Made by a program: the position numbers and the translations under genes
Assembly: GCA_035640005.1 (NCBI GenBank)
Contig: DASQWY010000169.1
Coordinates: 1-43,346, forward strand
Reading direction: 5' to 3'
Length of the DNA stretch: 43,346 nucleotides
Source: Actinomycetes bacterium
GTDB lineage: Bacteria; Actinomycetota; CALGFH01
Shown here: positions 1-43,346 of the stretch, in pieces
Layout: each line of letters opens with the position of its first letter
Position numbering within the stretch: the stretch's first letter is position 1
The notes under the pieces: generated by a model
Seen by the model: the letters and a program-made list of their open reading frames with translations, nothing else
The model's database searches: none
What the model was told of the DNA's origin: nothing

Positions 1-2
1 CC

Positions 3-428
3 GGCGACTTCCTGGAGGGCCTGCTCGACGTCCTCGATCTGGACGGCGACCTGACTACGTGGATCGATGGCTACGGCGGGCACGTCGACCTGGAAGGGTC
101 GGACCTGGACGTGCTGGTGGGTTCGGACGGTGAGACGCTCCAGGCGCTGCAAGAGCTGACTCGGCTCGCGGTGCTGCGGCAGGCGAGGCACCGGGTCCGT
201 CTCGTCGTCGACGTGAACGGGTTCCGATCGCGTCGACGGGACGATCTGGTTGCGGCGGTGACGGCAGCGGTCGAGCGAGTGCTCGAGCGCCACGAGGAGG
301 AAGAGCTGCAGCCGATGCCGGCGGCCGACCGGAAGATCGTCCATGACGTCGTCGCGGCTGTGGAAGGCGTCCGGACCGAAAGCTTCGGGGAAGAACCGCA
401 TCGCCGCGTCATCATCCTGCCCGCTTGA
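3..428 (+). CDS. jag: Jag/KhpB-type RNA-binding protein, C-terminal part (5-prime end outside window)
   Basis: Frame is open from base 3 (GDFLEGLLDVLDLDGD...) and ends at TGA 426-428. R3H-like C-terminus PMPAADRKIVHDVVAAVEGVRTESFGEEPHRRVIILP. Lies directly upstream of rsmG-parA-parB as in other actinobacteria. Stop overlaps the rsmG ATG (TGATG). Confidence 0.8.
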   Translation, partial: GDFLEGLLDVLDLDGDLTTWIDGYGGHVDLEGSDLDVLVGSDGETLQALQELTRLAVLRQARHRVRLVVDVNGFRSRRRDDLVAAVTAAVERVLERHEEEELQPMPAADRKIVHDVVAAVEGVRTESFGEEPHRRVIILPA

Positions 429-1108
429 TGTTTCACGTGAAACATCGCGACGTGGCGATCCTGGACGAGCTCGAGCCGTACTACCGAGCCGCGGTGGAGC
501 GCGGCTTTCTCGGGCCCCGAGAAGGCGAGCGCCTACGGGAGCGTCACCTCAACGACGCCTTGGGGCTCGCGACCATCCGTGCCCCGAAGCCGGGTGAGCA
601 GTGGGCAGACCTCGGTTCCGGCGTCGGGCTGCCCGGGCTCCCTCTGGCCGCCGCCTTCCCGTCCACCTCGTTCACGCTCGTGGATGCCCAGCGACGGCGG
701 CTCGACTGGGCGGCCGACACCGCCCAGGCCCTCGGCCTCGGCAACGTCAGCTTCGTCCATGCACGCCTCGAGGACTATGGTCGCGGGCCGGCGCGAGGGC
801 GGTTCGATGTGGCGACCGCCCGCGCGCTCGGCCCGCTCCCGGTCGTCGCGGAACTCGGTCTTCCGCTCCTCCGGATCGGTGGGCTGCTGATTGTCCCGCG
901 CGGACAGCCCACCGCCGAGGAGTTGCAACGTGCCGGCCGCGCCTGCGCGTTGCTCGGTGGACGCCTCGAACCAGGTGTCCACAATCCCAGCTCGCCGATT
1001 GACCGGGTCTCCTTCGTCGTTATCATGACCAAGATCGCTGCGACCTCCCCCCGCTTCCCCCGGCGATCGGGTGTGCCGGCGCGAACTCCGCTCGGCCAGG
1101 GGCGTTAG
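428..1108 (+). CDS. rsmG: 16S rRNA (guanine527-N7)-methyltransferase RsmG (GidB)
   Basis: 226 aa from ATG 428 (TTG 425 is the ORF-track alternative). SAM-binding glycine loop ADLGSGVGLPGLPLA and overall GidB-like sequence. Conserved jag-rsmG-parAB order. Confidence 0.9.
   Translation: MFHVKHRDVAILDELEPYYRAAVERGFLGPREGERLRERHLNDALGLATIRAPKPGEQWADLGSGVGLPGLPLAAAFPSTSFTLVDAQRRRLDWAADTAQALGLGNVSFVHARLEDYGRGPARGRFDVATARALGPLPVVAELGLPLLRIGGLLIVPRGQPTAEELQRAGRACALLGGRLEPGVHNPSSPIDRVSFVVIMTKIAATSPRFPRRSGVPARTPLGQGR
429..444. promoter_or_regulatory. parS: parS centromere-like site 1 (perfect)
   Basis: tgtttcacgtgaaaca is a perfect 16-bp palindrome identical to the canonical parS consensus TGTTNCACGTGAAACA. 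It spans the rsmG start codon and is read as MFHVKH. Confidence 0.9.
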
Positions 1109-1295
1109 CGGCGTAGGGCCGCCCGCCACGCAACGGCCGATCGAGTGCCGCCAGGGTGGTGTTGCGGGTTGCAGAGGGTCAGAGCGACTGGATGGGTGTG
1201 GCGGCTTATGGCCGCACACCGGTCCTCCCCGTCGACCGTGCCCAGCCTGCCGGGCGGTACCACGAGGCATCGGTGACGAGGGAGGCGATCAAAGG

Positions 1296-4200
1296 ATGGG
1301 CGGGCTGTTCGCCAGGGTTCTGACCGTGCTGGGACTCCGGCGCCGCCGTCGGCGAGCAGGTGGAGAAGCACTCGACCGGCACGGTCCCGAGGCCGAGGTC
1401 GTGGTCCGTCAACAGGCCAGCAATCTCACCCTCGATCCGGACCGCCGGCCAGGCACGATCGCGACCGAAGACCAGGACGGTGAGACATCACCCGTGCGAA
1501 CGACCGAGGAGTCGACCCGCCATCCGGCGACCCATCCGATGCAGGGCGGGCCTCGACCAGATCCGATCTGGGGAGCCGATGCCCCGGCGGACATCGCCAG
1601 GTGGCAGGCGGCTGGGTCGCCGCCGGGCGAGCGCTCACAGCAGGAGTTCCGCGGTGTGCCGGGTTCCGACGACCTGTCGCCCGCGACTGAGGCCGGTCCA
1701 GGGGTTCCAGTCGCCGGCGACGCTCCACGGATCGGCTCTCCGGGGTCAGCCACCGGTGCGTCCGGGCCAGCTGGTCACGGTACGGGAGGGGCCGAGGACG
1801 GTCCCGCGGCCGGCCCGTCAGGCACCACCGCAACCGACCCTGGGCTCTCCGGCGCCGACACCGCGGGTGAGGAAGCGAGCGGAGTGCCTTCGGCGGCCGC
1901 TGTCTGGTTCGGCAGGCCTTCGCAGGGGAGCGGGTCCGGCACCGCTTGGCCCGGTTGGGACGAGTCGTCTTCACCGCCGCCCGTGCCAGCCGCCGGTCGA
2001 ACGACCGAGGAGTCAGGGCAACAGGGGCTCGCCGGCAGCGGCGGGAACACCGAGTCGTTCGAGACCTCCTGGCTTCGCCACCTCGGCGGGGGGCATTCCG
2101 GCGGTGACCGCGACCTCCCCTCCGGATCCGACGAAGGTCGGGGCGGGGCGGTGGATGCGCGAGCCCCGGTCGATGAGGGTGGACCGAGGGCTTCGGGCGC
2201 ACCCACAGGTCGGGCGGCGCCCAGCGGCACGCCGGTACCTGGGGACAGGGGCGGGTCCGGGGTTGAGGGGGCATCGCGGACCGGGGATGAACCCTGGGGG
2301 GCGCGGGTGCCTCGGGATGAGAGCGGATCCGGGCCCGCCGGGTCACCGGAAGGTGGTGGCGACCCCGGGAACGTGAGGAGGCCCAGGGATCGGGTCGGGC
2401 CCGGCCATGTGCGGATGCCTGAGGCTGGCGGTGGACCCGAAGATGGCCCCGGACCCGAAGATGGCCCCGGACCCGGGGCTGGGGGCGGACCCGGGGATGG
2501 CGGCGGACCCGGGGCTGGGGGCGGACCCGGGGCTGGGGGCGGACCCGGGGATGGCGGCGGACCCGGGGCTGGGGGCGGACCCGAGGCTGGTGGCCGCGGA
2601 GCTGCGCCGGTAACCGGGGGTGGGGTCGGATCCCAGGCGGCGCGGCCTTTGGCCGACGCTGGTGGGCCCAAGGCTGCGTGGGCACCCGAACGTGGGGGCG
2701 CATCCGGAGTTGCGTGGGCACCAACCGATGCAGGTGGGCACGGGGCTGAACGGGAACTGGACGGCGAGAGCGCGCCAGGTGGGGATGGATCCGAAGGTGC
2801 GGGGGGACCGAGGGGTCGGGATCGACCAGCTACCGGTGGCCCACAAGGTGGTCAGGGATCGATGGCCTGGTCTCGCGGGCGACCCGAGGCCGCGGGCTCC
2901 TCTGCTGCCGCCGCCGGAACGGGTACCGATCTCCCGGCTGCCACCGAGTTCCCTCCCGAGGCCGGTGTGGCCGGCGGCCCGCCGGCCGGCGGCCAGCGAT
3001 CCGCAGCTCGGACGGCGGAGTGGGAGCCTTCGGGAGGACGTGGTGAGGATCCCGCCGAGGAGGGCGGGAACCGGCAACGAGTTGACGAGACCGATGCCTG
3101 GAGCTGGTCGGGGCACCAGCCCGGAGAACGCGGTGAGAGAGCTTCCGGTGGCGACCCCGAGTCGGCAGGGTCGAGTTGGTGGACCGAGCCGTCCCTGCCG
3201 ATGAGTTTGCCCCCGGGCGACCGGCGGATGGCCGCGGTCGAGGAGCGTTCCAACCCGCAGGGCCCGGAACCCGACGCCGACGAATCGGCGCCCGAACCGG
3301 TAGTGCCCGACCCGACCTGGCCTCAGCTCTTCCGGACCGCCTCCTCGGCATCCCAATTGTCGGGCCAGGGCGCCACGGACGCCGATCGGCCAGCGACCCC
3401 ACCTGATCGACAGGCAACTGCCGGGTCGACCCAGGACGGTGTCAGTGGCGCCTTCACGCACCAGGCCGCCGACCCAGGGTCGTCCTCGCCGTGGACCTTC
3501 AGCGACCAGCACCCGACGACCGGGTCTCGGTCCGAGATACCTTGGGACGCAGCCTCCGGGGGTTCGCCCGCGGGGGAGCGCACGTCCGCCGACGACACCG
3601 TTCATGATAGCGGTGCGGCTCCCGCGCCGAGGGACCTGACCGGCCGACCCGATGCTCCTGACGGCCGCCAATGGGATCGGCGCCGCGGCGTCGGTGGGGG
3701 CGTCCCGGCCAAGCCGTCACGGTCGTACCCGGACGCCGACGGACCCGCGGCGGACTCGGGTGCGGCGCCGCCCGACCACCCGGCCGGACCCTCAGTAGAT
3801 GCCGCGCCCGCTTGGGCGCCGCCGGCGAGCGCGGCGGACCAGGGTGGGTCCAGGTCGAGCGCCTGGGGAGTGAGGGGAGCGGGGGAGGCGGCGACAGGCG
3901 CAGGGACTTCCGGGCAGGCCGAGTCCGATTTCGCTGAGCAGGCGCCGGCAGCTCCCGACCACCGGGAAGCCGGGGTGGCGCGCGGAACGGTGGCCGGGAC
4001 GGAGGTCAGCGGCGGCGAGTTGGACGAGGATGCGGAGGGCGTCGCCTGGGTCGGGGACGCGGGAGCCGGTGTGGAGACAGCTCGGTCGGGCCAGGCCAAC
4101 CGTCTGACCACGGCACCCACGACCCGAGAACCGGGTGCGGGTACTGAGGGGGGTGGTGTGGCCCCGTCTGGGGGCGGCGTGGATGGCGTGCTCTCGGGTC

Positions 4201-4349
4201 TCGGCCCACGTGGAGTATCAGGCCGAGAGCCCGAGACGGAGGACGCGACCTCGACGGGACGGGGTCGGCAGCCAACTGCGAGCGGGACAGGCCGGGCAGG
4301 CGACGACGATCTGGCCGAAAATGGCGCGGTCGGGCTTGAGGGCGCCAAG
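1296..4349 (+). CDS. Stop-free, in-frame low-complexity region (Gly/Pro/Ala/Asp/Glu/Ser/Thr/Trp-rich) continuous with parA; either a giant N-terminal extension of ParA or an untranslated leader
   Basis: Plus frame 3 has no stop from 1071 to 5522. First ATG after the rsmG stop is 1296, with GGGAGG 10 nt upstream; it gives MGGLFARVLTVLGLRRRRRR followed by acidic, disordered-looking sequence. Competing ORFs (plus frame 1; minus strand in three different frames) are Arg/Pro-rich junk. Third-position GC looks lower than in neighbouring genes, so translation is unproven. Confidence 0.4.
2433..2594 (+). repeat. Nine tandem copies of an 18-nt unit inside the parA-upstream ORF
   Basis: ggacccgaagatggcccc x2, then alternating ggacccggggctgggggc / ggacccggggatggcggc variants, ending ggacccgaggctggtggc. 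In frame this reads GPEDGP GPEDGP GPGAGG GPGDGG and so on. Units are contiguous with no spacers. Confidence 0.9.
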
Positions 4350-5522
4350 ATGGCACCCGGCCGTAGCGAGACGACCAAGTCAGGGCCTCCGTCCGCGGCC
4401 TCGACGGAGGAACAGTCGAGCCCTTCGGTTTCACGTGAAACGGAGGGAGGCGGTGGAGTGAGCGAACACACGGACAGCCCACCCGCGACCGAGGACGAGG
4501 CGGCTGTCGCGGTGCGGGAAGCCGCGCTGCGAGCCGCGACGCAAGCAGGCGTTGCTCCGGGCGCCGAGCAGAACCTTCCACAGTCAGATGGCGGATCGAC
4601 CGACGATGTTTCACGTGAAACCTTCCTCGATCCGCCGCCAGCGGATGATCTGCCCCGAGTCGATACCGAGACCGCAGCTCGCAACGCTCGGGTCAACTTC
4701 CGGATCGCGACGACAGCGGGAGCCGGTCCTCGCCGAGTTCTCGCCGTAGCAAACCAGAAGGGCGGGGTTGGGAAGTCCACCACAGCGGTCAACCTCGGCG
4801 CGTATCTTGCGCTGGCTGGAGCCCGAGTCCTCGTCATCGACCTCGACCCCCAGGGGAATGCGTCGACCGGGCTCGGGCTCGACCACCGAGCGATCGAGCC
4901 CTCCGTCTATGACGTGCTCAGCGGCAGTACACCAGCAACCGATGCGATCCGATCGACCTCGATCCGGCGGCTTCACGTCCTGCCGAGCACCATCGACCTC
5001 GCCGGGGCAGAGGTGGAGTTGGTCAGCGCGATGTCGCGAGAGAGCCGGCTGCGCCGGGCGCTGGACGCCATTCACCACCACTACGACACGGTGCTGGTCG
5101 ATTGCCCTCCCTCGCTTGGCCTCCTGACCGTCAATGCCTTGACGGCCGCCGACGAACTGCTCATCCCAATCCAGTGCGAGTACTACGCCCTGGAAGGGCT
5201 CGGTCAGCTCCTTCGCAACGTCGAGTTGGTCCGCTCCAACCTCAACCAAGAGCTCCGGATCGGCGGCATCGTGCTCACCATGTACGACGGCCGTACAAGG
5301 TTGGCCGAGCAGGTGGTTGAGGAGGTCCGCAGGCACTTCTCCGATCTCGTGTACCAGACCGTCGTGCCGCGCAGCGTCCGGCTCTCCGAGGCGCCTGGGT
5401 ATGGTCTGCCGATCGCCCTCTACGATCCGCTCTCGCGCGGTGGCATCGCCTACCGTGATCTTGCGTTCGAGCTCGCGGAGCGAAATGGATTACTCGCGCC
5501 AACTGCAGAAGGAGCCACCTGA
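4350..5522 (+). CDS. parA: Chromosome partitioning ATPase ParA (Soj); start codon uncertain
   Basis: The C-terminal ~260 aa are clearly ParA/Soj: deviant Walker A KGGVGKST (from 4758), [25 protein letters not shown] 5520-5522 overlaps the parB ATG. In-frame ATG 4350 is used here; GTG 4458 and GTG 4512 are alternatives. There is no ATG/GTG/TTG in frame between 4513 and the Walker A. The frame stays open upstream to 1071. Confidence 0.85.
4427..4442. promoter_or_regulatory. parS: parS-like site 2
   Basis: ggtttcacgtgaaacg: the central 14 bp gtttcacgtgaaac is a perfect palindrome, 14/16 to consensus. Read in frame 3 as VSRET. Confidence 0.75.
4607..4622. promoter_or_regulatory. parS: parS-like site 3
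   Basis: tgtttcacgtgaaacc, 15/16 to the parS consensus, 180 bp after site 2. Read in frame 3 as VSRET. Confidence 0.8.
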
Positions 5523-6661
5523 TGCGACGCCGTGGCGGTCTTGGCCGTGGACTTGAAGCACTCATCCCCCCGAGCGGCACGGCTGACGATGAACGGACGC
5601 CGGCAGGTAGCGAGGCCGCGACGGGGCCGTCGCCGGCAGCCGATGCCGACCGGCTCCAGCCAGGGGCTCCAACGTTCCGGGAGCTTCCCCTTGACGCGAT
5701 CGACCGCAACCCACGACAGCCGCGAGAGGCCTTTGACGAGGAGTCGCTGGCCGAGCTGGGCGCAAGCATCCAGGCAGTCGGCGTGCTCCAGCCGATCGTG
5801 GTCCGACCGCACGGTGACCGGTGGCAGCTCGTCATGGGGGAACGGCGTGTCCGGGCCGCCGGGGCTGCCGGACTCGATCGCATTCCCGCCATCGTCCGGA
5901 CGACCGAGGACGACTACCTGCTCCGGGACGCGCTGCTCGAGAACATCCACCGCGACGACCTGAACCCCCTCGAGGAGGCGGCCGCGTACGAGCAGTTGCT
6001 CACGGACTTCGACGTCACGCACGAGGAGCTGGCCACCCGCCTCGGTCGCAGCCGACCAACCATTACCAACACCATCCGGCTGCTGCGCCTCCCGGGGAGC
6101 GTGCAGCGCCGGATCGCCGCCGGCACGCTGGTCGCCGGTCACGCGAACGCGATCCTGTCACTCAAGAGCGCCGAGCAGCAGGAGCGCCTGGCCGACCGGA
6201 TCGTGGCCGAAGGCCTCACCGTCCGCATGACCGAGGAACTCGTGCGCCGCGCCCGACTCGGAGAGCCCGTCCTGGAGGCCGGCGAGCGGCGGGTCCGCCC
6301 ACGTCCCCTGATGCAGGCACCGGGCATGGCCGGCCTGGCCGAGCGGCTCTCCGACCGACTGGAGACGCGGGTGCGGGTCCAGCTCGGGAAGCGGAAGGGG
6401 AAGGTGCTGATCGAGTTCGCCACCCTCGACGATCTGCAGCGGATCTGTGACGCCATCGGTCTCGACCGGGATGACACCACAGCCTCGAGGGGTACCGGCA
6501 TCGGTCCACGGCCAGGCGCCCCCGGGCCGGCGGACCAGCAGCCTCCCTCCGTTTCAAGCCCGAGCGGCGCAGGAGCGGACGCTGCCGATAATGATGATCG
6601 CGCGCCGAGGGTGGACGGCGAGCCCAGCGACCAGCAGAGCCGGGCGACGGCTCGCGTCTGA
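5522..6661 (+). CDS. parB: Chromosome partitioning protein ParB (parS-binding)
   Basis: 379 aa. N-terminal [10 protein letters not shown], ParB-box [45 protein letters not shown], and a low-complexity C-terminal tail. Confidence 0.93.
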
Positions 6662-7067
6662 GTCTCGCGCGACGCGGAACCGTCGTCGGGTGGTCTCGGT
6701 CGCCGGGCCGCGCACGCCGCCGACCCGGGCGCCTTGATCGACCCTCACTGCTCGCCGGCGACGTTCCGACCATCGGCAACGTGGGGTTCGCCTGCCGAGG
6801 TGGCATTGGGTCGGCTCCGGTCGAGCACGGGGGATGGCGAGACGGCTCGCGGGCAGGTTGAAGGCGAAGGCCAGCCGACGCCTCTGAGGCGACCTCGCTG
6901 TTGGTGGTTATCGCATTCGTAGAAGCATCAGTATCTGGAGAAGCACCTATTGGAGGGCACGGCCGGGAATTTGTCGCCTGGAACGGGCATCTCGGATGTA
7001 AAGGGTTATTAGGACTATACTGCTGATGATGTCAATCGATACCCCAATGGTTGATACAGGTCTGCTA

Positions 7068-7972
7068 ATGCCCTGTCAGGTGGAGCGCTCACTATTTGTT
7101 GACGGAGCGGCAGTAGCCGGCGAGTCGGTCGAGGATCCTCCTCCGGCGCTCTTGTGCCAGGTGAAGGGTCGGAGGTTGTCGTTCCAGGTCTCGACCCAGT
7201 CGCGGATGTCCTGGGCAAGCGCTTGGACGCTGCGGTGCGTGGAGCGGTGGAGCTTCTTGGTGGTCAGGGCTGAGAACCATCGCTCGACGAGGTTCATCCA
7301 CGACCCGTAGGTGGGGTGAAGTGGAAGTGGAACCGGGAGTGGCGCAGTAGCCACTCGCGCACGGCCGGGGTCTTGTGGGCGGAGACGCTGTCGAGGATGA
7401 CGGGTACGTCGAAGTCGTCGGTGACCTCGCGATCGACCTTGTTCAAGAACGCGATGAAGTCCGCAGCGGCGTGGGACTTGCGCAGGTCGGTAATGACCAT
7501 GCCGGTGGCGACCTCCAGGGCGGCAACCAGGTCCAGGGTGCCGTTGCGGACGTAGTCGTGGGTGGCCTTCTGCGGGGTGGTGGACAGCATCGGCAGGATC
7601 GGTGCGGACCGGTTGAGCGCTTGGATCTGCGGTTTCTCGTCGACGGCGTGGACCGCGGCCGCGACCGGTGGGACAGGTACAGGCCGACTAGGTCGCGGAT
7701 CTTCTCGATCAGGTTCGGATCGGGCGAGATCGACCAGCCCTCCAGCCGCTCCCCGGCGAACCGGTGGCGCCACCCGCCGACCGTGACCCTGTCACAGCCG
7801 AGCTCGTCGGCGATCTCGGTGTTCGGCCTGCCGTCCGCGCAGGCCAGCACGATCCGCGGCCGCAACGCCAACGCCTGCGACGACGAACGCCGTCGCGACC
7901 AGCGCACCAGCGTCTCTCGCTCCCTATCGGTCAGCTCGAATCGCGACCGTCGGATCAACCTGACAGGACACC
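7068..7972 (-). mobile_element. Defective IS630-family insertion sequence (~0.9 kb)
   Basis: Terminal inverted repeats tgccctgtcaggtgga (7069-7084) and tcaacctgacaggaca (7955-7970; reverse complement tgtcctgtcaggttga), 14/16 match. TA dinucleotides abut both ends (7066-7067 and 7973-7974), as expected for IS630/Tc1 TA target duplication. The interior encodes only a broken transposase. Confidence 0.8.
7092..7958 (-). pseudogene. IS630-family DDE transposase, frameshifted and internally deleted
   Basis: Pieces lie in different minus frames, implying at least three frameshifts:
- RSRFELTDRERETLVRWSRRRSSSQALALRPRIVLACADGRPNTEIADELG...GERLEG, joined directly to DPNLIEKIRDLVGLYL
- VDEKPQIQALNRS...HDYVRNGT...VILDSVSAHKT...HFHFTP
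- SWMNLVERWFSALTTKKL...WNDNLRPFTWHKSA
- EEILDRLAGYCRSVNK, then stop
The segment normally found between the HTH and the DPxxIEK motif seems absent. Confidence 0.8.
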
Positions 7973-9087
7973 TAGGAGTCGGCCAGCCACGCCAGCAAGC
8001 GGCCCTGCGACCAGCAGCGGCCAATGGCCTCGGCGTGCAGCGCCGACCGGTCCAACACCGCCAGGCCGATGATGCTGTGGCCGGAGGCGCGGCGATCGCC
8101 AAGTGTCGGTATCGCCGGTGCGACCCCGACCCCCTCCGCTGACACCCACGCCACCGCCCGCCCGGCCGCCGCGTCCTCGAGGCGGTGCAGGAAGCGCAGG
8201 CGGCGCTCGAGCGGGAAGCGCGAAAGCGCCCAGGTCGTGGTGACGACCGGCAGGGCGTCCGCGGGCACACGCGCGAACGCCTCGGGCAGCACCTCGACGG
8301 CGTCACCTTGCAGCAGCAGCGGAGGGGCCGTCGCCGCCAACGCCATCTCCGCTGCCAGCATCGCGACCCGCTCCGGCTGATCCGGCCACAGGCAGGCGCG
8401 CAACCATCGGGCGTCATCCACGTCGGTCACGTCGACCGGATCAAGGTCGACGCCGACCCGGGCGACGACCTCGGGCATCGCCCGGCTCGGGATGGGCCGG
8501 TCTCCCACGATCGAACACGACAGTTGCACCGGAGATGACGGGTCGCCCAGCGATTGTCCGTTGCTGTAGGTGATGCCAACGCGATCGACGTTGAGGTTGA
8601 GCCCAGCCGAACAATCCACGTCGACCAGACCAACCGCGTTCGCGCCGACCCGGCGCGCCGCCTCGGCAACGGCCGGATACAGCACGGCGCAGCGTCCGGT
8701 CTGGTTGGTCCGCGTCCGCCGGCGCACGGCGATGGCCACCACCGAGTCGGTCATTCGCAGCAGCGTGTCGATCGCCGCGCCAGCGGCAGCGTCGCCGTCC
8801 GCAGCGGCATAGGCCGCGGCAAGCGCCGGGGCGCGTCCGGCCAGGGCGAGGTCGTGCAGCGCGGCGAGGATCACCGTGGGGTGCCGCTTGCGCGCCGGCG
8901 CCGCCTCGATGGCGCGCAGCGCCTCCTCGGACTCACTCAGGGCGACGGCGACGCGCTGGTACAGCGGCGATGCTTCGGCGGCGTCGACCTCACCGAAGCG
9001 TCGGTACACCCCAGCGAGTGTGCGGGCCCTCCCCACGGGTACGGCGCTTCCTGCGGTCGGTCCTGGCATCCCGACGATTCTAGCCAT
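7972..9087 (-). CDS. DUF2332-family protein
   Basis: Motifs I recall for DUF2332: YRRFGEVDAAEASPLYQRV, RTNQTGRCAVLYPA, LVDVDCSAGLNLN, VGVDLDPVDVTDVDDARWLRACLWPDQPERV. Start ATG 9087 (ATG 9069 alternative); the ORF-track TTG 9189 lies inside the IS fragment. The TAG stop (7972-7974) coincides with the TA at the IS630 junction. Confidence 0.7.
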   Translation of the reverse strand: MARIVGMPGPTAGSAVPVGRARTLAGVYRRFGEVDAAEASPLYQRVAVALSESEEALRAIEAAPARKRHPTVILAALHDLALAGRAPALAAAYAAADGDAAAGAAIDTLLRMTDSVVAIAVRRRTRTNQTGRCAVLYPAVAEAARRVGANAVGLVDVDCSAGLNLNVDRVGITYSNGQSLGDPSSPVQLSCSIVGDRPIPSRAMPEVVARVGVDLDPVDVTDVDDARWLRACLWPDQPERVAMLAAEMALAATAPPLLLQGDAVEVLPEAFARVPADALPVVTTTWALSRFPLERRLRFLHRLEDAAAGRAVAWVSAEGVGVAPAIPTLGDRRASGHSIIGLAVLDRSALHAEAIGRCWSQGRLLAWLADS

Positions 9088-9202
9088 TGCAACGACAACC
9101 CCGACCTTTCCTGGCACGAGCGTGCCGAGGAGATCCTCGACCGACTCGCCGGCTACCGCCCCTCCCTCAACAAATAGCGAGCGCTCCAACCTGGCAGGAC
9201 AC
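9088..9202 (+). mobile_element. Solo 3-prime end fragment of a second, diverged IS630-family element (opposite orientation)
   Basis: Encodes NDNPDLSWHERAEEILDRLAGYRPSLNK then stop, followed by gagcgctccaacctggcaggacac and TA (9203-9204). This parallels the transposase C-terminus and inverted repeat of the element at 7068-7972. The body of the element is missing. Confidence 0.7.
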
Positions 9203-9231
9203 TACGGGCGGGTGGCGGCAGCCTGCTCGCG

Positions 9232-10215
9232 TCAGCGTGTAGACCAACTGGCGGCCTGCAACACGCGGAGGGCGTTGAGCGTGAGCATCTCGTTGGGTCC
9301 CGACCGGCCCCAGTCGACCACCTCGACCGGGTACGACCCTGAACTCCGACTGCCAGGTGGGCGCCACCAGTACGCGCCGGGCTGCCAGCGGCCGTCAGGG
9401 CGTCGGCGCCGCACCAGCAGCTCCAGCGCATCGGCGGTGCGTGGATCGCCGGCCTTGCCGAGGCGCGAAAGGATCAGCAGCGCCTGCAGCACGTCGTAGT
9501 GCCAGTAGGCCGGGTAGTGCAGGACGACCCAGCGGCGGTCGATCACCTCCCCGTCGGCAAGCGAGCGGAACAGGCGATGGGACAGGAAGAGCTCGGTGGC
9601 TCGACCGGCGGCCTCGTGTGCCCAGGCAGCACCCGTGGCCAGCCAATACTCGTGCAGGCCCCATGCGGGCGGGAGCGACTCGTGGAACGACGAACGCCGA
9701 CCGCTGGCACGCGGGTCGCAGTTCCAGCCCCCGTCCGGCCACTGCCAGCCCACCAGCGACCGGGCCATCAGCTCGACCCTCGGGTCGCCGGCCATGCCGA
9801 CCCGGCAGGCGACCGCCAGCGCGTTGCCTTCCTGGGAGGCGCAGCGTCGGGCGAGCCCGGCGATCACCTTCACGCCACGGCGGTGCGACCGGCCCGTCAG
9901 CCAGTCCAGCACCGTCGAGGTGGCGGCGAGCACGCGTGGCTCGCCGGCCGGGACAGCCAACTCGACCAGCGAGACCAGGCGCCAGTGCGCCCCGGCAAAT
10001 TTGCTGTAGGGCCGGACCCCGAAGCCGCCGTCGGGCTGCTGGCCCGCCAGCAACGCGCGCACCTTCGGTCCGTCGAGGATCCGGGCCGCGTCCGCGGCCC
10101 AGGCGTCAGCATCGGCATCGCCGAGCAGGTCCCGGCGGGCGAGGTAGCGGACTGCCGGCTCCTCCGATGCCAGCAACCACGCCACTGAGGGGCTTGGATC
10201 GACGCCTGGGTCCAT
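9232..10215 (-). CDS. Hypothetical protein with prenyltransferase/squalene-cyclase-type (alpha/alpha toroid) repeats
   Basis: 327 aa from ATG 10215 (MDPGVDPS...). Three repeat signatures: QQPDGGFG, QWPDGGWN, RRPDGRWQ. The ORF-track N-terminal 88 codons are Arg/Pro-rich and unlikely to be coding. Confidence 0.55.
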   Translation of the reverse strand: MDPGVDPSPSVAWLLASEEPAVRYLARRDLLGDADADAWAADAARILDGPKVRALLAGQQPDGGFGVRPYSKFAGAHWRLVSLVELAVPAGEPRVLAATSTVLDWLTGRSHRRGVKVIAGLARRCASQEGNALAVACRVGMAGDPRVELMARSLVGWQWPDGGWNCDPRASGRRSSFHESLPPAWGLHEYWLATGAAWAHEAAGRATELFLSHRLFRSLADGEVIDRRWVVLHYPAYWHYDVLQALLILSRLGKAGDPRTADALELLVRRRRPDGRWQPGAYWWRPPGSRSSGSYPVEVVDWGRSGPNEMLTLNALRVLQAASWSTR

Positions 10216-10344
10216 GCTGCAGTGATAGCAGAGCCGGGGTCGCTGCACGACCCCTCCAGTGACCTGGCGCCGGCGGTTCGGCGGACGGCGCGGGGAAGCC
10301 GCAGCTCGAGCGCACGTCCGTGCTGGAGGGGGACCTGGGGGCCG

Positions 10345-10378
10345 GGACCCAGCCCGCCCGGATGGACGGGCTGGGTCC
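10345..10378 (-). terminator. GC-rich stem-loop downstream of the aminotransferase gene (possible terminator, no U-tract)
   Basis: ggacccagcccg (10345-10356) and cgggctgggtcc (10367-10378) form a perfect 12-bp stem with a 10-nt loop. Confidence 0.25.
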
Positions 10379-10533
10379 AGTTGAAACAGGTACCGACCCA
10401 GCCGGCTGCCGGTGGGCGGTAGCACCGGGGTCATCGGCGGCGTTTTGCTGGCGGAGGTGAGCGGCTGGGGTGTCGACAAGGGCCGTTGGGGATGGCGTGC
10501 AGCCGGGGCACCAGGCGGCGATAGGGCTGACGG

Positions 10534-11820
10534 TTAGACCCCGCCCCAGCCGGCGGGGCGACCTCGGTCCGGCGGGTCGGGGGCGGGGGTGCCACCGAGG
10601 GCTCGCAGCAGGTCGAGCTCCTCGGCCACCACGCCGGCGAGACGGCGGACCCCCTCGCGGATCCGCTCGGCGGGCGGGAAGCAGTAGGACAGGCGCAGGT
10701 ACGGGCCGCCCTGGGCGTCGGCGTAGAACGCGCCGCCGGGGACGAACGCGACCCGGGCGGCGATCGCCTTGGCCAGCATCACCCGGGTGTCCAGGCCCTC
10801 CGGCAGCCGCACCCAGACGTAGAAGCCGCCGCGCGGGTGGGTCCAGGCGACCCCGGGCGGGAAATCCTCGGCCAGGGCCTCCAGCATGGCGTCGCGCCGT
10901 TCGCGGTAGACCTCGCGCAGCGACTTGAGCGTCTCTCGCCACGGATAGCTGGAGAAGTAGCGGTAGGCGATCGCCTGCGTGAGGTTCGAGTGCGACAGGT
11001 TGGCGGCCTCCGTCACCAGCACCAGGCGCTCGCGCAGGGCCGGCGGGACCAGCGCCCAGCCGACCCGCAACCCGGGGCAGAACACCTTCGAGAGCGTGCC
11101 GAGGTAGACGACGTTGTCGGCGTCCCGGGCGCGGAGGGCGTGCGGCGGGTCGCCCTCGAACCCCAGCATCCCGTACGGGTTGTCCTCGACCACCAGCACG
11201 CCGTGGCGGCGGGCCAGTTCCAGCACGCGGTCGCGCCGGTCCTCGGCGAGCGTCACGCCGGCCGGGTTGTGGAAGTTCGGCACGGTGTAGATGAACTTGA
11301 CGCGGCGCCGCTCGCGGTCCAAGCGGTCGAGCTCCTCACCGAGCGCCTCCGGGTCGAGCCCGTCGTCGTCGAGGGGGACGTGCCGCACGTCGACCTGGTA
11401 CTGGGAGAACGCCGACAGCGCGCCGACGTAGGACGGTCCCTCGCCGACGATCACGTCACCCGGATCGCAGAACATTCGGGCCAGCAGGTCGAGCGCCTGC
11501 TGGGAGCCGACCGTGACGACCACGTCGTCGGCGGAGGCGTGGATCCCCTCGTGGCCCATGAGCTCGCCGAGGACCTCGCGGAGCCTCGGGTCGCCCTGCC
11601 CGCCGCCGTACTGCAACGCCGACGGTCCTTCCTCGGCCAGCACCTCGCCGACCACGTCGCCGACCACGTCGAAGGGAAGGGCGGCGGTGAAGGGCATACC
11701 GCCGGCCAGGCTCACGATCTCGGGCCTGGATGCGACCGCGAACAGGGCGCGGATCTCGGAGGCCGTCATCGACCGCGTCCCGTGGGCGTAGCGGTCGATG
11801 AAGGGATCATCGGCACGCAT
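10534..11820 (-). CDS. PLP-dependent aminotransferase (class I/II fold, 2-aminoadipate/aromatic aminotransferase-like)
   Basis: 428 aa. SALQYGGGQGDPRLRE, FIYTVPNFHNPAGVTL, PLP-lysine context YLGTLSKVFCPGLRVGW, LRLSYC. Confidence 0.85.
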   Translation of the reverse strand: MRADDPFIDRYAHGTRSMTASEIRALFAVASRPEIVSLAGGMPFTAALPFDVVGDVVGEVLAEEGPSALQYGGGQGDPRLREVLGELMGHEGIHASADDVVVTVGSQQALDLLARMFCDPGDVIVGEGPSYVGALSAFSQYQVDVRHVPLDDDGLDPEALGEELDRLDRERRRVKFIYTVPNFHNPAGVTLAEDRRDRVLELARRHGVLVVEDNPYGMLGFEGDPPHALRARDADNVVYLGTLSKVFCPGLRVGWALVPPALRERLVLVTEAANLSHSNLTQAIAYRYFSSYPWRETLKSLREVYRERRDAMLEALAEDFPPGVAWTHPRGGFYVWVRLPEGLDTRVMLAKAIAARVAFVPGGAFYADAQGGPYLRLSYCFPPAERIREGVRRLAGVVAEELDLLRALGGTPAPDPPDRGRPAGWGGV

Positions 11821-12027
11821 GAGCGAAGGATACGCTATATGGCGACCCCAACCGCCCGGCTGCTAGCATCGCGGCCACTGCCCGACTGTGGAGCCGCTCG
11901 TGCCCAGACTTTCGTTGCCGTTGCTCCGCCGCGTTGGTGGCAGCTTCCTCGTCGGGGTGCTCGCCGGGCTGGCCTGGGCCCTCCTCGCCATCCACCGCCG
12001 CCCGTCGCCCGCCGCCGGCTGACCGCC

Positions 12028-12660
12028 ATGGGCCGGAAGGTCGTGCCGCTCGGGGTCGAGACGCTGGACATGTTGCCCGACCCCTGCCGCCGCTGCGTGT
12101 TCTGGGAGCTCGGTCCGGGCGCCCGCCCGCGCGGCTCGGAGGAGGCGGGCCTGCAGAAGGAGGCGTGGATCTCGTCGATCGTGCTCGAATGGGGGCCGGC
12201 CGGCCACGTGCTGTCGGTCGACGGGGCGCTGGCTGGCTATTCGCTGTACGCCCCGACCCGCTTCCTCGAGCAGGTCGGCATCCAGGCCGCCAGACCGGTG
12301 AGCCGGGACGCGGTGCTGCTCGCCACCCTGGCGGTCGAGCCGTCCTTTGAGGGGCAGGGCATCGGCCGCGTGCTGCTGCAGACCATGGCCCGCGACCTGA
12401 GCAAGCGAAAGGTCCGGGCGGTCGAGGTGTTCGCCGACCGGGCCTGGACCCGGCGCCGCTGCCATGTCCCTGCCGGGTTCCTGGAGGCGAGCGGCTTCCA
12501 GGTGGTCCGCGAGCATCCTCGCTACCCGCTGATGCGGATGGACTTGCGCACCGCGCTCACCTGGAAGGACGCTCGTGAGGCGGCACTGGAGGCCCTGCGC
12601 GTGCCCGCTCCTGGTCAGCCCGCCCTGCGGCCGGTCCCATCCAGCCGGCGGAGGGACTGA
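12028..12660 (+). CDS. GNAT-family N-acetyltransferase-like protein
   Basis: 210 aa from ATG 12028. CRRCVFWE motif, then an acetyl-CoA-binding-like LAVEPSFEGQGIGRVLL. The upstream part of ORF 10837..12660 is antisense to the aminotransferase. Confidence 0.7.
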   Translation: MGRKVVPLGVETLDMLPDPCRRCVFWELGPGARPRGSEEAGLQKEAWISSIVLEWGPAGHVLSVDGALAGYSLYAPTRFLEQVGIQAARPVSRDAVLLATLAVEPSFEGQGIGRVLLQTMARDLSKRKVRAVEVFADRAWTRRRCHVPAGFLEASGFQVVREHPRYPLMRMDLRTALTWKDAREAALEALRVPAPGQPALRPVPSSRRRD

Positions 12661-12720
12661 ACCGCGGCGGGTCCCCGGGCGCGAAGCGTGGATTCCGGCG
12701 ATTTGCTAGAACCGGGCGAA

Positions 12721-13047
12721 TCAGACGATGAACTCGCCGATCTCGGACATGATGTTCCGCTTGGGCATGGCGCCGATCAGCCGCTTCTTCTCGACGCCAC
12801 CGACGAACAACGCCAGCGTGGGGATGCTCATGACCCCGTAGCGCATCGCGACGTCCGGGTTCTCGTCCACGTTCAGCTTGACGATCGTGATCTTGCCTTC
12901 ATGCTCGGCGGCGATCTCGCCAAGCACCGGGGCGACCATCTTGCAGGGGCCACACCACTCGGCCCAGAAGTCGACCAGCACGGGCTTGGTCGACCGGAGC
13001 ACGTCGTTATCGAACGTGGCGTCCGTCACGGCTGCGAACTTGCCCAT
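12721..13047 (-). CDS. trxA: Thioredoxin
   Basis: 108 aa with active site WAEWCGPCK. Confidence 0.95.
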   Translation of the reverse strand: MGKFAAVTDATFDNDVLRSTKPVLVDFWAEWCGPCKMVAPVLGEIAAEHEGKITIVKLNVDENPDVAMRYGVMSIPTLALFVGGVEKKRLIGAMPKRNIMSEIGEFIV

Positions 13048-13145
13048 AGCGGTTGGTGCATTCGGGATCTCGCGACCCCAGGCACCTCCACCTCCTCGAC
13101 ATCAGGACCTCGATGGCTCCGGTCGCCCGGTACTACCCCTAGCTC

Positions 13146-13171
13146 AACGGCGTGGCCCCACCTGCTATTCC
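13146..13171 (-). promoter_or_regulatory. SigR/SigH-type promoter (GGAAT-N18-GTT) upstream of trxA
   Basis: Minus strand reads taGGAATagcaggtggggccacgccGTTgag: GGAAT is the complement of 13167-13171, GTT the complement of 13146-13148, with an exact 18-nt spacer. About 100 nt upstream of the trxA ATG. Confidence 0.6.
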
Positions 13172-13257
13172 TATACTGCCTCGGTACTTCCCCGGTCACC
13201 ACCCTCCAACCTCGGAGCCGATCCGTGCGCCCCCTGCCTCGCTATACCCTGTCCGTT

Positions 13258-13506
13258 ATGGCCGCCTTCGTCGCCTTCGAGCTCTGGGTGGCCGTGCTCG
13301 CCGTGCTGCTGCGAGCCGCGTTCGGCCCAACGATCCCGACGGCTGTCCAGGCACTGGCCTCGCTGGCCGGCCTGACGGTCCCCACGGTCGTCGGCCTCGC
13401 GCTCTCGGACTATCTTGCCGACCGCCCAGGCCTGGTCAAACCATACCAGCCGAAACGGCGCGACCATCCCGGCGAGCCGGACGAGGGGGGAGGGTCGGAC
13501 GCCTGA
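13258..13506 (+). CDS. Small hypothetical membrane protein (82 aa)
   Basis: ATG 13258. Two hydrophobic segments (AAFVAFELWVAVLAVLL, LASLAGLTVPTVVGLAL), GC-rich third positions, charged tail. No recognisable family. Confidence 0.35.
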   Translation: MAAFVAFELWVAVLAVLLRAAFGPTIPTAVQALASLAGLTVPTVVGLALSDYLADRPGLVKPYQPKRRDHPGEPDEGGGSDA

Positions 13507-13661
13507 CCCCAGGTTCCGGCCGGGGTCGGGCGCGGGGGTCGGGGCCCGGGAATGGGAACCTGGGGCCGTGGTCGGGCGCTCGGGTCGGATGCCCGAGGAC
13601 CGGAGGAACCCGGGCCGGGGGTCGGGATCAGGGCTGGTGACGGGACCCCAGGGGGCGGACC

Positions 13662-14633
13662 CTAGTCCCAGGTGTCGGTGGTGGCGCCGGAGTCGTAGCC
13701 GTGGGCCTCCAGCCAGCGCTCGGCGTCGATGGCGGCGGCGCAGCCGGTACCGGCGGCGGTGACCGCCTGGCGGTAGGTGTGGTCGACCACGTCGCCGGCC
13801 GCGAACACGCCGTCGGCGCTGGTGGCGGTGCTCGGCGGGTTCGGGGTGAGCACGTAGCCGGCCTTGTCGAGCTCGACCTGGCCGGCCAGCAGCTCGGTGT
13901 TGGGCGTGTGCCCGATGGCCACGAACACGCCCGCGACCGGCAGCTCCCGCTCGGCGCCGTCGCGCACGTCGCGCAGCCGCACACCAGTGACCGTCTGCTC
14001 GCCGAGCACGTCGGTGACCGTCGAGTTCCAGGCGAACTCGATCTTGGGGTTGGCGAAGGCGCGGTCCTGCATGACCTTGGAGGCGCGCAGCCGGTCTCGC
14101 CGGTGCACGACCGTCACCTTGGTCGCGAACCTCGTCAGGAAGGTCGCCTCCTCCAGAGCGGAGTCGCCGCCGCCGACCACGGCCAGCTCGCGGTTGCGGA
14201 AGAAGAAGCCGTCGCAGGTCGCGCACGTCGACACGCCGCGGCCGAGGTACCGCCGCTCCGAGGGCAGGCCGAGCATGCGGGCCTTGGCGCCGGTGGCCAC
14301 GATCATCGCCTTGCCGCTGTACTCCTCGTCATCGACCCAGGCGCGGAACGGCGGACCGGACAGGTCCACCTTGGTGACGTCGGCGGTCACGAACTCGGCG
14401 CCGAACCGCGCCGCCTGCTCGCGCATCTTGCCCATCAGCTCCGGGCCGAGGATGCCGGTCGGGAACCCGGGGTAGTTCTCCACGTCGGTGGTGAGCATCA
14501 GCTGGCCACCGGCCTCGGCCCCTTCGAGCACGATCGGCCGCAGGTTGGCCCTGGCGGTGTAGAGCGCCGCCGTCAGGCCGGCCGGGCCGGAGCCGACGAT
14601 CAGCACCGGAGCACTGGTGCGGGAAGTGGCCAT
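13662..14633 (-). CDS. trxB: Thioredoxin-disulfide reductase
   Basis: 323 aa. FAD motif [11 protein letters not shown], redox-active CATCDG, NADPH motif [12 protein letters not shown]. Confidence 0.95.
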
Positions 14634-14682
14634 CAGGATACGAGCGCCTCCTCATGGGCGGATAGGGACAGCCGAGCCTGTC

Positions 14683-14708
14683 AACGGATTGTCCCATACG
14701 ACTATTCC
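14683..14708 (-). promoter_or_regulatory. SigR/SigH-type promoter (GGAAT-N18-GTT) upstream of trxB
   Basis: Minus strand reads tcGGAATagtcgtatgggacaatccGTTgac with an exact 18-nt spacer. The -10 element lies about 50 nt upstream of the trxB ATG (14633), which is preceded by GAGGAGG. Confidence 0.65.
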
Positions 14709-14768
14709 GATACCCCGTCGGCCGCCAGGGTCACCAGGCGCCCGCCATTCTCGTACTCTGGTAGCAGC

Positions 14769-15263
14769 ATGACCGCCGACCAGACCAACCTCGCACCAAC
14801 CTGCGTCAACCACCCCAAGGTGGCGACCAGGCTGACCTGTTCGAGCTGCGGCGACCCGATCTGCCCGCGCTGCATGGTCGCCACCGCCGTTGGCCAGAAG
14901 TGCCCGCGCTGCGCCCGCCAGTCCGGCCGCGCCAAGGGCACCCCCGACCCGGTCCTGCTGGCCAGGGGGTTCGGCGCGGGCCTGGCGGTGGCCGTGGCCG
15001 GCGGCTTCCTGCTGCTGCTGGTGGTGCCGTTCGGAAGCCTGCTGCTTTCGCTGCTGTACGGCTTCCTGGTCGGGCTGGCGGTCGGCCGGGCGGCCCGACG
15101 CCGGACCCACCAGCGGCTCGGCCTGGCCGCGGCGGCCGCCGTGCTGCTCGGCATGAGCCTGGTCGTGCTGATCCTCGGCGGCAACCCGCTGGCGCCCCAG
15201 CTGCTGCTGTACGACCTGCTCGCCGGCGGGGTCGCGTTCGCCCGCGCCAGCGGCGCGTTCTGA
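14769..15263 (+). CDS. Zinc-ribbon (B-box-like) membrane protein, hypothetical
   Basis: 164 aa from ATG 14769. CVNHPKVATRLTCSSCGDPICPRCMVATAVGQKCPRC followed by about four hydrophobic helices. The upstream part of the ORF-track entry is antisense to trxB. Confidence 0.6.
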   Translation: MTADQTNLAPTCVNHPKVATRLTCSSCGDPICPRCMVATAVGQKCPRCARQSGRAKGTPDPVLLARGFGAGLAVAVAGGFLLLLVVPFGSLLLSLLYGFLVGLAVGRAARRRTHQRLGLAAAAAVLLGMSLVVLILGGNPLAPQLLLYDLLAGGVAFARASGAF

Positions 15264-16109
15264 TCAGCCCGCCGCGACCCGCTGGACGGGAGCGAGCGGC
15301 GCGCCGGCGCAGCCCCGCGGGAACGCGTACACCTCGGCCTGGCCCGCCGGCCCGGCCGCCACCAGCAGGGTCGCCGGGCGCCCCCGGAAGCTGGTCTCCA
15401 GCAGGAACGCGGCCCGCACCGGCCGGCCGGCCGCCCGGGCGGCGGCCGCGACGCAGGCGGACTGCTCGCTGGCGGCCACCCCGCCGCCGGCCTGGGCGCC
15501 CGGGGTGGCCGCCTTGGGCGGCGCCTGGTCCGCGGCCCCCGGCGCGGTGGAGCTCCCGCCGGCGGACTCCGACCGGCTGAACGGCTGCACCCCGGTCGCG
15601 GCGGCCCTGACGGCCGCGCCGGCGGCGGGGTTGGCGGCCAGCAGCTGGCGCAGCCGGGCCACCGAGAACTCGCCGGGCAGGCTGAGCACCGCCAACCCGG
15701 GGGGGCCCGGTGCCGGGGCGGCGGTGGACGCGGCGGTGGCGCGCCCGTTCGCCGTGGACGCCCCGCCTCCGCCGCCGGTCAGGTGCAGCAGCGGCAGCAG
15801 GGCGACGGCCACCAGCAGGGCGGCGGCCGCCCCCAGCACCGCCGGCCGCCGCCACCAGGCGACCCGCCTGGCAGGGAGCGAGGTGGCCTGCTCGCGGTCG
15901 ACCGCGGCCGCCAGCCGGTCGTGCAGGCCGGCGGGCAGTTCGGGCTCGTCGAGCAGGGCGAGCCCCTGGCGGGCCCTGCCGACCCCGGCGACCACCTCGG
16001 CGCAGGCGGGGCAGCCCAGCAGGTGGGCCTCGACGCGGCTCCGCTGGCGGCGGTCGCCGTCGCCGGCCTCGTAGGCGGCGAGCTGCTCGCGCTCGGGATG
16101 GTTGGGCAC
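15264..16109 (-). CDS. Anti-sigma factor (zf-HC2 type, single-pass membrane)
   Basis: 281 aa from GTG 16109. HLLGCPAC zinc motif near the N-terminus and a TM segment AVLGAAAALLVAVALLPLL. Starts 7 nt after the ECF sigma stop. Confidence 0.8.
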   Translation of the reverse strand: MPNHPEREQLAAYEAGDGDRRQRSRVEAHLLGCPACAEVVAGVGRARQGLALLDEPELPAGLHDRLAAAVDREQATSLPARRVAWWRRPAVLGAAAALLVAVALLPLLHLTGGGGGASTANGRATAASTAAPAPGPPGLAVLSLPGEFSVARLRQLLAANPAAGAAVRAAATGVQPFSRSESAGGSSTAPGAADQAPPKAATPGAQAGGGVAASEQSACVAAAARAAGRPVRAAFLLETSFRGRPATLLVAAGPAGQAEVYAFPRGCAGAPLAPVQRVAAG

Positions 16110-16116
16110 GCTGGCG

Positions 16117-16785
16117 TCACTCCTGGTTCGGATGATCAGGCTCCTTCGATTCCGACGCTCGCGCGCGCGTCCCGGTTCCCGGGCCGACCACGTGCAGGCC
16201 GCGCCGGACCGGCTCCACGCCCGGGCTGCCCGGCGGCTGGGGAGCCTCGCCGCCCTCCAGCTCGCCGGCGAGCGCCAGGCGGCCGCGGTAGACGCGGCTC
16301 TTCACCGTGCCGACCGGCACCTCGATGATCTGCGCGGCGTCGGCGTACGGCAGGCGGTACAGGTCACAGAGGACCAGCGCGACCCGGAACTCCTCCGGCA
16401 CCCTCGCCAGCGCCGCGTGCACCACCACGGCGCTGGCGACCGGCTCGCTCGGGTCGCCGCCCGTCGGCGCCGCCCGGTCGGCGGCCTCGGGGTCCAGCGG
16501 CAGCGCGCGCGCCCTGGTCCGGCGGCGCGCCTGGTCGGTCGCCGCGTTCACCGCGATCCGGTAGAGCCAGGTGGAGAACGCGGCCGCCTGGCGGAAGGTC
16601 GACGCCCGCCGCAGGGCGGCGAGGAACGCCTCCTGGGTGGCGTCCTCGGCGTCCTCCCGGTTGCCGAGGATGCGAAGGCACAGGCCGTACACGCGGCGTT
16701 CGTGGCGGGCGACCAGCTCGCCGAAGGCGTCCTGGTCGCCACGCAGGTGGGCGGCCAGCAGGCCTTCGTCGCTCCGCTGGCTCAC
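16117..16785 (-). CDS. ECF (group 4) RNA polymerase sigma factor, SigM-like by position
   Basis: 222 aa from GTG 16785. Region 2 AFGELVARHERRVYGLCLRILGNREDAEDATQEAFL...STWLYRIAVN; region 4 EFRVALVLCDLYRLPYADAAQIIEVPVGTVKSRVYRGR. The GTG overlaps the kinase stop (GTGA). Confidence 0.9.
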   Translation of the reverse strand: MSQRSDEGLLAAHLRGDQDAFGELVARHERRVYGLCLRILGNREDAEDATQEAFLAALRRASTFRQAAAFSTWLYRIAVNAATDQARRRTRARALPLDPEAADRAAPTGGDPSEPVASAVVVHAALARVPEEFRVALVLCDLYRLPYADAAQIIEVPVGTVKSRVYRGRLALAGELEGGEAPQPPGSPGVEPVRRGLHVVGPGTGTRARASESKEPDHPNQE

Positions 16786-18272
16786 GACCGCAGGCTGGCT
16801 TCCGCAACGCCCGCCTGGTACTTGCCGCCCGCCCGCGGCAGGCGCGTGAACCAGACCAGGTAGAAGCGGTGGCTCGCGCCGTCGAGGTCGACGTTGACCT
16901 GCTGGCCGGCGTCGGCCTGCTGCTTGACCGGCTGGCCCCAGCCCGCCAGCGCGTCGGGCACCTGGTCGGCGGCGTAGACCGACAGGTCCGCGCCGGGCTG
17001 GGTCAGGGTCAGGCGGAGCTGGTGGGCGGCGCGGGCCTCGGGAAGCTCCAGGATCAGGCCGACGCCCGGCTTGAGGGCGCCGAGGTTGGGGTTGTTGTAG
17101 TGCTCGGTGCTCCAGGCCGTCCCGGGGTCGCGGTCGATCGCGTTGCCGAGCTCGCTGTTGGACTCGCTCCCGTCCCCTGGCGGCGGGTCGAACGCCAGGG
17201 CCTGCGAGAACGAGATGGGCTTCGCCCCGGCGGTGGTGCCGGTGGCCTTCGTCTGCTTGGACTTCGCGCCGCCGCCGAACAGGTCCTTGACCCCGCTGCT
17301 CAGGGTGAGCCCGACCACCACCAGGATCCCGGCCAGGACCACCAGGGCGAGCGTCCAGCCCAGCCAGCGGCCCTCGTTGCGCAGGAAGCCGCGCGTGGGG
17401 ACGACCTCCTGCTCCTGCACCGGCTGGGTGGTATCGACCAGGCCGGCGGGCGGGGACCCGTCCGCGCCGGCCGCCACCCGCGCCAGCGCCGCGGCCATGG
17501 CCCTGGCGGTCGGGAAGCGGTCGTCGGGGTCCGGCGCCATCGCCCGCAGCACGACCGCGTCCAGCTCGCGGGGGACCCCGGCCACCAGCGCACGGGGCGG
17601 GACCGAGGCCACCGGGCCGGGCCCTGGCGGCCGCCCGGTGAGCATCTCGTACAGGCAGGCCCCCAGGCCGTAGACGTCGGTCCTGCCGTCCACCCGTCCG
17701 CCGTCGACCTGCTCGGGAGCCAGGTAGCCGTCCGCGCCGAGGATCTCCCCGGTGCGGCTGGGGTCGTCGTCGGTGGCGGCCCGGGCGATGGAGAAGTCGG
17801 CCACCTTCACGGTGCCGTCGTTGGCGAGCAGGATGTTGCCCGGCTTGAGGTTGCGGTGGATCACCCCGGCCTGGTGGGCGTAGTCGAGGGCGACGGTGAC
17901 CTCGCTCGCGAGGCGGGCCGCCTGGGCCGGCGGCAGCGGGCCGTGCCGGTCGAGCACCTCCCGCAGGGTCGCCCCCTCGACCAGCTCCATCACGATGTAG
18001 GCGACCCCGCCCTGCTCGCCCGTGTCGTAGAGGGCGACCACGCTGGGGTGGGTGAGGCGCGCGGCGTTGACCGCCTCCTCGTGGAAGCGGGCCTTGAAGG
18101 TCTCGTCGGCGGCCAGCTCGGGGTGGAGCACCTTGACGACCACGTCCCGCCCGAGGATGCGGTCGTGGCCCCGCCAGACGCTGGTCATGCCGCCGGTGGC
18201 GAGCTGCTCGACGAGCTCGTAGCGCTCGGCGAGCAGCCGAGGCAGACCGGAGCCGACGTGGGACATGCTCAT
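16782..18272 (-). CDS. Membrane Ser/Thr protein kinase homologue with degenerate catalytic motifs (probable pseudokinase) and an extracytoplasmic C-terminal domain
   Basis: 496 aa. Hanks-type fold (VVVKVL, HEEA, LAPEQ), but the catalytic loop is HRNLKPGN (Asn codon aac at 17850-17852), DFG reads DFS, and the glycine loop is ATGGMTSV. TM segment WLGWTLALVVLAGILVVVGLTL. About 150-aa external domain. Confidence 0.85.
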   Translation of the reverse strand: MSMSHVGSGLPRLLAERYELVEQLATGGMTSVWRGHDRILGRDVVVKVLHPELAADETFKARFHEEAVNAARLTHPSVVALYDTGEQGGVAYIVMELVEGATLREVLDRHGPLPPAQAARLASEVTVALDYAHQAGVIHRNLKPGNILLANDGTVKVADFSIARAATDDDPSRTGEILGADGYLAPEQVDGGRVDGRTDVYGLGACLYEMLTGRPPGPGPVASVPPRALVAGVPRELDAVVLRAMAPDPDDRFPTARAMAAALARVAAGADGSPPAGLVDTTQPVQEQEVVPTRGFLRNEGRWLGWTLALVVLAGILVVVGLTLSSGVKDLFGGGAKSKQTKATGTTAGAKPISFSQALAFDPPPGDGSESNSELGNAIDRDPGTAWSTEHYNNPNLGALKPGVGLILELPEARAAHQLRLTLTQPGADLSVYAADQVPDALAGWGQPVKQQADAGQQVNVDLDGASHRFYLVWFTRLPRAGGKYQAGVAEASLRS

Positions 18273-18339
18273 GGCGTGAAATACATCGGGGCATTGGACC
18301 CCGGGGGTCGCGACCCCCGGAAGTCTATCAAGGGCAGGC

Positions 18340-19455
18340 TCAGCCGGTCGGCCGGACCGCGCCGATATAGTCGCGCCGCCCGATCGAGCTGACGCGCACG
18401 CTCGCCCCGGTATAGGGCGCCTCGACCATGAGGCCGGCGCCGATGTACATGCCGACGTGGTGGATGGTGGCCGGGCTGCCGGTGTTGTGGGCGAAGAAGA
18501 CCAGGTCGCCCGGTGCCAGGCTGACCATGGCGACGTGCGGGCCGGCGTACCACTGGGCGCGGCTGGTCCGCGGCAGGTAGACCCCGGCGCGACGGTAGGC
18601 CCTCATGGTCAGGCCGGAGCAGTCGTAGGCGCGCGGGCCGGAGGCACCCCAGACGTAGGGCTTGCCACGCTGGGCGAGGGCGAAGGCGACCGCCCGCCCG
18701 GCCGCGGCGGTCGGGCTGCCGGCCGTCCCGCCCTGCCACGAGTGGCCGTGCCGGGCCGCCATGGCGGCCGCGCGCCGCCGCGCCGCCCGCTCCGCCGCCA
18801 GGCGCCTTGCCAGCGCCCGCCGCCTGAGCTCCTCCTGGCGGCGGCGCTCCTCCAGCACCGCCCGCTTGACCGCCTTGTTGACCCGGCGCAGGAAGGCGCG
18901 CTGGGCGGCCAGGTGGGACTGGATCTGGAGCTTCTGCCGCCGCAGCCGCTGCTGCAGCCGCTCCTGGCGGGCGCGCTGCGCGGTGAGCTGCTCGGCGAGG
19001 GCGGCCAGCTGGCGCTTGACCTGCTCCACCCGGTCGATCACGGCGCGGTCGTTGCCGACCACGTTCTGCTGGTACTTGGCGGTGGTGAGGGCCTCCTGGA
19101 TGCTGGTCGCGCCGAGCAGCTGCCCGAGCGCGGTGGTCGGCCCCTGGATGTAGACCGCCCGCAGCCGCTGGCCGAGCTGCTGCTGCGCGCCCGCCAGCCG
19201 CTGCTGCGCCTCGGCCTGGCGCCGCTCGGTCCGGGCCTGCTCGACCCGGGTCTTGGCGAGGGCCTCCTGGTTGGCGTCGTAGTCCTCGACCAGGCCCTCG
19301 ATCCGGTCGTTCATGCGGTCGATCGTGCGCTGCACGCGGGCGGCCTGGGCGCGCAGGCGGTGGATCTTGTGGCGTGGGGTCTCGCGCCGGGCGGCCTCGG
19401 CGGGCGAGGCGACCAGGCCGCCGAGGCCGAGCCCGGCGGCGAGCAGCAACACCAC
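18340..19455 (-). CDS. NlpC/P60-family peptidoglycan endopeptidase with N-terminal coiled coil (RipA-like)
   Basis: C-terminal PYVWGASGPRAYDCSGLTMRAY ... HHVGMYIG. Long Gln/Arg/Ala-rich coiled-coil half and a signal-like N-terminus. GTG 19455 is from the ORF track. A CTG at 19476 lies 7 nt after GGAGGA and would add RPLRVA to the signal peptide. Confidence 0.85.
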   Translation of the reverse strand: MVLLLAAGLGLGGLVASPAEAARRETPRHKIHRLRAQAARVQRTIDRMNDRIEGLVEDYDANQEALAKTRVEQARTERRQAEAQQRLAGAQQQLGQRLRAVYIQGPTTALGQLLGATSIQEALTTAKYQQNVVGNDRAVIDRVEQVKRQLAALAEQLTAQRARQERLQQRLRRQKLQIQSHLAAQRAFLRRVNKAVKRAVLEERRRQEELRRRALARRLAAERAARRRAAAMAARHGHSWQGGTAGSPTAAAGRAVAFALAQRGKPYVWGASGPRAYDCSGLTMRAYRRAGVYLPRTSRAQWYAGPHVAMVSLAPGDLVFFAHNTGSPATIHHVGMYIGAGLMVEAPYTGASVRVSSIGRRDYIGAVRPTG

Positions 19456-19625
19456 GGCAACGCGAAGCGGGCGCAGGGGGAAGTCCTCCGTAATTCGGGG
19501 CTGCGGCCGCCGGCAGTTCTCTCATCTCCAGGACCGGATTTCAAACACCTCCGGGAATTTTTTCGGCGGGCCCCGGAGGATTCGCGCGAATTCCGGAAAT
19601 TGCGCGTCCGGAAGGCCGGGCGGGG

Positions 19626-21311
19626 TCAGGGGGAGGTGCGGCGCGCCCGCCGGACCAGGCCAACCAACAACCCGAGCTCCTCGATCCGGAGCAGGCGGGC
19701 CACGCCCAGGTAGGTGCCGAGCCCGAGGGCCACCCCGGCGACGACGGTGACCAGGTCGCGGCCGAGCCCGGGCTGGCCGACCCCGCCGAGCGCGCGCACC
19801 AGCAGGGCGATCACCAGGTACATCACCAGGCCGGCGGCGAGCATGCGGGCGACCGCCCGGAGCACGCGGCGGCCGTCCAGGCCGCCGATCCGCCGCGACA
19901 GGGAGGCGAGCAGCAGGGCGGAGCCGACCGTGTAGGCGGTGGCGTGGCCGAGCGCCAGGCCCGCGATCTTCCACGGCCTCGGGAGCAGGAAGAACAGCAG
20001 CAGGTCCACGACCACGTTGGTGCCGGTCGACACGATGTTGAGCAGGAACACGGTGCGGGTGTCCTGCAGGGCGTAGAAGGCGCGCAGCAGCAGCTGGAAG
20101 GTGGAGAACGACACCAGGCCGAGCACGAACACCTCGAGGACCCGGGTGAGCAGCTGGGTGCTGGCCCCGGTGACCACCCCGTGCTCCAGCAGCAGCCGCA
20201 CGATCGGGCCCGCCAGCGCCAGGTAGCCGAGGGCCGCCGGCAGCAGCACGGCCGCGGTCAGCCGCACCCCGCGCGACAGCGTCGCCCGGAACGCGTCCCA
20301 GTCGGCGGCGACCGCGTCCTCGCTGAGCGGCGGCAGCAGCGCGGTCATCACCGACACCGCGAACACCCCGTGCGGGAGCTGGAAGAAGATGAAGGCGGTC
20401 GTGTAGGCGGTGTAGCCGCCCTGGATCCCGTAGGCGAGGATCGGGATCACCAGGTAGCCGAGCTGGTTCACCACCACGTACCCGACCGTGTAGGCCGACA
20501 GCGTGGCCATCTTGCGGATCGCCGGGTCGCGCAGGTGCCAGACCAGGTGGAAGCGGAAGCCGATGCGGCGCAGGAACGGCCACTGCACCATGGTCATCGC
20601 CACCACCCCGGCGGTGGTGCCGAGGCCGAGCAGCAGCTTCTGGCCGGTGGTCAGGTCGCCGACCTGCGGCACCCGCTGGCCCACCAGCAGGTGGAAGGCG
20701 ATCGCCACGGCCACCACGGTCAGGTTGTTCAGGATCGGGGCGAACATCGGCACGCCGAAGCGCCGGTTGGCGTTGAGCAGCCCGGTCATCACCGAGCCGA
20801 CCCCGTAGAACACGATCTGCGGCATGAACATGGCCAGCAGCTGGCCGCCGAGCCGCTGCGCCTCGGCCCGCTCGGCCGGGCTGCCGCTGTGGATGTAGAG
20901 CTTGATGATCCACGGCGCCAGCAGCACCCCGAGGACCGCGAGCAGGCCGAGGACCACCATCGCCAGGGTCATCACGGCGCGGGCGACGTGCCAGGCCTGG
21001 CGTGGGCCGCGGGTGCGCCGCACCTCCACGAACACGGGCACGAAGATCGACGTCAGGATGCCGCCCAGCACCAGCTCGTAGATGATGTTCGGGGTGGTGT
21101 TGGCGACGTTGTACACGTCGGCCAGGCGGCTCTCGCCCACGCCGATGGTGGCCACCAGCACCGTGACGCGCAGCAGGCCGGTCACCCGCGACAGCAGCGT
21201 GCCGGTGGCCATCAGCGCGGTCGAGCGGGCCAGGCTCGGCTCGGCCGGCCGCCCCCGCCCGGGACCGGCGGCCGGCGGGTCCCTCGGGGGGGTGGACCGT
21301 GGGGAGCTCAT
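19626..21311 (-). CDS. murJ: Lipid II flippase MurJ (MviN)
   Basis: 561 aa from ATG 21311. GTLLSRVTGLLR, NTTPNIIYELVLGGILTSIFVP, multiple TM helices. The ATG overlaps the upstream stop (ATGA). There is no kinase-like C-terminal domain. Confidence 0.9.
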   Translation of the reverse strand: MSSPRSTPPRDPPAAGPGRGRPAEPSLARSTALMATGTLLSRVTGLLRVTVLVATIGVGESRLADVYNVANTTPNIIYELVLGGILTSIFVPVFVEVRRTRGPRQAWHVARAVMTLAMVVLGLLAVLGVLLAPWIIKLYIHSGSPAERAEAQRLGGQLLAMFMPQIVFYGVGSVMTGLLNANRRFGVPMFAPILNNLTVVAVAIAFHLLVGQRVPQVGDLTTGQKLLLGLGTTAGVVAMTMVQWPFLRRIGFRFHLVWHLRDPAIRKMATLSAYTVGYVVVNQLGYLVIPILAYGIQGGYTAYTTAFIFFQLPHGVFAVSVMTALLPPLSEDAVAADWDAFRATLSRGVRLTAAVLLPAALGYLALAGPIVRLLLEHGVVTGASTQLLTRVLEVFVLGLVSFSTFQLLLRAFYALQDTRTVFLLNIVSTGTNVVVDLLLFFLLPRPWKIAGLALGHATAYTVGSALLLASLSRRIGGLDGRRVLRAVARMLAAGLVMYLVIALLVRALGGVGQPGLGRDLVTVVAGVALGLGTYLGVARLLRIEELGLLVGLVRRARRTSP

Positions 21312-23392
21312 GGCGAGGCGCCCTGCCCGGCCCGGCCGTCCTCGGCCGCGCGCCGGCGCCGCCTGCCGCGCCGCCACCACAGCAGCAGGAAGCCGGCCGC
21401 GCCACCGGCCAGGGCCAGGGCGACCCGGTTGAAGGCGGTCGACACCAGGGTCACCTCGGCCTCGGTGATCTGCCGCTGCTGGTCCTGGGTGAGCACCTGC
21501 ACGGCGATCCGGAAGGTGCCGGTGGTGCGGGTCTCGACCTGGACCAGCTGGGTGGTCCGCCGCCCCGGCTCCAGCACGAACGGCTGGCTGGTGGCGGGCA
21601 GGTCGACCCGCGGCGAGATCAGCCGCAGCACCACGGTCATCCGCTGGCTGCCGGCGTTGGTGACCGTGACCGGGATGGTCCCGCGGCGGGCGGTGAGGGT
21701 GGCCCGGCTCGGCTCCACCCGGACCCGGCGGTAGACGGCGCGGATGCCGCTGTCGACCGCGCGGATGAAGCCGCGGCCGCGGGGCCGGGCGGCCGCCGGG
21801 CGCCAGTCGCTCGACTCGGCGATGCGCAGGTCGCGGTCGAAGCCGTCGCTGGGCGGGTAGTCGGCGCCGACGGTCCGCAGGAAGCTGGCCAGGTTGGCGC
21901 GGCGCTGGTCGACGCCGCGCAGGTAGCTGGCGGGCAGCGCGGCCGCCGCCTCGGCGGGGGTGACCGGGGCCAGCCGGCGGACCTGGTGGTCGGGGCCCTC
22001 GGGCACGCGGCCCGCCAGCGTGGTGGCCCGCTCCAGGGTCAGCCAGGGGGCGGCGGCGAGCCCGCGGACCAGCGCCCGGAAGAACCCGGGGGCCGGCCGC
22101 CACACCTGGGGCGGAGCCAGCAGGATGCCGCGGGGCGAGGGGCTGTTCGGCCGTTCCAGCCAGGTGACCGCGGTCTCGGCCAGCACCCGCTGGGCCCAGG
22201 CGGCCGGCTCGCTGGTCGCCCGCTGGTCGGCGAGGGCCGCCTGCAGGCCCTGGTCGGGCACCAGGGCGCGCGCGGGGGTGGCGTCGCCGGCGCCGAGGCC
22301 CACGGTGGCGTTCTGGGTGGTGGGGGCGGTGCTCGGCAGCAGGGTGGGGTCGAGCACGACCACGTCGGTGCCGGTGTTGGCCAGCGTCCGCAGGGTGGCG
22401 CCGTCGACCGGTCCGCTCACCGGCCATGCCAGGCCCTGGTCGGGCGTGGTGCCAAGCGCCGACTGCAGCAGCTGCCGCCCCTGGAAGACCTGGTTGGTCG
22501 CCTCCAGCTCCAGCCCGGCCCTGACCAGGCCGGGCAGGTCGGCGGTGGCGTAGGGGAAGGCGCTCGGCTGGTTGGCGCTGGCCGCCTCCCGCAGCCGTTT
22601 CAGGAACAGGCTGGCGCCCTCGGAGCGCGGGTCGCCCGCGGCGACGGTAGTGGTGCCAGCGCCCTGCCGCAGCCGCCAGGCGCCCGCCATGGCGGCGGCG
22701 TCCTCGGCCAGCAGCGCGTCGATCACCAGCGTGACCTTGGGCGCCTTCGGCCGGTCCAGCTCGGCCGCGATCGCCCCGAGGGGCCCGGTCGGGGCGAGCT
22801 GCGCGGCCAGGCCGTCGTCGACGAACAGACCCTTGGCGTCGCGGTGGGTCGGCTCGTGCAGCGGGACCAGCATCGCGACCTGCAGCCGGCTGGCGGCCTC
22901 GGCGCGCAGCACCACCACGAAGGTGGTCAGGCTGGCCGTCACCGTGCCGGCGTCGCTGCCCGCCCGCAGTTGCACGGCGAGCGGCAGCACCGCGCCGGCG
23001 CCGTCGCCGCCGAGGCCGGGCGGCAGGGTGACGGTGCGCGCCTCCAGCCTGCTGGTGGCGCCGGCGGGGACCTCGGCGAGCGCGGGCCGCCAGGGCGGCT
23101 CGAGCGGCCGGCCGGCGGCCGGCCCGGCCGGAGCGGCCAGCAGGCTGGCCAGCGCCGAGCGGGTCTGCACGGGGGCGCCGAGCCGCGCGTCGACCTGCAG
23201 GCCGCGCAGGGCCGCCTGGCCGCGGTTGCGGACGGCCAGCTGGTAGACCAGCCGGTCGCCGGGACGGGCCCACGGCGAGATCCTGACCAGCAGCAGGTCG
23301 GCGGTGGCCTGCTGCTGGGCGGCCGCCGGCGCCACAGCCGACGCGGCGACCGTCCCGAGGACCGCCAGCGTGGCCGCCAGCCGCCGGATCAC
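21308..23392 (-). CDS. Conserved actinobacterial exported/membrane-anchored protein, Rv3909-like (I believe the DUF6049 family)
   Basis: 694 aa from GTG 23392. Signal-like VIRRLAATLAVLGTVAASAVAPAAAQ; C-terminal TM anchor ALALAGGAAGFLLLWW plus RRGRRRRR. It occupies the NUDIX-to-murJ slot held by Rv3909. Confidence 0.7.
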   Translation of the reverse strand: MIRRLAATLAVLGTVAASAVAPAAAQQQATADLLLVRISPWARPGDRLVYQLAVRNRGQAALRGLQVDARLGAPVQTRSALASLLAAPAGPAAGRPLEPPWRPALAEVPAGATSRLEARTVTLPPGLGGDGAGAVLPLAVQLRAGSDAGTVTASLTTFVVVLRAEAASRLQVAMLVPLHEPTHRDAKGLFVDDGLAAQLAPTGPLGAIAAELDRPKAPKVTLVIDALLAEDAAAMAGAWRLRQGAGTTTVAAGDPRSEGASLFLKRLREAASANQPSAFPYATADLPGLVRAGLELEATNQVFQGRQLLQSALGTTPDQGLAWPVSGPVDGATLRTLANTGTDVVVLDPTLLPSTAPTTQNATVGLGAGDATPARALVPDQGLQAALADQRATSEPAAWAQRVLAETAVTWLERPNSPSPRGILLAPPQVWRPAPGFFRALVRGLAAAPWLTLERATTLAGRVPEGPDHQVRRLAPVTPAEAAAALPASYLRGVDQRRANLASFLRTVGADYPPSDGFDRDLRIAESSDWRPAAARPRGRGFIRAVDSGIRAVYRRVRVEPSRATLTARRGTIPVTVTNAGSQRMTVVLRLISPRVDLPATSQPFVLEPGRRTTQLVQVETRTTGTFRIAVQVLTQDQQRQITEAEVTLVSTAFNRVALALAGGAAGFLLLWWRRGRRRRRAAEDGRAGQGASP

Positions 23393-23838
23393 CCGGCCGC
23401 GCCCTGCTTGGCCAGCACCTCCGGGACCAGGTCGAGCAGCCTGCGCTCGTTGGCGAAGGCCATCCGCCGCCTGGCCTCCTCGGCGGCGACCCACTCGGCC
23501 GCCTCCATCTCGGCGTCGTGGCGGGCGAAGTCGCCGCCGGTGGCGCGCATCAGGAAGTAGTGGACGAACTTGTGGTAACGGGTCTGCTCGGGCGTCCACA
23601 CGAACCAGTAGTCGATGGTGTCGAGCGGGCCGATCAGCTCGACGTCCAGGCCCGTCTCCTCACGGACCTCCCGCAGGGCGGCCTCGGTGACGGTCTCGCC
23701 CTGCTCCTGGGCGCCCTTCGGCAGGGTCCACTGCAGCACGCCCCTGGGCGAACGGTGGGCCACCAGCGCCACGGGCGCGTCGGGCCGCGGCTCGGCGAGC
23801 ACCACCCCGCCGGCCGAGACGGCCCTGGCGGTCCGCAC
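23389..23838 (-). CDS. NUDIX hydrolase (MutT4-like by position)
   Basis: 149 aa with Nudix box GAQEQGETVTEAALREVREETGL. The stop overlaps the downstream GTG (GTGA). Confidence 0.88.
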   Translation of the reverse strand: MRTARAVSAGGVVLAEPRPDAPVALVAHRSPRGVLQWTLPKGAQEQGETVTEAALREVREETGLDVELIGPLDTIDYWFVWTPEQTRYHKFVHYFLMRATGGDFARHDAEMEAAEWVAAEEARRRMAFANERRLLDLVPEVLAKQGAAG

Positions 23839-23844
23839 GGTCAG

Positions 23845-24315
23845 CTACCCATGCCTGGTCACGTCGGCCACCACCGCGCTGGTCGCCTTGACCAGGTCGG
23901 CGCCGCGCACCTTGAGGATCACCCCGGGCTCGCCGGCCGCGGTGTAGACGACGTCCTGGGCGGCGACCCGCTCGTCCACGACCAGGGTGGCGGGGCACTC
24001 CAGGGCGACGGGCGGGACGAACGCGAGCAGGTAGCCGGTCAGGCCGGGCGAGCGGCCGGGCGTGACCGGCTCCAGCCACCCGCGGCCGAGCAGCCCGGCC
24101 ACGCCGTCGGCGTCAACAAGGGCGTCGGCCGGGGCGAGCACGACCACCACGCCGTCGTCGTCGGCGAGCACGGTCGAGCGGCCGACCGCGACGGCCGGGA
24201 GCCCGAGCACACCAGGAGCCGAGGCCAGGTCACGGAGCGGGCCAGGCAGCTGGGACAGCTCGTGCACCACGTCGTCGGCGAGCAGGTGGTTGTGGACATC
24301 GATGCTGGAACGCAT
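23845..24315 (-). CDS. YbaK/EbsC-family (aminoacyl-tRNA editing domain) protein
   Basis: 156 aa. Pattern VVVLAPADALVDADGVAGLLG ... LTGYLLAFVPPVAL ... LVVDERVAAQDVVYTAAGEPGVILKV resembles the YbaK/ProX editing fold. By-eye assignment only. Confidence 0.55.
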   Translation of the reverse strand: MRSSIDVHNHLLADDVVHELSQLPGPLRDLASAPGVLGLPAVAVGRSTVLADDDGVVVVLAPADALVDADGVAGLLGRGWLEPVTPGRSPGLTGYLLAFVPPVALECPATLVVDERVAAQDVVYTAAGEPGVILKVRGADLVKATSAVVADVTRHG

Positions 24316-24429
24316 GGATCTCCAGGGCGATCACGGCGGTCGAGCGACCCGAGTATAGCCAAGCGGGCGGGGCTTCGAGCCCTGGCCTCCCGACCGCCCC
24401 GGTCCCCGAGGCGCCCCGGAGACCCTGGC

Positions 24430-24621
24430 TCAGCGCGAGCCGCCCTTGCGGCCGATACGCTGGTAGAACTCGATCCCGTAGCGCTGCTTGGTCGTCTCGC
24501 CGCCCTTCTTCCCCCCCATCCGGCCGATCTTGCCGAAGAAGTCGTCGCCGTAACGCTTCTTCGTCGTCTGGCCACCCTTGCGACCCGCCTCGGCACGGCT
24601 CATCTTCCTGGTGTCGACCAT
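24430..24621 (-). CDS. KGG-repeat general stress protein
   Basis: 63 aa from ATG 24621, with GGGAGG 7 nt upstream. Repeats GRKGGQTTKKRYG, GRMGGKKGGETTKQRYG and GRKGG. Confidence 0.75.
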   Translation of the reverse strand: MVDTRKMSRAEAGRKGGQTTKKRYGDDFFGKIGRMGGKKGGETTKQRYGIEFYQRIGRKGGSR

Positions 24622-24649
24622 CCGACCACCTCCCGTGGTTCCCTGTCGG

Positions 24650-24676
24650 TTGCCCTGCCTGTATTTCCCATAAACC
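24650..24676 (-). promoter_or_regulatory. Candidate SigF/SigB-type stress promoter for the KGG gene
   Basis: Minus strand reads GGTTT-atgggaaatacaggca-GGGCAA (16-nt spacer). The -10 element ends 29 nt before the ATG. The -10 differs from the GGGTAT-type consensus at two positions. Confidence 0.35.
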
Positions 24677-24723
24677 ACCTGAACCGGTCCGGGGCCGAAT
24701 CGGATGGCCGGTATCCTGCCGGT

Positions 24724-26163
24724 ATGGCCCAGCTCTCACCCGCCCAGCAGCAGGCGCTGGCCGACCTGCTCCGCGCGGCGCCGGTCGCCAAGGTCGCCCG
24801 CAGCCTCGGCCGCCGCTTCGCGCAGCGCGACCACGAGCTGTACCTGGTCGGCGGGACCGTCCGCGACGCCCTGCTGGAGCGGCCCTCCACCGACGTCGAC
24901 CTCACCACCGACGCGACCCCCGAGCAGGTGCTGGCGGTGGTGCGCGGCTGGAGCGACCAGGTGTGGCTGCAGGGCGCCCGCTTCGGCACTGTCGGCGTGC
25001 GCAAGGGCAACTTCTTCCTGGAGATCACCACCTTCCGCTCCGACGTGTACCGGGAGGACTCGCGCAAGCCGGAGGTCAGCTTCGGGCACTCCATCGAGGA
25101 GGACCTGGCCCGGCGCGACTTCACCGTCAACGCGATGGCCGTGCGCCTGCCCGACGGCGGCTTCGTGGACCCCCACGGCGGCCTGCAGGACCTGGCCGCG
25201 AAGCGGCTCCGCACCCCGAGCGGGCCGGCCGGCTCGTTCGAGGACGACCCGCTGCGGATGCTGCGCGCGGCCCGGTTCGCCGCCCAGCTCGAGCTGGTGC
25301 CGACGCCCGACACGCTGGCCGCGGTCAGCGAGCGCCGCGGCCGCCTGGCGATCGTCTCCCGCGAGCGGATCCGCGACGAGCTGTCCAAGCTGCTGAAGGG
25401 CCGGGCGCCCGGCAAGGGCCTGTGGCTGGTGGTCGACACCGGCCTGGCCGAGGAGTTCCTGCCGGAGCTGCCGGCCCTCGCCCTGGAGCAGGATCCGGTG
25501 CACCGGCACAAGGACGTGCTGCGGCACACGATCGCGGTGGTCGAGCGGGCCACCGCCTACGACGCCGACAAGCCCGACCTTACCCTGCGCATGGCTGCCC
25601 TGCTGCACGACATCGGCAAGCCCCGCACCCGCCGGGTCGGCACCGACGGCGTCAGCTTCCACCTGCACGAGGTGGTCGGGGCGAAGATGGCGGAGCGGCG
25701 CCTGACCGAGCTGCGCTACCCGGCGCAGCTCATCGCCGACGTCCGCCATCTGGTGCTGCTGCACCTGCGCTTCCACACCTATCGGCTGGGCTGGTCGGAC
25801 TCGGCCGTCCGGCGCTACGTGCGCGACGCCGGGCCGCTGCTGGACCGGCTGAACTTCCTGGTCCGCTCGGACTGCACCACCCGCAACGTGTTCAAGGCCA
25901 AGCAGCTGGCCGCCTACTCCGACGAGCTGGAGGAGCGGATCGCCCGGCTGGAGGCCGAGGAGGAGCTGGCCAGCATCCGCCCGCCGCTCGACGGCCGCCA
26001 GGTCATGGCCCTGCTCGGCATCCCGCCCGGCCCGCTGGTCGGCAAGGCCTTGGCGCACCTGCTGGAGCTGCGCCTGGACCGCGGGCCGATGTCGGAGGAG
26101 GAGGCCACCGAGGCGCTGTTCGCCTGGGCCAAGGAGCAGGGCCTGGAGCCGCCGGCTCCCTAG
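24724..26163 (+). CDS. cca: CCA tRNA nucleotidyltransferase (PcnA family, with HD domain)
   Basis: 479 aa from ATG 24724. LVGGTVRDALL, DVDLTT, RDFTVNAM, HD motif LLHDIGKP. Confidence 0.9.
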   Translation: MAQLSPAQQQALADLLRAAPVAKVARSLGRRFAQRDHELYLVGGTVRDALLERPSTDVDLTTDATPEQVLAVVRGWSDQVWLQGARFGTVGVRKGNFFLEITTFRSDVYREDSRKPEVSFGHSIEEDLARRDFTVNAMAVRLPDGGFVDPHGGLQDLAAKRLRTPSGPAGSFEDDPLRMLRAARFAAQLELVPTPDTLAAVSERRGRLAIVSRERIRDELSKLLKGRAPGKGLWLVVDTGLAEEFLPELPALALEQDPVHRHKDVLRHTIAVVERATAYDADKPDLTLRMAALLHDIGKPRTRRVGTDGVSFHLHEVVGAKMAERRLTELRYPAQLIADVRHLVLLHLRFHTYRLGWSDSAVRRYVRDAGPLLDRLNFLVRSDCTTRNVFKAKQLAAYSDELEERIARLEAEEELASIRPPLDGRQVMALLGIPPGPLVGKALAHLLELRLDRGPMSEEEATEALFAWAKEQGLEPPAP

Positions 26164-27797
26164 GGAAGCCGGACGATCACGCCCTCGTCGGGTCCGAGCT
26201 GGAGGGGCCGGAGCGTCACCTCCCCGCCCGGCCGCCCCGGGTCGGTGGACAGCTCGAGGCGGCCGCTGACGCTGGGAGCCGCCGGCCAGGCGACCGGGGC
26301 GCCGGTGAGGTTCAGCGCGACCAGCAGCCGCTCGTCCCCGGCGGTGCGCAGGTAGGCGTAGACCCCGTCGGGGGTGTCCGGCACCGTGATGTAGGCGCCG
26401 CCACGCAGCGCCGCCGAGCCCTTCCGGTACCAGATGAGGCGGCGGTAGAGGCTGAGCATCGAGGCGGGGTCGTCCCGCTCGGCGGCCGCGTTGCGCCGGT
26501 CGGCGCCGGCCGCCACCGGCAGCCACGGCTCGCCGCTGCTGAAGCCGGCGCCCGGGGAGCCGTCCCACTGCATCGGGGTCCGCTCCGGGTCGCGGCCGTC
26601 CACGTCGATCACCCGGTCCGGCGGGATCTCCCCGTCGGTCATGCCGAGCTCGTCGCCGGCGTACACGAACGGCGTGCCGCGCAGGGTCAGCAGCAGCAGC
26701 GCCGCCACCCGCGCCCTGGCCTGGCCGTTGCCGCCCTCGTCGTAGCGGCTGGCGATGCGGGAGACGTCGTGGTCGCCGAGCATCCACGCCGGCCAGCCGT
26801 CCGCCGGGAGCAGGCCGGTGAACTCGTCCACCACCCCCCTGAGCGCCTCCGCCTTCCACGGCTGGGTCAGGAACACGAAGTTGTGGGCCAGGTGCAGCTC
26901 GTCCTGGCCGGAGCCGTAGTAGCGGGCGAGCTGCTGGAGGTCCAGCAGGTAGACCTCGCCGACGGCCATGCGGTCGTCGTAGCCGTCCAGGGCGCGGCGG
27001 AAGCCGCGCAGGATCTCGTGGACCTCCGGCCAGTCCTCGTCGTGGCGCTTGACGGACTTGAGCTTGGCGAGCCGGAGGGCCCTGGCCTGGCCGCTCAGGT
27101 CGTCGGCCTCGGGGCCGAGGTCGACCAGGGGGTTGTCGCGCAGCTCCGGGTCGCGGGCCATCTTGTGGGCGACGTCGATACGGAAGCCGTCCACCCCGCG
27201 GTCGAGCCAGAAGCGCATGACCGCGTCCATGGCCGCCCGCACCTCCGGGTTCCACCAGTTGAGGTCGGGCTGCTGCGGCATGAACGAGTGCAGGTACCAC
27301 TGGCCGGTGCGCTCGTCGAAGGTCCACGCCCGCCCGGCCCGCGGGAACGCGCTCAACCAGTTGTTGGGCGGCGAACCGTCGGGCCTGGAGTCCGCCCAGA
27401 CGTACCAGTCGCGCTTGGGGTTGTCGCGGGAGGAGCGCGACTCGAGGAACCAGGGGTGCCGGTCGGAGGTGTGGTTGGGGACCAGGTCGACGACCACCCG
27501 GATGCCGCGCGCGTGCGCCTCGGCGACCAGCCGGTCGAAGTCGGCCAGGCTGCCGAACAGCGGGTCCACGTCGGTGTAGTCGGCGACGTCGTAGCCGAAG
27601 TCGGCCATCGGCGACGGGTAGAACGGCGACAGCCAGATTGCGTCGACCCCCAGCGAGGCCGGCGTGCCGTCGTTCAGGTAGTCGAGGTGCGCGACCACCC
27701 CCGGCAGGTCGCCGACGCCGTCCCCGTTCGCGTCGGCGAAGCTGCGCGGGTAGATCTGGTAGATGACCCCGTGCCGCCACCAGTCGCCACGAGCCAC
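26160..27797 (-). CDS. Glycoside hydrolase family 13 alpha-glucosidase (oligo-1,6-glucosidase-like)
   Basis: 545 aa. WWRHGVIYQIYPRSF, DLVPNHTS, GFRIDVAHK, VGEVY, LGDHD. Confidence 0.88.
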   Translation of the reverse strand: MARGDWWRHGVIYQIYPRSFADANGDGVGDLPGVVAHLDYLNDGTPASLGVDAIWLSPFYPSPMADFGYDVADYTDVDPLFGSLADFDRLVAEAHARGIRVVVDLVPNHTSDRHPWFLESRSSRDNPKRDWYVWADSRPDGSPPNNWLSAFPRAGRAWTFDERTGQWYLHSFMPQQPDLNWWNPEVRAAMDAVMRFWLDRGVDGFRIDVAHKMARDPELRDNPLVDLGPEADDLSGQARALRLAKLKSVKRHDEDWPEVHEILRGFRRALDGYDDRMAVGEVYLLDLQQLARYYGSGQDELHLAHNFVFLTQPWKAEALRGVVDEFTGLLPADGWPAWMLGDHDVSRIASRYDEGGNGQARARVAALLLLTLRGTPFVYAGDELGMTDGEIPPDRVIDVDGRDPERTPMQWDGSPGAGFSSGEPWLPVAAGADRRNAAAERDDPASMLSLYRRLIWYRKGSAALRGGAYITVPDTPDGVYAYLRTAGDERLLVALNLTGAPVAWPAAPSVSGRLELSTDPGRPGGEVTLRPLQLGPDEGVIVRLP

Positions 27798-27904
27798 GAC
27801 GCCTCCTCCATCGCCTGGCCTGCCTGCAAGCTGCGCGACGCCAGGCTACCAACGGCCAGGACCGCCCGGGACGCCCCCGGGCGGTCCTATGGACAGCCGG
27901 CCGG

Positions 27905-29005
27905 TCAGGCCTTGGCCGGGCCCGGGACGGCCGCCGCCTCCCCGGCGATGAACTCCTCGACCATGCGCCTGGCGACGTCGTCGGTGTACTGGACCGGCGG
28001 CGACTTCATGAAGTAGGCGGCGGGGCCCAGCAGCGGCCCGCCGATGCCCCGGTCCAGGGCCAGCTTGGCGCAGCGGACGGCGTCGATCACCACGCCGGCG
28101 GAGTTCGGCGAGTCCCACACCTCCAGCTTGAGCTCGAGGTTCAGCGGCACGTCGCCGAAGGCGCGGCCCTCGACCCGGATGTAGCACCACTTGCGGTCGT
28201 CCAGCCAGGGCACGTAATCGCTCGGCCCCACGTGGACGTTGCCCTTGCCGAGGTCGTGCTCGACCTGGGAGGTGACCGCCTGGGTCTTGGAGATCTTCTT
28301 GGACTCCAGCCGCTCGCGTTCGAGCATGTTCTTGAAGTCCATGTTGCCGCCGAAGTTCAGCTGGTAGGTCCGGTCGATGTGGACCCCGCGGTCCTCCATC
28401 AGGCGCGACAGCACGCGGTGGACGATGGTCGCGCCCACCTGCGACTTGATGTCGTCGCCGATGATCGGCACGCCGGCCCTGGTGAACCGCTCCGCCCACT
28501 CGGGCACTCCGGCGATGAACACCGGCAGGCAGTTCACCACGGCCACGCCGGCCTTGAGCGCCTCCTCGGCGTAGAAGTGGGCGGCCCGCTCGGAGCCGAC
28601 CGGCAGGTAGCACACGAGCACGTCCGCGCCGGTGTTGACGAGCGTCGTGGCGACGTCGACCGGCGCCGTGTCGGACTCCTCGATGGTCTCGGTGTAGTAG
28701 CGGCCGAGGCCGTCCAGGGTCGGCCCTCGCTGCACCTCCACCCCGAGGGGTGGCACGTCGGCGAAGCGGATCGTGTTGTTCTCGCTGGACAGCAGCGCCT
28801 CGGACAGGTCGCGCCCGACCTTCTTGGCGTCGACGTCGAAGGCGGCGACGAACTCGAGGTCGCCGACGTGGTACCCCCCCAGCTCGACGTGCATCAGACC
28901 GGGGACCTGCTCGCCTGGGCGGGCGTCGCGGTAGAACTGCACGCCTTGCACCAGCGACGAAGCGCAGTTGCCCACGCCGACGATCGCGACGCGTAGCTTT
29001 CCCAT
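27905..29005 (-). CDS. ino1: myo-Inositol-1-phosphate synthase
   Basis: 366 aa. [47 protein letters not shown]. Confidence 0.95.
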
Positions 29006-29038
29006 CGGTGTCTGCTCTCCTCCTCTGGTCGGCGCGTC

Positions 29039-29665
29039 TCAGCCCGTCTGGGCCGGTAGGCGGGGGTCGCGCTGGCTGGTAGGAAGCCGGGCGGGGCGCC
29101 GGGCTCCCTGGTCCGGGCTCCTCCGGGCGGGCGGTCGATCCCGCTCGTCCTCGGTCGAGCGCCGCTCCGCGGCGATCAGCCGATCGAGCCAGGCGATCTC
29201 GCGCTCGCGCTCGTCAAGCCCGTGGTCCATGAGCTCGAGGGTGTAGGCGTCCATCCGGTCGCGGGCCGCCCGCAGCGTCGCCCGCACGTCGGCGAGCCGC
29301 TCCTGCAGGTAGCCGCGGCGCCGCTCGAGCTGGTCGATGCGGGCCTCCGGCCGCATGTAGCGGAAGAAGGCCAGCCGCAGCGGGAACCGGTCCTGCTCCA
29401 GGTCGTGCAGGTCGGTGGACTCCAGCAGCTGGTGGAACAGCCGGTTCCCCCGGTCGGTGAGCCGGTAGACGTGCTTCTTGCGGGAGGTATAGCGGGACTC
29501 CTCGACCTCGAGCGCCCCCTCGGCGGCCAGTCGCTTCAGGCACGGGTACAGCGACCCGAAGCTGACCCGCCACAGCGCCCCCAGCTTGACGGTGAGCTGC
29601 TTCTTCAGCTCGTAGCCGGACATCGGTGACTCCTTGAGCAGCCCGAGAACAGCAAGATCAAGCAC
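29039..29665 (-). CDS. PadR-family transcriptional regulator (Rv0047c-like, upstream of ino1)
   Basis: LDLAVLGLLKESPMSGYELKKQL...SFGSLYPCLKRLAAEG. Start set at GTG 29665 because family members begin about M-L-E-L-A-I-L-G-L-L. GTG 29671 and the ORF-track GTG 29701 are alternatives. Confidence 0.8.
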   Translation of the reverse strand: MLDLAVLGLLKESPMSGYELKKQLTVKLGALWRVSFGSLYPCLKRLAAEGALEVEESRYTSRKKHVYRLTDRGNRLFHQLLESTDLHDLEQDRFPLRLAFFRYMRPEARIDQLERRRGYLQERLADVRATLRAARDRMDAYTLELMDHGLDEREREIAWLDRLIAAERRSTEDERDRPPARRSPDQGARRPARLPTSQRDPRLPAQTG

Positions 29666-29702
29666 GAGCACGTCCCCCGCTTGTCGTGGTTCAATCCCCA
29701 CG

Positions 29703-29754
29703 TATCGTGGCGATGTATCGACGCGATGTATCGGATCGATCTATCGCCACGATA
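29703..29754. promoter_or_regulatory. Candidate operator in the PadR / Rv0049-like divergent region
   Basis: Perfect 12-nt inverted repeat tatcgtggcgat (29703-29714) / atcgccacgata (29743-29754). It encloses two direct copies of gcgatgtatcg (29710-29720 and 29723-29733). Confidence 0.45.
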
Positions 29755-29867
29755 GGTAGGTCGGTTCGCGAGTGTCAACTCGCCGTGACCCCTCCGTTAT
29801 CCAGCCAACGCCCGGGTACACTGGGTGCCACTGTCCGGCAGCCCGCCGGCCCTGGCTCGAGAAGGCA

Positions 29868-30227
29868 ATGCGGCTCGTCGACTACACCTTGGCCAAGCGG
29901 GCCACGCTCAGCGACCTGCGCGGCGGCCGGCTGTCACGCCGTGACGTCTGCGACGCCCATCCCGAGCTGCTGCGCGCCGCCCGCAACGTCGGCGAGTGGG
30001 CGTCGGCGCCCTGCCCGGTCTGCGAGGCCGCCTCGCTGGTGCACGTGACCTACGTGTTCGCCGACTCCCTGCACCAGCGGTCGGGTCGCGTGTGGCCCCG
30101 CGACGGCCTGGCCGACCTGCACCGGTCGGTCGACGAGGCGGCCTGCTACGTGGTCGAGGTCTGCACCGCCTGCAACTGGAACCACCTGGCCCAGTGCTAC
30201 CTGCTCGGCCGCGACCACGTGGGCTGA
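29868..30227 (+). CDS. Conserved actinobacterial Cys-rich protein, Rv0049-like (DUF5318-type)
   Basis: 119 aa from ATG 29868, preceded by GAGAAGG. CPVC ... CTAC pairs. Sits between the PadR and PBP genes. Confidence 0.6.
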   Translation: MRLVDYTLAKRATLSDLRGGRLSRRDVCDAHPELLRAARNVGEWASAPCPVCEAASLVHVTYVFADSLHQRSGRVWPRDGLADLHRSVDEAACYVVEVCTACNWNHLAQCYLLGRDHVG

Positions 30228-30286
30228 GCCCCGGCGCCGCCGGCGAAATTCAGCGAACGCGGCGGGGTGCGGTAGAGTCGACCGCC

Positions 30287-32443
30287 ATGGCAGCACCCAC
30301 GACCGCGCTCCCCACGGCGTCCCGCGCCGCGCGGCACCAGCAGTCCAAGCCGCCGAGGTCGCGCCTGCGACGCGTGCTCGTCTGGACCATGTGGCTGGCC
30401 ATCCCGGTCGTGGCCGTGGTCGCCGGCAGCCTCATCGGGCTCATCTACGCGTTCGCCAGGGTGCCCCTGCCCGACCAGGTGCCCACCGCCCAGACCACGG
30501 TCTTCCTGGACGCCTCGGGCCGGCACGAGATCGGCACCCTGACCGCCCAGGAGAACCGCCGGGTGGTGGCGTTCAAGGACATCCCGCCGGTGATGCGCTA
30601 CGCGGTCCTGGCCGCCGAGGACCGCGACTTCTACCACCACGGCGCCGTCTCCTGGCGCGGCCTGGCGCGGGCCACCGCCGCCAACCTGCTGCGACGTCGC
30701 ATCTCCGAGGGCGGCTCGACCATCACCCAGCAGTACGTGAAGAACGCCTTCCCGGGGGTGGGCCGCTCGCGGACGATCTTCCGCAAGCTCAAGGAGGCGG
30801 TGATCGCCTACAAGCTCGAGCGGAAGTACTCCAAGGACCAGATCCTCGGCTTCTACCTGAACACGGTCTACTTCGGCCGCGGCGCCTACGGCGTGGACGC
30901 GGCCGCGCGCACGTTCTTCTCCAAGCCGGGGAAGAAGGTCACCGCCAAGGACCTCGACAGCCCGGCCAGGGCGGCCCTGCTGGCCGCCGCCATCCGCAGC
31001 CCCGAGTTCTACGCCAGGCGGGAGAACGCCACCTCCGCCAAGGCCCGGCGCGACTTCGTGCTGCAGGTGATGTCCGACCGCGGCTGGGTCCCGGCCAAGC
31101 AGGCGGCCGCGGCGATGAAGGCACCCCTCGGGGTGAACTGGAAGGCCAAGCCGGGCGGCATCGCCAACTCGCGGTTCCCGTACTTCCTCGAGAAGGTCCG
31201 CCAGTACCTGGTGGACAAGTACGGCGCCGAGGCCGTCAGCATGGGCGGCTTCCGGGTCAAGACCACCCTGGACCTCGACCTGCAGCAGCAGGCCCAGGAG
31301 GCGGTCGAAGGGGTGGTGAACCAGCGGCACGACCCGCGGGCGGCGCTGGTCGCGATCGACCCCCAGACCGGGGCGGTCCGCGCGATGTACGGCGGCAAGG
31401 ACTACAAGAAGCGCCAGTGGAACTACGCCACCGACTCGATCCGCCAGGCGGGCAGCACCATGAAGCCGTTCGTGCTCGCCCAGGCGCTGGCCGAGGGCTA
31501 CTCGGTGCAGTCGACCTTCCCCGGCCCCAACAAGGTGGTGGTCAAGGGCCACCGCTACAGCAACTTCGGCGACGAGGCCTTCGGCGACATCACCCTGCTG
31601 GATGCCACCAAGCATTCGGTCAACACCGTCTACGTCCAGCTCATCGACAAGCTCGGCCCCGACAAGGTGGCCGAGATGGCCAAGCGGAGCGGCCTGGTCG
31701 CCGAGCTGGACAAGGGCCCCCGCGTGCCGGCGGGTGCCAGCCCGCTGGAGCGCCCGCCCCACATCGAGCCGTACATCCCGCTGGCCCTCGGCGCCGACGA
31801 CGTCACCACCCTGCAGCTCGCGTCCGCGTTCGGGACCTGGGCCAACCGGGGCGTCCACCACAGCCCCTACCTGGTCGAGAAGGTCCTGGACGCCAACAAC
31901 CGGCCGATCGAGCAGCGCGACCACAACGCGCCGGGCACCCAGGTGGTCGACCCCAACGTGGCCGACACCGTCAACCTGGCCCTGCGCGGCGTGGTGGAGG
32001 GCGGCACCGGCACCGCGGCCCGCCTGCCCGACCGGCAGGTGGCCGGCAAGACCGGCACCACCCAGGACAACACCGACGCCCGCTTCGTCGGCTACACCCC
32101 CAACCTGGTCGCCTCGGTCTGGCTCGGCTACGACAACCAGAAGCAGAAGCTGGTGAACATCCACGGCCTGCGGACGGTGCAGGGCGGCTCGCTGCCCGCG
32201 GTGATCTGGCACAACTTCATGGTGGCGGCCACCAGGGACCTGCCGGCCGAGTCGTTCGTCGACCCGCAGCTCAGCGGGATCGTGCTGAACTCGACCACCA
32301 CGGCACCGCCGACCACGGCGCCGCCGCAGCCGACCTTCCCGAACAACCGCCCGCCGCGGACCTGGCCGCCGCAGAGCTCGCTGCCCGCCTCCTCGGTGCC
32401 GCCGACCTCGGTGCCCATCAGCCCCTCGACCGTCAAACCCTAG
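30287..32443 (+). CDS. ponA: Class A penicillin-binding protein (transglycosylase + transpeptidase)
   Basis: 718 aa from ATG 30287. TM anchor, GT51 motifs AAEDRDFYHHGAVS and GGSTITQQYVKN, transpeptidase motifs STMKP, SVN and KTGTT. Confidence 0.9.
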   Translation: MAAPTTALPTASRAARHQQSKPPRSRLRRVLVWTMWLAIPVVAVVAGSLIGLIYAFARVPLPDQVPTAQTTVFLDASGRHEIGTLTAQENRRVVAFKDIPPVMRYAVLAAEDRDFYHHGAVSWRGLARATAANLLRRRISEGGSTITQQYVKNAFPGVGRSRTIFRKLKEAVIAYKLERKYSKDQILGFYLNTVYFGRGAYGVDAAARTFFSKPGKKVTAKDLDSPARAALLAAAIRSPEFYARRENATSAKARRDFVLQVMSDRGWVPAKQAAAAMKAPLGVNWKAKPGGIANSRFPYFLEKVRQYLVDKYGAEAVSMGGFRVKTTLDLDLQQQAQEAVEGVVNQRHDPRAALVAIDPQTGAVRAMYGGKDYKKRQWNYATDSIRQAGSTMKPFVLAQALAEGYSVQSTFPGPNKVVVKGHRYSNFGDEAFGDITLLDATKHSVNTVYVQLIDKLGPDKVAEMAKRSGLVAELDKGPRVPAGASPLERPPHIEPYIPLALGADDVTTLQLASAFGTWANRGVHHSPYLVEKVLDANNRPIEQRDHNAPGTQVVDPNVADTVNLALRGVVEGGTGTAARLPDRQVAGKTGTTQDNTDARFVGYTPNLVASVWLGYDNQKQKLVNIHGLRTVQGGSLPAVIWHNFMVAATRDLPAESFVDPQLSGIVLNSTTTAPPTTAPPQPTFPNNRPPRTWPPQSSLPASSVPPTSVPISPSTVKP

Positions 32444-32450
32444 CGTCTCG

Positions 32451-33782
32451 ATGCGGGTGGAGGCCGCGGAGCGAGGGGCGAGCGCGGACCGGTGGTCGCG
32501 CCGGCCGTGGCCGCGCGTCGACCCGGTGCTCGGCCTGTGGCTGGCGACCCGGGTGGTGCTGCTGGTCGTCTCGCTGAACCCGCGCCTGTACTCGGCCGCC
32601 CTCTGGGGCGACGTGCGCTTCTACGGGGCCAAGGTGGAGCGGATGTTCCAGGGCGAGCTGCCCTACCGGGACGTGGCCACCGAATACCCGCCGGGCAGCG
32701 TGCCCTTCACGGTCCTGCCCGCCCTGGTGGTCGGGACCGGCGCCCGCTACCGGCTCGCCTTCGCCTGCGAGATGCTGCTGGTCGACCTGGTCGGCCTGGG
32801 CGCGGCGGCCCGCCTGGCCCGGGCCACCGACCTGGCCAGGCGCCGCATCCCGCTGGCCTACGTGCTGGCGATGCTGGCCGTCGGCCCGCTGCTGGTGCTC
32901 CGCTTCGACCTGGTGCCGGCGGTCTGCGTGCTGCTGGCCGCGGCGTGCGCGGCGGAGGGCCGGCCCGGCTGGGCGGCCGCCGCCCTCGGCTACGGCACCG
33001 CCGCCAAGATCTTCCCTGGCGTCCTCGCGCCGCTGCTGGTGCTCGGCCTGGTGCCTGCCGCCGGCTGGCGCCGGTCGCTGTACCGCACGGTCCCGCCGTT
33101 CCTGGCCGGCTTCGGCCTGACCGTCCTGCCCGCGCTGCTGATCTCGGTCAGGGGCACCGCCGACTCGGTGCTGTACCACGTGCAGCGCGGCGTGCAGATC
33201 GAGAGCCTGTGGGCCAACGCGATCGACCTCGCCCACCTGGCCTTCGGCGTGCCGGCCACGACCGTGTACGGCTTCGGCGCCTACGACCTGCAGTCGACCT
33301 GGTCGGGCGCTGCCAAGTCCCTGTCGGGGGCGGCCACCCTACTGACCCTCGGCGGCGCGGCCTGGCTGGTGTGGTGGCGGGCGCGCCGGACGGGCGGGCT
33401 CGGCCCCGCCGACTGGGCGGGCGCCTTCGCGGTCGGCGTGTTCGCGTTCGTGCTGCCGACCCGGGTGCTGTCCCCGCAGTACCTGGTCTGGCTGGCCGCC
33501 CCCATGGCCGCCCTGGCCTGGAGCCGGGACGGCCGCCGCAGCTTGTTCGTGCTCGGCGCGGCCGCCCTGCTCAGCCAGGTGATTTTTCCGTTTCGGTACA
33601 GCCAGTTGCGGCACTTGAACGGGTTTGACATTGGCTTGCTGAGCGTGCGGAACGTGCTGCTGGTGATGGCCTGCGGGTTGGTAGTGCGTGCGTTCCTACG
33701 TGGGTTCCTGATTCATTCGGGGGGGAGCTCGCTCCCCCCCGAACCCCCCCAAGAGCCCGCCCGCCCCGGCGGGTCGTCGTGA
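32451..33782 (+). CDS. Polytopic membrane glycosyltransferase-like protein (DUF2029/GT87-like, Rv0051-like)
   Basis: 443 aa with about 10 hydrophobic helices and YRDVATEYPPGS near the N-terminus. The last ~23 codons are supplied by repeat copy A. Confidence 0.6.
   Translation: MRVEAAERGASADRWSRRPWPRVDPVLGLWLATRVVLLVVSLNPRLYSAALWGDVRFYGAKVERMFQGELPYRDVATEYPPGSVPFTVLPALVVGTGARYRLAFACEMLLVDLVGLGAAARLARATDLARRRIPLAYVLAMLAVGPLLVLRFDLVPAVCVLLAAACAAEGRPGWAAAALGYGTAAKIFPGVLAPLLVLGLVPAAGWRRSLYRTVPPFLAGFGLTVLPALLISVRGTADSVLYHVQRGVQIESLWANAIDLAHLAFGVPATTVYGFGAYDLQSTWSGAAKSLSGAATLLTLGGAAWLVWWRARRTGGLGPADWAGAFAVGVFAFVLPTRVLSPQYLVWLAAPMAALAWSRDGRRSLFVLGAAALLSQVIFPFRYSQLRHLNGFDIGLLSVRNVLLVMACGLVVRAFLRGFLIHSGGSSLPPEPPQEPARPGGSS
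33712..33764 (+). repeat. Palindrome-containing repeat, copy A
   Basis: ttcattcgggggggagctcgctcccccccgaacccccccaagagcccgcccgc. It contains a 13-bp perfect stem, ttcgggggggagc (33716-33728) / gctcccccccgaa (33731-33743), with a 2-nt loop. Confidence 0.85.
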
Positions 33783-33804
33783 TGCCCCGGTTCGGGGGCG
33801 GTGG

Positions 33805-34587
33805 TTGGGGGTGAGCCGGTCCTATGTGGTCACCGGAGGTGGTCGCGGAGTCGGGCGGGCGGTGGTCGAACGGCTGCTCGGCGACGGCGGCGGCGTGGTC
33901 GCGATCGAGCTCGACCCGGCGGCGCTGGCGTGGGTCGACAGCCATCCGGCCGGCCGGCGCGTCGCCGGCGTGGTCGGCGACGCCGCCGACGAGGCGGTCG
34001 CCGAGCGGGCCGCCGACCTGGCGCAGGCGGCTGGGACGCTGGCCGGCTGGGTCAACAACGCGGCCGTGTTCCGGGACGCCTCCATCCACAGCGCGGCCAC
34101 CCGCGAGGTCCTGGACCTCATCGCCCTCAACCTCAACCCGGCCGTGGTCGGGTGCGCGACCGCGATCCGCCGGTTCCTCGCGGCCGGCACGGGCGGGGCG
34201 ATCGTCAACGTCTCCTCGCACCAGGCGCGCCGGGCGGTGCGGGGCGCCCTGCCCTACGCCACCGCCAAGGCGGCCATCGAGGGCCTGACCCGCGCGCTGG
34301 CGGTCGACTACGGCCCGCGCGGCATCCGCGTCAACGCGGTCGCGCTCGGCTCCATCGCCACCGAGCGCTACCAGGCCTTCCTCGACGGGCAGGAGCCGGC
34401 GGCGGCCGCCCGGGTCGAGCGGGAGATCGGCCGGCTGCACCCGCTCGGCCGGGTGGGCCGGCCCACCGAGGTCGCGGCCACCGTCGCCTACCTCCTCTCC
34501 GACGACGCGAGCTTCGTGAACGGCGCCACCGTTCCGGTCGACGGCGGTCGGTCGGTGCTGGGCCTGGACCCCGAAGCCCGCGGGTGA
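33805..34587 (+). CDS. Short-chain dehydrogenase/reductase (SDR) family oxidoreductase
   Basis: TGGGRGVGRA, NNAA, SS...YATAK catalytic motif. TTG 33805 is from the ORF track; GTG 33811 is an alternative. Confidence 0.85.
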   Translation: MGVSRSYVVTGGGRGVGRAVVERLLGDGGGVVAIELDPAALAWVDSHPAGRRVAGVVGDAADEAVAERAADLAQAAGTLAGWVNNAAVFRDASIHSAATREVLDLIALNLNPAVVGCATAIRRFLAAGTGGAIVNVSSHQARRAVRGALPYATAKAAIEGLTRALAVDYGPRGIRVNAVALGSIATERYQAFLDGQEPAAAARVEREIGRLHPLGRVGRPTEVAATVAYLLSDDASFVNGATVPVDGGRSVLGLDPEARG

Positions 34588-34634
34588 CAACCGGCGCCCC
34601 CTCCCGCAGTCGGCTCCTCATGCCATGGCCCGAT

Positions 34635-34688
34635 GCGGGCCGGGCTTTTGGGGGGGTTCGGGGGGGAGCGAGCTCCCCCCCGAATGAA
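34635..34688 (-). repeat. Palindrome-containing repeat, copy B (inverted relative to copy A)
   Basis: The reverse complement is identical to copy A over the first 41 nt, then shows one mismatch and one 1-nt indel. Same 13-bp stem (34657-34669 / 34672-34684). Confidence 0.85.
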
Positions 34689-34875
34689 CCGGGGAGCCCC
34701 CTGTGGACAGCCGCCCGCCACTGTCGGGGCAAGATGCGAAACTCTTGCCATGGCTGGGATCACCGAGTTCCAGGGAGCCGCCGGCGTTGCCGGCCCGGGT
34801 GGCGCGCTGCTACCCTCGGTCGGCTTCACGCTCCTGCTCCCGCCACGGGGGCCGCTTCAGTCCAGAGGAGGTGAC

Positions 34876-35166
34876 ATGCGTCACTACGAAGTCATGCTCA
34901 TTCTCGACCCCAGCCTGGAGGACAAGGACGTCAAGGCTGCGGTCGACCGCTTCCTGACCACCGTGACCAGCCGGGGCGGCAAGGTGACCGGGATCGACCA
35001 CTGGGGCAAGCGCCGCTTCGCCTACGAGATCCGCCACATCGGCGAGGGCTACTACGCGGTGGTCGACCTCGAGGCCGAGCCGGCGACGGTCGACGAGCTG
35101 TCGCGGGTGCTGTTCCTGGCCGACAACGTCATCCGGCACAAGGTGGTCCGGCCCGAGGCCGCTTAG
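34876..35166 (+). CDS. rpsF: 30S ribosomal protein S6
   Basis: 96 aa, MRHYEVMLILDPSL..., with GGAGGTG upstream. Confidence 0.95.
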   Translation: MRHYEVMLILDPSLEDKDVKAAVDRFLTTVTSRGGKVTGIDHWGKRRFAYEIRHIGEGYYAVVDLEAEPATVDELSRVLFLADNVIRHKVVRPEAA

Positions 35167-35284
35167 GCCGCCGGGTCGCGCCGGCGACGTCTCTCCTTCC
35201 CCGCTGGCCCGTGCGACGGGCCGTAGGTAACCGATTCACGCCCGGCTCCGAGCCGGCGCGGGATGCGAGTGAGGTGGTACTCCA

Positions 35285-35734
35285 GTGGCAGTCGACAACC
35301 AAGTGATGCTGGTCGGCAACCTGACCGACGACCCCGAGCTGCGGTTCACGCCCAACGGGGCGGCCGTGGCCAACTTCCGCCTGGCCGTCACCCCCCGGGT
35401 GCGCGAGGGCGACACCTGGAAGGACGGGGAGACCTCGTTCTTCCGCATCAACGTCTGGCGGCAGCAGGCCGAGAACGCGGCCGAGACCCTGCAGAAGGGC
35501 GCCCGCTGCATCGTGGTGGGGCGGCTGCGGACCCGGTCGTGGGAGACGCCGGAGGGCGAGAAGCGTTCGGTGACCGAGGTCGAGGCCGACGAGCTCGGCC
35601 CCAGCCTGAAGTTCGCCACCGCCAAGGTCGAGCGCTCCAACCGCAGCGGCTCGGGCGGCGGCGGCGGCGACTGGGCGGGCAGCGCGGCCGCCGCGTCCAA
35701 GGGCGGCCAGTTCAACGACGAGCCACCGTTCTAG
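35285..35734 (+). CDS. ssb: Single-stranded DNA-binding protein
   Basis: 149 aa. OB-fold N-terminus, Gly-rich linker, acidic tip NDEPPF. Confidence 0.95.
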
Positions 35735-35782
35735 ACGAGCACGCATGGACCCGGGCCCGGCCCGGGCCCGGAAAGGCACCAC

Positions 35783-36016
35783 ATGCCCAAGACAACCTTC
35801 CAGCGCAAGCCCAAGCGCAAGTTCTGCCAGTTCTGCGCCGAGAAGCAGGACTACATCGACTACAAGGACGTGAACCTGCTGCGCAAGTTCATGAGCGACC
35901 GGGGCAAGATCCGCGCCCGCCGGGTCACCGGGAACTGCGCCCAGCACCAGCGCGACGTCGCGGCCGCGATCAAGAACGCCCGCGAGATGGCGCTGCTCCC
36001 CTACTCGATCCGCTAG
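35783..36016 (+). CDS. rpsR: 30S ribosomal protein S18
   Basis: 77 aa. CQFCAEK...[26 protein letters not shown]. Confidence 0.95.
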
Positions 36017-36025
36017 CGAGGAGCG

Positions 36026-36472
36026 ATGAAGGTCATTCTGAACCAGGAGGTCCGCGGGGTCGGCGCCCCCGGGGACATCGTCGAGGTCTCCAACGGGTAC
36101 GGCCGCAACTACCTGCTCCCCAGGAACCTGGCCCGGCTGGCCACGCCCGGCGCGGTCCGCCAGGCCGAGGGGATCCGGTCGCGCCGGGTCGCCCGCGAGG
36201 TCGCCGACCTCGAGCAGGCGCGCACGATCGCCGGGCACCTCGAGTCGCTCCGGGTGGTGATCCCGGCCAAGGCCGGCAAGGAGGGCCGCCTGTTCGGGTC
36301 GATCACCACCCCGCAGATCGTCGAGGCGGTGGCCCGCACCGGCGGCACCACCATCGACCGGCGCCGCATCCACCTCGACGCCCCCATCAAGTCGGTCGGC
36401 ACCCACCGCCTGACCGTCCGGCTGCACCCGGAGGTCGAGGCGACCGTGAACCTGGAGGTCGTGCCCGCGTAG
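36026..36472 (+). CDS. rplI: 50S ribosomal protein L9
   Basis: 148 aa. MKVILNQEVRGVGAPGDIVEVSNGYGRNYLLPR. Confidence 0.95.
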   Translation: MKVILNQEVRGVGAPGDIVEVSNGYGRNYLLPRNLARLATPGAVRQAEGIRSRRVAREVADLEQARTIAGHLESLRVVIPAKAGKEGRLFGSITTPQIVEAVARTGGTTIDRRRIHLDAPIKSVGTHRLTVRLHPEVEATVNLEVVPA

Positions 36473-36505
36473 CGGAGGACGCCGGAAGCAAGGAGAACCA
36501 CCGCC

Positions 36506-38929
36506 ATGGCCATCCGCCCGGTTGCCGACGGCGGCTCGCGGGCCAGCGCTTCCCCAGCCTACGAGCGCGTCCCACCGCACAACGTCGAGGCCGAGGAGTC
36601 GGTCCTCGGCTCGATGCTGCTCTCCAAGGACGCGATCGCCGAGGTCCTGGAGCTGCTGCACGAGGAGGACTTCTACCGACCGGCCCACCGGACCGTGTTC
36701 CGCTCCGTCCTCGACCTGTACTCGCACGGCCAGCCGGTCGACGCGGTCACGGTCGCCGAGGAGCTGCGCCGCAACGGCACCCTCGCCGACGTCGGCGGCG
36801 CGCCGTTCCTGCACACCCTGGTCGCCGGGGTGCCCACCGCGGCCAACGCCGGGCACTACGCCCGCATCGTCAAGGAGGCGGGCGTCCTCCGCCGGCTGAT
36901 CGACGCCGGCACCCGCATCGTCCAGCTCGGCTACGAGACCCCGCAGGAGGTGGAGCGGGCGGTCGACGTCGCCGAGGCGCTCGTCTACCAGGTCGCCCAG
37001 GGCCGGGTCAGCGAGGACTACCAGAGCCTGAAGGACGTGCTCACCGGCACCCTGGAGGCGATCGAGCGCCTCCACAACGACCGCCGCGAGCTGACCGGCA
37101 TCCCCACGGGCTTCGCCGAGCTCGACCGCCTCACCTCCGGCCTCCAGAACTCCAACCTGGTCATCGTCGCGGCCAGACCGGCCGTGGGGAAGGCGCTGGC
37201 CCTCGACACGCCGCTCCCCACCCCGACCGGCTGGACGACCATGGGCGAGGTGGCGGTCGGCGACCAGCTGATCGGCGCGGACGGCAGGCCGGCGACCGTG
37301 GTCGCGGCGACCGACGTTATGCACGGCCGGCCTTGCTACGAGGTCCAGTTCTCGGACGGGACGGTCGTCGTCGCCGACGCGCAACACCAGTGGCTGACCG
37401 AGACCCGGGCGGCGCGCAAGTCGGCGTGGGCGGCCGCCCGCGGCTACAACCGCTCCCGGACGCAGCGGACCTTCCCTTCGGTCAAGACCACCGAGGAGCT
37501 GCTCGCGACACTTCGCTGCAACGGCGTGGAGCGGCGGCTGAACCACGCCGTGGTCAACACCAGGCCGCTCGACCTCCCGGCGCAAGAGCTGCCGCTGCCG
37601 CCCTACGCGCTCGGGGTGTGGCTGGGCGACGGCCATGCGGCGAGCGCGAGGATCACCACCGCCGACCCCGAGATCATCGTCCACCTGGAGGCGGACGGCC
37701 TGCAGGTCGTCCCCCACGGTCGGCTGCTCCACACCCTGCGCCTGCCCGAGCGGTCTCACGGCACGGTGCAGGCGATGCTGCACAGCCTCGGTGTCCTGGA
37801 CGACAAGCACATCCCCGCGAGCTACCTGCGGGCCTCGGAGGCGCAGCGACGGTCGCTCCTCGCCGGGTTGCTCGACACCGACGGGACCGTCACCGGCAGC
37901 GGAGCGGTGCAGTTCAGCGTGACCTCGCGGCGGCTCGCCAAGGACACACGTGAACTGATCGTGAGCCTCGGGTACCGCTGCTCCCTTGCCAGGAAGCGGG
38001 TCAAGGGCCGGACGGCGGCCTCCTCGACCGCGTTCACGCTCACGTTCTCGACGGCCGACGAGGTGTTCCGGCTGGAGCGGAAGCGGCTGATGCACAAGGA
38101 GCGGAAGGGCCCCGGCCGCACCGGCAAGCGCCTGATCACGGACGTGCGCCCCGTCCCCAGCGTGCCGGTGCGCTGCGTCGAGGTCGACAGCCCCGACCAT
38201 CTCTACCTCGCCAGCCGGTCGATGGTCCCCACCCACAACTCGACCCTCGGCCTGGACATCGCTCGGCACGCGTCGGTGCGGGCGGGCGTGCCGACGGTGG
38301 TGTTCTCGCTGGAGATGAGCCGAACCGAGCTGGTGCAGCGGCTCATGTGCGCGGAGTGCACGGTCGACATGCAGCGGCTGCGGACCGGGCGGATGGAGGA
38401 GTCGGACTGGGCGCGGCTGACCCGCTCGCTCGGCCGGCTGGCCGACGCGCCCCTGTTCATCGACGACTCGCCCGGCATCACCATGATGGAGATCCGTGCC
38501 AAGTGCCGCCGCCTCAAGCAGCGCCACGGGCTCGGCCTGGTGATCGTCGACTACCTCCAGCTGATGCAGCCGACCAAGCGGTTCGAGAACCGCCAGCAGG
38601 AGGTGAGCGAGATCTCCCGCGGCCTCAAGCTGCTCGCCAAGGAGCTGGACATCCCGGTGATCGCCGTCTCCCAGCTGTCCCGCCAGCCCGAGTCCCGCGC
38701 CGACAAGAAGCCCATGCTGTCCGACCTGCGTGAGAGCGGTGCGCTCGAGCAGGACGCCGACATGGTGCTGTTCATCTACCGGGACGACCTCTACGACGCC
38801 GAGTCGCCCCGCAAGGGCGAGGCCGACCTGATCCTCGCCAAGCACCGCAACGGCCCGACCGACACGGTGGTGGTCACCTTCCAGGGCCAGTACTCCCGCT
38901 TCGCCGCCATGGCCGCCAGAAGCCTCTGA
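36506..38929 (+). CDS. dnaB: Replicative DNA helicase DnaB precursor (458-aa helicase interrupted by a 349-aa intein)
   Basis: N-terminal PPHNVEAEESVLGSML. Walker A AARPAVGK is split from STLGLDIA. Walker B LVIVDYLQLM; QLSRQ; arginine-finger region. 807 aa in total. Confidence 0.95.
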   Translation: MAIRPVADGGSRASASPAYERVPPHNVEAEESVLGSMLLSKDAIAEVLELLHEEDFYRPAHRTVFRSVLDLYSHGQPVDAVTVAEELRRNGTLADVGGAPFLHTLVAGVPTAANAGHYARIVKEAGVLRRLIDAGTRIVQLGYETPQEVERAVDVAEALVYQVAQGRVSEDYQSLKDVLTGTLEAIERLHNDRRELTGIPTGFAELDRLTSGLQNSNLVIVAARPAVGKALALDTPLPTPTGWTTMGEVAVGDQLIGADGRPATVVAATDVMHGRPCYEVQFSDGTVVVADAQHQWLTETRAARKSAWAAARGYNRSRTQRTFPSVKTTEELLATLRCNGVERRLNHAVVNTRPLDLPAQELPLPPYALGVWLGDGHAASARITTADPEIIVHLEADGLQVVPHGRLLHTLRLPERSHGTVQAMLHSLGVLDDKHIPASYLRASEAQRRSLLAGLLDTDGTVTGSGAVQFSVTSRRLAKDTRELIVSLGYRCSLARKRVKGRTAASSTAFTLTFSTADEVFRLERKRLMHKERKGPGRTGKRLITDVRPVPSVPVRCVEVDSPDHLYLASRSMVPTHNSTLGLDIARHASVRAGVPTVVFSLEMSRTELVQRLMCAECTVDMQRLRTGRMEESDWARLTRSLGRLADAPLFIDDSPGITMMEIRAKCRRLKQRHGLGLVIVDYLQLMQPTKRFENRQQEVSEISRGLKLLAKELDIPVIAVSQLSRQPESRADKKPMLSDLRESGALEQDADMVLFIYRDDLYDAESPRKGEADLILAKHRNGPTDTVVVTFQGQYSRFAAMAARSL
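37193..38239 (+). mobile_element. Intein in the DnaB P-loop, class 3 signature, with LAGLIDADG homing endonuclease domain
   Basis: Inserted between GK and S of the Walker A. First residue is Ala (ALALDTP). Block B DAQHQW; block F VRCVEVDSPDHLYLA; block G MVPTHN followed by Ser +1. Endonuclease motifs LGVWLGDGHA and LLAGLLDTDGTV. Confidence 0.85.
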
Positions 38930-38947
38930 CCTGGAGGGCGTAGCTCC

Positions 38948-39742
38948 ATGAGCCGTGTCGTGTCGAAGGACGGCACCCCGATCGCGTACGACCGCACCGG
39001 GGATGGACCGGCGCTCATCCTGGTGGGCGGAGGTCTGCTCGACCCGGTCACCGGCCGGGCCGGCCGCTGGGAGAACGCGCCGCTGGCCGAGGCGCTGGCG
39101 GCGCGGTTCACCGTGTACAACTACGACCGGCGCGGCCGCGCCGACAGCGGTGACACCCTGCCGTACGCCGTGGACCGTGAGGTCGAGGACCTCGACGCGC
39201 TCATCTCCGTGGCCGGCGGATCGGCGCACCTGTACGGCGTCTCCTCGGGCGGTGCGCTGGCGCTGGAGGCCGCGGCGGCGGGGCTCGCGGCCGACAGGAT
39301 CGCCGTATACGAGGTGCCCTACAGCATCGGCGAGGAGGCGTCGCGGCGGTGGAGCGCCTACGTCGAGGAGCTGACGGCGGCGCTCGGCGAGGGTCGCCGC
39401 GGTGACGCGGTCGAACTGTTCATGCGGGTGGCGGGCGCCCCCGAGGAGGACATCGCCGGGGCGAAGCGCTCGCCGCTGTGGCCTGGCCTGGAGGCCATCG
39501 CGCACACGCTGGCCTATGACGCGGCCTGCCTGGGCGACGGCAGCCCGCCCACCGCCCGCCTGGCCACGGTCACGCAGCCGACCCTGGTGGCCACGGGCGG
39601 GAGCGACGACTTCTTCGAGCAGGCCGCAGACGCGATCGCCGCCCGCCTCCCGCACGCGGAACGCCGAACGCTCGCGGGCCAGGGACACCTGGTCGACCCC
39701 AAGGCGCTGGCTCCCTTGCTCGAACGGTTCCTCGGGGAGTGA
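38948..39742 (+). CDS. Alpha/beta-fold hydrolase
   Basis: 264 aa with nucleophile elbow GVSSGG and a C-terminal His (GQGHLV). Confidence 0.8.
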   Translation: MSRVVSKDGTPIAYDRTGDGPALILVGGGLLDPVTGRAGRWENAPLAEALAARFTVYNYDRRGRADSGDTLPYAVDREVEDLDALISVAGGSAHLYGVSSGGALALEAAAAGLAADRIAVYEVPYSIGEEASRRWSAYVEELTAALGEGRRGDAVELFMRVAGAPEEDIAGAKRSPLWPGLEAIAHTLAYDAACLGDGSPPTARLATVTQPTLVATGGSDDFFEQAADAIAARLPHAERRTLAGQGHLVDPKALAPLLERFLGE

Positions 39743-40785
39743 CGTCCCCGCGCTCCGCCCGGCCTGGGTCCGCGCGGAGCGAGGGCGAACTGCACCACCT
39801 GTGTCGCTGACATCTGCTGGCCCGCGGACCATGCCCGTCCGAGCTGTTGGCGATCGAGCGCCTGGGCGACGGCCGCGCGGCTGCGCTCGAAGTGGGGCGC
39901 TTCGTCCGGCGGCCACGCAAGCCCCTGCCGCTCCTGCAGCGTGGCGGCCGCGCCCAACAGCGTGGCGGCCCGCTCGAACGCTCCGGTCTGGACGGCGATC
40001 GCCGCGAGGCCGTTCAGGCTGTAAGGGATCATCCACTGGTCGCCGCGTCGCTCCGCGATCCGGAGCGCCTCGACGGCCAGCTGCTCGGCGCCGGCGAGGT
40101 TGCCGAGCTGGCGCTCGACCATGCTCAGGTTGGAGGACTCCGAGCCGATCGTGCCGTAGTTGCCGAGCTCCCGGGCGAGCTCGATCCGCTGGGCCATGAG
40201 CACGCGCGCCTGCTGCAGGTCGCCCCGCATCTGCGCGGCGACCCCCAGGACGTGCAGCGCGTTGGAGCGTCCGTCCTTGTCGTCGGTGCCCTCGACCGCC
40301 TGGAGCGCCTCCTCGCACAGCGCCCGCGCCCGGCCCAGGTCGTCGTCGCGCAGGGCCAGCCTCGCCAGGCCGCACAGCGCCACCGCGGCCGCGGTCCGGT
40401 CGCCCAGCTGGCGCACCAGGTCCAGGCTGGCTTCCTCGAGGGAGCGCGCCTCCTCGTCCGCTCCCTGCCAGAAGGCCAGCATCCCGCTCTCGTACAGCGC
40501 GGCGGCGCGCAGGCGGTCGTCGGGCGCGGCGGCCGCCAGGGCGCGGTCCAGCCACCCGCGCCCGGTGGCGACCCGGCCGGAGAGCCGCGCGGAATCGGCG
40601 AGAGCGATGGCTAGCGCCAGCGCATCGCTGGCGTGGCCGTGGTCGAGCAACCACTCGTGGGCCGCTTCGAGCTCCTGGTACCTGCCCCGCAGCCGATCCA
40701 GCCACACCGGCGCGTCCAGGCCGCTGAGCCCACGGTCGGCCTCCTCGGCGAACGTCAGGATCGCCCGCGCCTCGCGCTCGTCCAT
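39514..40785 (-). CDS. Tetratricopeptide-repeat protein (stand-alone; resembles the C-terminal TPR module of large actinobacterial regulators)
   Basis: Starts at ATG 40785 (MDEREARAIL...). Repeated Ala/Leu-rich TPR-like helices through ...QQMSATQVVQFAL. The last ~75 codons (39514-39742) run antisense through the hydrolase gene and are Arg/Ser-rich, so the 3-prime end is doubtful. Confidence 0.55.
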   Translation of the reverse strand: MDEREARAILTFAEEADRGLSGLDAPVWLDRLRGRYQELEAAHEWLLDHGHASDALALAIALADSARLSGRVATGRGWLDRALAAAAPDDRLRAAALYESGMLAFWQGADEEARSLEEASLDLVRQLGDRTAAAVALCGLARLALRDDDLGRARALCEEALQAVEGTDDKDGRSNALHVLGVAAQMRGDLQQARVLMAQRIELARELGNYGTIGSESSNLSMVERQLGNLAGAEQLAVEALRIAERRGDQWMIPYSLNGLAAIAVQTGAFERAATLLGAAATLQERQGLAWPPDEAPHFERSRAAVAQALDRQQLGRAWSAGQQMSATQVVQFALAPRGPRPGGARGRHSPRNRSSKGASALGSTRCPWPASVRRSACGRRAAIASAACSKKSSLPPVATRVGCVTVARRAVGGLPSPRQAAS

Positions 40786-40913
40786 GCCTGCCTCTCTGCT
40801 TGCTCGACGCCGGGCTCGAGTATCGCAGGTCACGATCGGCCGGAAGTCGCACGTCCTCGGTAGCCTCTACACCTACCGCAACAGCTGGTCCGGCCGAGCG
40901 GGAGGAGGACGAG

Positions 40914-41657
40914 GTGGCGACGTACGTGCTGGTGCCGGGCGCGTGGCTCGGCGGTTGGGCGTGGGACCAGGTGGCGTCGCGGCTCCGCGACGGCGGGCAC
41001 CGGGTGCGCGCGCTCACGCTCGCCGGGCTCGCGGAGCGCGCGGGCGAGGGCGCGGAGCAGGTGGACCTCGAGCGCCACGTCGCCGACGTGGTCGAGGCGA
41101 TCGAGCGCGACGACCTCCACGACGTGGTGCTGGTCGGCCACAGCTACGGCGGCGTCCCAGTGACCGGCGCGGCCGACCGCGTCCCCGGGCGGCTCGCCCG
41201 GGTGGTGTACCTGGACAGCGGGCCGGCGCGCGACGGCGTCGCCTACCTGGACACCCTGCCGCCGCAGGTGCGCGAGGCCACCGAGCGGCACGCCCGCGAG
41301 CAGGGCGGCGGTCGCCTGCTGCCGATACCGCCCTGGGACGAGCTCGAGCAGGTGAACGGCGTCAACACCGACGGGCTCGACCAGCGGGCGCGAGCCGCCA
41401 TCCGCGAGCGCGCCACGCCGCAACCGTTCGGCACCTACACCCAGCCGATCTCGCTGGCGAACCCAGAACGGACCGCCCGGCCGCACCTGCTCGTCTCCTG
41501 CAGCTACCCGCTCGACCAGGTGCGGGCGATGATCGCGGGCGGGCACCCGTGGTTCGCGGAGCTCGCCGGGCCGCAGTGGTCGTTCGTCGAGCTGCCGACG
41601 AGCCACTGGCCGATGTTCTCGGCGCCGGCCGGGCTCGCCGCCGCGCTCACGGCGTGA
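40914..41657 (+). CDS. Alpha/beta-fold hydrolase (esterase-like)
   Basis: 247 aa from GTG 40914, with GGGAGGAGGA upstream. YVLVPGAW, nucleophile elbow GHSYGG, C-terminal SHWP. Confidence 0.8.
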   Translation: MATYVLVPGAWLGGWAWDQVASRLRDGGHRVRALTLAGLAERAGEGAEQVDLERHVADVVEAIERDDLHDVVLVGHSYGGVPVTGAADRVPGRLARVVYLDSGPARDGVAYLDTLPPQVREATERHAREQGGGRLLPIPPWDELEQVNGVNTDGLDQRARAAIRERATPQPFGTYTQPISLANPERTARPHLLVSCSYPLDQVRAMIAGGHPWFAELAGPQWSFVELPTSHWPMFSAPAGLAAALTA

Positions 41658-41664
41658 CCGGGGT

Positions 41665-42585
41665 ATGGTGACGGCGCCGATGCGAGCCATCCGTTTGTGC
41701 ACCCCCGACGGCCCGGCCGGGCTGGTCCTCGAGGAGCTCGACACCCCGACGCCGGGGGCGGGCGAGGCGCTGGTGCGCGTCCACGCGGCGGCGATCACGC
41801 GCGACGAGCTCGACTGGCCGGTCGACCGGCTGCCCGCGACCCCGTCGTACGAGTTCTCCGGGGTGGTCGCCGCGCTCGGACCGGAGGTCGCGGGCCTGGA
41901 GGTCGGCGAGGACGTCTACGCGCTGGCCGGGTTCGACCGCGACGGCGCGGCCGCCGACTACACGGTGGTGCCGGCGGCGGTGCTGGCGCCCAAGCCCCGG
42001 ACGCTCGGGCACGTGGAGGGCGCCGCGATCCCGCTGGCCGCGCTCAGCGCCTGGCAGGGACTGTTCGACCATGGCCAGCTTGCCGAGGGGCAGCGGGTGC
42101 TGGTGCACGGGGCGGCCGGCGGGGTGGGCGGCTTCGCGGTCCAGCTGGCTCGCTGGCGGGGGGCGTTCGTCGCCGGCACCGCCTCGACCGCCAACCTCGA
42201 GGCCGCCCGCGGGCTCGGCGCCGACCAGCTCGTCGACCACAGCCGGGAGCGCTTCGAGGACCTCGTCGAGCCCGTCGACCTGGTCTTCGACACCGCCGGC
42301 GGGGACCGGCTCGAACGGTCGGCGGCGGTGGTGCGCCCGGGCGGCAGGCTCGTGTCGGTCGCCGCCGAGCCGCCGCCACAGGCCGCCGCGGCGCGCGGGA
42401 TCCAGCCCGTGTACTTCGTGGTGGAGCCGAACCGCGAGCAGCTGGTCGAGATCGCCCGGCTGGCCGACCAAGGCGTGCTGCGGGTGACCGTCGAGGAGAC
42501 CTTCCCGCTCGCCAATGCCCGTGCGGCCTTCGAGCGCGTCCAGCAGCGGCACGGCGCCGGCAAGGTCGTCCTGGTGGTGACCTAG
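41665..42585 (+). CDS. Medium-chain (zinc-type/quinone oxidoreductase-like) NAD(P)-dependent dehydrogenase
   Basis: 306 aa. GEALVRVHAAAI, cofactor loop LVHGAAGGVGGFAVQLA. Confidence 0.85.
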   Translation: MVTAPMRAIRLCTPDGPAGLVLEELDTPTPGAGEALVRVHAAAITRDELDWPVDRLPATPSYEFSGVVAALGPEVAGLEVGEDVYALAGFDRDGAAADYTVVPAAVLAPKPRTLGHVEGAAIPLAALSAWQGLFDHGQLAEGQRVLVHGAAGGVGGFAVQLARWRGAFVAGTASTANLEAARGLGADQLVDHSRERFEDLVEPVDLVFDTAGGDRLERSAAVVRPGGRLVSVAAEPPPQAAAARGIQPVYFVVEPNREQLVEIARLADQGVLRVTVEETFPLANARAAFERVQQRHGAGKVVLVVT

Positions 42586-42592
42586 CCGCCCG

Positions 42593-43346
42593 CTACTGGG
42601 CGCTGAGGATCACCGCGGCGCGCAGCGCCAGCACGCCGAGCAGCACCAGGCCGGGCATGCTCGCCGAGGCCAGCAGCGGCCGGCTGACCACCGCCCCCTC
42701 GGCGGTGACGGCCAGCCGCGCGCTGAGCAGGCCGAGCACGCCGGGCACCATGCCCGCGAACGCCACCAGCCACAGCAGCAGCCAGGGGAGGCCGAACGCC
42801 CGGCCCAGCGTGCCGTCGGGGACGAGGGTCAGCACGAACACCACCAGCAGCGCCAGCTCCAGCAGCGTGAACAGGCGCTCGGACAGCTCCAGCATGCCGG
42901 CGCTGAAGCGCGCGTCCGCCCGGTAGCCGACCAGCCACAGCAGCAGCGCCGCCGAGCCGGCCAGCCCGGAGGCCAGGAACAGGCCGCCGAGCGCCCAGCT
43001 GTCGCTCCACACCGGCTGGTTCGACACCGCCAGCAGCACGCCGGTGTAGCCCGCCACGAAAGTCCCGAGGACCGCCCCGACGACCAACCACACCTTGCCG
43101 AACGCCCCGTCCAGCGGCCGCACCGCCCGGACGGCGAACGGGCGACGGAGCCGGCCGTCCCGCACCAGAACCTCGAGGAACGACACCACCGCGAACAGCC
43201 CGAACGCCACCAGCGCCCAGGAGCCGAGCGACATCGGCGACCCGGACTTGAAGCTGGGGCCCTGCGCGCCCGGCGTGGTGTTCCACAGCATGTGCCAGAA
43301 GCGCAGCGGCTGCCAGAGGTCGAGCGTCAGCAGGATCGGGCAGGGG
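42593..43346 (-). CDS. NrfD/PsrC-like polytopic membrane protein, C-terminal part (5-prime end outside window)
   Basis: The frame stays open to the window edge (...DLWQPLRFWHMLWNTTPG...), followed by about six hydrophobic helices. Family call by eye only. Confidence 0.5.
   Translation of the reverse strand, partial: PCPILLTLDLWQPLRFWHMLWNTTPGAQGPSFKSGSPMSLGSWALVAFGLFAVVSFLEVLVRDGRLRRPFAVRAVRPLDGAFGKVWLVVGAVLGTFVAGYTGVLLAVSNQPVWSDSWALGGLFLASGLAGSAALLLWLVGYRADARFSAGMLELSERLFTLLELALLVVFVLTLVPDGTLGRAFGLPWLLLWLVAFAGMVPGVLGLLSARLAVTAEGAVVSRPLLASASMPGLVLLGVLALRAAVILSAQ

Follow-up and report, generated by a model that had tools for sequence, protein, structure and literature searches.

Type Ia plasmid ParA proteins such as P1 ParA and F SopA have a folded N-terminal DNA-binding domain of approximately 100 aa for autoregulation, and Noc, a ParB-family protein, carries an N-terminal membrane-targeting peptide. 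The bactofilin BacA has the N-terminal membrane-targeting peptide MFSKQAKS (PMC12448750). In the known actinobacterial ParA, the N-terminal extension is 20-25 aa long and is involved in DivIVA binding (PMC9298525). A sequence-only reading of the DNA described here had given a span of tens of residues for such extensions.

The window in this study is a stretch of 43,346 nucleotides from an uncultured soil actinobacterium, and its long parA coding sequence (positions 1296 to 5522, plus strand) corresponds to 1408 aa plus a stop codon. Similar to the Soj-type ParA of Mycobacterium smegmatis and other actinobacteria, the protein has a deviant Walker A ATPase, is encoded in an rsmG-parA-parB operon by parS, and contains the parS-VSRET/EDEAA..REA N-terminal region. 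The upstream neighbor rsmG (425 to 1108, plus strand), a predicted ORF for the 16S rRNA m7G methyltransferase whose orthologues have a GidB Pfam match, contains at its start a perfect match to parS (429-444), one of three parS sites in the window. Downstream, the ATG of parB (5522 to 6661, plus strand; ParB_N and HTH_ParB Pfam matches) overlaps the parA stop codon by one base (TGATG). The order jag-rsmG-parA-parB is found in all relatives, and the arrangement of rsmG, giant parA, and parB recurs in no fewer than 9 related loci from metagenomes and in 34 clusters of proteins at 50% identity. Whereas the known actinobacterial extension is 20-25 aa, the extension here is 650-1,150 aa and disordered, and this clade-wide layout of a helix, about 1,000 acidic disordered residues, and an ATPase is previously undescribed for ParA.

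The ParA ATPase domain (4731 to 5519, plus strand), with its deviant Walker motif at 4752-4781, matches the Pfam families AAA_31 (E=1e-63), CbiA (4e-27), and MipZ (9e-12). The deviant Walker A sequence KGGxGK[ST], the ParA/MinD P-loop fold, and the position directly upstream of parB, near parS and in the origin-proximal rsmG-parAB cluster, are those of ParA/Soj chromosome-partition ATPases; on the other hand, these proteins have a length of approximately 250-350 aa and no more than a short extension, in contrast to the 1408 aa from ATG 1296. The identity of the core is 83-86% within the clade. The nearest ParA cores in the sample share 54-67% identity with it, and the best of those from outside the clade share 62-67%. 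The C-terminus of the long ParA has no amphipathic/basic helix corresponding to the membrane-targeting helix of MinD, and no min genes (MinC/MinE) are among the called genes of the loci, in which the neighbors are rsmG and parB. Unlike MinD, the protein has ParB-parS as its partner, and both Pfam and the operon context identify its core as a ParA. A Pfam search of aa 1-1145 gave no match, including none to a folded N-terminal HTH domain of the type Ia plasmid kind. As in P1 ParA and SopA, an N-terminal region that would give a second function is added to a ParA ATPase; this region, however, has no Pfam domain or predicted secondary structure and is about ten times longer.

Open frame and composition of the extension

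The sequence-only reading had described a 1,483-codon open frame at 1071-5522 in which the ATPase takes up only the final ~260 codons, and the ORF listing and Pfam bear this out: frame +3 contains one plus-strand ORF (1071 to 5522, 1483 aa) and is open, from stop to stop, from position 1029, and ParA/AAA_31 is the only Pfam match on the 1408-aa product (aa 1146-1390). The proposed start is also present, with the Shine-Dalgarno sequence GGGAGG (1280 to 1285, plus strand) located 10 nt 5' of ATG 1296, and gives MGGLFARVLTVLGLRRRRRR; the shorter starts that had been listed (ATG 4350, GTG 4458, and GTG 4512) all exist. A candidate promoter for a long parA mRNA, TTGACC-16 nt-TATCAT, lies within the 3' end of rsmG (999 to 1026, plus strand). 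It is the sole sigma-70-like match across 900-5700 and is present in 7/7 loci checked, a conservation whose meaning is ambiguous because the site sits in conserved RsmG coding sequence.

Frame length had been taken as improbable by chance, and this part of the argument is weaker than claimed, although the openness itself stands. The remaining five frames of the interval have just 5-21 stops per ~1,040 codons, and long stop-free junk is common in the window, where stretches of 712 and 526 aa with 24-25% Arg lie upstream of MurJ and sigma-factor domains and an ORF of 1962 aa has no Pfam match. With junk ORFs of 526-1962 aa in the same window, ORF length by itself is unconvincing in 73% GC sequence. 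The frequency of such ORFs is consistent with an alternative in which the 3.2 kb forms a leader or intergenic stretch that is open by accident and untranslated, and the sole product is a canonical ParA from GTG 4458 (354 aa) or ATG 4350 (390 aa). The third-position GC content also favors a leader insofar as the extension, at 0.72, lies below the parA core and the genes rsmG and parB (0.78-0.82). This difference had been noted correctly, but it does not serve as an argument against translation: the value is below that of the core in all family loci, and a property present in every member's extension belongs to the region and is not a sign of noncoding sequence.

The case for translation rests on the amino acid composition of the frame and on the comparison with related loci. 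The linker in the window (1356 to 4426, plus strand), an acidic, Gly/Pro/Ala/Ser-rich chain of ~1,020 aa that is disordered by composition and has no Pfam match, contains no Cys, 13.9% Asp+Glu, and 11% hydrophobic residues; its net charge is -62, with -4 to -12 per 100 aa along the entire length, and no TM-like segment was found along it. In 7 loci, the parA frame is likewise free of Cys and encodes 14-17% Asp+Glu and 4-8% Arg, for a net charge of -45 to -98, whereas the other frames of the same loci have 0.7-4.2% Cys, and high Arg together with a strongly positive charge marks four of these five. The lack of Cys and the conserved negative charge cannot arise from base composition, which favors the coding reading and argues against an untranslated leader.

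The competing frames had been characterized as Arg/Pro-rich junk; four of them are Arg-rich, and the fifth, a minus frame, is Pro/Ser-rich. If the real genes were antisense (one pipeline called ORFs of 413, 390, and 411 aa), the plus frame would be merely their shadow. Long minus-strand ORFs are indeed present at 1426-2724, 2343-3671, and 3602-4837 and were called as genes on the locus L096; gene callers differ on the family loci, where the called product is 886 aa in one version, 354 aa in another, and 163 aa with three antisense ORFs in a third. These minus-strand ORFs, however, have no Pfam matches. Of the minus frames, two combine high Arg with a net charge of +125 to +216, and the third has 2.1% Cys and 5 stops. 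The minus frames of every relative contain 4-15 stops, and mismatches between relatives peak at the third position of the plus frame. Antisense genes are hardly credible as the explanation.

Comparison with related loci

All family members come from metagenomes, on contigs of 11 kb or less. The open frame is 1497 codons in the window, 1164, 1152, and 1045 codons in L081, L082, and L083, 1187 codons in L085 and L088, and 1026 and 1067 aa in L104 and L105, and the family proteins as called reach 1281 aa. Across related loci of 65-73% GC, the parA frame has no stop over 650-1,150 extension codons, in comparison with 4-28 stops in the other five frames, and the species of the window has 5 independent assemblies in which it is likewise stop-free. 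For comparison, the open stretch that precedes the ParA tblastn match reaches at most 339 codons in a set of 80 other parA loci. The 34 clusters score 520-1293 bits, in contrast to core-only ParA matches of 399 bits or less.

The DNA-only alignment of L081 and L083 places 16/16 gaps, all multiples of 3, in the extension, with mismatches in excess at the third position (117/129/188). Counted strictly within the extension, indels are multiples of 3 in 12/12 cases for this pair and 3/3 for L084 and L085. The dN/dS of the extension is 0.43 at a dS of 0.44 (0.05-0.08 in the ParA core), and conserved peptide islands have a pN/pS of 0.00-0.19 at a pS of 0.29-0.77, with plentiful synonymous changes. 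The islands are QDGETSPV (1473 to 1496; pN/pS 0.13), DPIWGAD.P.D..RW (1560 to 1604; pN/pS 0.15), of which DPIWGAD is invariant in 7 loci with synonymous changes, WTEPSLP (3180 to 3200; pN/pS 0.09, pS 0.77), and PDPTWPQLF (3306 to 3332; pN/pS 0.19), all on the plus strand.

The comparison of the rsmG-parA interval that the sequence-only reading had called for therefore yields orthologues without stops or frameshifts, indels in frame, and a dN/dS below 1, and its preferred interpretation, a translated ParA of ~1,400 aa with a giant disordered N-terminal extension, gains support from all three. On this comparative evidence, the extension codes for protein and evolves under purifying selection across the whole clade, and the N-terminal helix and motifs are constrained at the protein level. 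Translation of the extension in the soil actinobacterium itself is very probable. The untranslated leader has become very improbable in view of a frame that at least 9 diverged loci keep open at GC contents as low as 65.6%, 15/15 indels that are multiples of 3 in well-aligned pairs, the dN/dS of 0.43, the islands with a pN/pS of at most 0.19 amid abundant synonymous change, and the position of the most conserved peptide at the 5' extreme of the extension, ~3 kb ahead of 4458.

The window copy itself departs from this pattern. Its strain-level SNPs in the extension are few and all at codon positions 1-2, and the islands VGWF and ELIEAGMVYVDPDPEIG are lost or blurred, which together suggest relaxed constraint in the window's lineage. 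At the position where relatives have ELIEAGMVYVDPDPEIG, the window has an 18-nt tandem repeat of 9.6 copies that encodes GGGPG[AD] units; TRF places it at 2423 to 2594 (plus strand), and the earlier span was 2433-2594. Three short-read assemblies of the species break at this repeat, and the repeat number differs among assemblies, as would be expected if the fusion were an assembly artifact, i.e., a chimeric join or a repeat collapsed in such a way that a stop codon or gene boundary was lost. This explanation has practically no probability. The same single ORF recurs across three data sources and in the assemblies of many independent samples, relatives without the repeat still have one ORF, and the copy number variants differ by exactly 90 nt, three other same-species assemblies being 30 codons shorter and in frame.

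N-terminal helix and proposed tether

The N-terminal hydrophobic/amphipathic helix plus poly-Arg (MGGLFARVLTVLGLRRRRRR; 1296 to 1355, plus strand) is conserved in all loci with a pN/pS of 0.13 at a pS of 0.46. The start peptide MGGLFARVL...RRRR, to which an amphipathic/basic character had been ascribed, is the best-conserved element of the whole extension (GGFLSRLLAALGLRRR / KPGFFKRLLRAFGLGK), the version of subgroup 2 being KPGFFKRLLRAFGLGK. The AGGGAGGCG element of the Shine-Dalgarno region is kept upstream of the helix in both subgroups. In the divergent subgroup, the helix is preceded by a canonical ATG. On the other hand, L081 and L083 lack any ATG, GTG, or TTG in the stretch from the preceding in-frame stop to the helix, so that their start must be taken to be a noncanonical ATC located 8 nt behind AGGGAGG; the corresponding ATC of L104 is out of frame.

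The helix resembles the membrane-targeting sequence of MinD, and its putative membrane role is proposed from this likeness and from a hydrophobic moment of 0.42-0.45, calculated on the same scale as the 0.27 of the E. coli MinD sequence (KGFLKRLFGG). Both proteins are ParA-superfamily ATPases with a terminal G-F-[LF]-x-[RK]-L-[LF] amphipathic/basic peptide, and by analogy both may couple a nucleotide-dependent ATPase to a surface; the helix here is, however, N-terminal and ~1,000 residues from the ATPase, whereas that of MinD is directly C-terminal. An N-terminal extension is also present in mycobacterial ParA, where it mediates polar anchoring, but that of mycobacteria is described as a DivIVA-binding peptide and this one as a MinD-like helix. 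BacA and Noc similarly have a short hydrophobic-plus-basic N-terminal peptide, membrane placement being a prediction for the present protein; they belong to different protein families, and their peptides adjoin a folded domain without a giant linker. In the AF2 model of the family protein P0002, the extension has no secondary structure, but the model carries little weight: the mean pLDDT is 35 and the ATPase core is also low, from a 4-sequence alignment.

The explanation that we consider probable as a whole, if with some reserve, is a 1,408-residue ParA from ATG 1296 that consists of helix, disordered chain, and ATPase and has a tether role. Its first part would be the 20-residue hydrophobic/amphipathic helix followed by poly-Arg, its second a polyanionic, Cys-free disordered chain of ~1,020 residues with the motifs QDGETS, DPIWGAD..RW, WTEPxLP, and PDPxWPxLF, and its third an ordinary actinobacterial ParA, in which a region with two in-frame parS sites precedes the deviant Walker A ATPase. 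The helix would anchor ParA, or part of the ParA pool, to the cytoplasmic membrane or cell pole, and the acidic chain, repelled by DNA and by anionic lipid, would be a long flexible spacer that gives the anchored ATPase access to the nucleoid and to ParB-parS complexes. The Trp/Pro motifs may dock partner proteins. Such a tether would replace or extend the job of the mycobacterial 20-25-residue DivIVA-binding N-terminus. That the extension acts as a membrane or pole tether is plausible, and we propose it with hesitation.

The evenly spread net charge of -45 to -98 in every member and the sparse conserved aromatic motifs within a Gly/Pro/Ser spacer would also suit a translated extension without a membrane tether. 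The polyanionic chain could be an intramolecular DNA mimic that tunes the ParA gradient by competing with the nucleoid for the basic DNA-binding face of ParA, whose dimers are known to bind DNA nonspecifically, or it could form a condensate or scaffold at ParB-parS with the Trp/Pro motifs as stickers. We consider these models rather unlikely: the best-conserved element is a terminal hydrophobic/basic helix, which neither needs in its pure form, and linker length (650-1,150 aa) and sequence vary freely, as expected for a spacer.

In-frame parS sites and internal start

The ATG at 4350 to 4352 (plus strand) occupies a conserved AAC-AT[A/G]-TCG site, which contains the rare ATA in most relatives and ATG in the window and L104. 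Farther downstream, parS-1 (GGTTTCACGTGAAACG; 4427 to 4442) is conserved in all family members, and both this site and parS-2 (TGTTTCACGTGAAACC; 4607 to 4622) are read in the plus-strand ParA frame as VSRET. Between them lies a conserved helix (4491 to 4550, plus strand), which belongs to the N-terminal region typical of actinobacterial ParA and is the earliest helix of the AF2 model. An internal Shine-Dalgarno sequence, GGAGGGAGG (4442-4450), is followed after 7 nt by GTG 4458 (4442 to 4460 in total, plus strand), a candidate start for a 354-aa ParA of canonical length. The internal ATG/GTG, 16 nt downstream of the in-frame parS, is conserved. The codon aligned with GTG 4458 is ATG in L081, L082, L083, and L085; the residue at this position is M, or V in a few members, in subgroup 1, and M (I in P0030), directly before EDEAA, in subgroup 2.

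A conserved strong Shine-Dalgarno sequence and a start placed where the Streptomyces ParA ORF has a Met indicate that a short isoform may also be made. These features would also suit the untranslated leader, as does the annotation of exactly the 354-aa product by one pipeline. Returning to the tethered long ParA, the second product from GTG 4458 after parS-1 would put anchored and free ParA in the same cell; that two isoforms, long and 354 aa, are made is a possibility that we raise tentatively from the conservation of the start. In a further step, which we consider unlikely, one gene would yield an anchored giant ParA spanning the gap between envelope and nucleoid and a free canonical ParA, with ParB loading on parS setting the ratio. 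If this ParB-tuned reading were true, the locus would amount to a self-contained switch for origin anchoring and segregation, one that has no counterpart among the bacteria studied. The locus annotated with the 354-aa product is L097, on which one gene caller began parA at GTG 4458, and the Streptomyces locus L005 has a Met in the ParA frame 4 codons after parS.

The open frame upstream of the ParA core

In the window, the frame of parA (plus frame 3) is open as the sequence-only reading had claimed, i.e., over 1,483 codons (1071..5522, plus strand; stop-to-stop open from 1029), and translation from ATG 1296 would give a long ParA of 1408 aa (1296..5522). The ParA ATPase is likewise confined to the C-terminal end, with a sole Pfam match at aa 1146-1390; the Pfam search of the preceding extension (aa 1-1145) gave no match, and no Rfam family was matched in the whole window. 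The earlier argument that so long an open frame is unlikely by chance stands for the existence of the frame and falls for its length as proof: ORF length alone is weak evidence, because the other five frames contain just 5-21 stops per approximately 1,040 codons and long junk ORFs are found elsewhere in the window. At 19629-23273 (minus strand), a stop-free frame of 712 aa lies 5' of a MurJ domain, and at 16120-18294 (minus strand) one of 526 aa lies 5' of a sigma-70 r2/r4 domain; the sigM-murJ-pcnA neighbourhood is Mycobacterium-like and, together with ParB similarity, places the window in class Actinomycetes but no more narrowly. These two stretches, which serve as an internal control, contain 24-25% Arg with net charges of +100 to +134, and this Arg-rich, strongly basic composition marks them as shadow or junk ORFs. 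A further ORF of 1962 aa (35132-41017, minus strand) has no Pfam match.

The extension of the window contains 7.6% Arg, 13.9% Asp plus Glu, and no Cys, and its net charge is -62. The competing frames of the same DNA are as junk-like as had been described: four of the five are Arg-rich (16-25% Arg) with net charges of +125 to +216, the fifth is rich in Pro and Ser and roughly neutral, and Cys amounts to 1.2-2.6% in these frames. The lower third-position GC, listed earlier as an argument against translation, is real (GC1/2/3 of 0.79/0.72/0.72 in the extension versus 0.70/0.47/0.78 in the core). The public annotation of L096, another assembly of the same species, places three antisense genes of 413, 390, and 411 aa without Pfam matches at 1674-5316 (approximately 1100-4840 of the window, minus strand) and cuts ParA down to 163 aa. 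Antisense genes as the real product of the interval were rejected on the stops and the composition of the minus frames, and the probability left to them is negligible. Other annotations give a ParA of 886 aa or 354 aa; the DNA of this locus thus carries four mutually incompatible gene-caller annotations, one with three phantom antisense genes, which implies that such proteins are systematically missed or shortened in high-GC metagenomes.

Related loci and probable translation of the extension

Word-indexed searches were run with the full protein and with a profile of the extension; low-complexity sequences dominated the candidates of both, and only three and two proteins, respectively, were returned. 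The three from the full-protein search are metagenomic ParA proteins, 914-1095 aa long, whose cores share 74-76% identity with that of the window; their contigs L081-L083 have the gene order jag-rsmG-parA-parB, as in the window, and loci L084-L090 were added by a metagenome scan with extension motifs. The family came to light only with an exhaustive profile search over 1.84 billion representative proteins, in which 34 clusters (50% identity level) scored 520-1293 bits versus at most 399 bits for core-only ParA matches. These clusters include a divergent subgroup 2 (P0029, P0031, P0032, P0036, and P0037; loci L104 and L105), the window and L081-L083 belonging to subgroup 1. Family members occur on metagenome contigs only, each of at most 11 kb, and their database name, if any, is "chromosome partitioning protein". 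Identities within the family are 83-86% for the ParA core, 62-74% for ParB, and 69-72% for RsmG, and in the 80 GTDB species sampled ParA is at most 67% and ParB at most 58% identical to the family among the matches listed, with no close relative among the matches listed in the scan of the genome collection (ParA identity of at most 67%). Judged by ParA, ParB, and RsmG identity, the family is one clade, well apart from these 80 species.

A search for stops in the parA frame at orthologous loci, which the sequence-only reading had proposed as a check, found none: the frame is conserved in relatives, with 0 stops in 1497 (window), 1164 (L081), 1152 (L082), 1045 (L083), and 1187 (L085/L088) codons and 4-26 stops in the other frames of these loci. 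The extensions of L104 (GC 0.67; 647 codons) and L105 (GC 0.66; 688 codons) also contain 0 stops, versus 4-25 in the other frames, and the frame is likewise open in five independent assemblies from the species of the window. At 80 other parA loci, many of them equally GC-rich, the open frame 5' of the tblastn ParA match does not exceed 339 codons and is usually below 200. When L081 and L083 (84% identical) were aligned with MAFFT as DNA only, 16 of 16 gaps were multiples of 3, all inside the extension; counted in the extension only, the figures are 12 of 12 for this pair and 3 of 3 for L084 versus L085. By our own calculation, 15 in-frame gaps out of 15 would arise by chance with a probability of (1/3)^15, or approximately 7e-8. 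This test of indel phase was kept to pairs of at least 74% identity; below approximately 70% identity just 33-59% of gaps are multiples of 3, a low share that reflects the unreliability of DNA-only alignments at that distance.

Mismatches between L081 and L083 fall on the three codon positions of the extension as 117/129/188. The dN/dS comparison suggested earlier gave 0.43 in the extension with an unsaturated dS of 0.44 (NG86), 0.27 in the approximately 100 residues preceding the core, and 0.05 within the core itself; at the level of sequence, the substitutions show the extension to be under purifying selection. In seven short islands of the extension pN/pS is 0.00-0.19 at a pS of 0.29-0.77, which indicates conservation as peptides and not as DNA; the high pS is the informative figure, because the islands were picked for conserved amino acids. 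Over seven loci (approximately 5,400 extension codons), the extension lacks Cys, contains 14-17% Asp plus Glu and 4-8% Arg, and carries a net charge between -45 and -98, and this conserved acidic, Cys-free pattern is not produced by base composition in the other frames. Open frame, in-frame indels, selection, and composition together make it highly probable that the extension is translated, and an untranslated leader between rsmG and parA, as which the interval had alternatively been read, is very unlikely.

The 18-nt repeat at 2423-2594 amounts to 9.6 copies in the window. Counted as GGGPG[AD] units, the window has about 6 and three other assemblies of its species approximately 1, which makes them exactly 90 nt (30 codons) shorter here; the breakpoints of three short-read contigs lie at the repeat or within it. 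These observations cover the window, L096, L097, and L100. Either the copy number truly varies, or assemblers have collapsed the repeat. That the open frame as a whole is an assembly artefact is scarcely credible.

Architecture of the probable long ParA

The N-terminal helix has the form GG[FL][LF]S[RK]LL.ALGLR[RK]R in subgroup 1 (in the window, GGLFARVLTVLGLRRRRRR) and M..SKPG[FL][FM]KRLLRAFG[LI]GK, including KPGFFKRLLRAFGLGK, after a canonical ATG or GTG in subgroup 2, with an 11-residue hydrophobic moment of 0.42-0.45. It resembles in sequence the membrane-targeting sequence of Escherichia coli MinD, KGFLKRLFGG (PMC5471200). A signal peptide or transmembrane N-terminus was rejected, the hydrophobic run being only approximately 11 residues long and located ahead of a basic cluster, and a KD19 scan of the extension of the window gave no value above 0.62. 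The helix is followed by a linker of 650-1,150 residues, of which 83-87% are G/P/S/T/A/E/D/Q/R/K and 11-15% hydrophobic; that of the window has no TM-like segment, and its negative charge is even along its length. An AlphaFold2 model of the family member P0002 (4-row alignment) has a mean pLDDT of 34.8, with the ATPase core also low, and cannot tell disorder from missing information.

The conserved short motifs of the extension are QDGETS, DPIWGADPPD..RW, VGWF, SE.LSAERP, PELIEAGMVYVDPDPEIG, PWTEPALP, and PDP.WP.LF, and those of subgroup 2 are SWF, PPGL[ED]PG..EI.RRL, and ENIS. The extension of the window is the longest and most divergent copy in the family; it retains the helix, QDGETS, DPIWGAD..RW, WTEPSLP, and PDPTWPQLF, and at the position of ELIEAGMVYVDPDPEIG in relatives it has a GPEDGPGPEDGPGPG stretch and, after it, the GGGPG[AD] repeats. 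The ordinary ParA N-terminal region comes next, i.e., parS-1 (VSRET), EDEAA.AVREA..RAA, parS-2 (VSRET), and AARNARV.FRI, and then the ATPase. As far as sequence comparison reaches, these features show the extension to be a coding, selected, polyanionic chain, predicted to be disordered, with a conserved terminal helix and short motifs.

In the textbook picture, ParA ATPases are small motors (approximately 30 kDa) that diffuse and thereby position bacterial chromosomes and cargo. Their anchoring to pole or membrane varies by phylum and normally requires separate partners, e.g., DivIVA, PopZ/TipN, HubP, Scy, or bactofilins. The long ParA has the Walker A motif, operon, and parS sites of a ParA and departs from it in architecture and size. 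It does not qualify as a MinD, because the helix is at the opposite terminus and no min genes are present at the locus. We propose that the helix attaches to the membrane, or else to a polar scaffold, in the manner of the MinD sequence, that Trp/Pro motifs dock partner proteins, and that the ATPase end acts on the nucleoid and ParB-parS as usual. The acidic chain would be a long flexible spacer, in which length and sequence drift freely and charge and the absence of Cys are kept; that the same polyanion acts as a DNA mimic or forms condensates appears improbable. With the spacer reading, anchoring would be built into ParA itself, where mycobacteria rely on binding of DivIVA by the ParA N-terminus, a segment of 20-25 aa that is also the N-terminal extension in the literature on Actinomycetota ParA (PMC9298525). 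Neither a ParA with a membrane-targeting helix at its N-terminus nor one whose N-terminal extension is long and disordered was described in the literature covered by full-text searches. If true, a ParA that brings along a MinD-like anchor, on a conserved tether of approximately 1,000 disordered residues, would solve the anchoring problem in a new, built-in way, and the extension would be among the longest conserved disordered regions of a bacterial housekeeping protein.

ParA ORFs of other Actinomycetota also begin with long in-frame stretches, of 200-670 aa, that bear no relation to this family (L007 9305-10000; P0092, P0098, P0100, P0108, and P0110). These may be either genuine extensions as well or artefacts of gene calling. 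The ParA ORF of an Acidimicrobiaceae MAG has an N-terminal stretch of approximately 220 aa rich in Pro/Ala/Glu, and some predicted ParA proteins of 720-946 aa contain several in-frame VSRET (parS) peptides.

Start codons, parS sites, and flanking DNA

The start described earlier is present, i.e., GGGAGG at 1280-1285, a spacing of 10 nt, and ATG 1296 leading into MGGLFARVLTVLGLRRRRRR, and the SD element AGGGAGGCG upstream of the helix is kept in both subgroups. The arrangement TGAAGGGAGGCG(G/A)-N5-7-ATC is conserved 5' of the helix (L081 2654-2720, L083 3684-3750, L082 1898-1970, L104 2633-2690, and L105 2304-2350). In L081 and L083, an in-frame TGA lies ahead of the SD element and no ATG, GTG, or TTG occurs from there to the helix, which must be translated in these loci too because it shows only synonymous change. 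The sole start candidate is an ATC 8 nt past AGGGAGG. ATC is a permitted initiator in translation table 11, and the arrangement points to a non-canonical ATC start of the long form in these two loci. The ATC is in frame in L105. In L104 it lies in another frame and starts a uORF of 12 codons, the stop of which overlaps with the main ATG as ATGA. An anti-SD hairpin (CCGCCTC with GAGGCGG 5' of the start) was discarded, its folding z-scores of -0.35 to +0.32 being no better than those of shuffles.

Of the shorter starts named earlier, GTG 4458 proved to be a conserved candidate start position, and ATG 4350 a conserved site that is mostly ATA in relatives. GTG 4458 follows GGAGGGAGG (4442-4450), directly 3' of parS-1, at 7 nt. 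The aligned codon is ATG in L081, L082, L083, and L085; across the family, the residue is M (V in a few) in subgroup 1 and M (I in P0030) in subgroup 2, directly before EDEAA. In the Streptomyces locus L005, a Met in the ParA frame stands 4 codons past the parS-coded VSRET, a position that we take to be where the annotated Streptomyces ParA begins. The start of a canonical ParA thus seems to survive within the giant ORF, so that a 354-aa isoform is plausible; we suggest tentatively that it is also made. Approximately 90 nt 5' of parS-1 lies the AAC-ATA-TCG ("NIS") site (4347-4355 in the window; also in L081, L082, L083, L085, L104, and L105), with ATA in five loci of 66-70% GC and ATG in the window (4350) and L104, and with a purine-rich SD-like sequence 5' of it. 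In genomes of high GC, Ile is normally only rarely encoded by ATA. The NIS site may serve as a third start or as an element at the level of DNA.

The two parS sites in the parA frame (4427 and 4607; TGTTTCACGTGAAACA, read as VSRET) are joined by a perfect parS at the jag/rsmG junction (429-444; read as MFHVKH at the start of rsmG). The latter site is kept in every related locus (L081 1682, L082 941, L083 2709, L085 638, L104 958, and L105 328), so that three parS per locus bracket the giant ORF.

At 900-5700, a single promoter-like site, TTGACC-16-TATCAT (999-1026), and no terminator-like site were found. The former is present in all 7 loci, which proves little because it sits in conserved RsmG coding sequence. 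The last approximately 110 nt of rsmG (999-1108), including this site, are near-invariant DNA across both subgroups, synonymous sites included, which suggests that the rsmG 3' end is constrained beyond RsmG coding, e.g., as a parA promoter or 5' UTR. Directly after parB, at 6750-8420, GC falls to 0.55-0.62, and the fragmentary DDE_3 (IS630-like) transposase ORFs found there identify this segment as an insertion-sequence remnant; at the matching position 3' of parB, L104 has ddl.

Follow-up and report, generated by a model that had tools for sequence, protein, structure and literature searches.

A full-size class 3 DnaB-b intein with a nested LAGLIDADG endonuclease domain in the Walker A motif of an actinomycete dnaB gene

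What interrupts the ATP-binding motif of the replicative DNA helicase of an uncultured actinomycete, how would the helicase be restored, and can the inserted element still move? These questions are raised by dnaB in the window, i.e. the whole stretch of DNA analyzed (contig DASQWY010000169.1, 43,346 nucleotides), in which all features described here lie on the forward strand. The precursor reading frame (36506..38929, from the open reading frame list) encodes 807 amino acids, 458 of them once spliced, and comprises a DnaB N-terminal domain and a split DnaB_C domain (Pfam) with a match to TIGR00665 DnaB (NCBIfam). With a probability of about 0.9, the element in its Walker A motif is orthologous to the known class 3 DnaB-b intein and, within a chromosomal dnaB gene, combines a HINT splicing domain with a two-motif LAGLIDADG homing endonuclease (HEN) nested in it.

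The N-extein (36506..37192) ends with AARPAVGK, the first part of the Walker A motif. It is followed by a 349-amino-acid intein (37193..38239, amino acids 230-578 of the frame) running from Ala1 to His348-Asn349, and the C-extein (38240..38929) opens with Ser+1 (TCG, 38240..38242), the Walker A Ser. The junctions read AARPAVGK / ALALDTP...MVPTHN / STLGLD, an in-frame insert between the Walker A Lys and Ser, and joining of the exteins yields a 458-amino-acid DnaB with a whole Walker A motif. Empty alleles from sister genera of the same family (G001, G002, G007) read AARPAVGK/STLGLD or AARPAVGK/SALGLD with the same codon boundary, and the insertion position was identical in 85 homologues. Thus, the intein borders given in a preliminary description of this DNA were exact to the base, and its statement that the element splits the DnaB Walker A motif is borne out by alleles that are uninterrupted there. 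The DnaB-b allele is recognized by insertion in the Walker A P-loop with the P-loop Ser or Thr as +1 residue, and by homology of the intein sequence itself to DnaB-b inteins (PMC4760082, PMC6195587). Both apply here: the P-loop Ser is the +1 residue, and a phmmer search against the PDB retrieved two class 3 DnaB inteins, 6RIX (E 4.8e-45) and Mycobacterium smegmatis DnaBi1 (6BS8, E 1.5e-43), the latter with 82 of 106 residues identical (77%) over the aligned splicing-domain stretches only. The H4 motif in the C-extein (sites a/c, SDLRESGALEQDAD, 38720..38767) is unbroken, whereas DnaB of M. smegmatis carries a second intein at site a.

The genes ssb, rpsR, and rplI lie upstream of dnaB. A search of the metagenome-assembled genome (MAG) at E ≤ 1e-20 detected this one dnaB and no second one in an assembly that is 88.7% complete and 6.5% contaminated; the MAG thus appears to hold a single copy of dnaB, in line with the earlier proposal that replication depends on splicing. 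The same completeness and contamination values speak for a reading in which the intein does not splice and the gene is either dead or an artefact of binning or assembly, with a functional intein-free dnaB elsewhere in the genome. We consider this scarcely credible, as the frame is open across all 807 codons of dnaB and the catalytic residues of the intein are all invariant, the splicing domain is constrained (dN/dS 0.09-0.2, or 0.1-0.2 when rounded), the exteins share 84-88% identity with their counterparts in relatives, and the ssb-rpsR-rplI-dnaB context is conserved. In relatives, moreover, the sole dnaB detected has the same arrangement.

The splicing domain is encoded in two parts. The N-terminal half of the HINT domain with blocks A and B (37193..37417; 55 of 71 residues identical to 6BS8) contains Cys48 (37334..37336) and the DxxH-x-W motif formed by Asp62, His65, and Trp67 (DAQHQW, 37376..37393). 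Its C-terminal half with blocks F and G (38126..38239; 27 of 35 residues identical to 6BS8) contains Cys328 at position F:4 (VPVRCVEV, 38174..38176), Tyr338, Thr347 (G:5), His348, and Asn349, the sequence PTHN/S being located at 38228..38242. The AF2 model of the splicing domain matched 6BS8 in Foldseek with a TMt of 0.88. The Pfam Intein_splicing model misses this class 3 domain, so that automatic pipelines report only "LAGLIDADG" within DnaB.

Class 3 inteins were defined from the intein of mycobacteriophage Bethlehem by a position 1 lacking a Cys, Ser, or Thr nucleophile, Trp at B:12 two residues past the B:10 His, Cys at F:4, Thr at G:5 followed by His-Asn, and the residue at +1 (PMC2807308). 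In the intein of the window, position 1 is Ala (GCG, 37193..37195), B:12 is the Trp of His65-Gln-Trp67, F:4 is Cys328, Thr347-His348-Asn349 forms the C-terminus, and Ser occupies +1. The Trp, the Cys, and the Thr-His-Asn sequence were each found in 87/87 aligned inteins. They share columns with H65-G-W67, Cys320, and Thr339-His-Asn of the Bethlehem intein, and with W67, Cys118, and Thr137-His-Asn of 6BS8. In the comparison with 85 homologous inteins (84 from bacterial DnaB and one from a phage DnaB-like helicase), A1, C48, D62, H65, W67, C328, T347, H348, and N349 did not vary between the window's intein and any of the 85 homologues. The motifs quoted earlier (DAQHQW, VRCVEV, PTHN, LGVWLGDGHA, and LLAGLLDTDGTV) are all present, and the class 3 signature of Ala1, the Trp-Cys-Thr triplet, and Ser+1 that had been claimed from them agrees column for column with both characterized inteins at the diagnostic positions.

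An initial Ala is also found in class 2 inteins (PMC2807308), which would allow a KlbA-like route in which Ser+1 directly attacks the N-terminal junction and the block F thioester is bypassed. Such a route is highly improbable here: class 2 inteins lack the Trp-Cys-Thr triplet and have Asp at F:4, whereas the window's intein has W, C, and T, each of them invariant among the homologues. Furthermore, the F:4 Cys (C320) is absolutely required for splicing of the homologous Bethlehem intein, as it is by definition in class 3, where a block F thioester branched intermediate is formed (PMC2807308), and Cys118 was described as the initiating nucleophile in M. smegmatis DnaBi1 (PMC6195587).

Judged from its Bethlehem and M. 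smegmatis homologues, the window's intein would splice by the class 3 route as follows. As Ala1 would be unable to start the reaction, Cys328 would attack the Lys(-1)-Ala1 peptide bond to give the block F thioester branched intermediate. Transesterification would then pass the N-extein to Ser+1, cyclization of Asn349 would free the intein, and an O-to-N shift would remake the GK-ST sequence, with ATP binding by DnaB only afterwards. Asp62, His65, and Trp67 of the variant block B, together with Thr347, would assist the reaction. Splicing, its redox or zinc sensitivity, and endonuclease activity are all predicted here from homologues with 34-77% identity.

No bacterial protein hosts inteins more often than DnaB, and its P-loop site b has been described as a hotspot. 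Crystal structures of class 3 DnaB-b inteins and in vivo studies of their control by redox state, zinc, chlorine, and heat exist. The nearest characterized relatives of the window's intein are the mycobacterial DnaB-b mini-inteins and not the Bethlehem intein. M. smegmatis DnaBi1 (6BS8, 6OWN), the M. leprae DnaB intein, and the M. chimaera DnaB-1 intein (6RIX, 6RIY) reside in the same host protein at the same Lys/Ser+1 site. The mycobacterial inteins share with the window's copy the ALALDTPLPTP start, the DxxH-x-W block B, VPVRCVEVD in block F, and the VPTHN end, and in the aligned stretches of the splicing domain 77-79% of residues are identical. They differ in size: DnaBi1, a natural mini-intein, has 139 amino acids and the solved M. 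chimaera chains comprise 145-146, compared with 349 in the window, and DnaBi1 has a linker of approximately 33 residues in place of the window's LAGLIDADG region of approximately 240 residues (amino acids 76-311).

Conserved in both are also Cys48, Cys118 (Cys328 in the window's intein), and Tyr128 (here Tyr338), the residues of the mycobacterial redox and zinc switch. DnaBi1, a class 3 intein at P-loop site b, has a Cys48-Cys118 redox trap (PMC6195587), and its zinc ligands are C118, V119, and Y128 (PMC7360933). Because these residues are kept, splicing in the window's DnaB is probably sensitive to oxidants and zinc as in DnaBi1, and conditional splicing is plausible by analogy.

The Bethlehem intein had been put forward as a DnaB intein and as the prototype of the class. 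The latter is correct, and the two elements are homologous over their full length including the endonuclease (34% identity, BLASTP E 5e-63). The Trp-Cys-Thr triplet is in the same columns (W67, C320, T339, the residues mutated and tested in PMC2807308), and both have a KHIP block D in addition to their two LAGLIDADG motifs. However, the host of the Bethlehem intein, TerL1-c of Kelley et al. 2016, is not DnaB but gp11, the terminase large subunit encoded beside the portal gene (PMC5050341), and we located the intein in gp11 (AY500153, 7260-9971). In the region annotated as "DnaB-like helicase" (AY500153, 30000-52000), tblastn retrieved no trace of the intein, nor did its published flank peptides occur there. 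Its flanks (VSQDQ/TKNTF) contain no GK-S/T Walker A sequence, unlike the site in the window, and it has Pro1, Ser at B:7, and Thr+1 and lacks Cys48, where the window's intein has Ala1, Asp, Ser+1, and Cys48.

Can the element still move? The nested HEN domain with its linkers (37418..38125, amino acids 76-311) is recognized by the Pfam models LAGLIDADG_3 (30.3 bits versus a cutoff of 22.5) and Hom_end. Motif 1 (LGVWLGDGHA, 37610..37639) contributes the catalytic Asp146 and motif 2 (LLAGLLDTDGTV, 37856..37891) the catalytic Asp230. Between them lies block D (KHIP, 37805..37816), with Lys in 73 and Pro in all of the 87 aligned inteins; its Lys205 is presumably equivalent to the block D Lys of PI-SceI. 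The domain thus has the two motifs with acidic residues and the block D Lys that characterize double-motif HENs. The AF2 model (pLDDT 94.1, pTM 0.91) showed a pseudo-dimeric LAGLIDADG fold within the HINT domain, and Foldseek matched it to PI-SceI (E 5e-20, TM 0.73-0.76) as well as to PI-PfuI and I-DmoI. PI-SceI (the VMA1 intein), the best structural match, and other bifunctional LAGLIDADG inteins share the layout of a HINT domain with a nested LAGLIDADG domain, but PI-SceI is a class 1 intein (Cys1, Asp at F:4) of 454 amino acids that is 16-18% identical to the window's. Pfam and AF2/Foldseek therefore agree with the earlier description of a LAGLIDADG endonuclease nested in the splicing domain.

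Both motifs had also been taken as intact and the element as possibly capable of homing. Asp146, Asp230, and Lys205 are indeed kept, yet this claim is weaker than it looks, since a 63-amino-acid, Cys-rich double-CxxC module is absent from the window's intein and present in the sister inteins L005 and L006 (85% identical), and this loss makes homing competence uncertain. The module sits after residue 187 and is carried by 15 of 85 homologues, others having a half-module. In a Pfam scan, it gave a sub-threshold match to "Double zinc ribbon" (16.8 bits versus a cutoff of 27), and a single-sequence AF2 fold of L005 (412 amino acids) reached a pLDDT of 34. In the literature, a search for LAGLIDADG inteins with zinc ribbons retrieved no relevant report. 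Asp146 is lost in the close relative L004, and a catalytic acid is lost in 19 of 86 homologues, indicating a lineage with ongoing HEN erosion.

The endonuclease may accordingly be an inactive, vertically inherited remnant next to a splicing domain that functions as described, the insert being kept only because efficient splicing needs a folded insert, and the element being immobile and heading toward a mini-intein like M. smegmatis DnaBi1. The balance on this reading is even. In its favor, in addition to the missing module, module and catalytic Asp were each lost repeatedly and independently across the tree, the intein tree largely tracks taxonomy, with intein and extein identity moving together within the family, the GC3 of the intein equals that of the host (0.95 versus 0.97 in the exteins), and characterized mycobacterial DnaB-b inteins lack a HEN (PMC5050341, PMC6195587). 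In contrast, neither catalytic Asp nor the block D Lys has been lost, the dN/dS of the HEN (0.22-0.32) indicates purifying selection, and the HEN of the Bethlehem TerL1-c intein is active although it also lacks the Cys-rich module (PMC5050341). In addition, single genera of the family contain alleles that are empty, alleles with a class 1 intein, and alleles with a class 3 intein, which suggests continuing turnover of the site. Judged from these sequence features, the chances that the HEN of the window's intein would still cut an empty dnaB allele are roughly equal either way.

The class 3 DnaB-b intein is already known; it is among the commonest actinobacterial inteins, widespread, and characterized in mycobacteria. 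Full-size DnaB-b intein entries existed in InBase. Our searches returned more than 8000 homologous proteins, and species-representative genomes gave at least 522 matching stretches. Full-size DnaB-b inteins with the same site, class 3 residues, and HEN family occur in Nocardia, Rhodococcus, Nocardioides, Kineococcus, Cellulosimicrobium, Nonomuraea, Mycolicibacterium frederiksbergense, and others, and in a DnaB-like helicase of Brevibacterium phage Rousseau. The bacterial copies are 48-86% identical to the window's and the phage copy 41%, and their lengths, phage copy included, range from 291 to 418 amino acids. Within the family of the window's organism, site b is empty in some genomes and occupied in others (G008, G013) by a non-homologous class 1 (Cys1) LAGLIDADG intein that is unrelated to the class 3 one. 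Scatter of intein against extein identity, inspected for recent horizontal transfer, showed no outliers involving the window's intein. The match in GC3 between intein and exteins points to an element that has long resided in this genome and did not invade it recently. A recent phage-derived insertion was considered and is unlikely, given the absence of a GC or GC3 contrast and the chromosomal context of ribosomal protein genes and ssb.

For annotation, the gene is an intein-containing dnaB and not an 807-amino-acid helicase. The HEN kept by full-size DnaB-b inteins is homologous to the one in phage terminase inteins, in support of the proposal that class 3 inteins of phages and of their hosts have a common ancestor; these full-size inteins also show what the mycobacterial mini-inteins have lost. 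It is possible, though doubtful, that the HEN is active and that, in this family of uncultured actinomycetes, the P-loop site of DnaB is under live turnover while a double zinc-ribbon-like DNA-binding module is being lost time and again from the class 3 HEN. If so, the family would offer a natural series for intein competition at one homing site and for the stepwise decay of a HEN toward the mycobacterial mini-inteins.

The dnaB gene of the window (36506-38929, plus strand) encodes an 807-aa precursor and is preceded by ssb, rpsR, and rplI, the usual arrangement on actinobacterial chromosomes. ORF residues 230-578 constitute a 349-aa intein (37193-38239, plus strand), the flanks of which (AARPAVGK and STLGLD) yield an intact Walker A motif once joined. 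The N-terminal 229 and C-terminal 229 residues represent a normal DnaB with the N-terminal domain, a split DnaB_C domain (Pfam), and a match to NCBIfam TIGR00665; a single dnaB was detected in the MAG (780 contigs, completeness 88.7%, contamination 6.5%). The intein reported in the preliminary description is real and was correctly interpreted: its boundaries were exact, and all motifs named were located. The Pfam Intein_splicing model (PF14890) does not recognise the class 3 splicing domain within 37193-38239, so domain-based annotation would miss the intein in this DnaB; the same model does match a class 1 intein at the same DnaB site in the same-family genome G013.

A phmmer search of the intein against PDB sequences retrieved the class 3 DnaB inteins of Mycobacterium chimaera (DnaB-1; 6RIX, E = 4.8e-45, and 6RIY, E = 2.4e-44) and M. 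smegmatis (DnaBi1; 6BS8, E = 1.5e-43). Each aligned in two stretches (residues 1-76 and 315-349 of the window's intein), with 82/106 identical residues to 6BS8 and 83/105 to 6RIX over these splicing-domain stretches, whereas the solved chains of 139-146 aa lack an equivalent of the central part of the window's intein. DnaBi1 is a natural class 3 mini-intein at 'insertion site b', the DnaB P-loop, the Ser of which is the +1 nucleophile; its Trp/Cys/Thr (WCT) triplet is Trp67, Cys118, and Thr137, and Asp62 and His65 form the DxxH motif of block B (Kelley et al. 2018, PMC6195587). At the aligned positions, the window's intein matches with Asp62, His65, Trp67, Cys328, Thr347, His348, and Asn349.

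Class 3 was defined by mutation of Trp67, Cys320, and Thr339 in the prototype intein of phage Bethlehem, which has the flanks VSQDQ/.../TKNTF (PMC2807308). BLASTP aligned this intein with that of the window over the whole length including the endonuclease (34% identity, E = 5e-63), pairing Trp67 with Trp67, Cys328 with Cys320, and Thr347 with Thr339. The proposed class 3 signature is thus confirmed, since the triplet coincides with the class-defining residues. The prototype is known as the 'Bethlehem DnaB intein'; its flanks were instead found in gp11 (locus L089, AY500153, 7260-9971), directly upstream of the portal gene. Gp11 is the terminase large subunit, and the intein was named TerL1-c (Kelley et al. 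2016, PMC5050341). The annotated DnaB-like helicase of Bethlehem (gp62, 273 aa) contains no intein.

The window's intein contains a LAGLIDADG_3 domain (Pfam), and its nested homing endonuclease (HEN) retains Asp146, Asp230, and Lys205 of the KHIP block. An alignment of 46 sequences yielded a confident AF2 model (pLDDT 94.1, pTM 0.91), with PI-SceI (E = 5e-20, TM 0.73-0.76), the TliVMA intein, and PI-PfuI as closest structures; its splicing domain superposed on 6BS8 with a TMt of 0.88. Both acidic residues are kept in 67 of 86 inteins, the window's included, and one is lost in the other 19, among them that of the close relative G004. Pairwise dN/dS values between family members were 0.09-0.2 in the splicing domain, against 0.22-0.32 in the endonuclease, with dS probably compressed (GC3 ~95%). 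The HEN is under purifying selection, somewhat relaxed.

In 15 of 85 homologues (L005, L006, L012, L024, L025, L027, L033, L037, L042, L048, L052, L080, L082, L085, and L086), residue 187 is followed by a 63-aa module in which the motif CxxC...C(x2-3)C occurs twice (CVVCG...TCGRSCGG...CPDCG...CQACR); half of the module is found in other homologues. The module is absent from the window's copy, where it would lie at around 37753 between the two LAGLIDADG halves. It resembles a double zinc ribbon, with only a sub-threshold match to Pfam DZR_2; no description of it was found in the literature searched. Near-identical pairs differ by its presence (e.g. L045 versus L080 and L085, 94-96% identical). 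In a maximum-likelihood tree, the sister group of the window's intein (99/84 support) consists of two 412-aa inteins with the full module, which is spread across at least 11 clades. The most economical reading is an ancestral module that was repeatedly deleted; because its sister inteins have the full module, the window's HEN would represent a reduced form. Such a loss need not inactivate the enzyme, as the Bethlehem HEN, which cuts DNA (PMC5050341), also has no module.

A protein search with the intein region gave at least 8000 matches, the best 120 of which (79-98% identity) were almost without exception 'replicative DNA helicase' proteins of ~800 aa with LAGLIDADG_3. Relatives are encoded by at least 522 stretches of species-representative genomes, and the matches listed include Nocardia, Rhodococcus, Nocardioides, Kineococcus, Cellulosimicrobium, Nonomuraea, Saccharothrix, Microbacterium, Mycolicibacterium frederiksbergense, and others. 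All 85 homologous inteins extracted (84 from bacterial DnaB, one from a phage helicase) are inserted at GK/S(T), start with Ala, and contain no stops; A1, C48, D62, H65, W67, C328, T347, H348, and N349 are invariant. In Actinobacteria, 202 DnaB inteins have been counted and the P-loop site b described (Novikova et al. 2016, PMC4760082). The window's intein is an ordinary member of this well-characterised, very widespread allele. Phage-borne homologues show 36-41% identity; that of Brevibacterium phage Rousseau interrupts a DnaB-like helicase at its P-loop (GEGAGK/ALALDTP...PTHN/TTF), and many others reside in mycobacteriophage terminases.

The mycobacterial DnaB-b inteins studied have been described as endonuclease-less (PMC5050341); full-size forms with HEN occur in some Mycobacteriaceae, with 417 aa in M. 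frederiksbergense (L027) and 360 aa in a Mycobacterium sp. MAG (L051), the latter having lost the second catalytic Asp. Four DnaB-b loci (L031, L063, L083, and L024) bear non-actinobacterial names in their record titles or tree labels: Acidobacteriaceae, Verrucomicrobia, Melainabacteria, and, on a Rhodococcus record, Cyanobacteriota. They nest within actinobacterial clades and have actinobacterial-type DnaB flanks; mislabelling or MAG mis-binning is most likely, rather than cross-phylum transfer.

A second intein with the WCT signature is present in the window's MAG (G000:C348:16246-17301, minus strand; locus L094, 1456-3504, minus strand). It is 38% identical to the DnaB intein, has its own LAGLIDADG domain, and is hosted by PhoH (...APLAYMRGR/SQPYSSMVLTPSGF...AEHLW...ETLCIQV...LVTHN/TLNDALIVLDEAQN). 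Judged from the alignment, its first residue appears to be Ser instead of a non-nucleophilic one; mycobacteria are known to have class 3 inteins in PhoH (PMC6195587).

Within the family, site b harbors class 3 inteins of 354-357 aa in G004, G010, and G012 (with a single CxxC finger in G010 and no finger in the other two), class 3 inteins with the ~63-aa insertion in G009, G011, and G017 (412 aa in G011 and G017), and, in G005, a class 3 intein accompanied by a second intein at site a. It is empty in G001, G002, and G007, the last having a site-a intein instead. An unrelated Cys1 intein with a VYDL block F occupies the identical codon boundary in G008 and G013. These loci of genus g4 (L092, G013:C144, 209-2944; L093, G008:C170) carry a ~450-aa intein at AARPAVGK/.../STMGLD, which is of class 1 type (Cys1, VYDLTI block F, VVHN/S; Pfam Intein_splicing and LAGLIDADG_3) and did not match the class 3 intein at E ≤ 0.001. 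As genus g4 has both class 3 and class 1 occupants, one homing site has received two unrelated inteins within one genus; genus g8 combines occupied and empty alleles. GC and GC3 of the window's intein match those of the exteins and the intein tree follows taxonomy, which point to long residence, not a recent event.

By homology, Cys328 would attack the Lys-Ala1 bond, the N-extein would pass to Ser+1, Asn349 would cyclise, and the P-loop would be restored. In M. smegmatis, a disulfide between Cys48 and the catalytic Cys blocks splicing (PMC6195587), and zinc is bound to a mycobacterial intein by Cys118, Val119, and Tyr128 (PMC7360933). Cys48 is invariant in all homologous DnaB-b-type inteins examined, whereas the Bethlehem intein has Thr at this position, and the equivalents of the zinc ligands in the window's intein are Cys328, Val329, and Tyr338. 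Because the equivalents of these regulatory residues are conserved, the conditional switch suggested in the preliminary description corresponds to the published model for this very allele, and conditional splicing of the window's intein is plausible by analogy.
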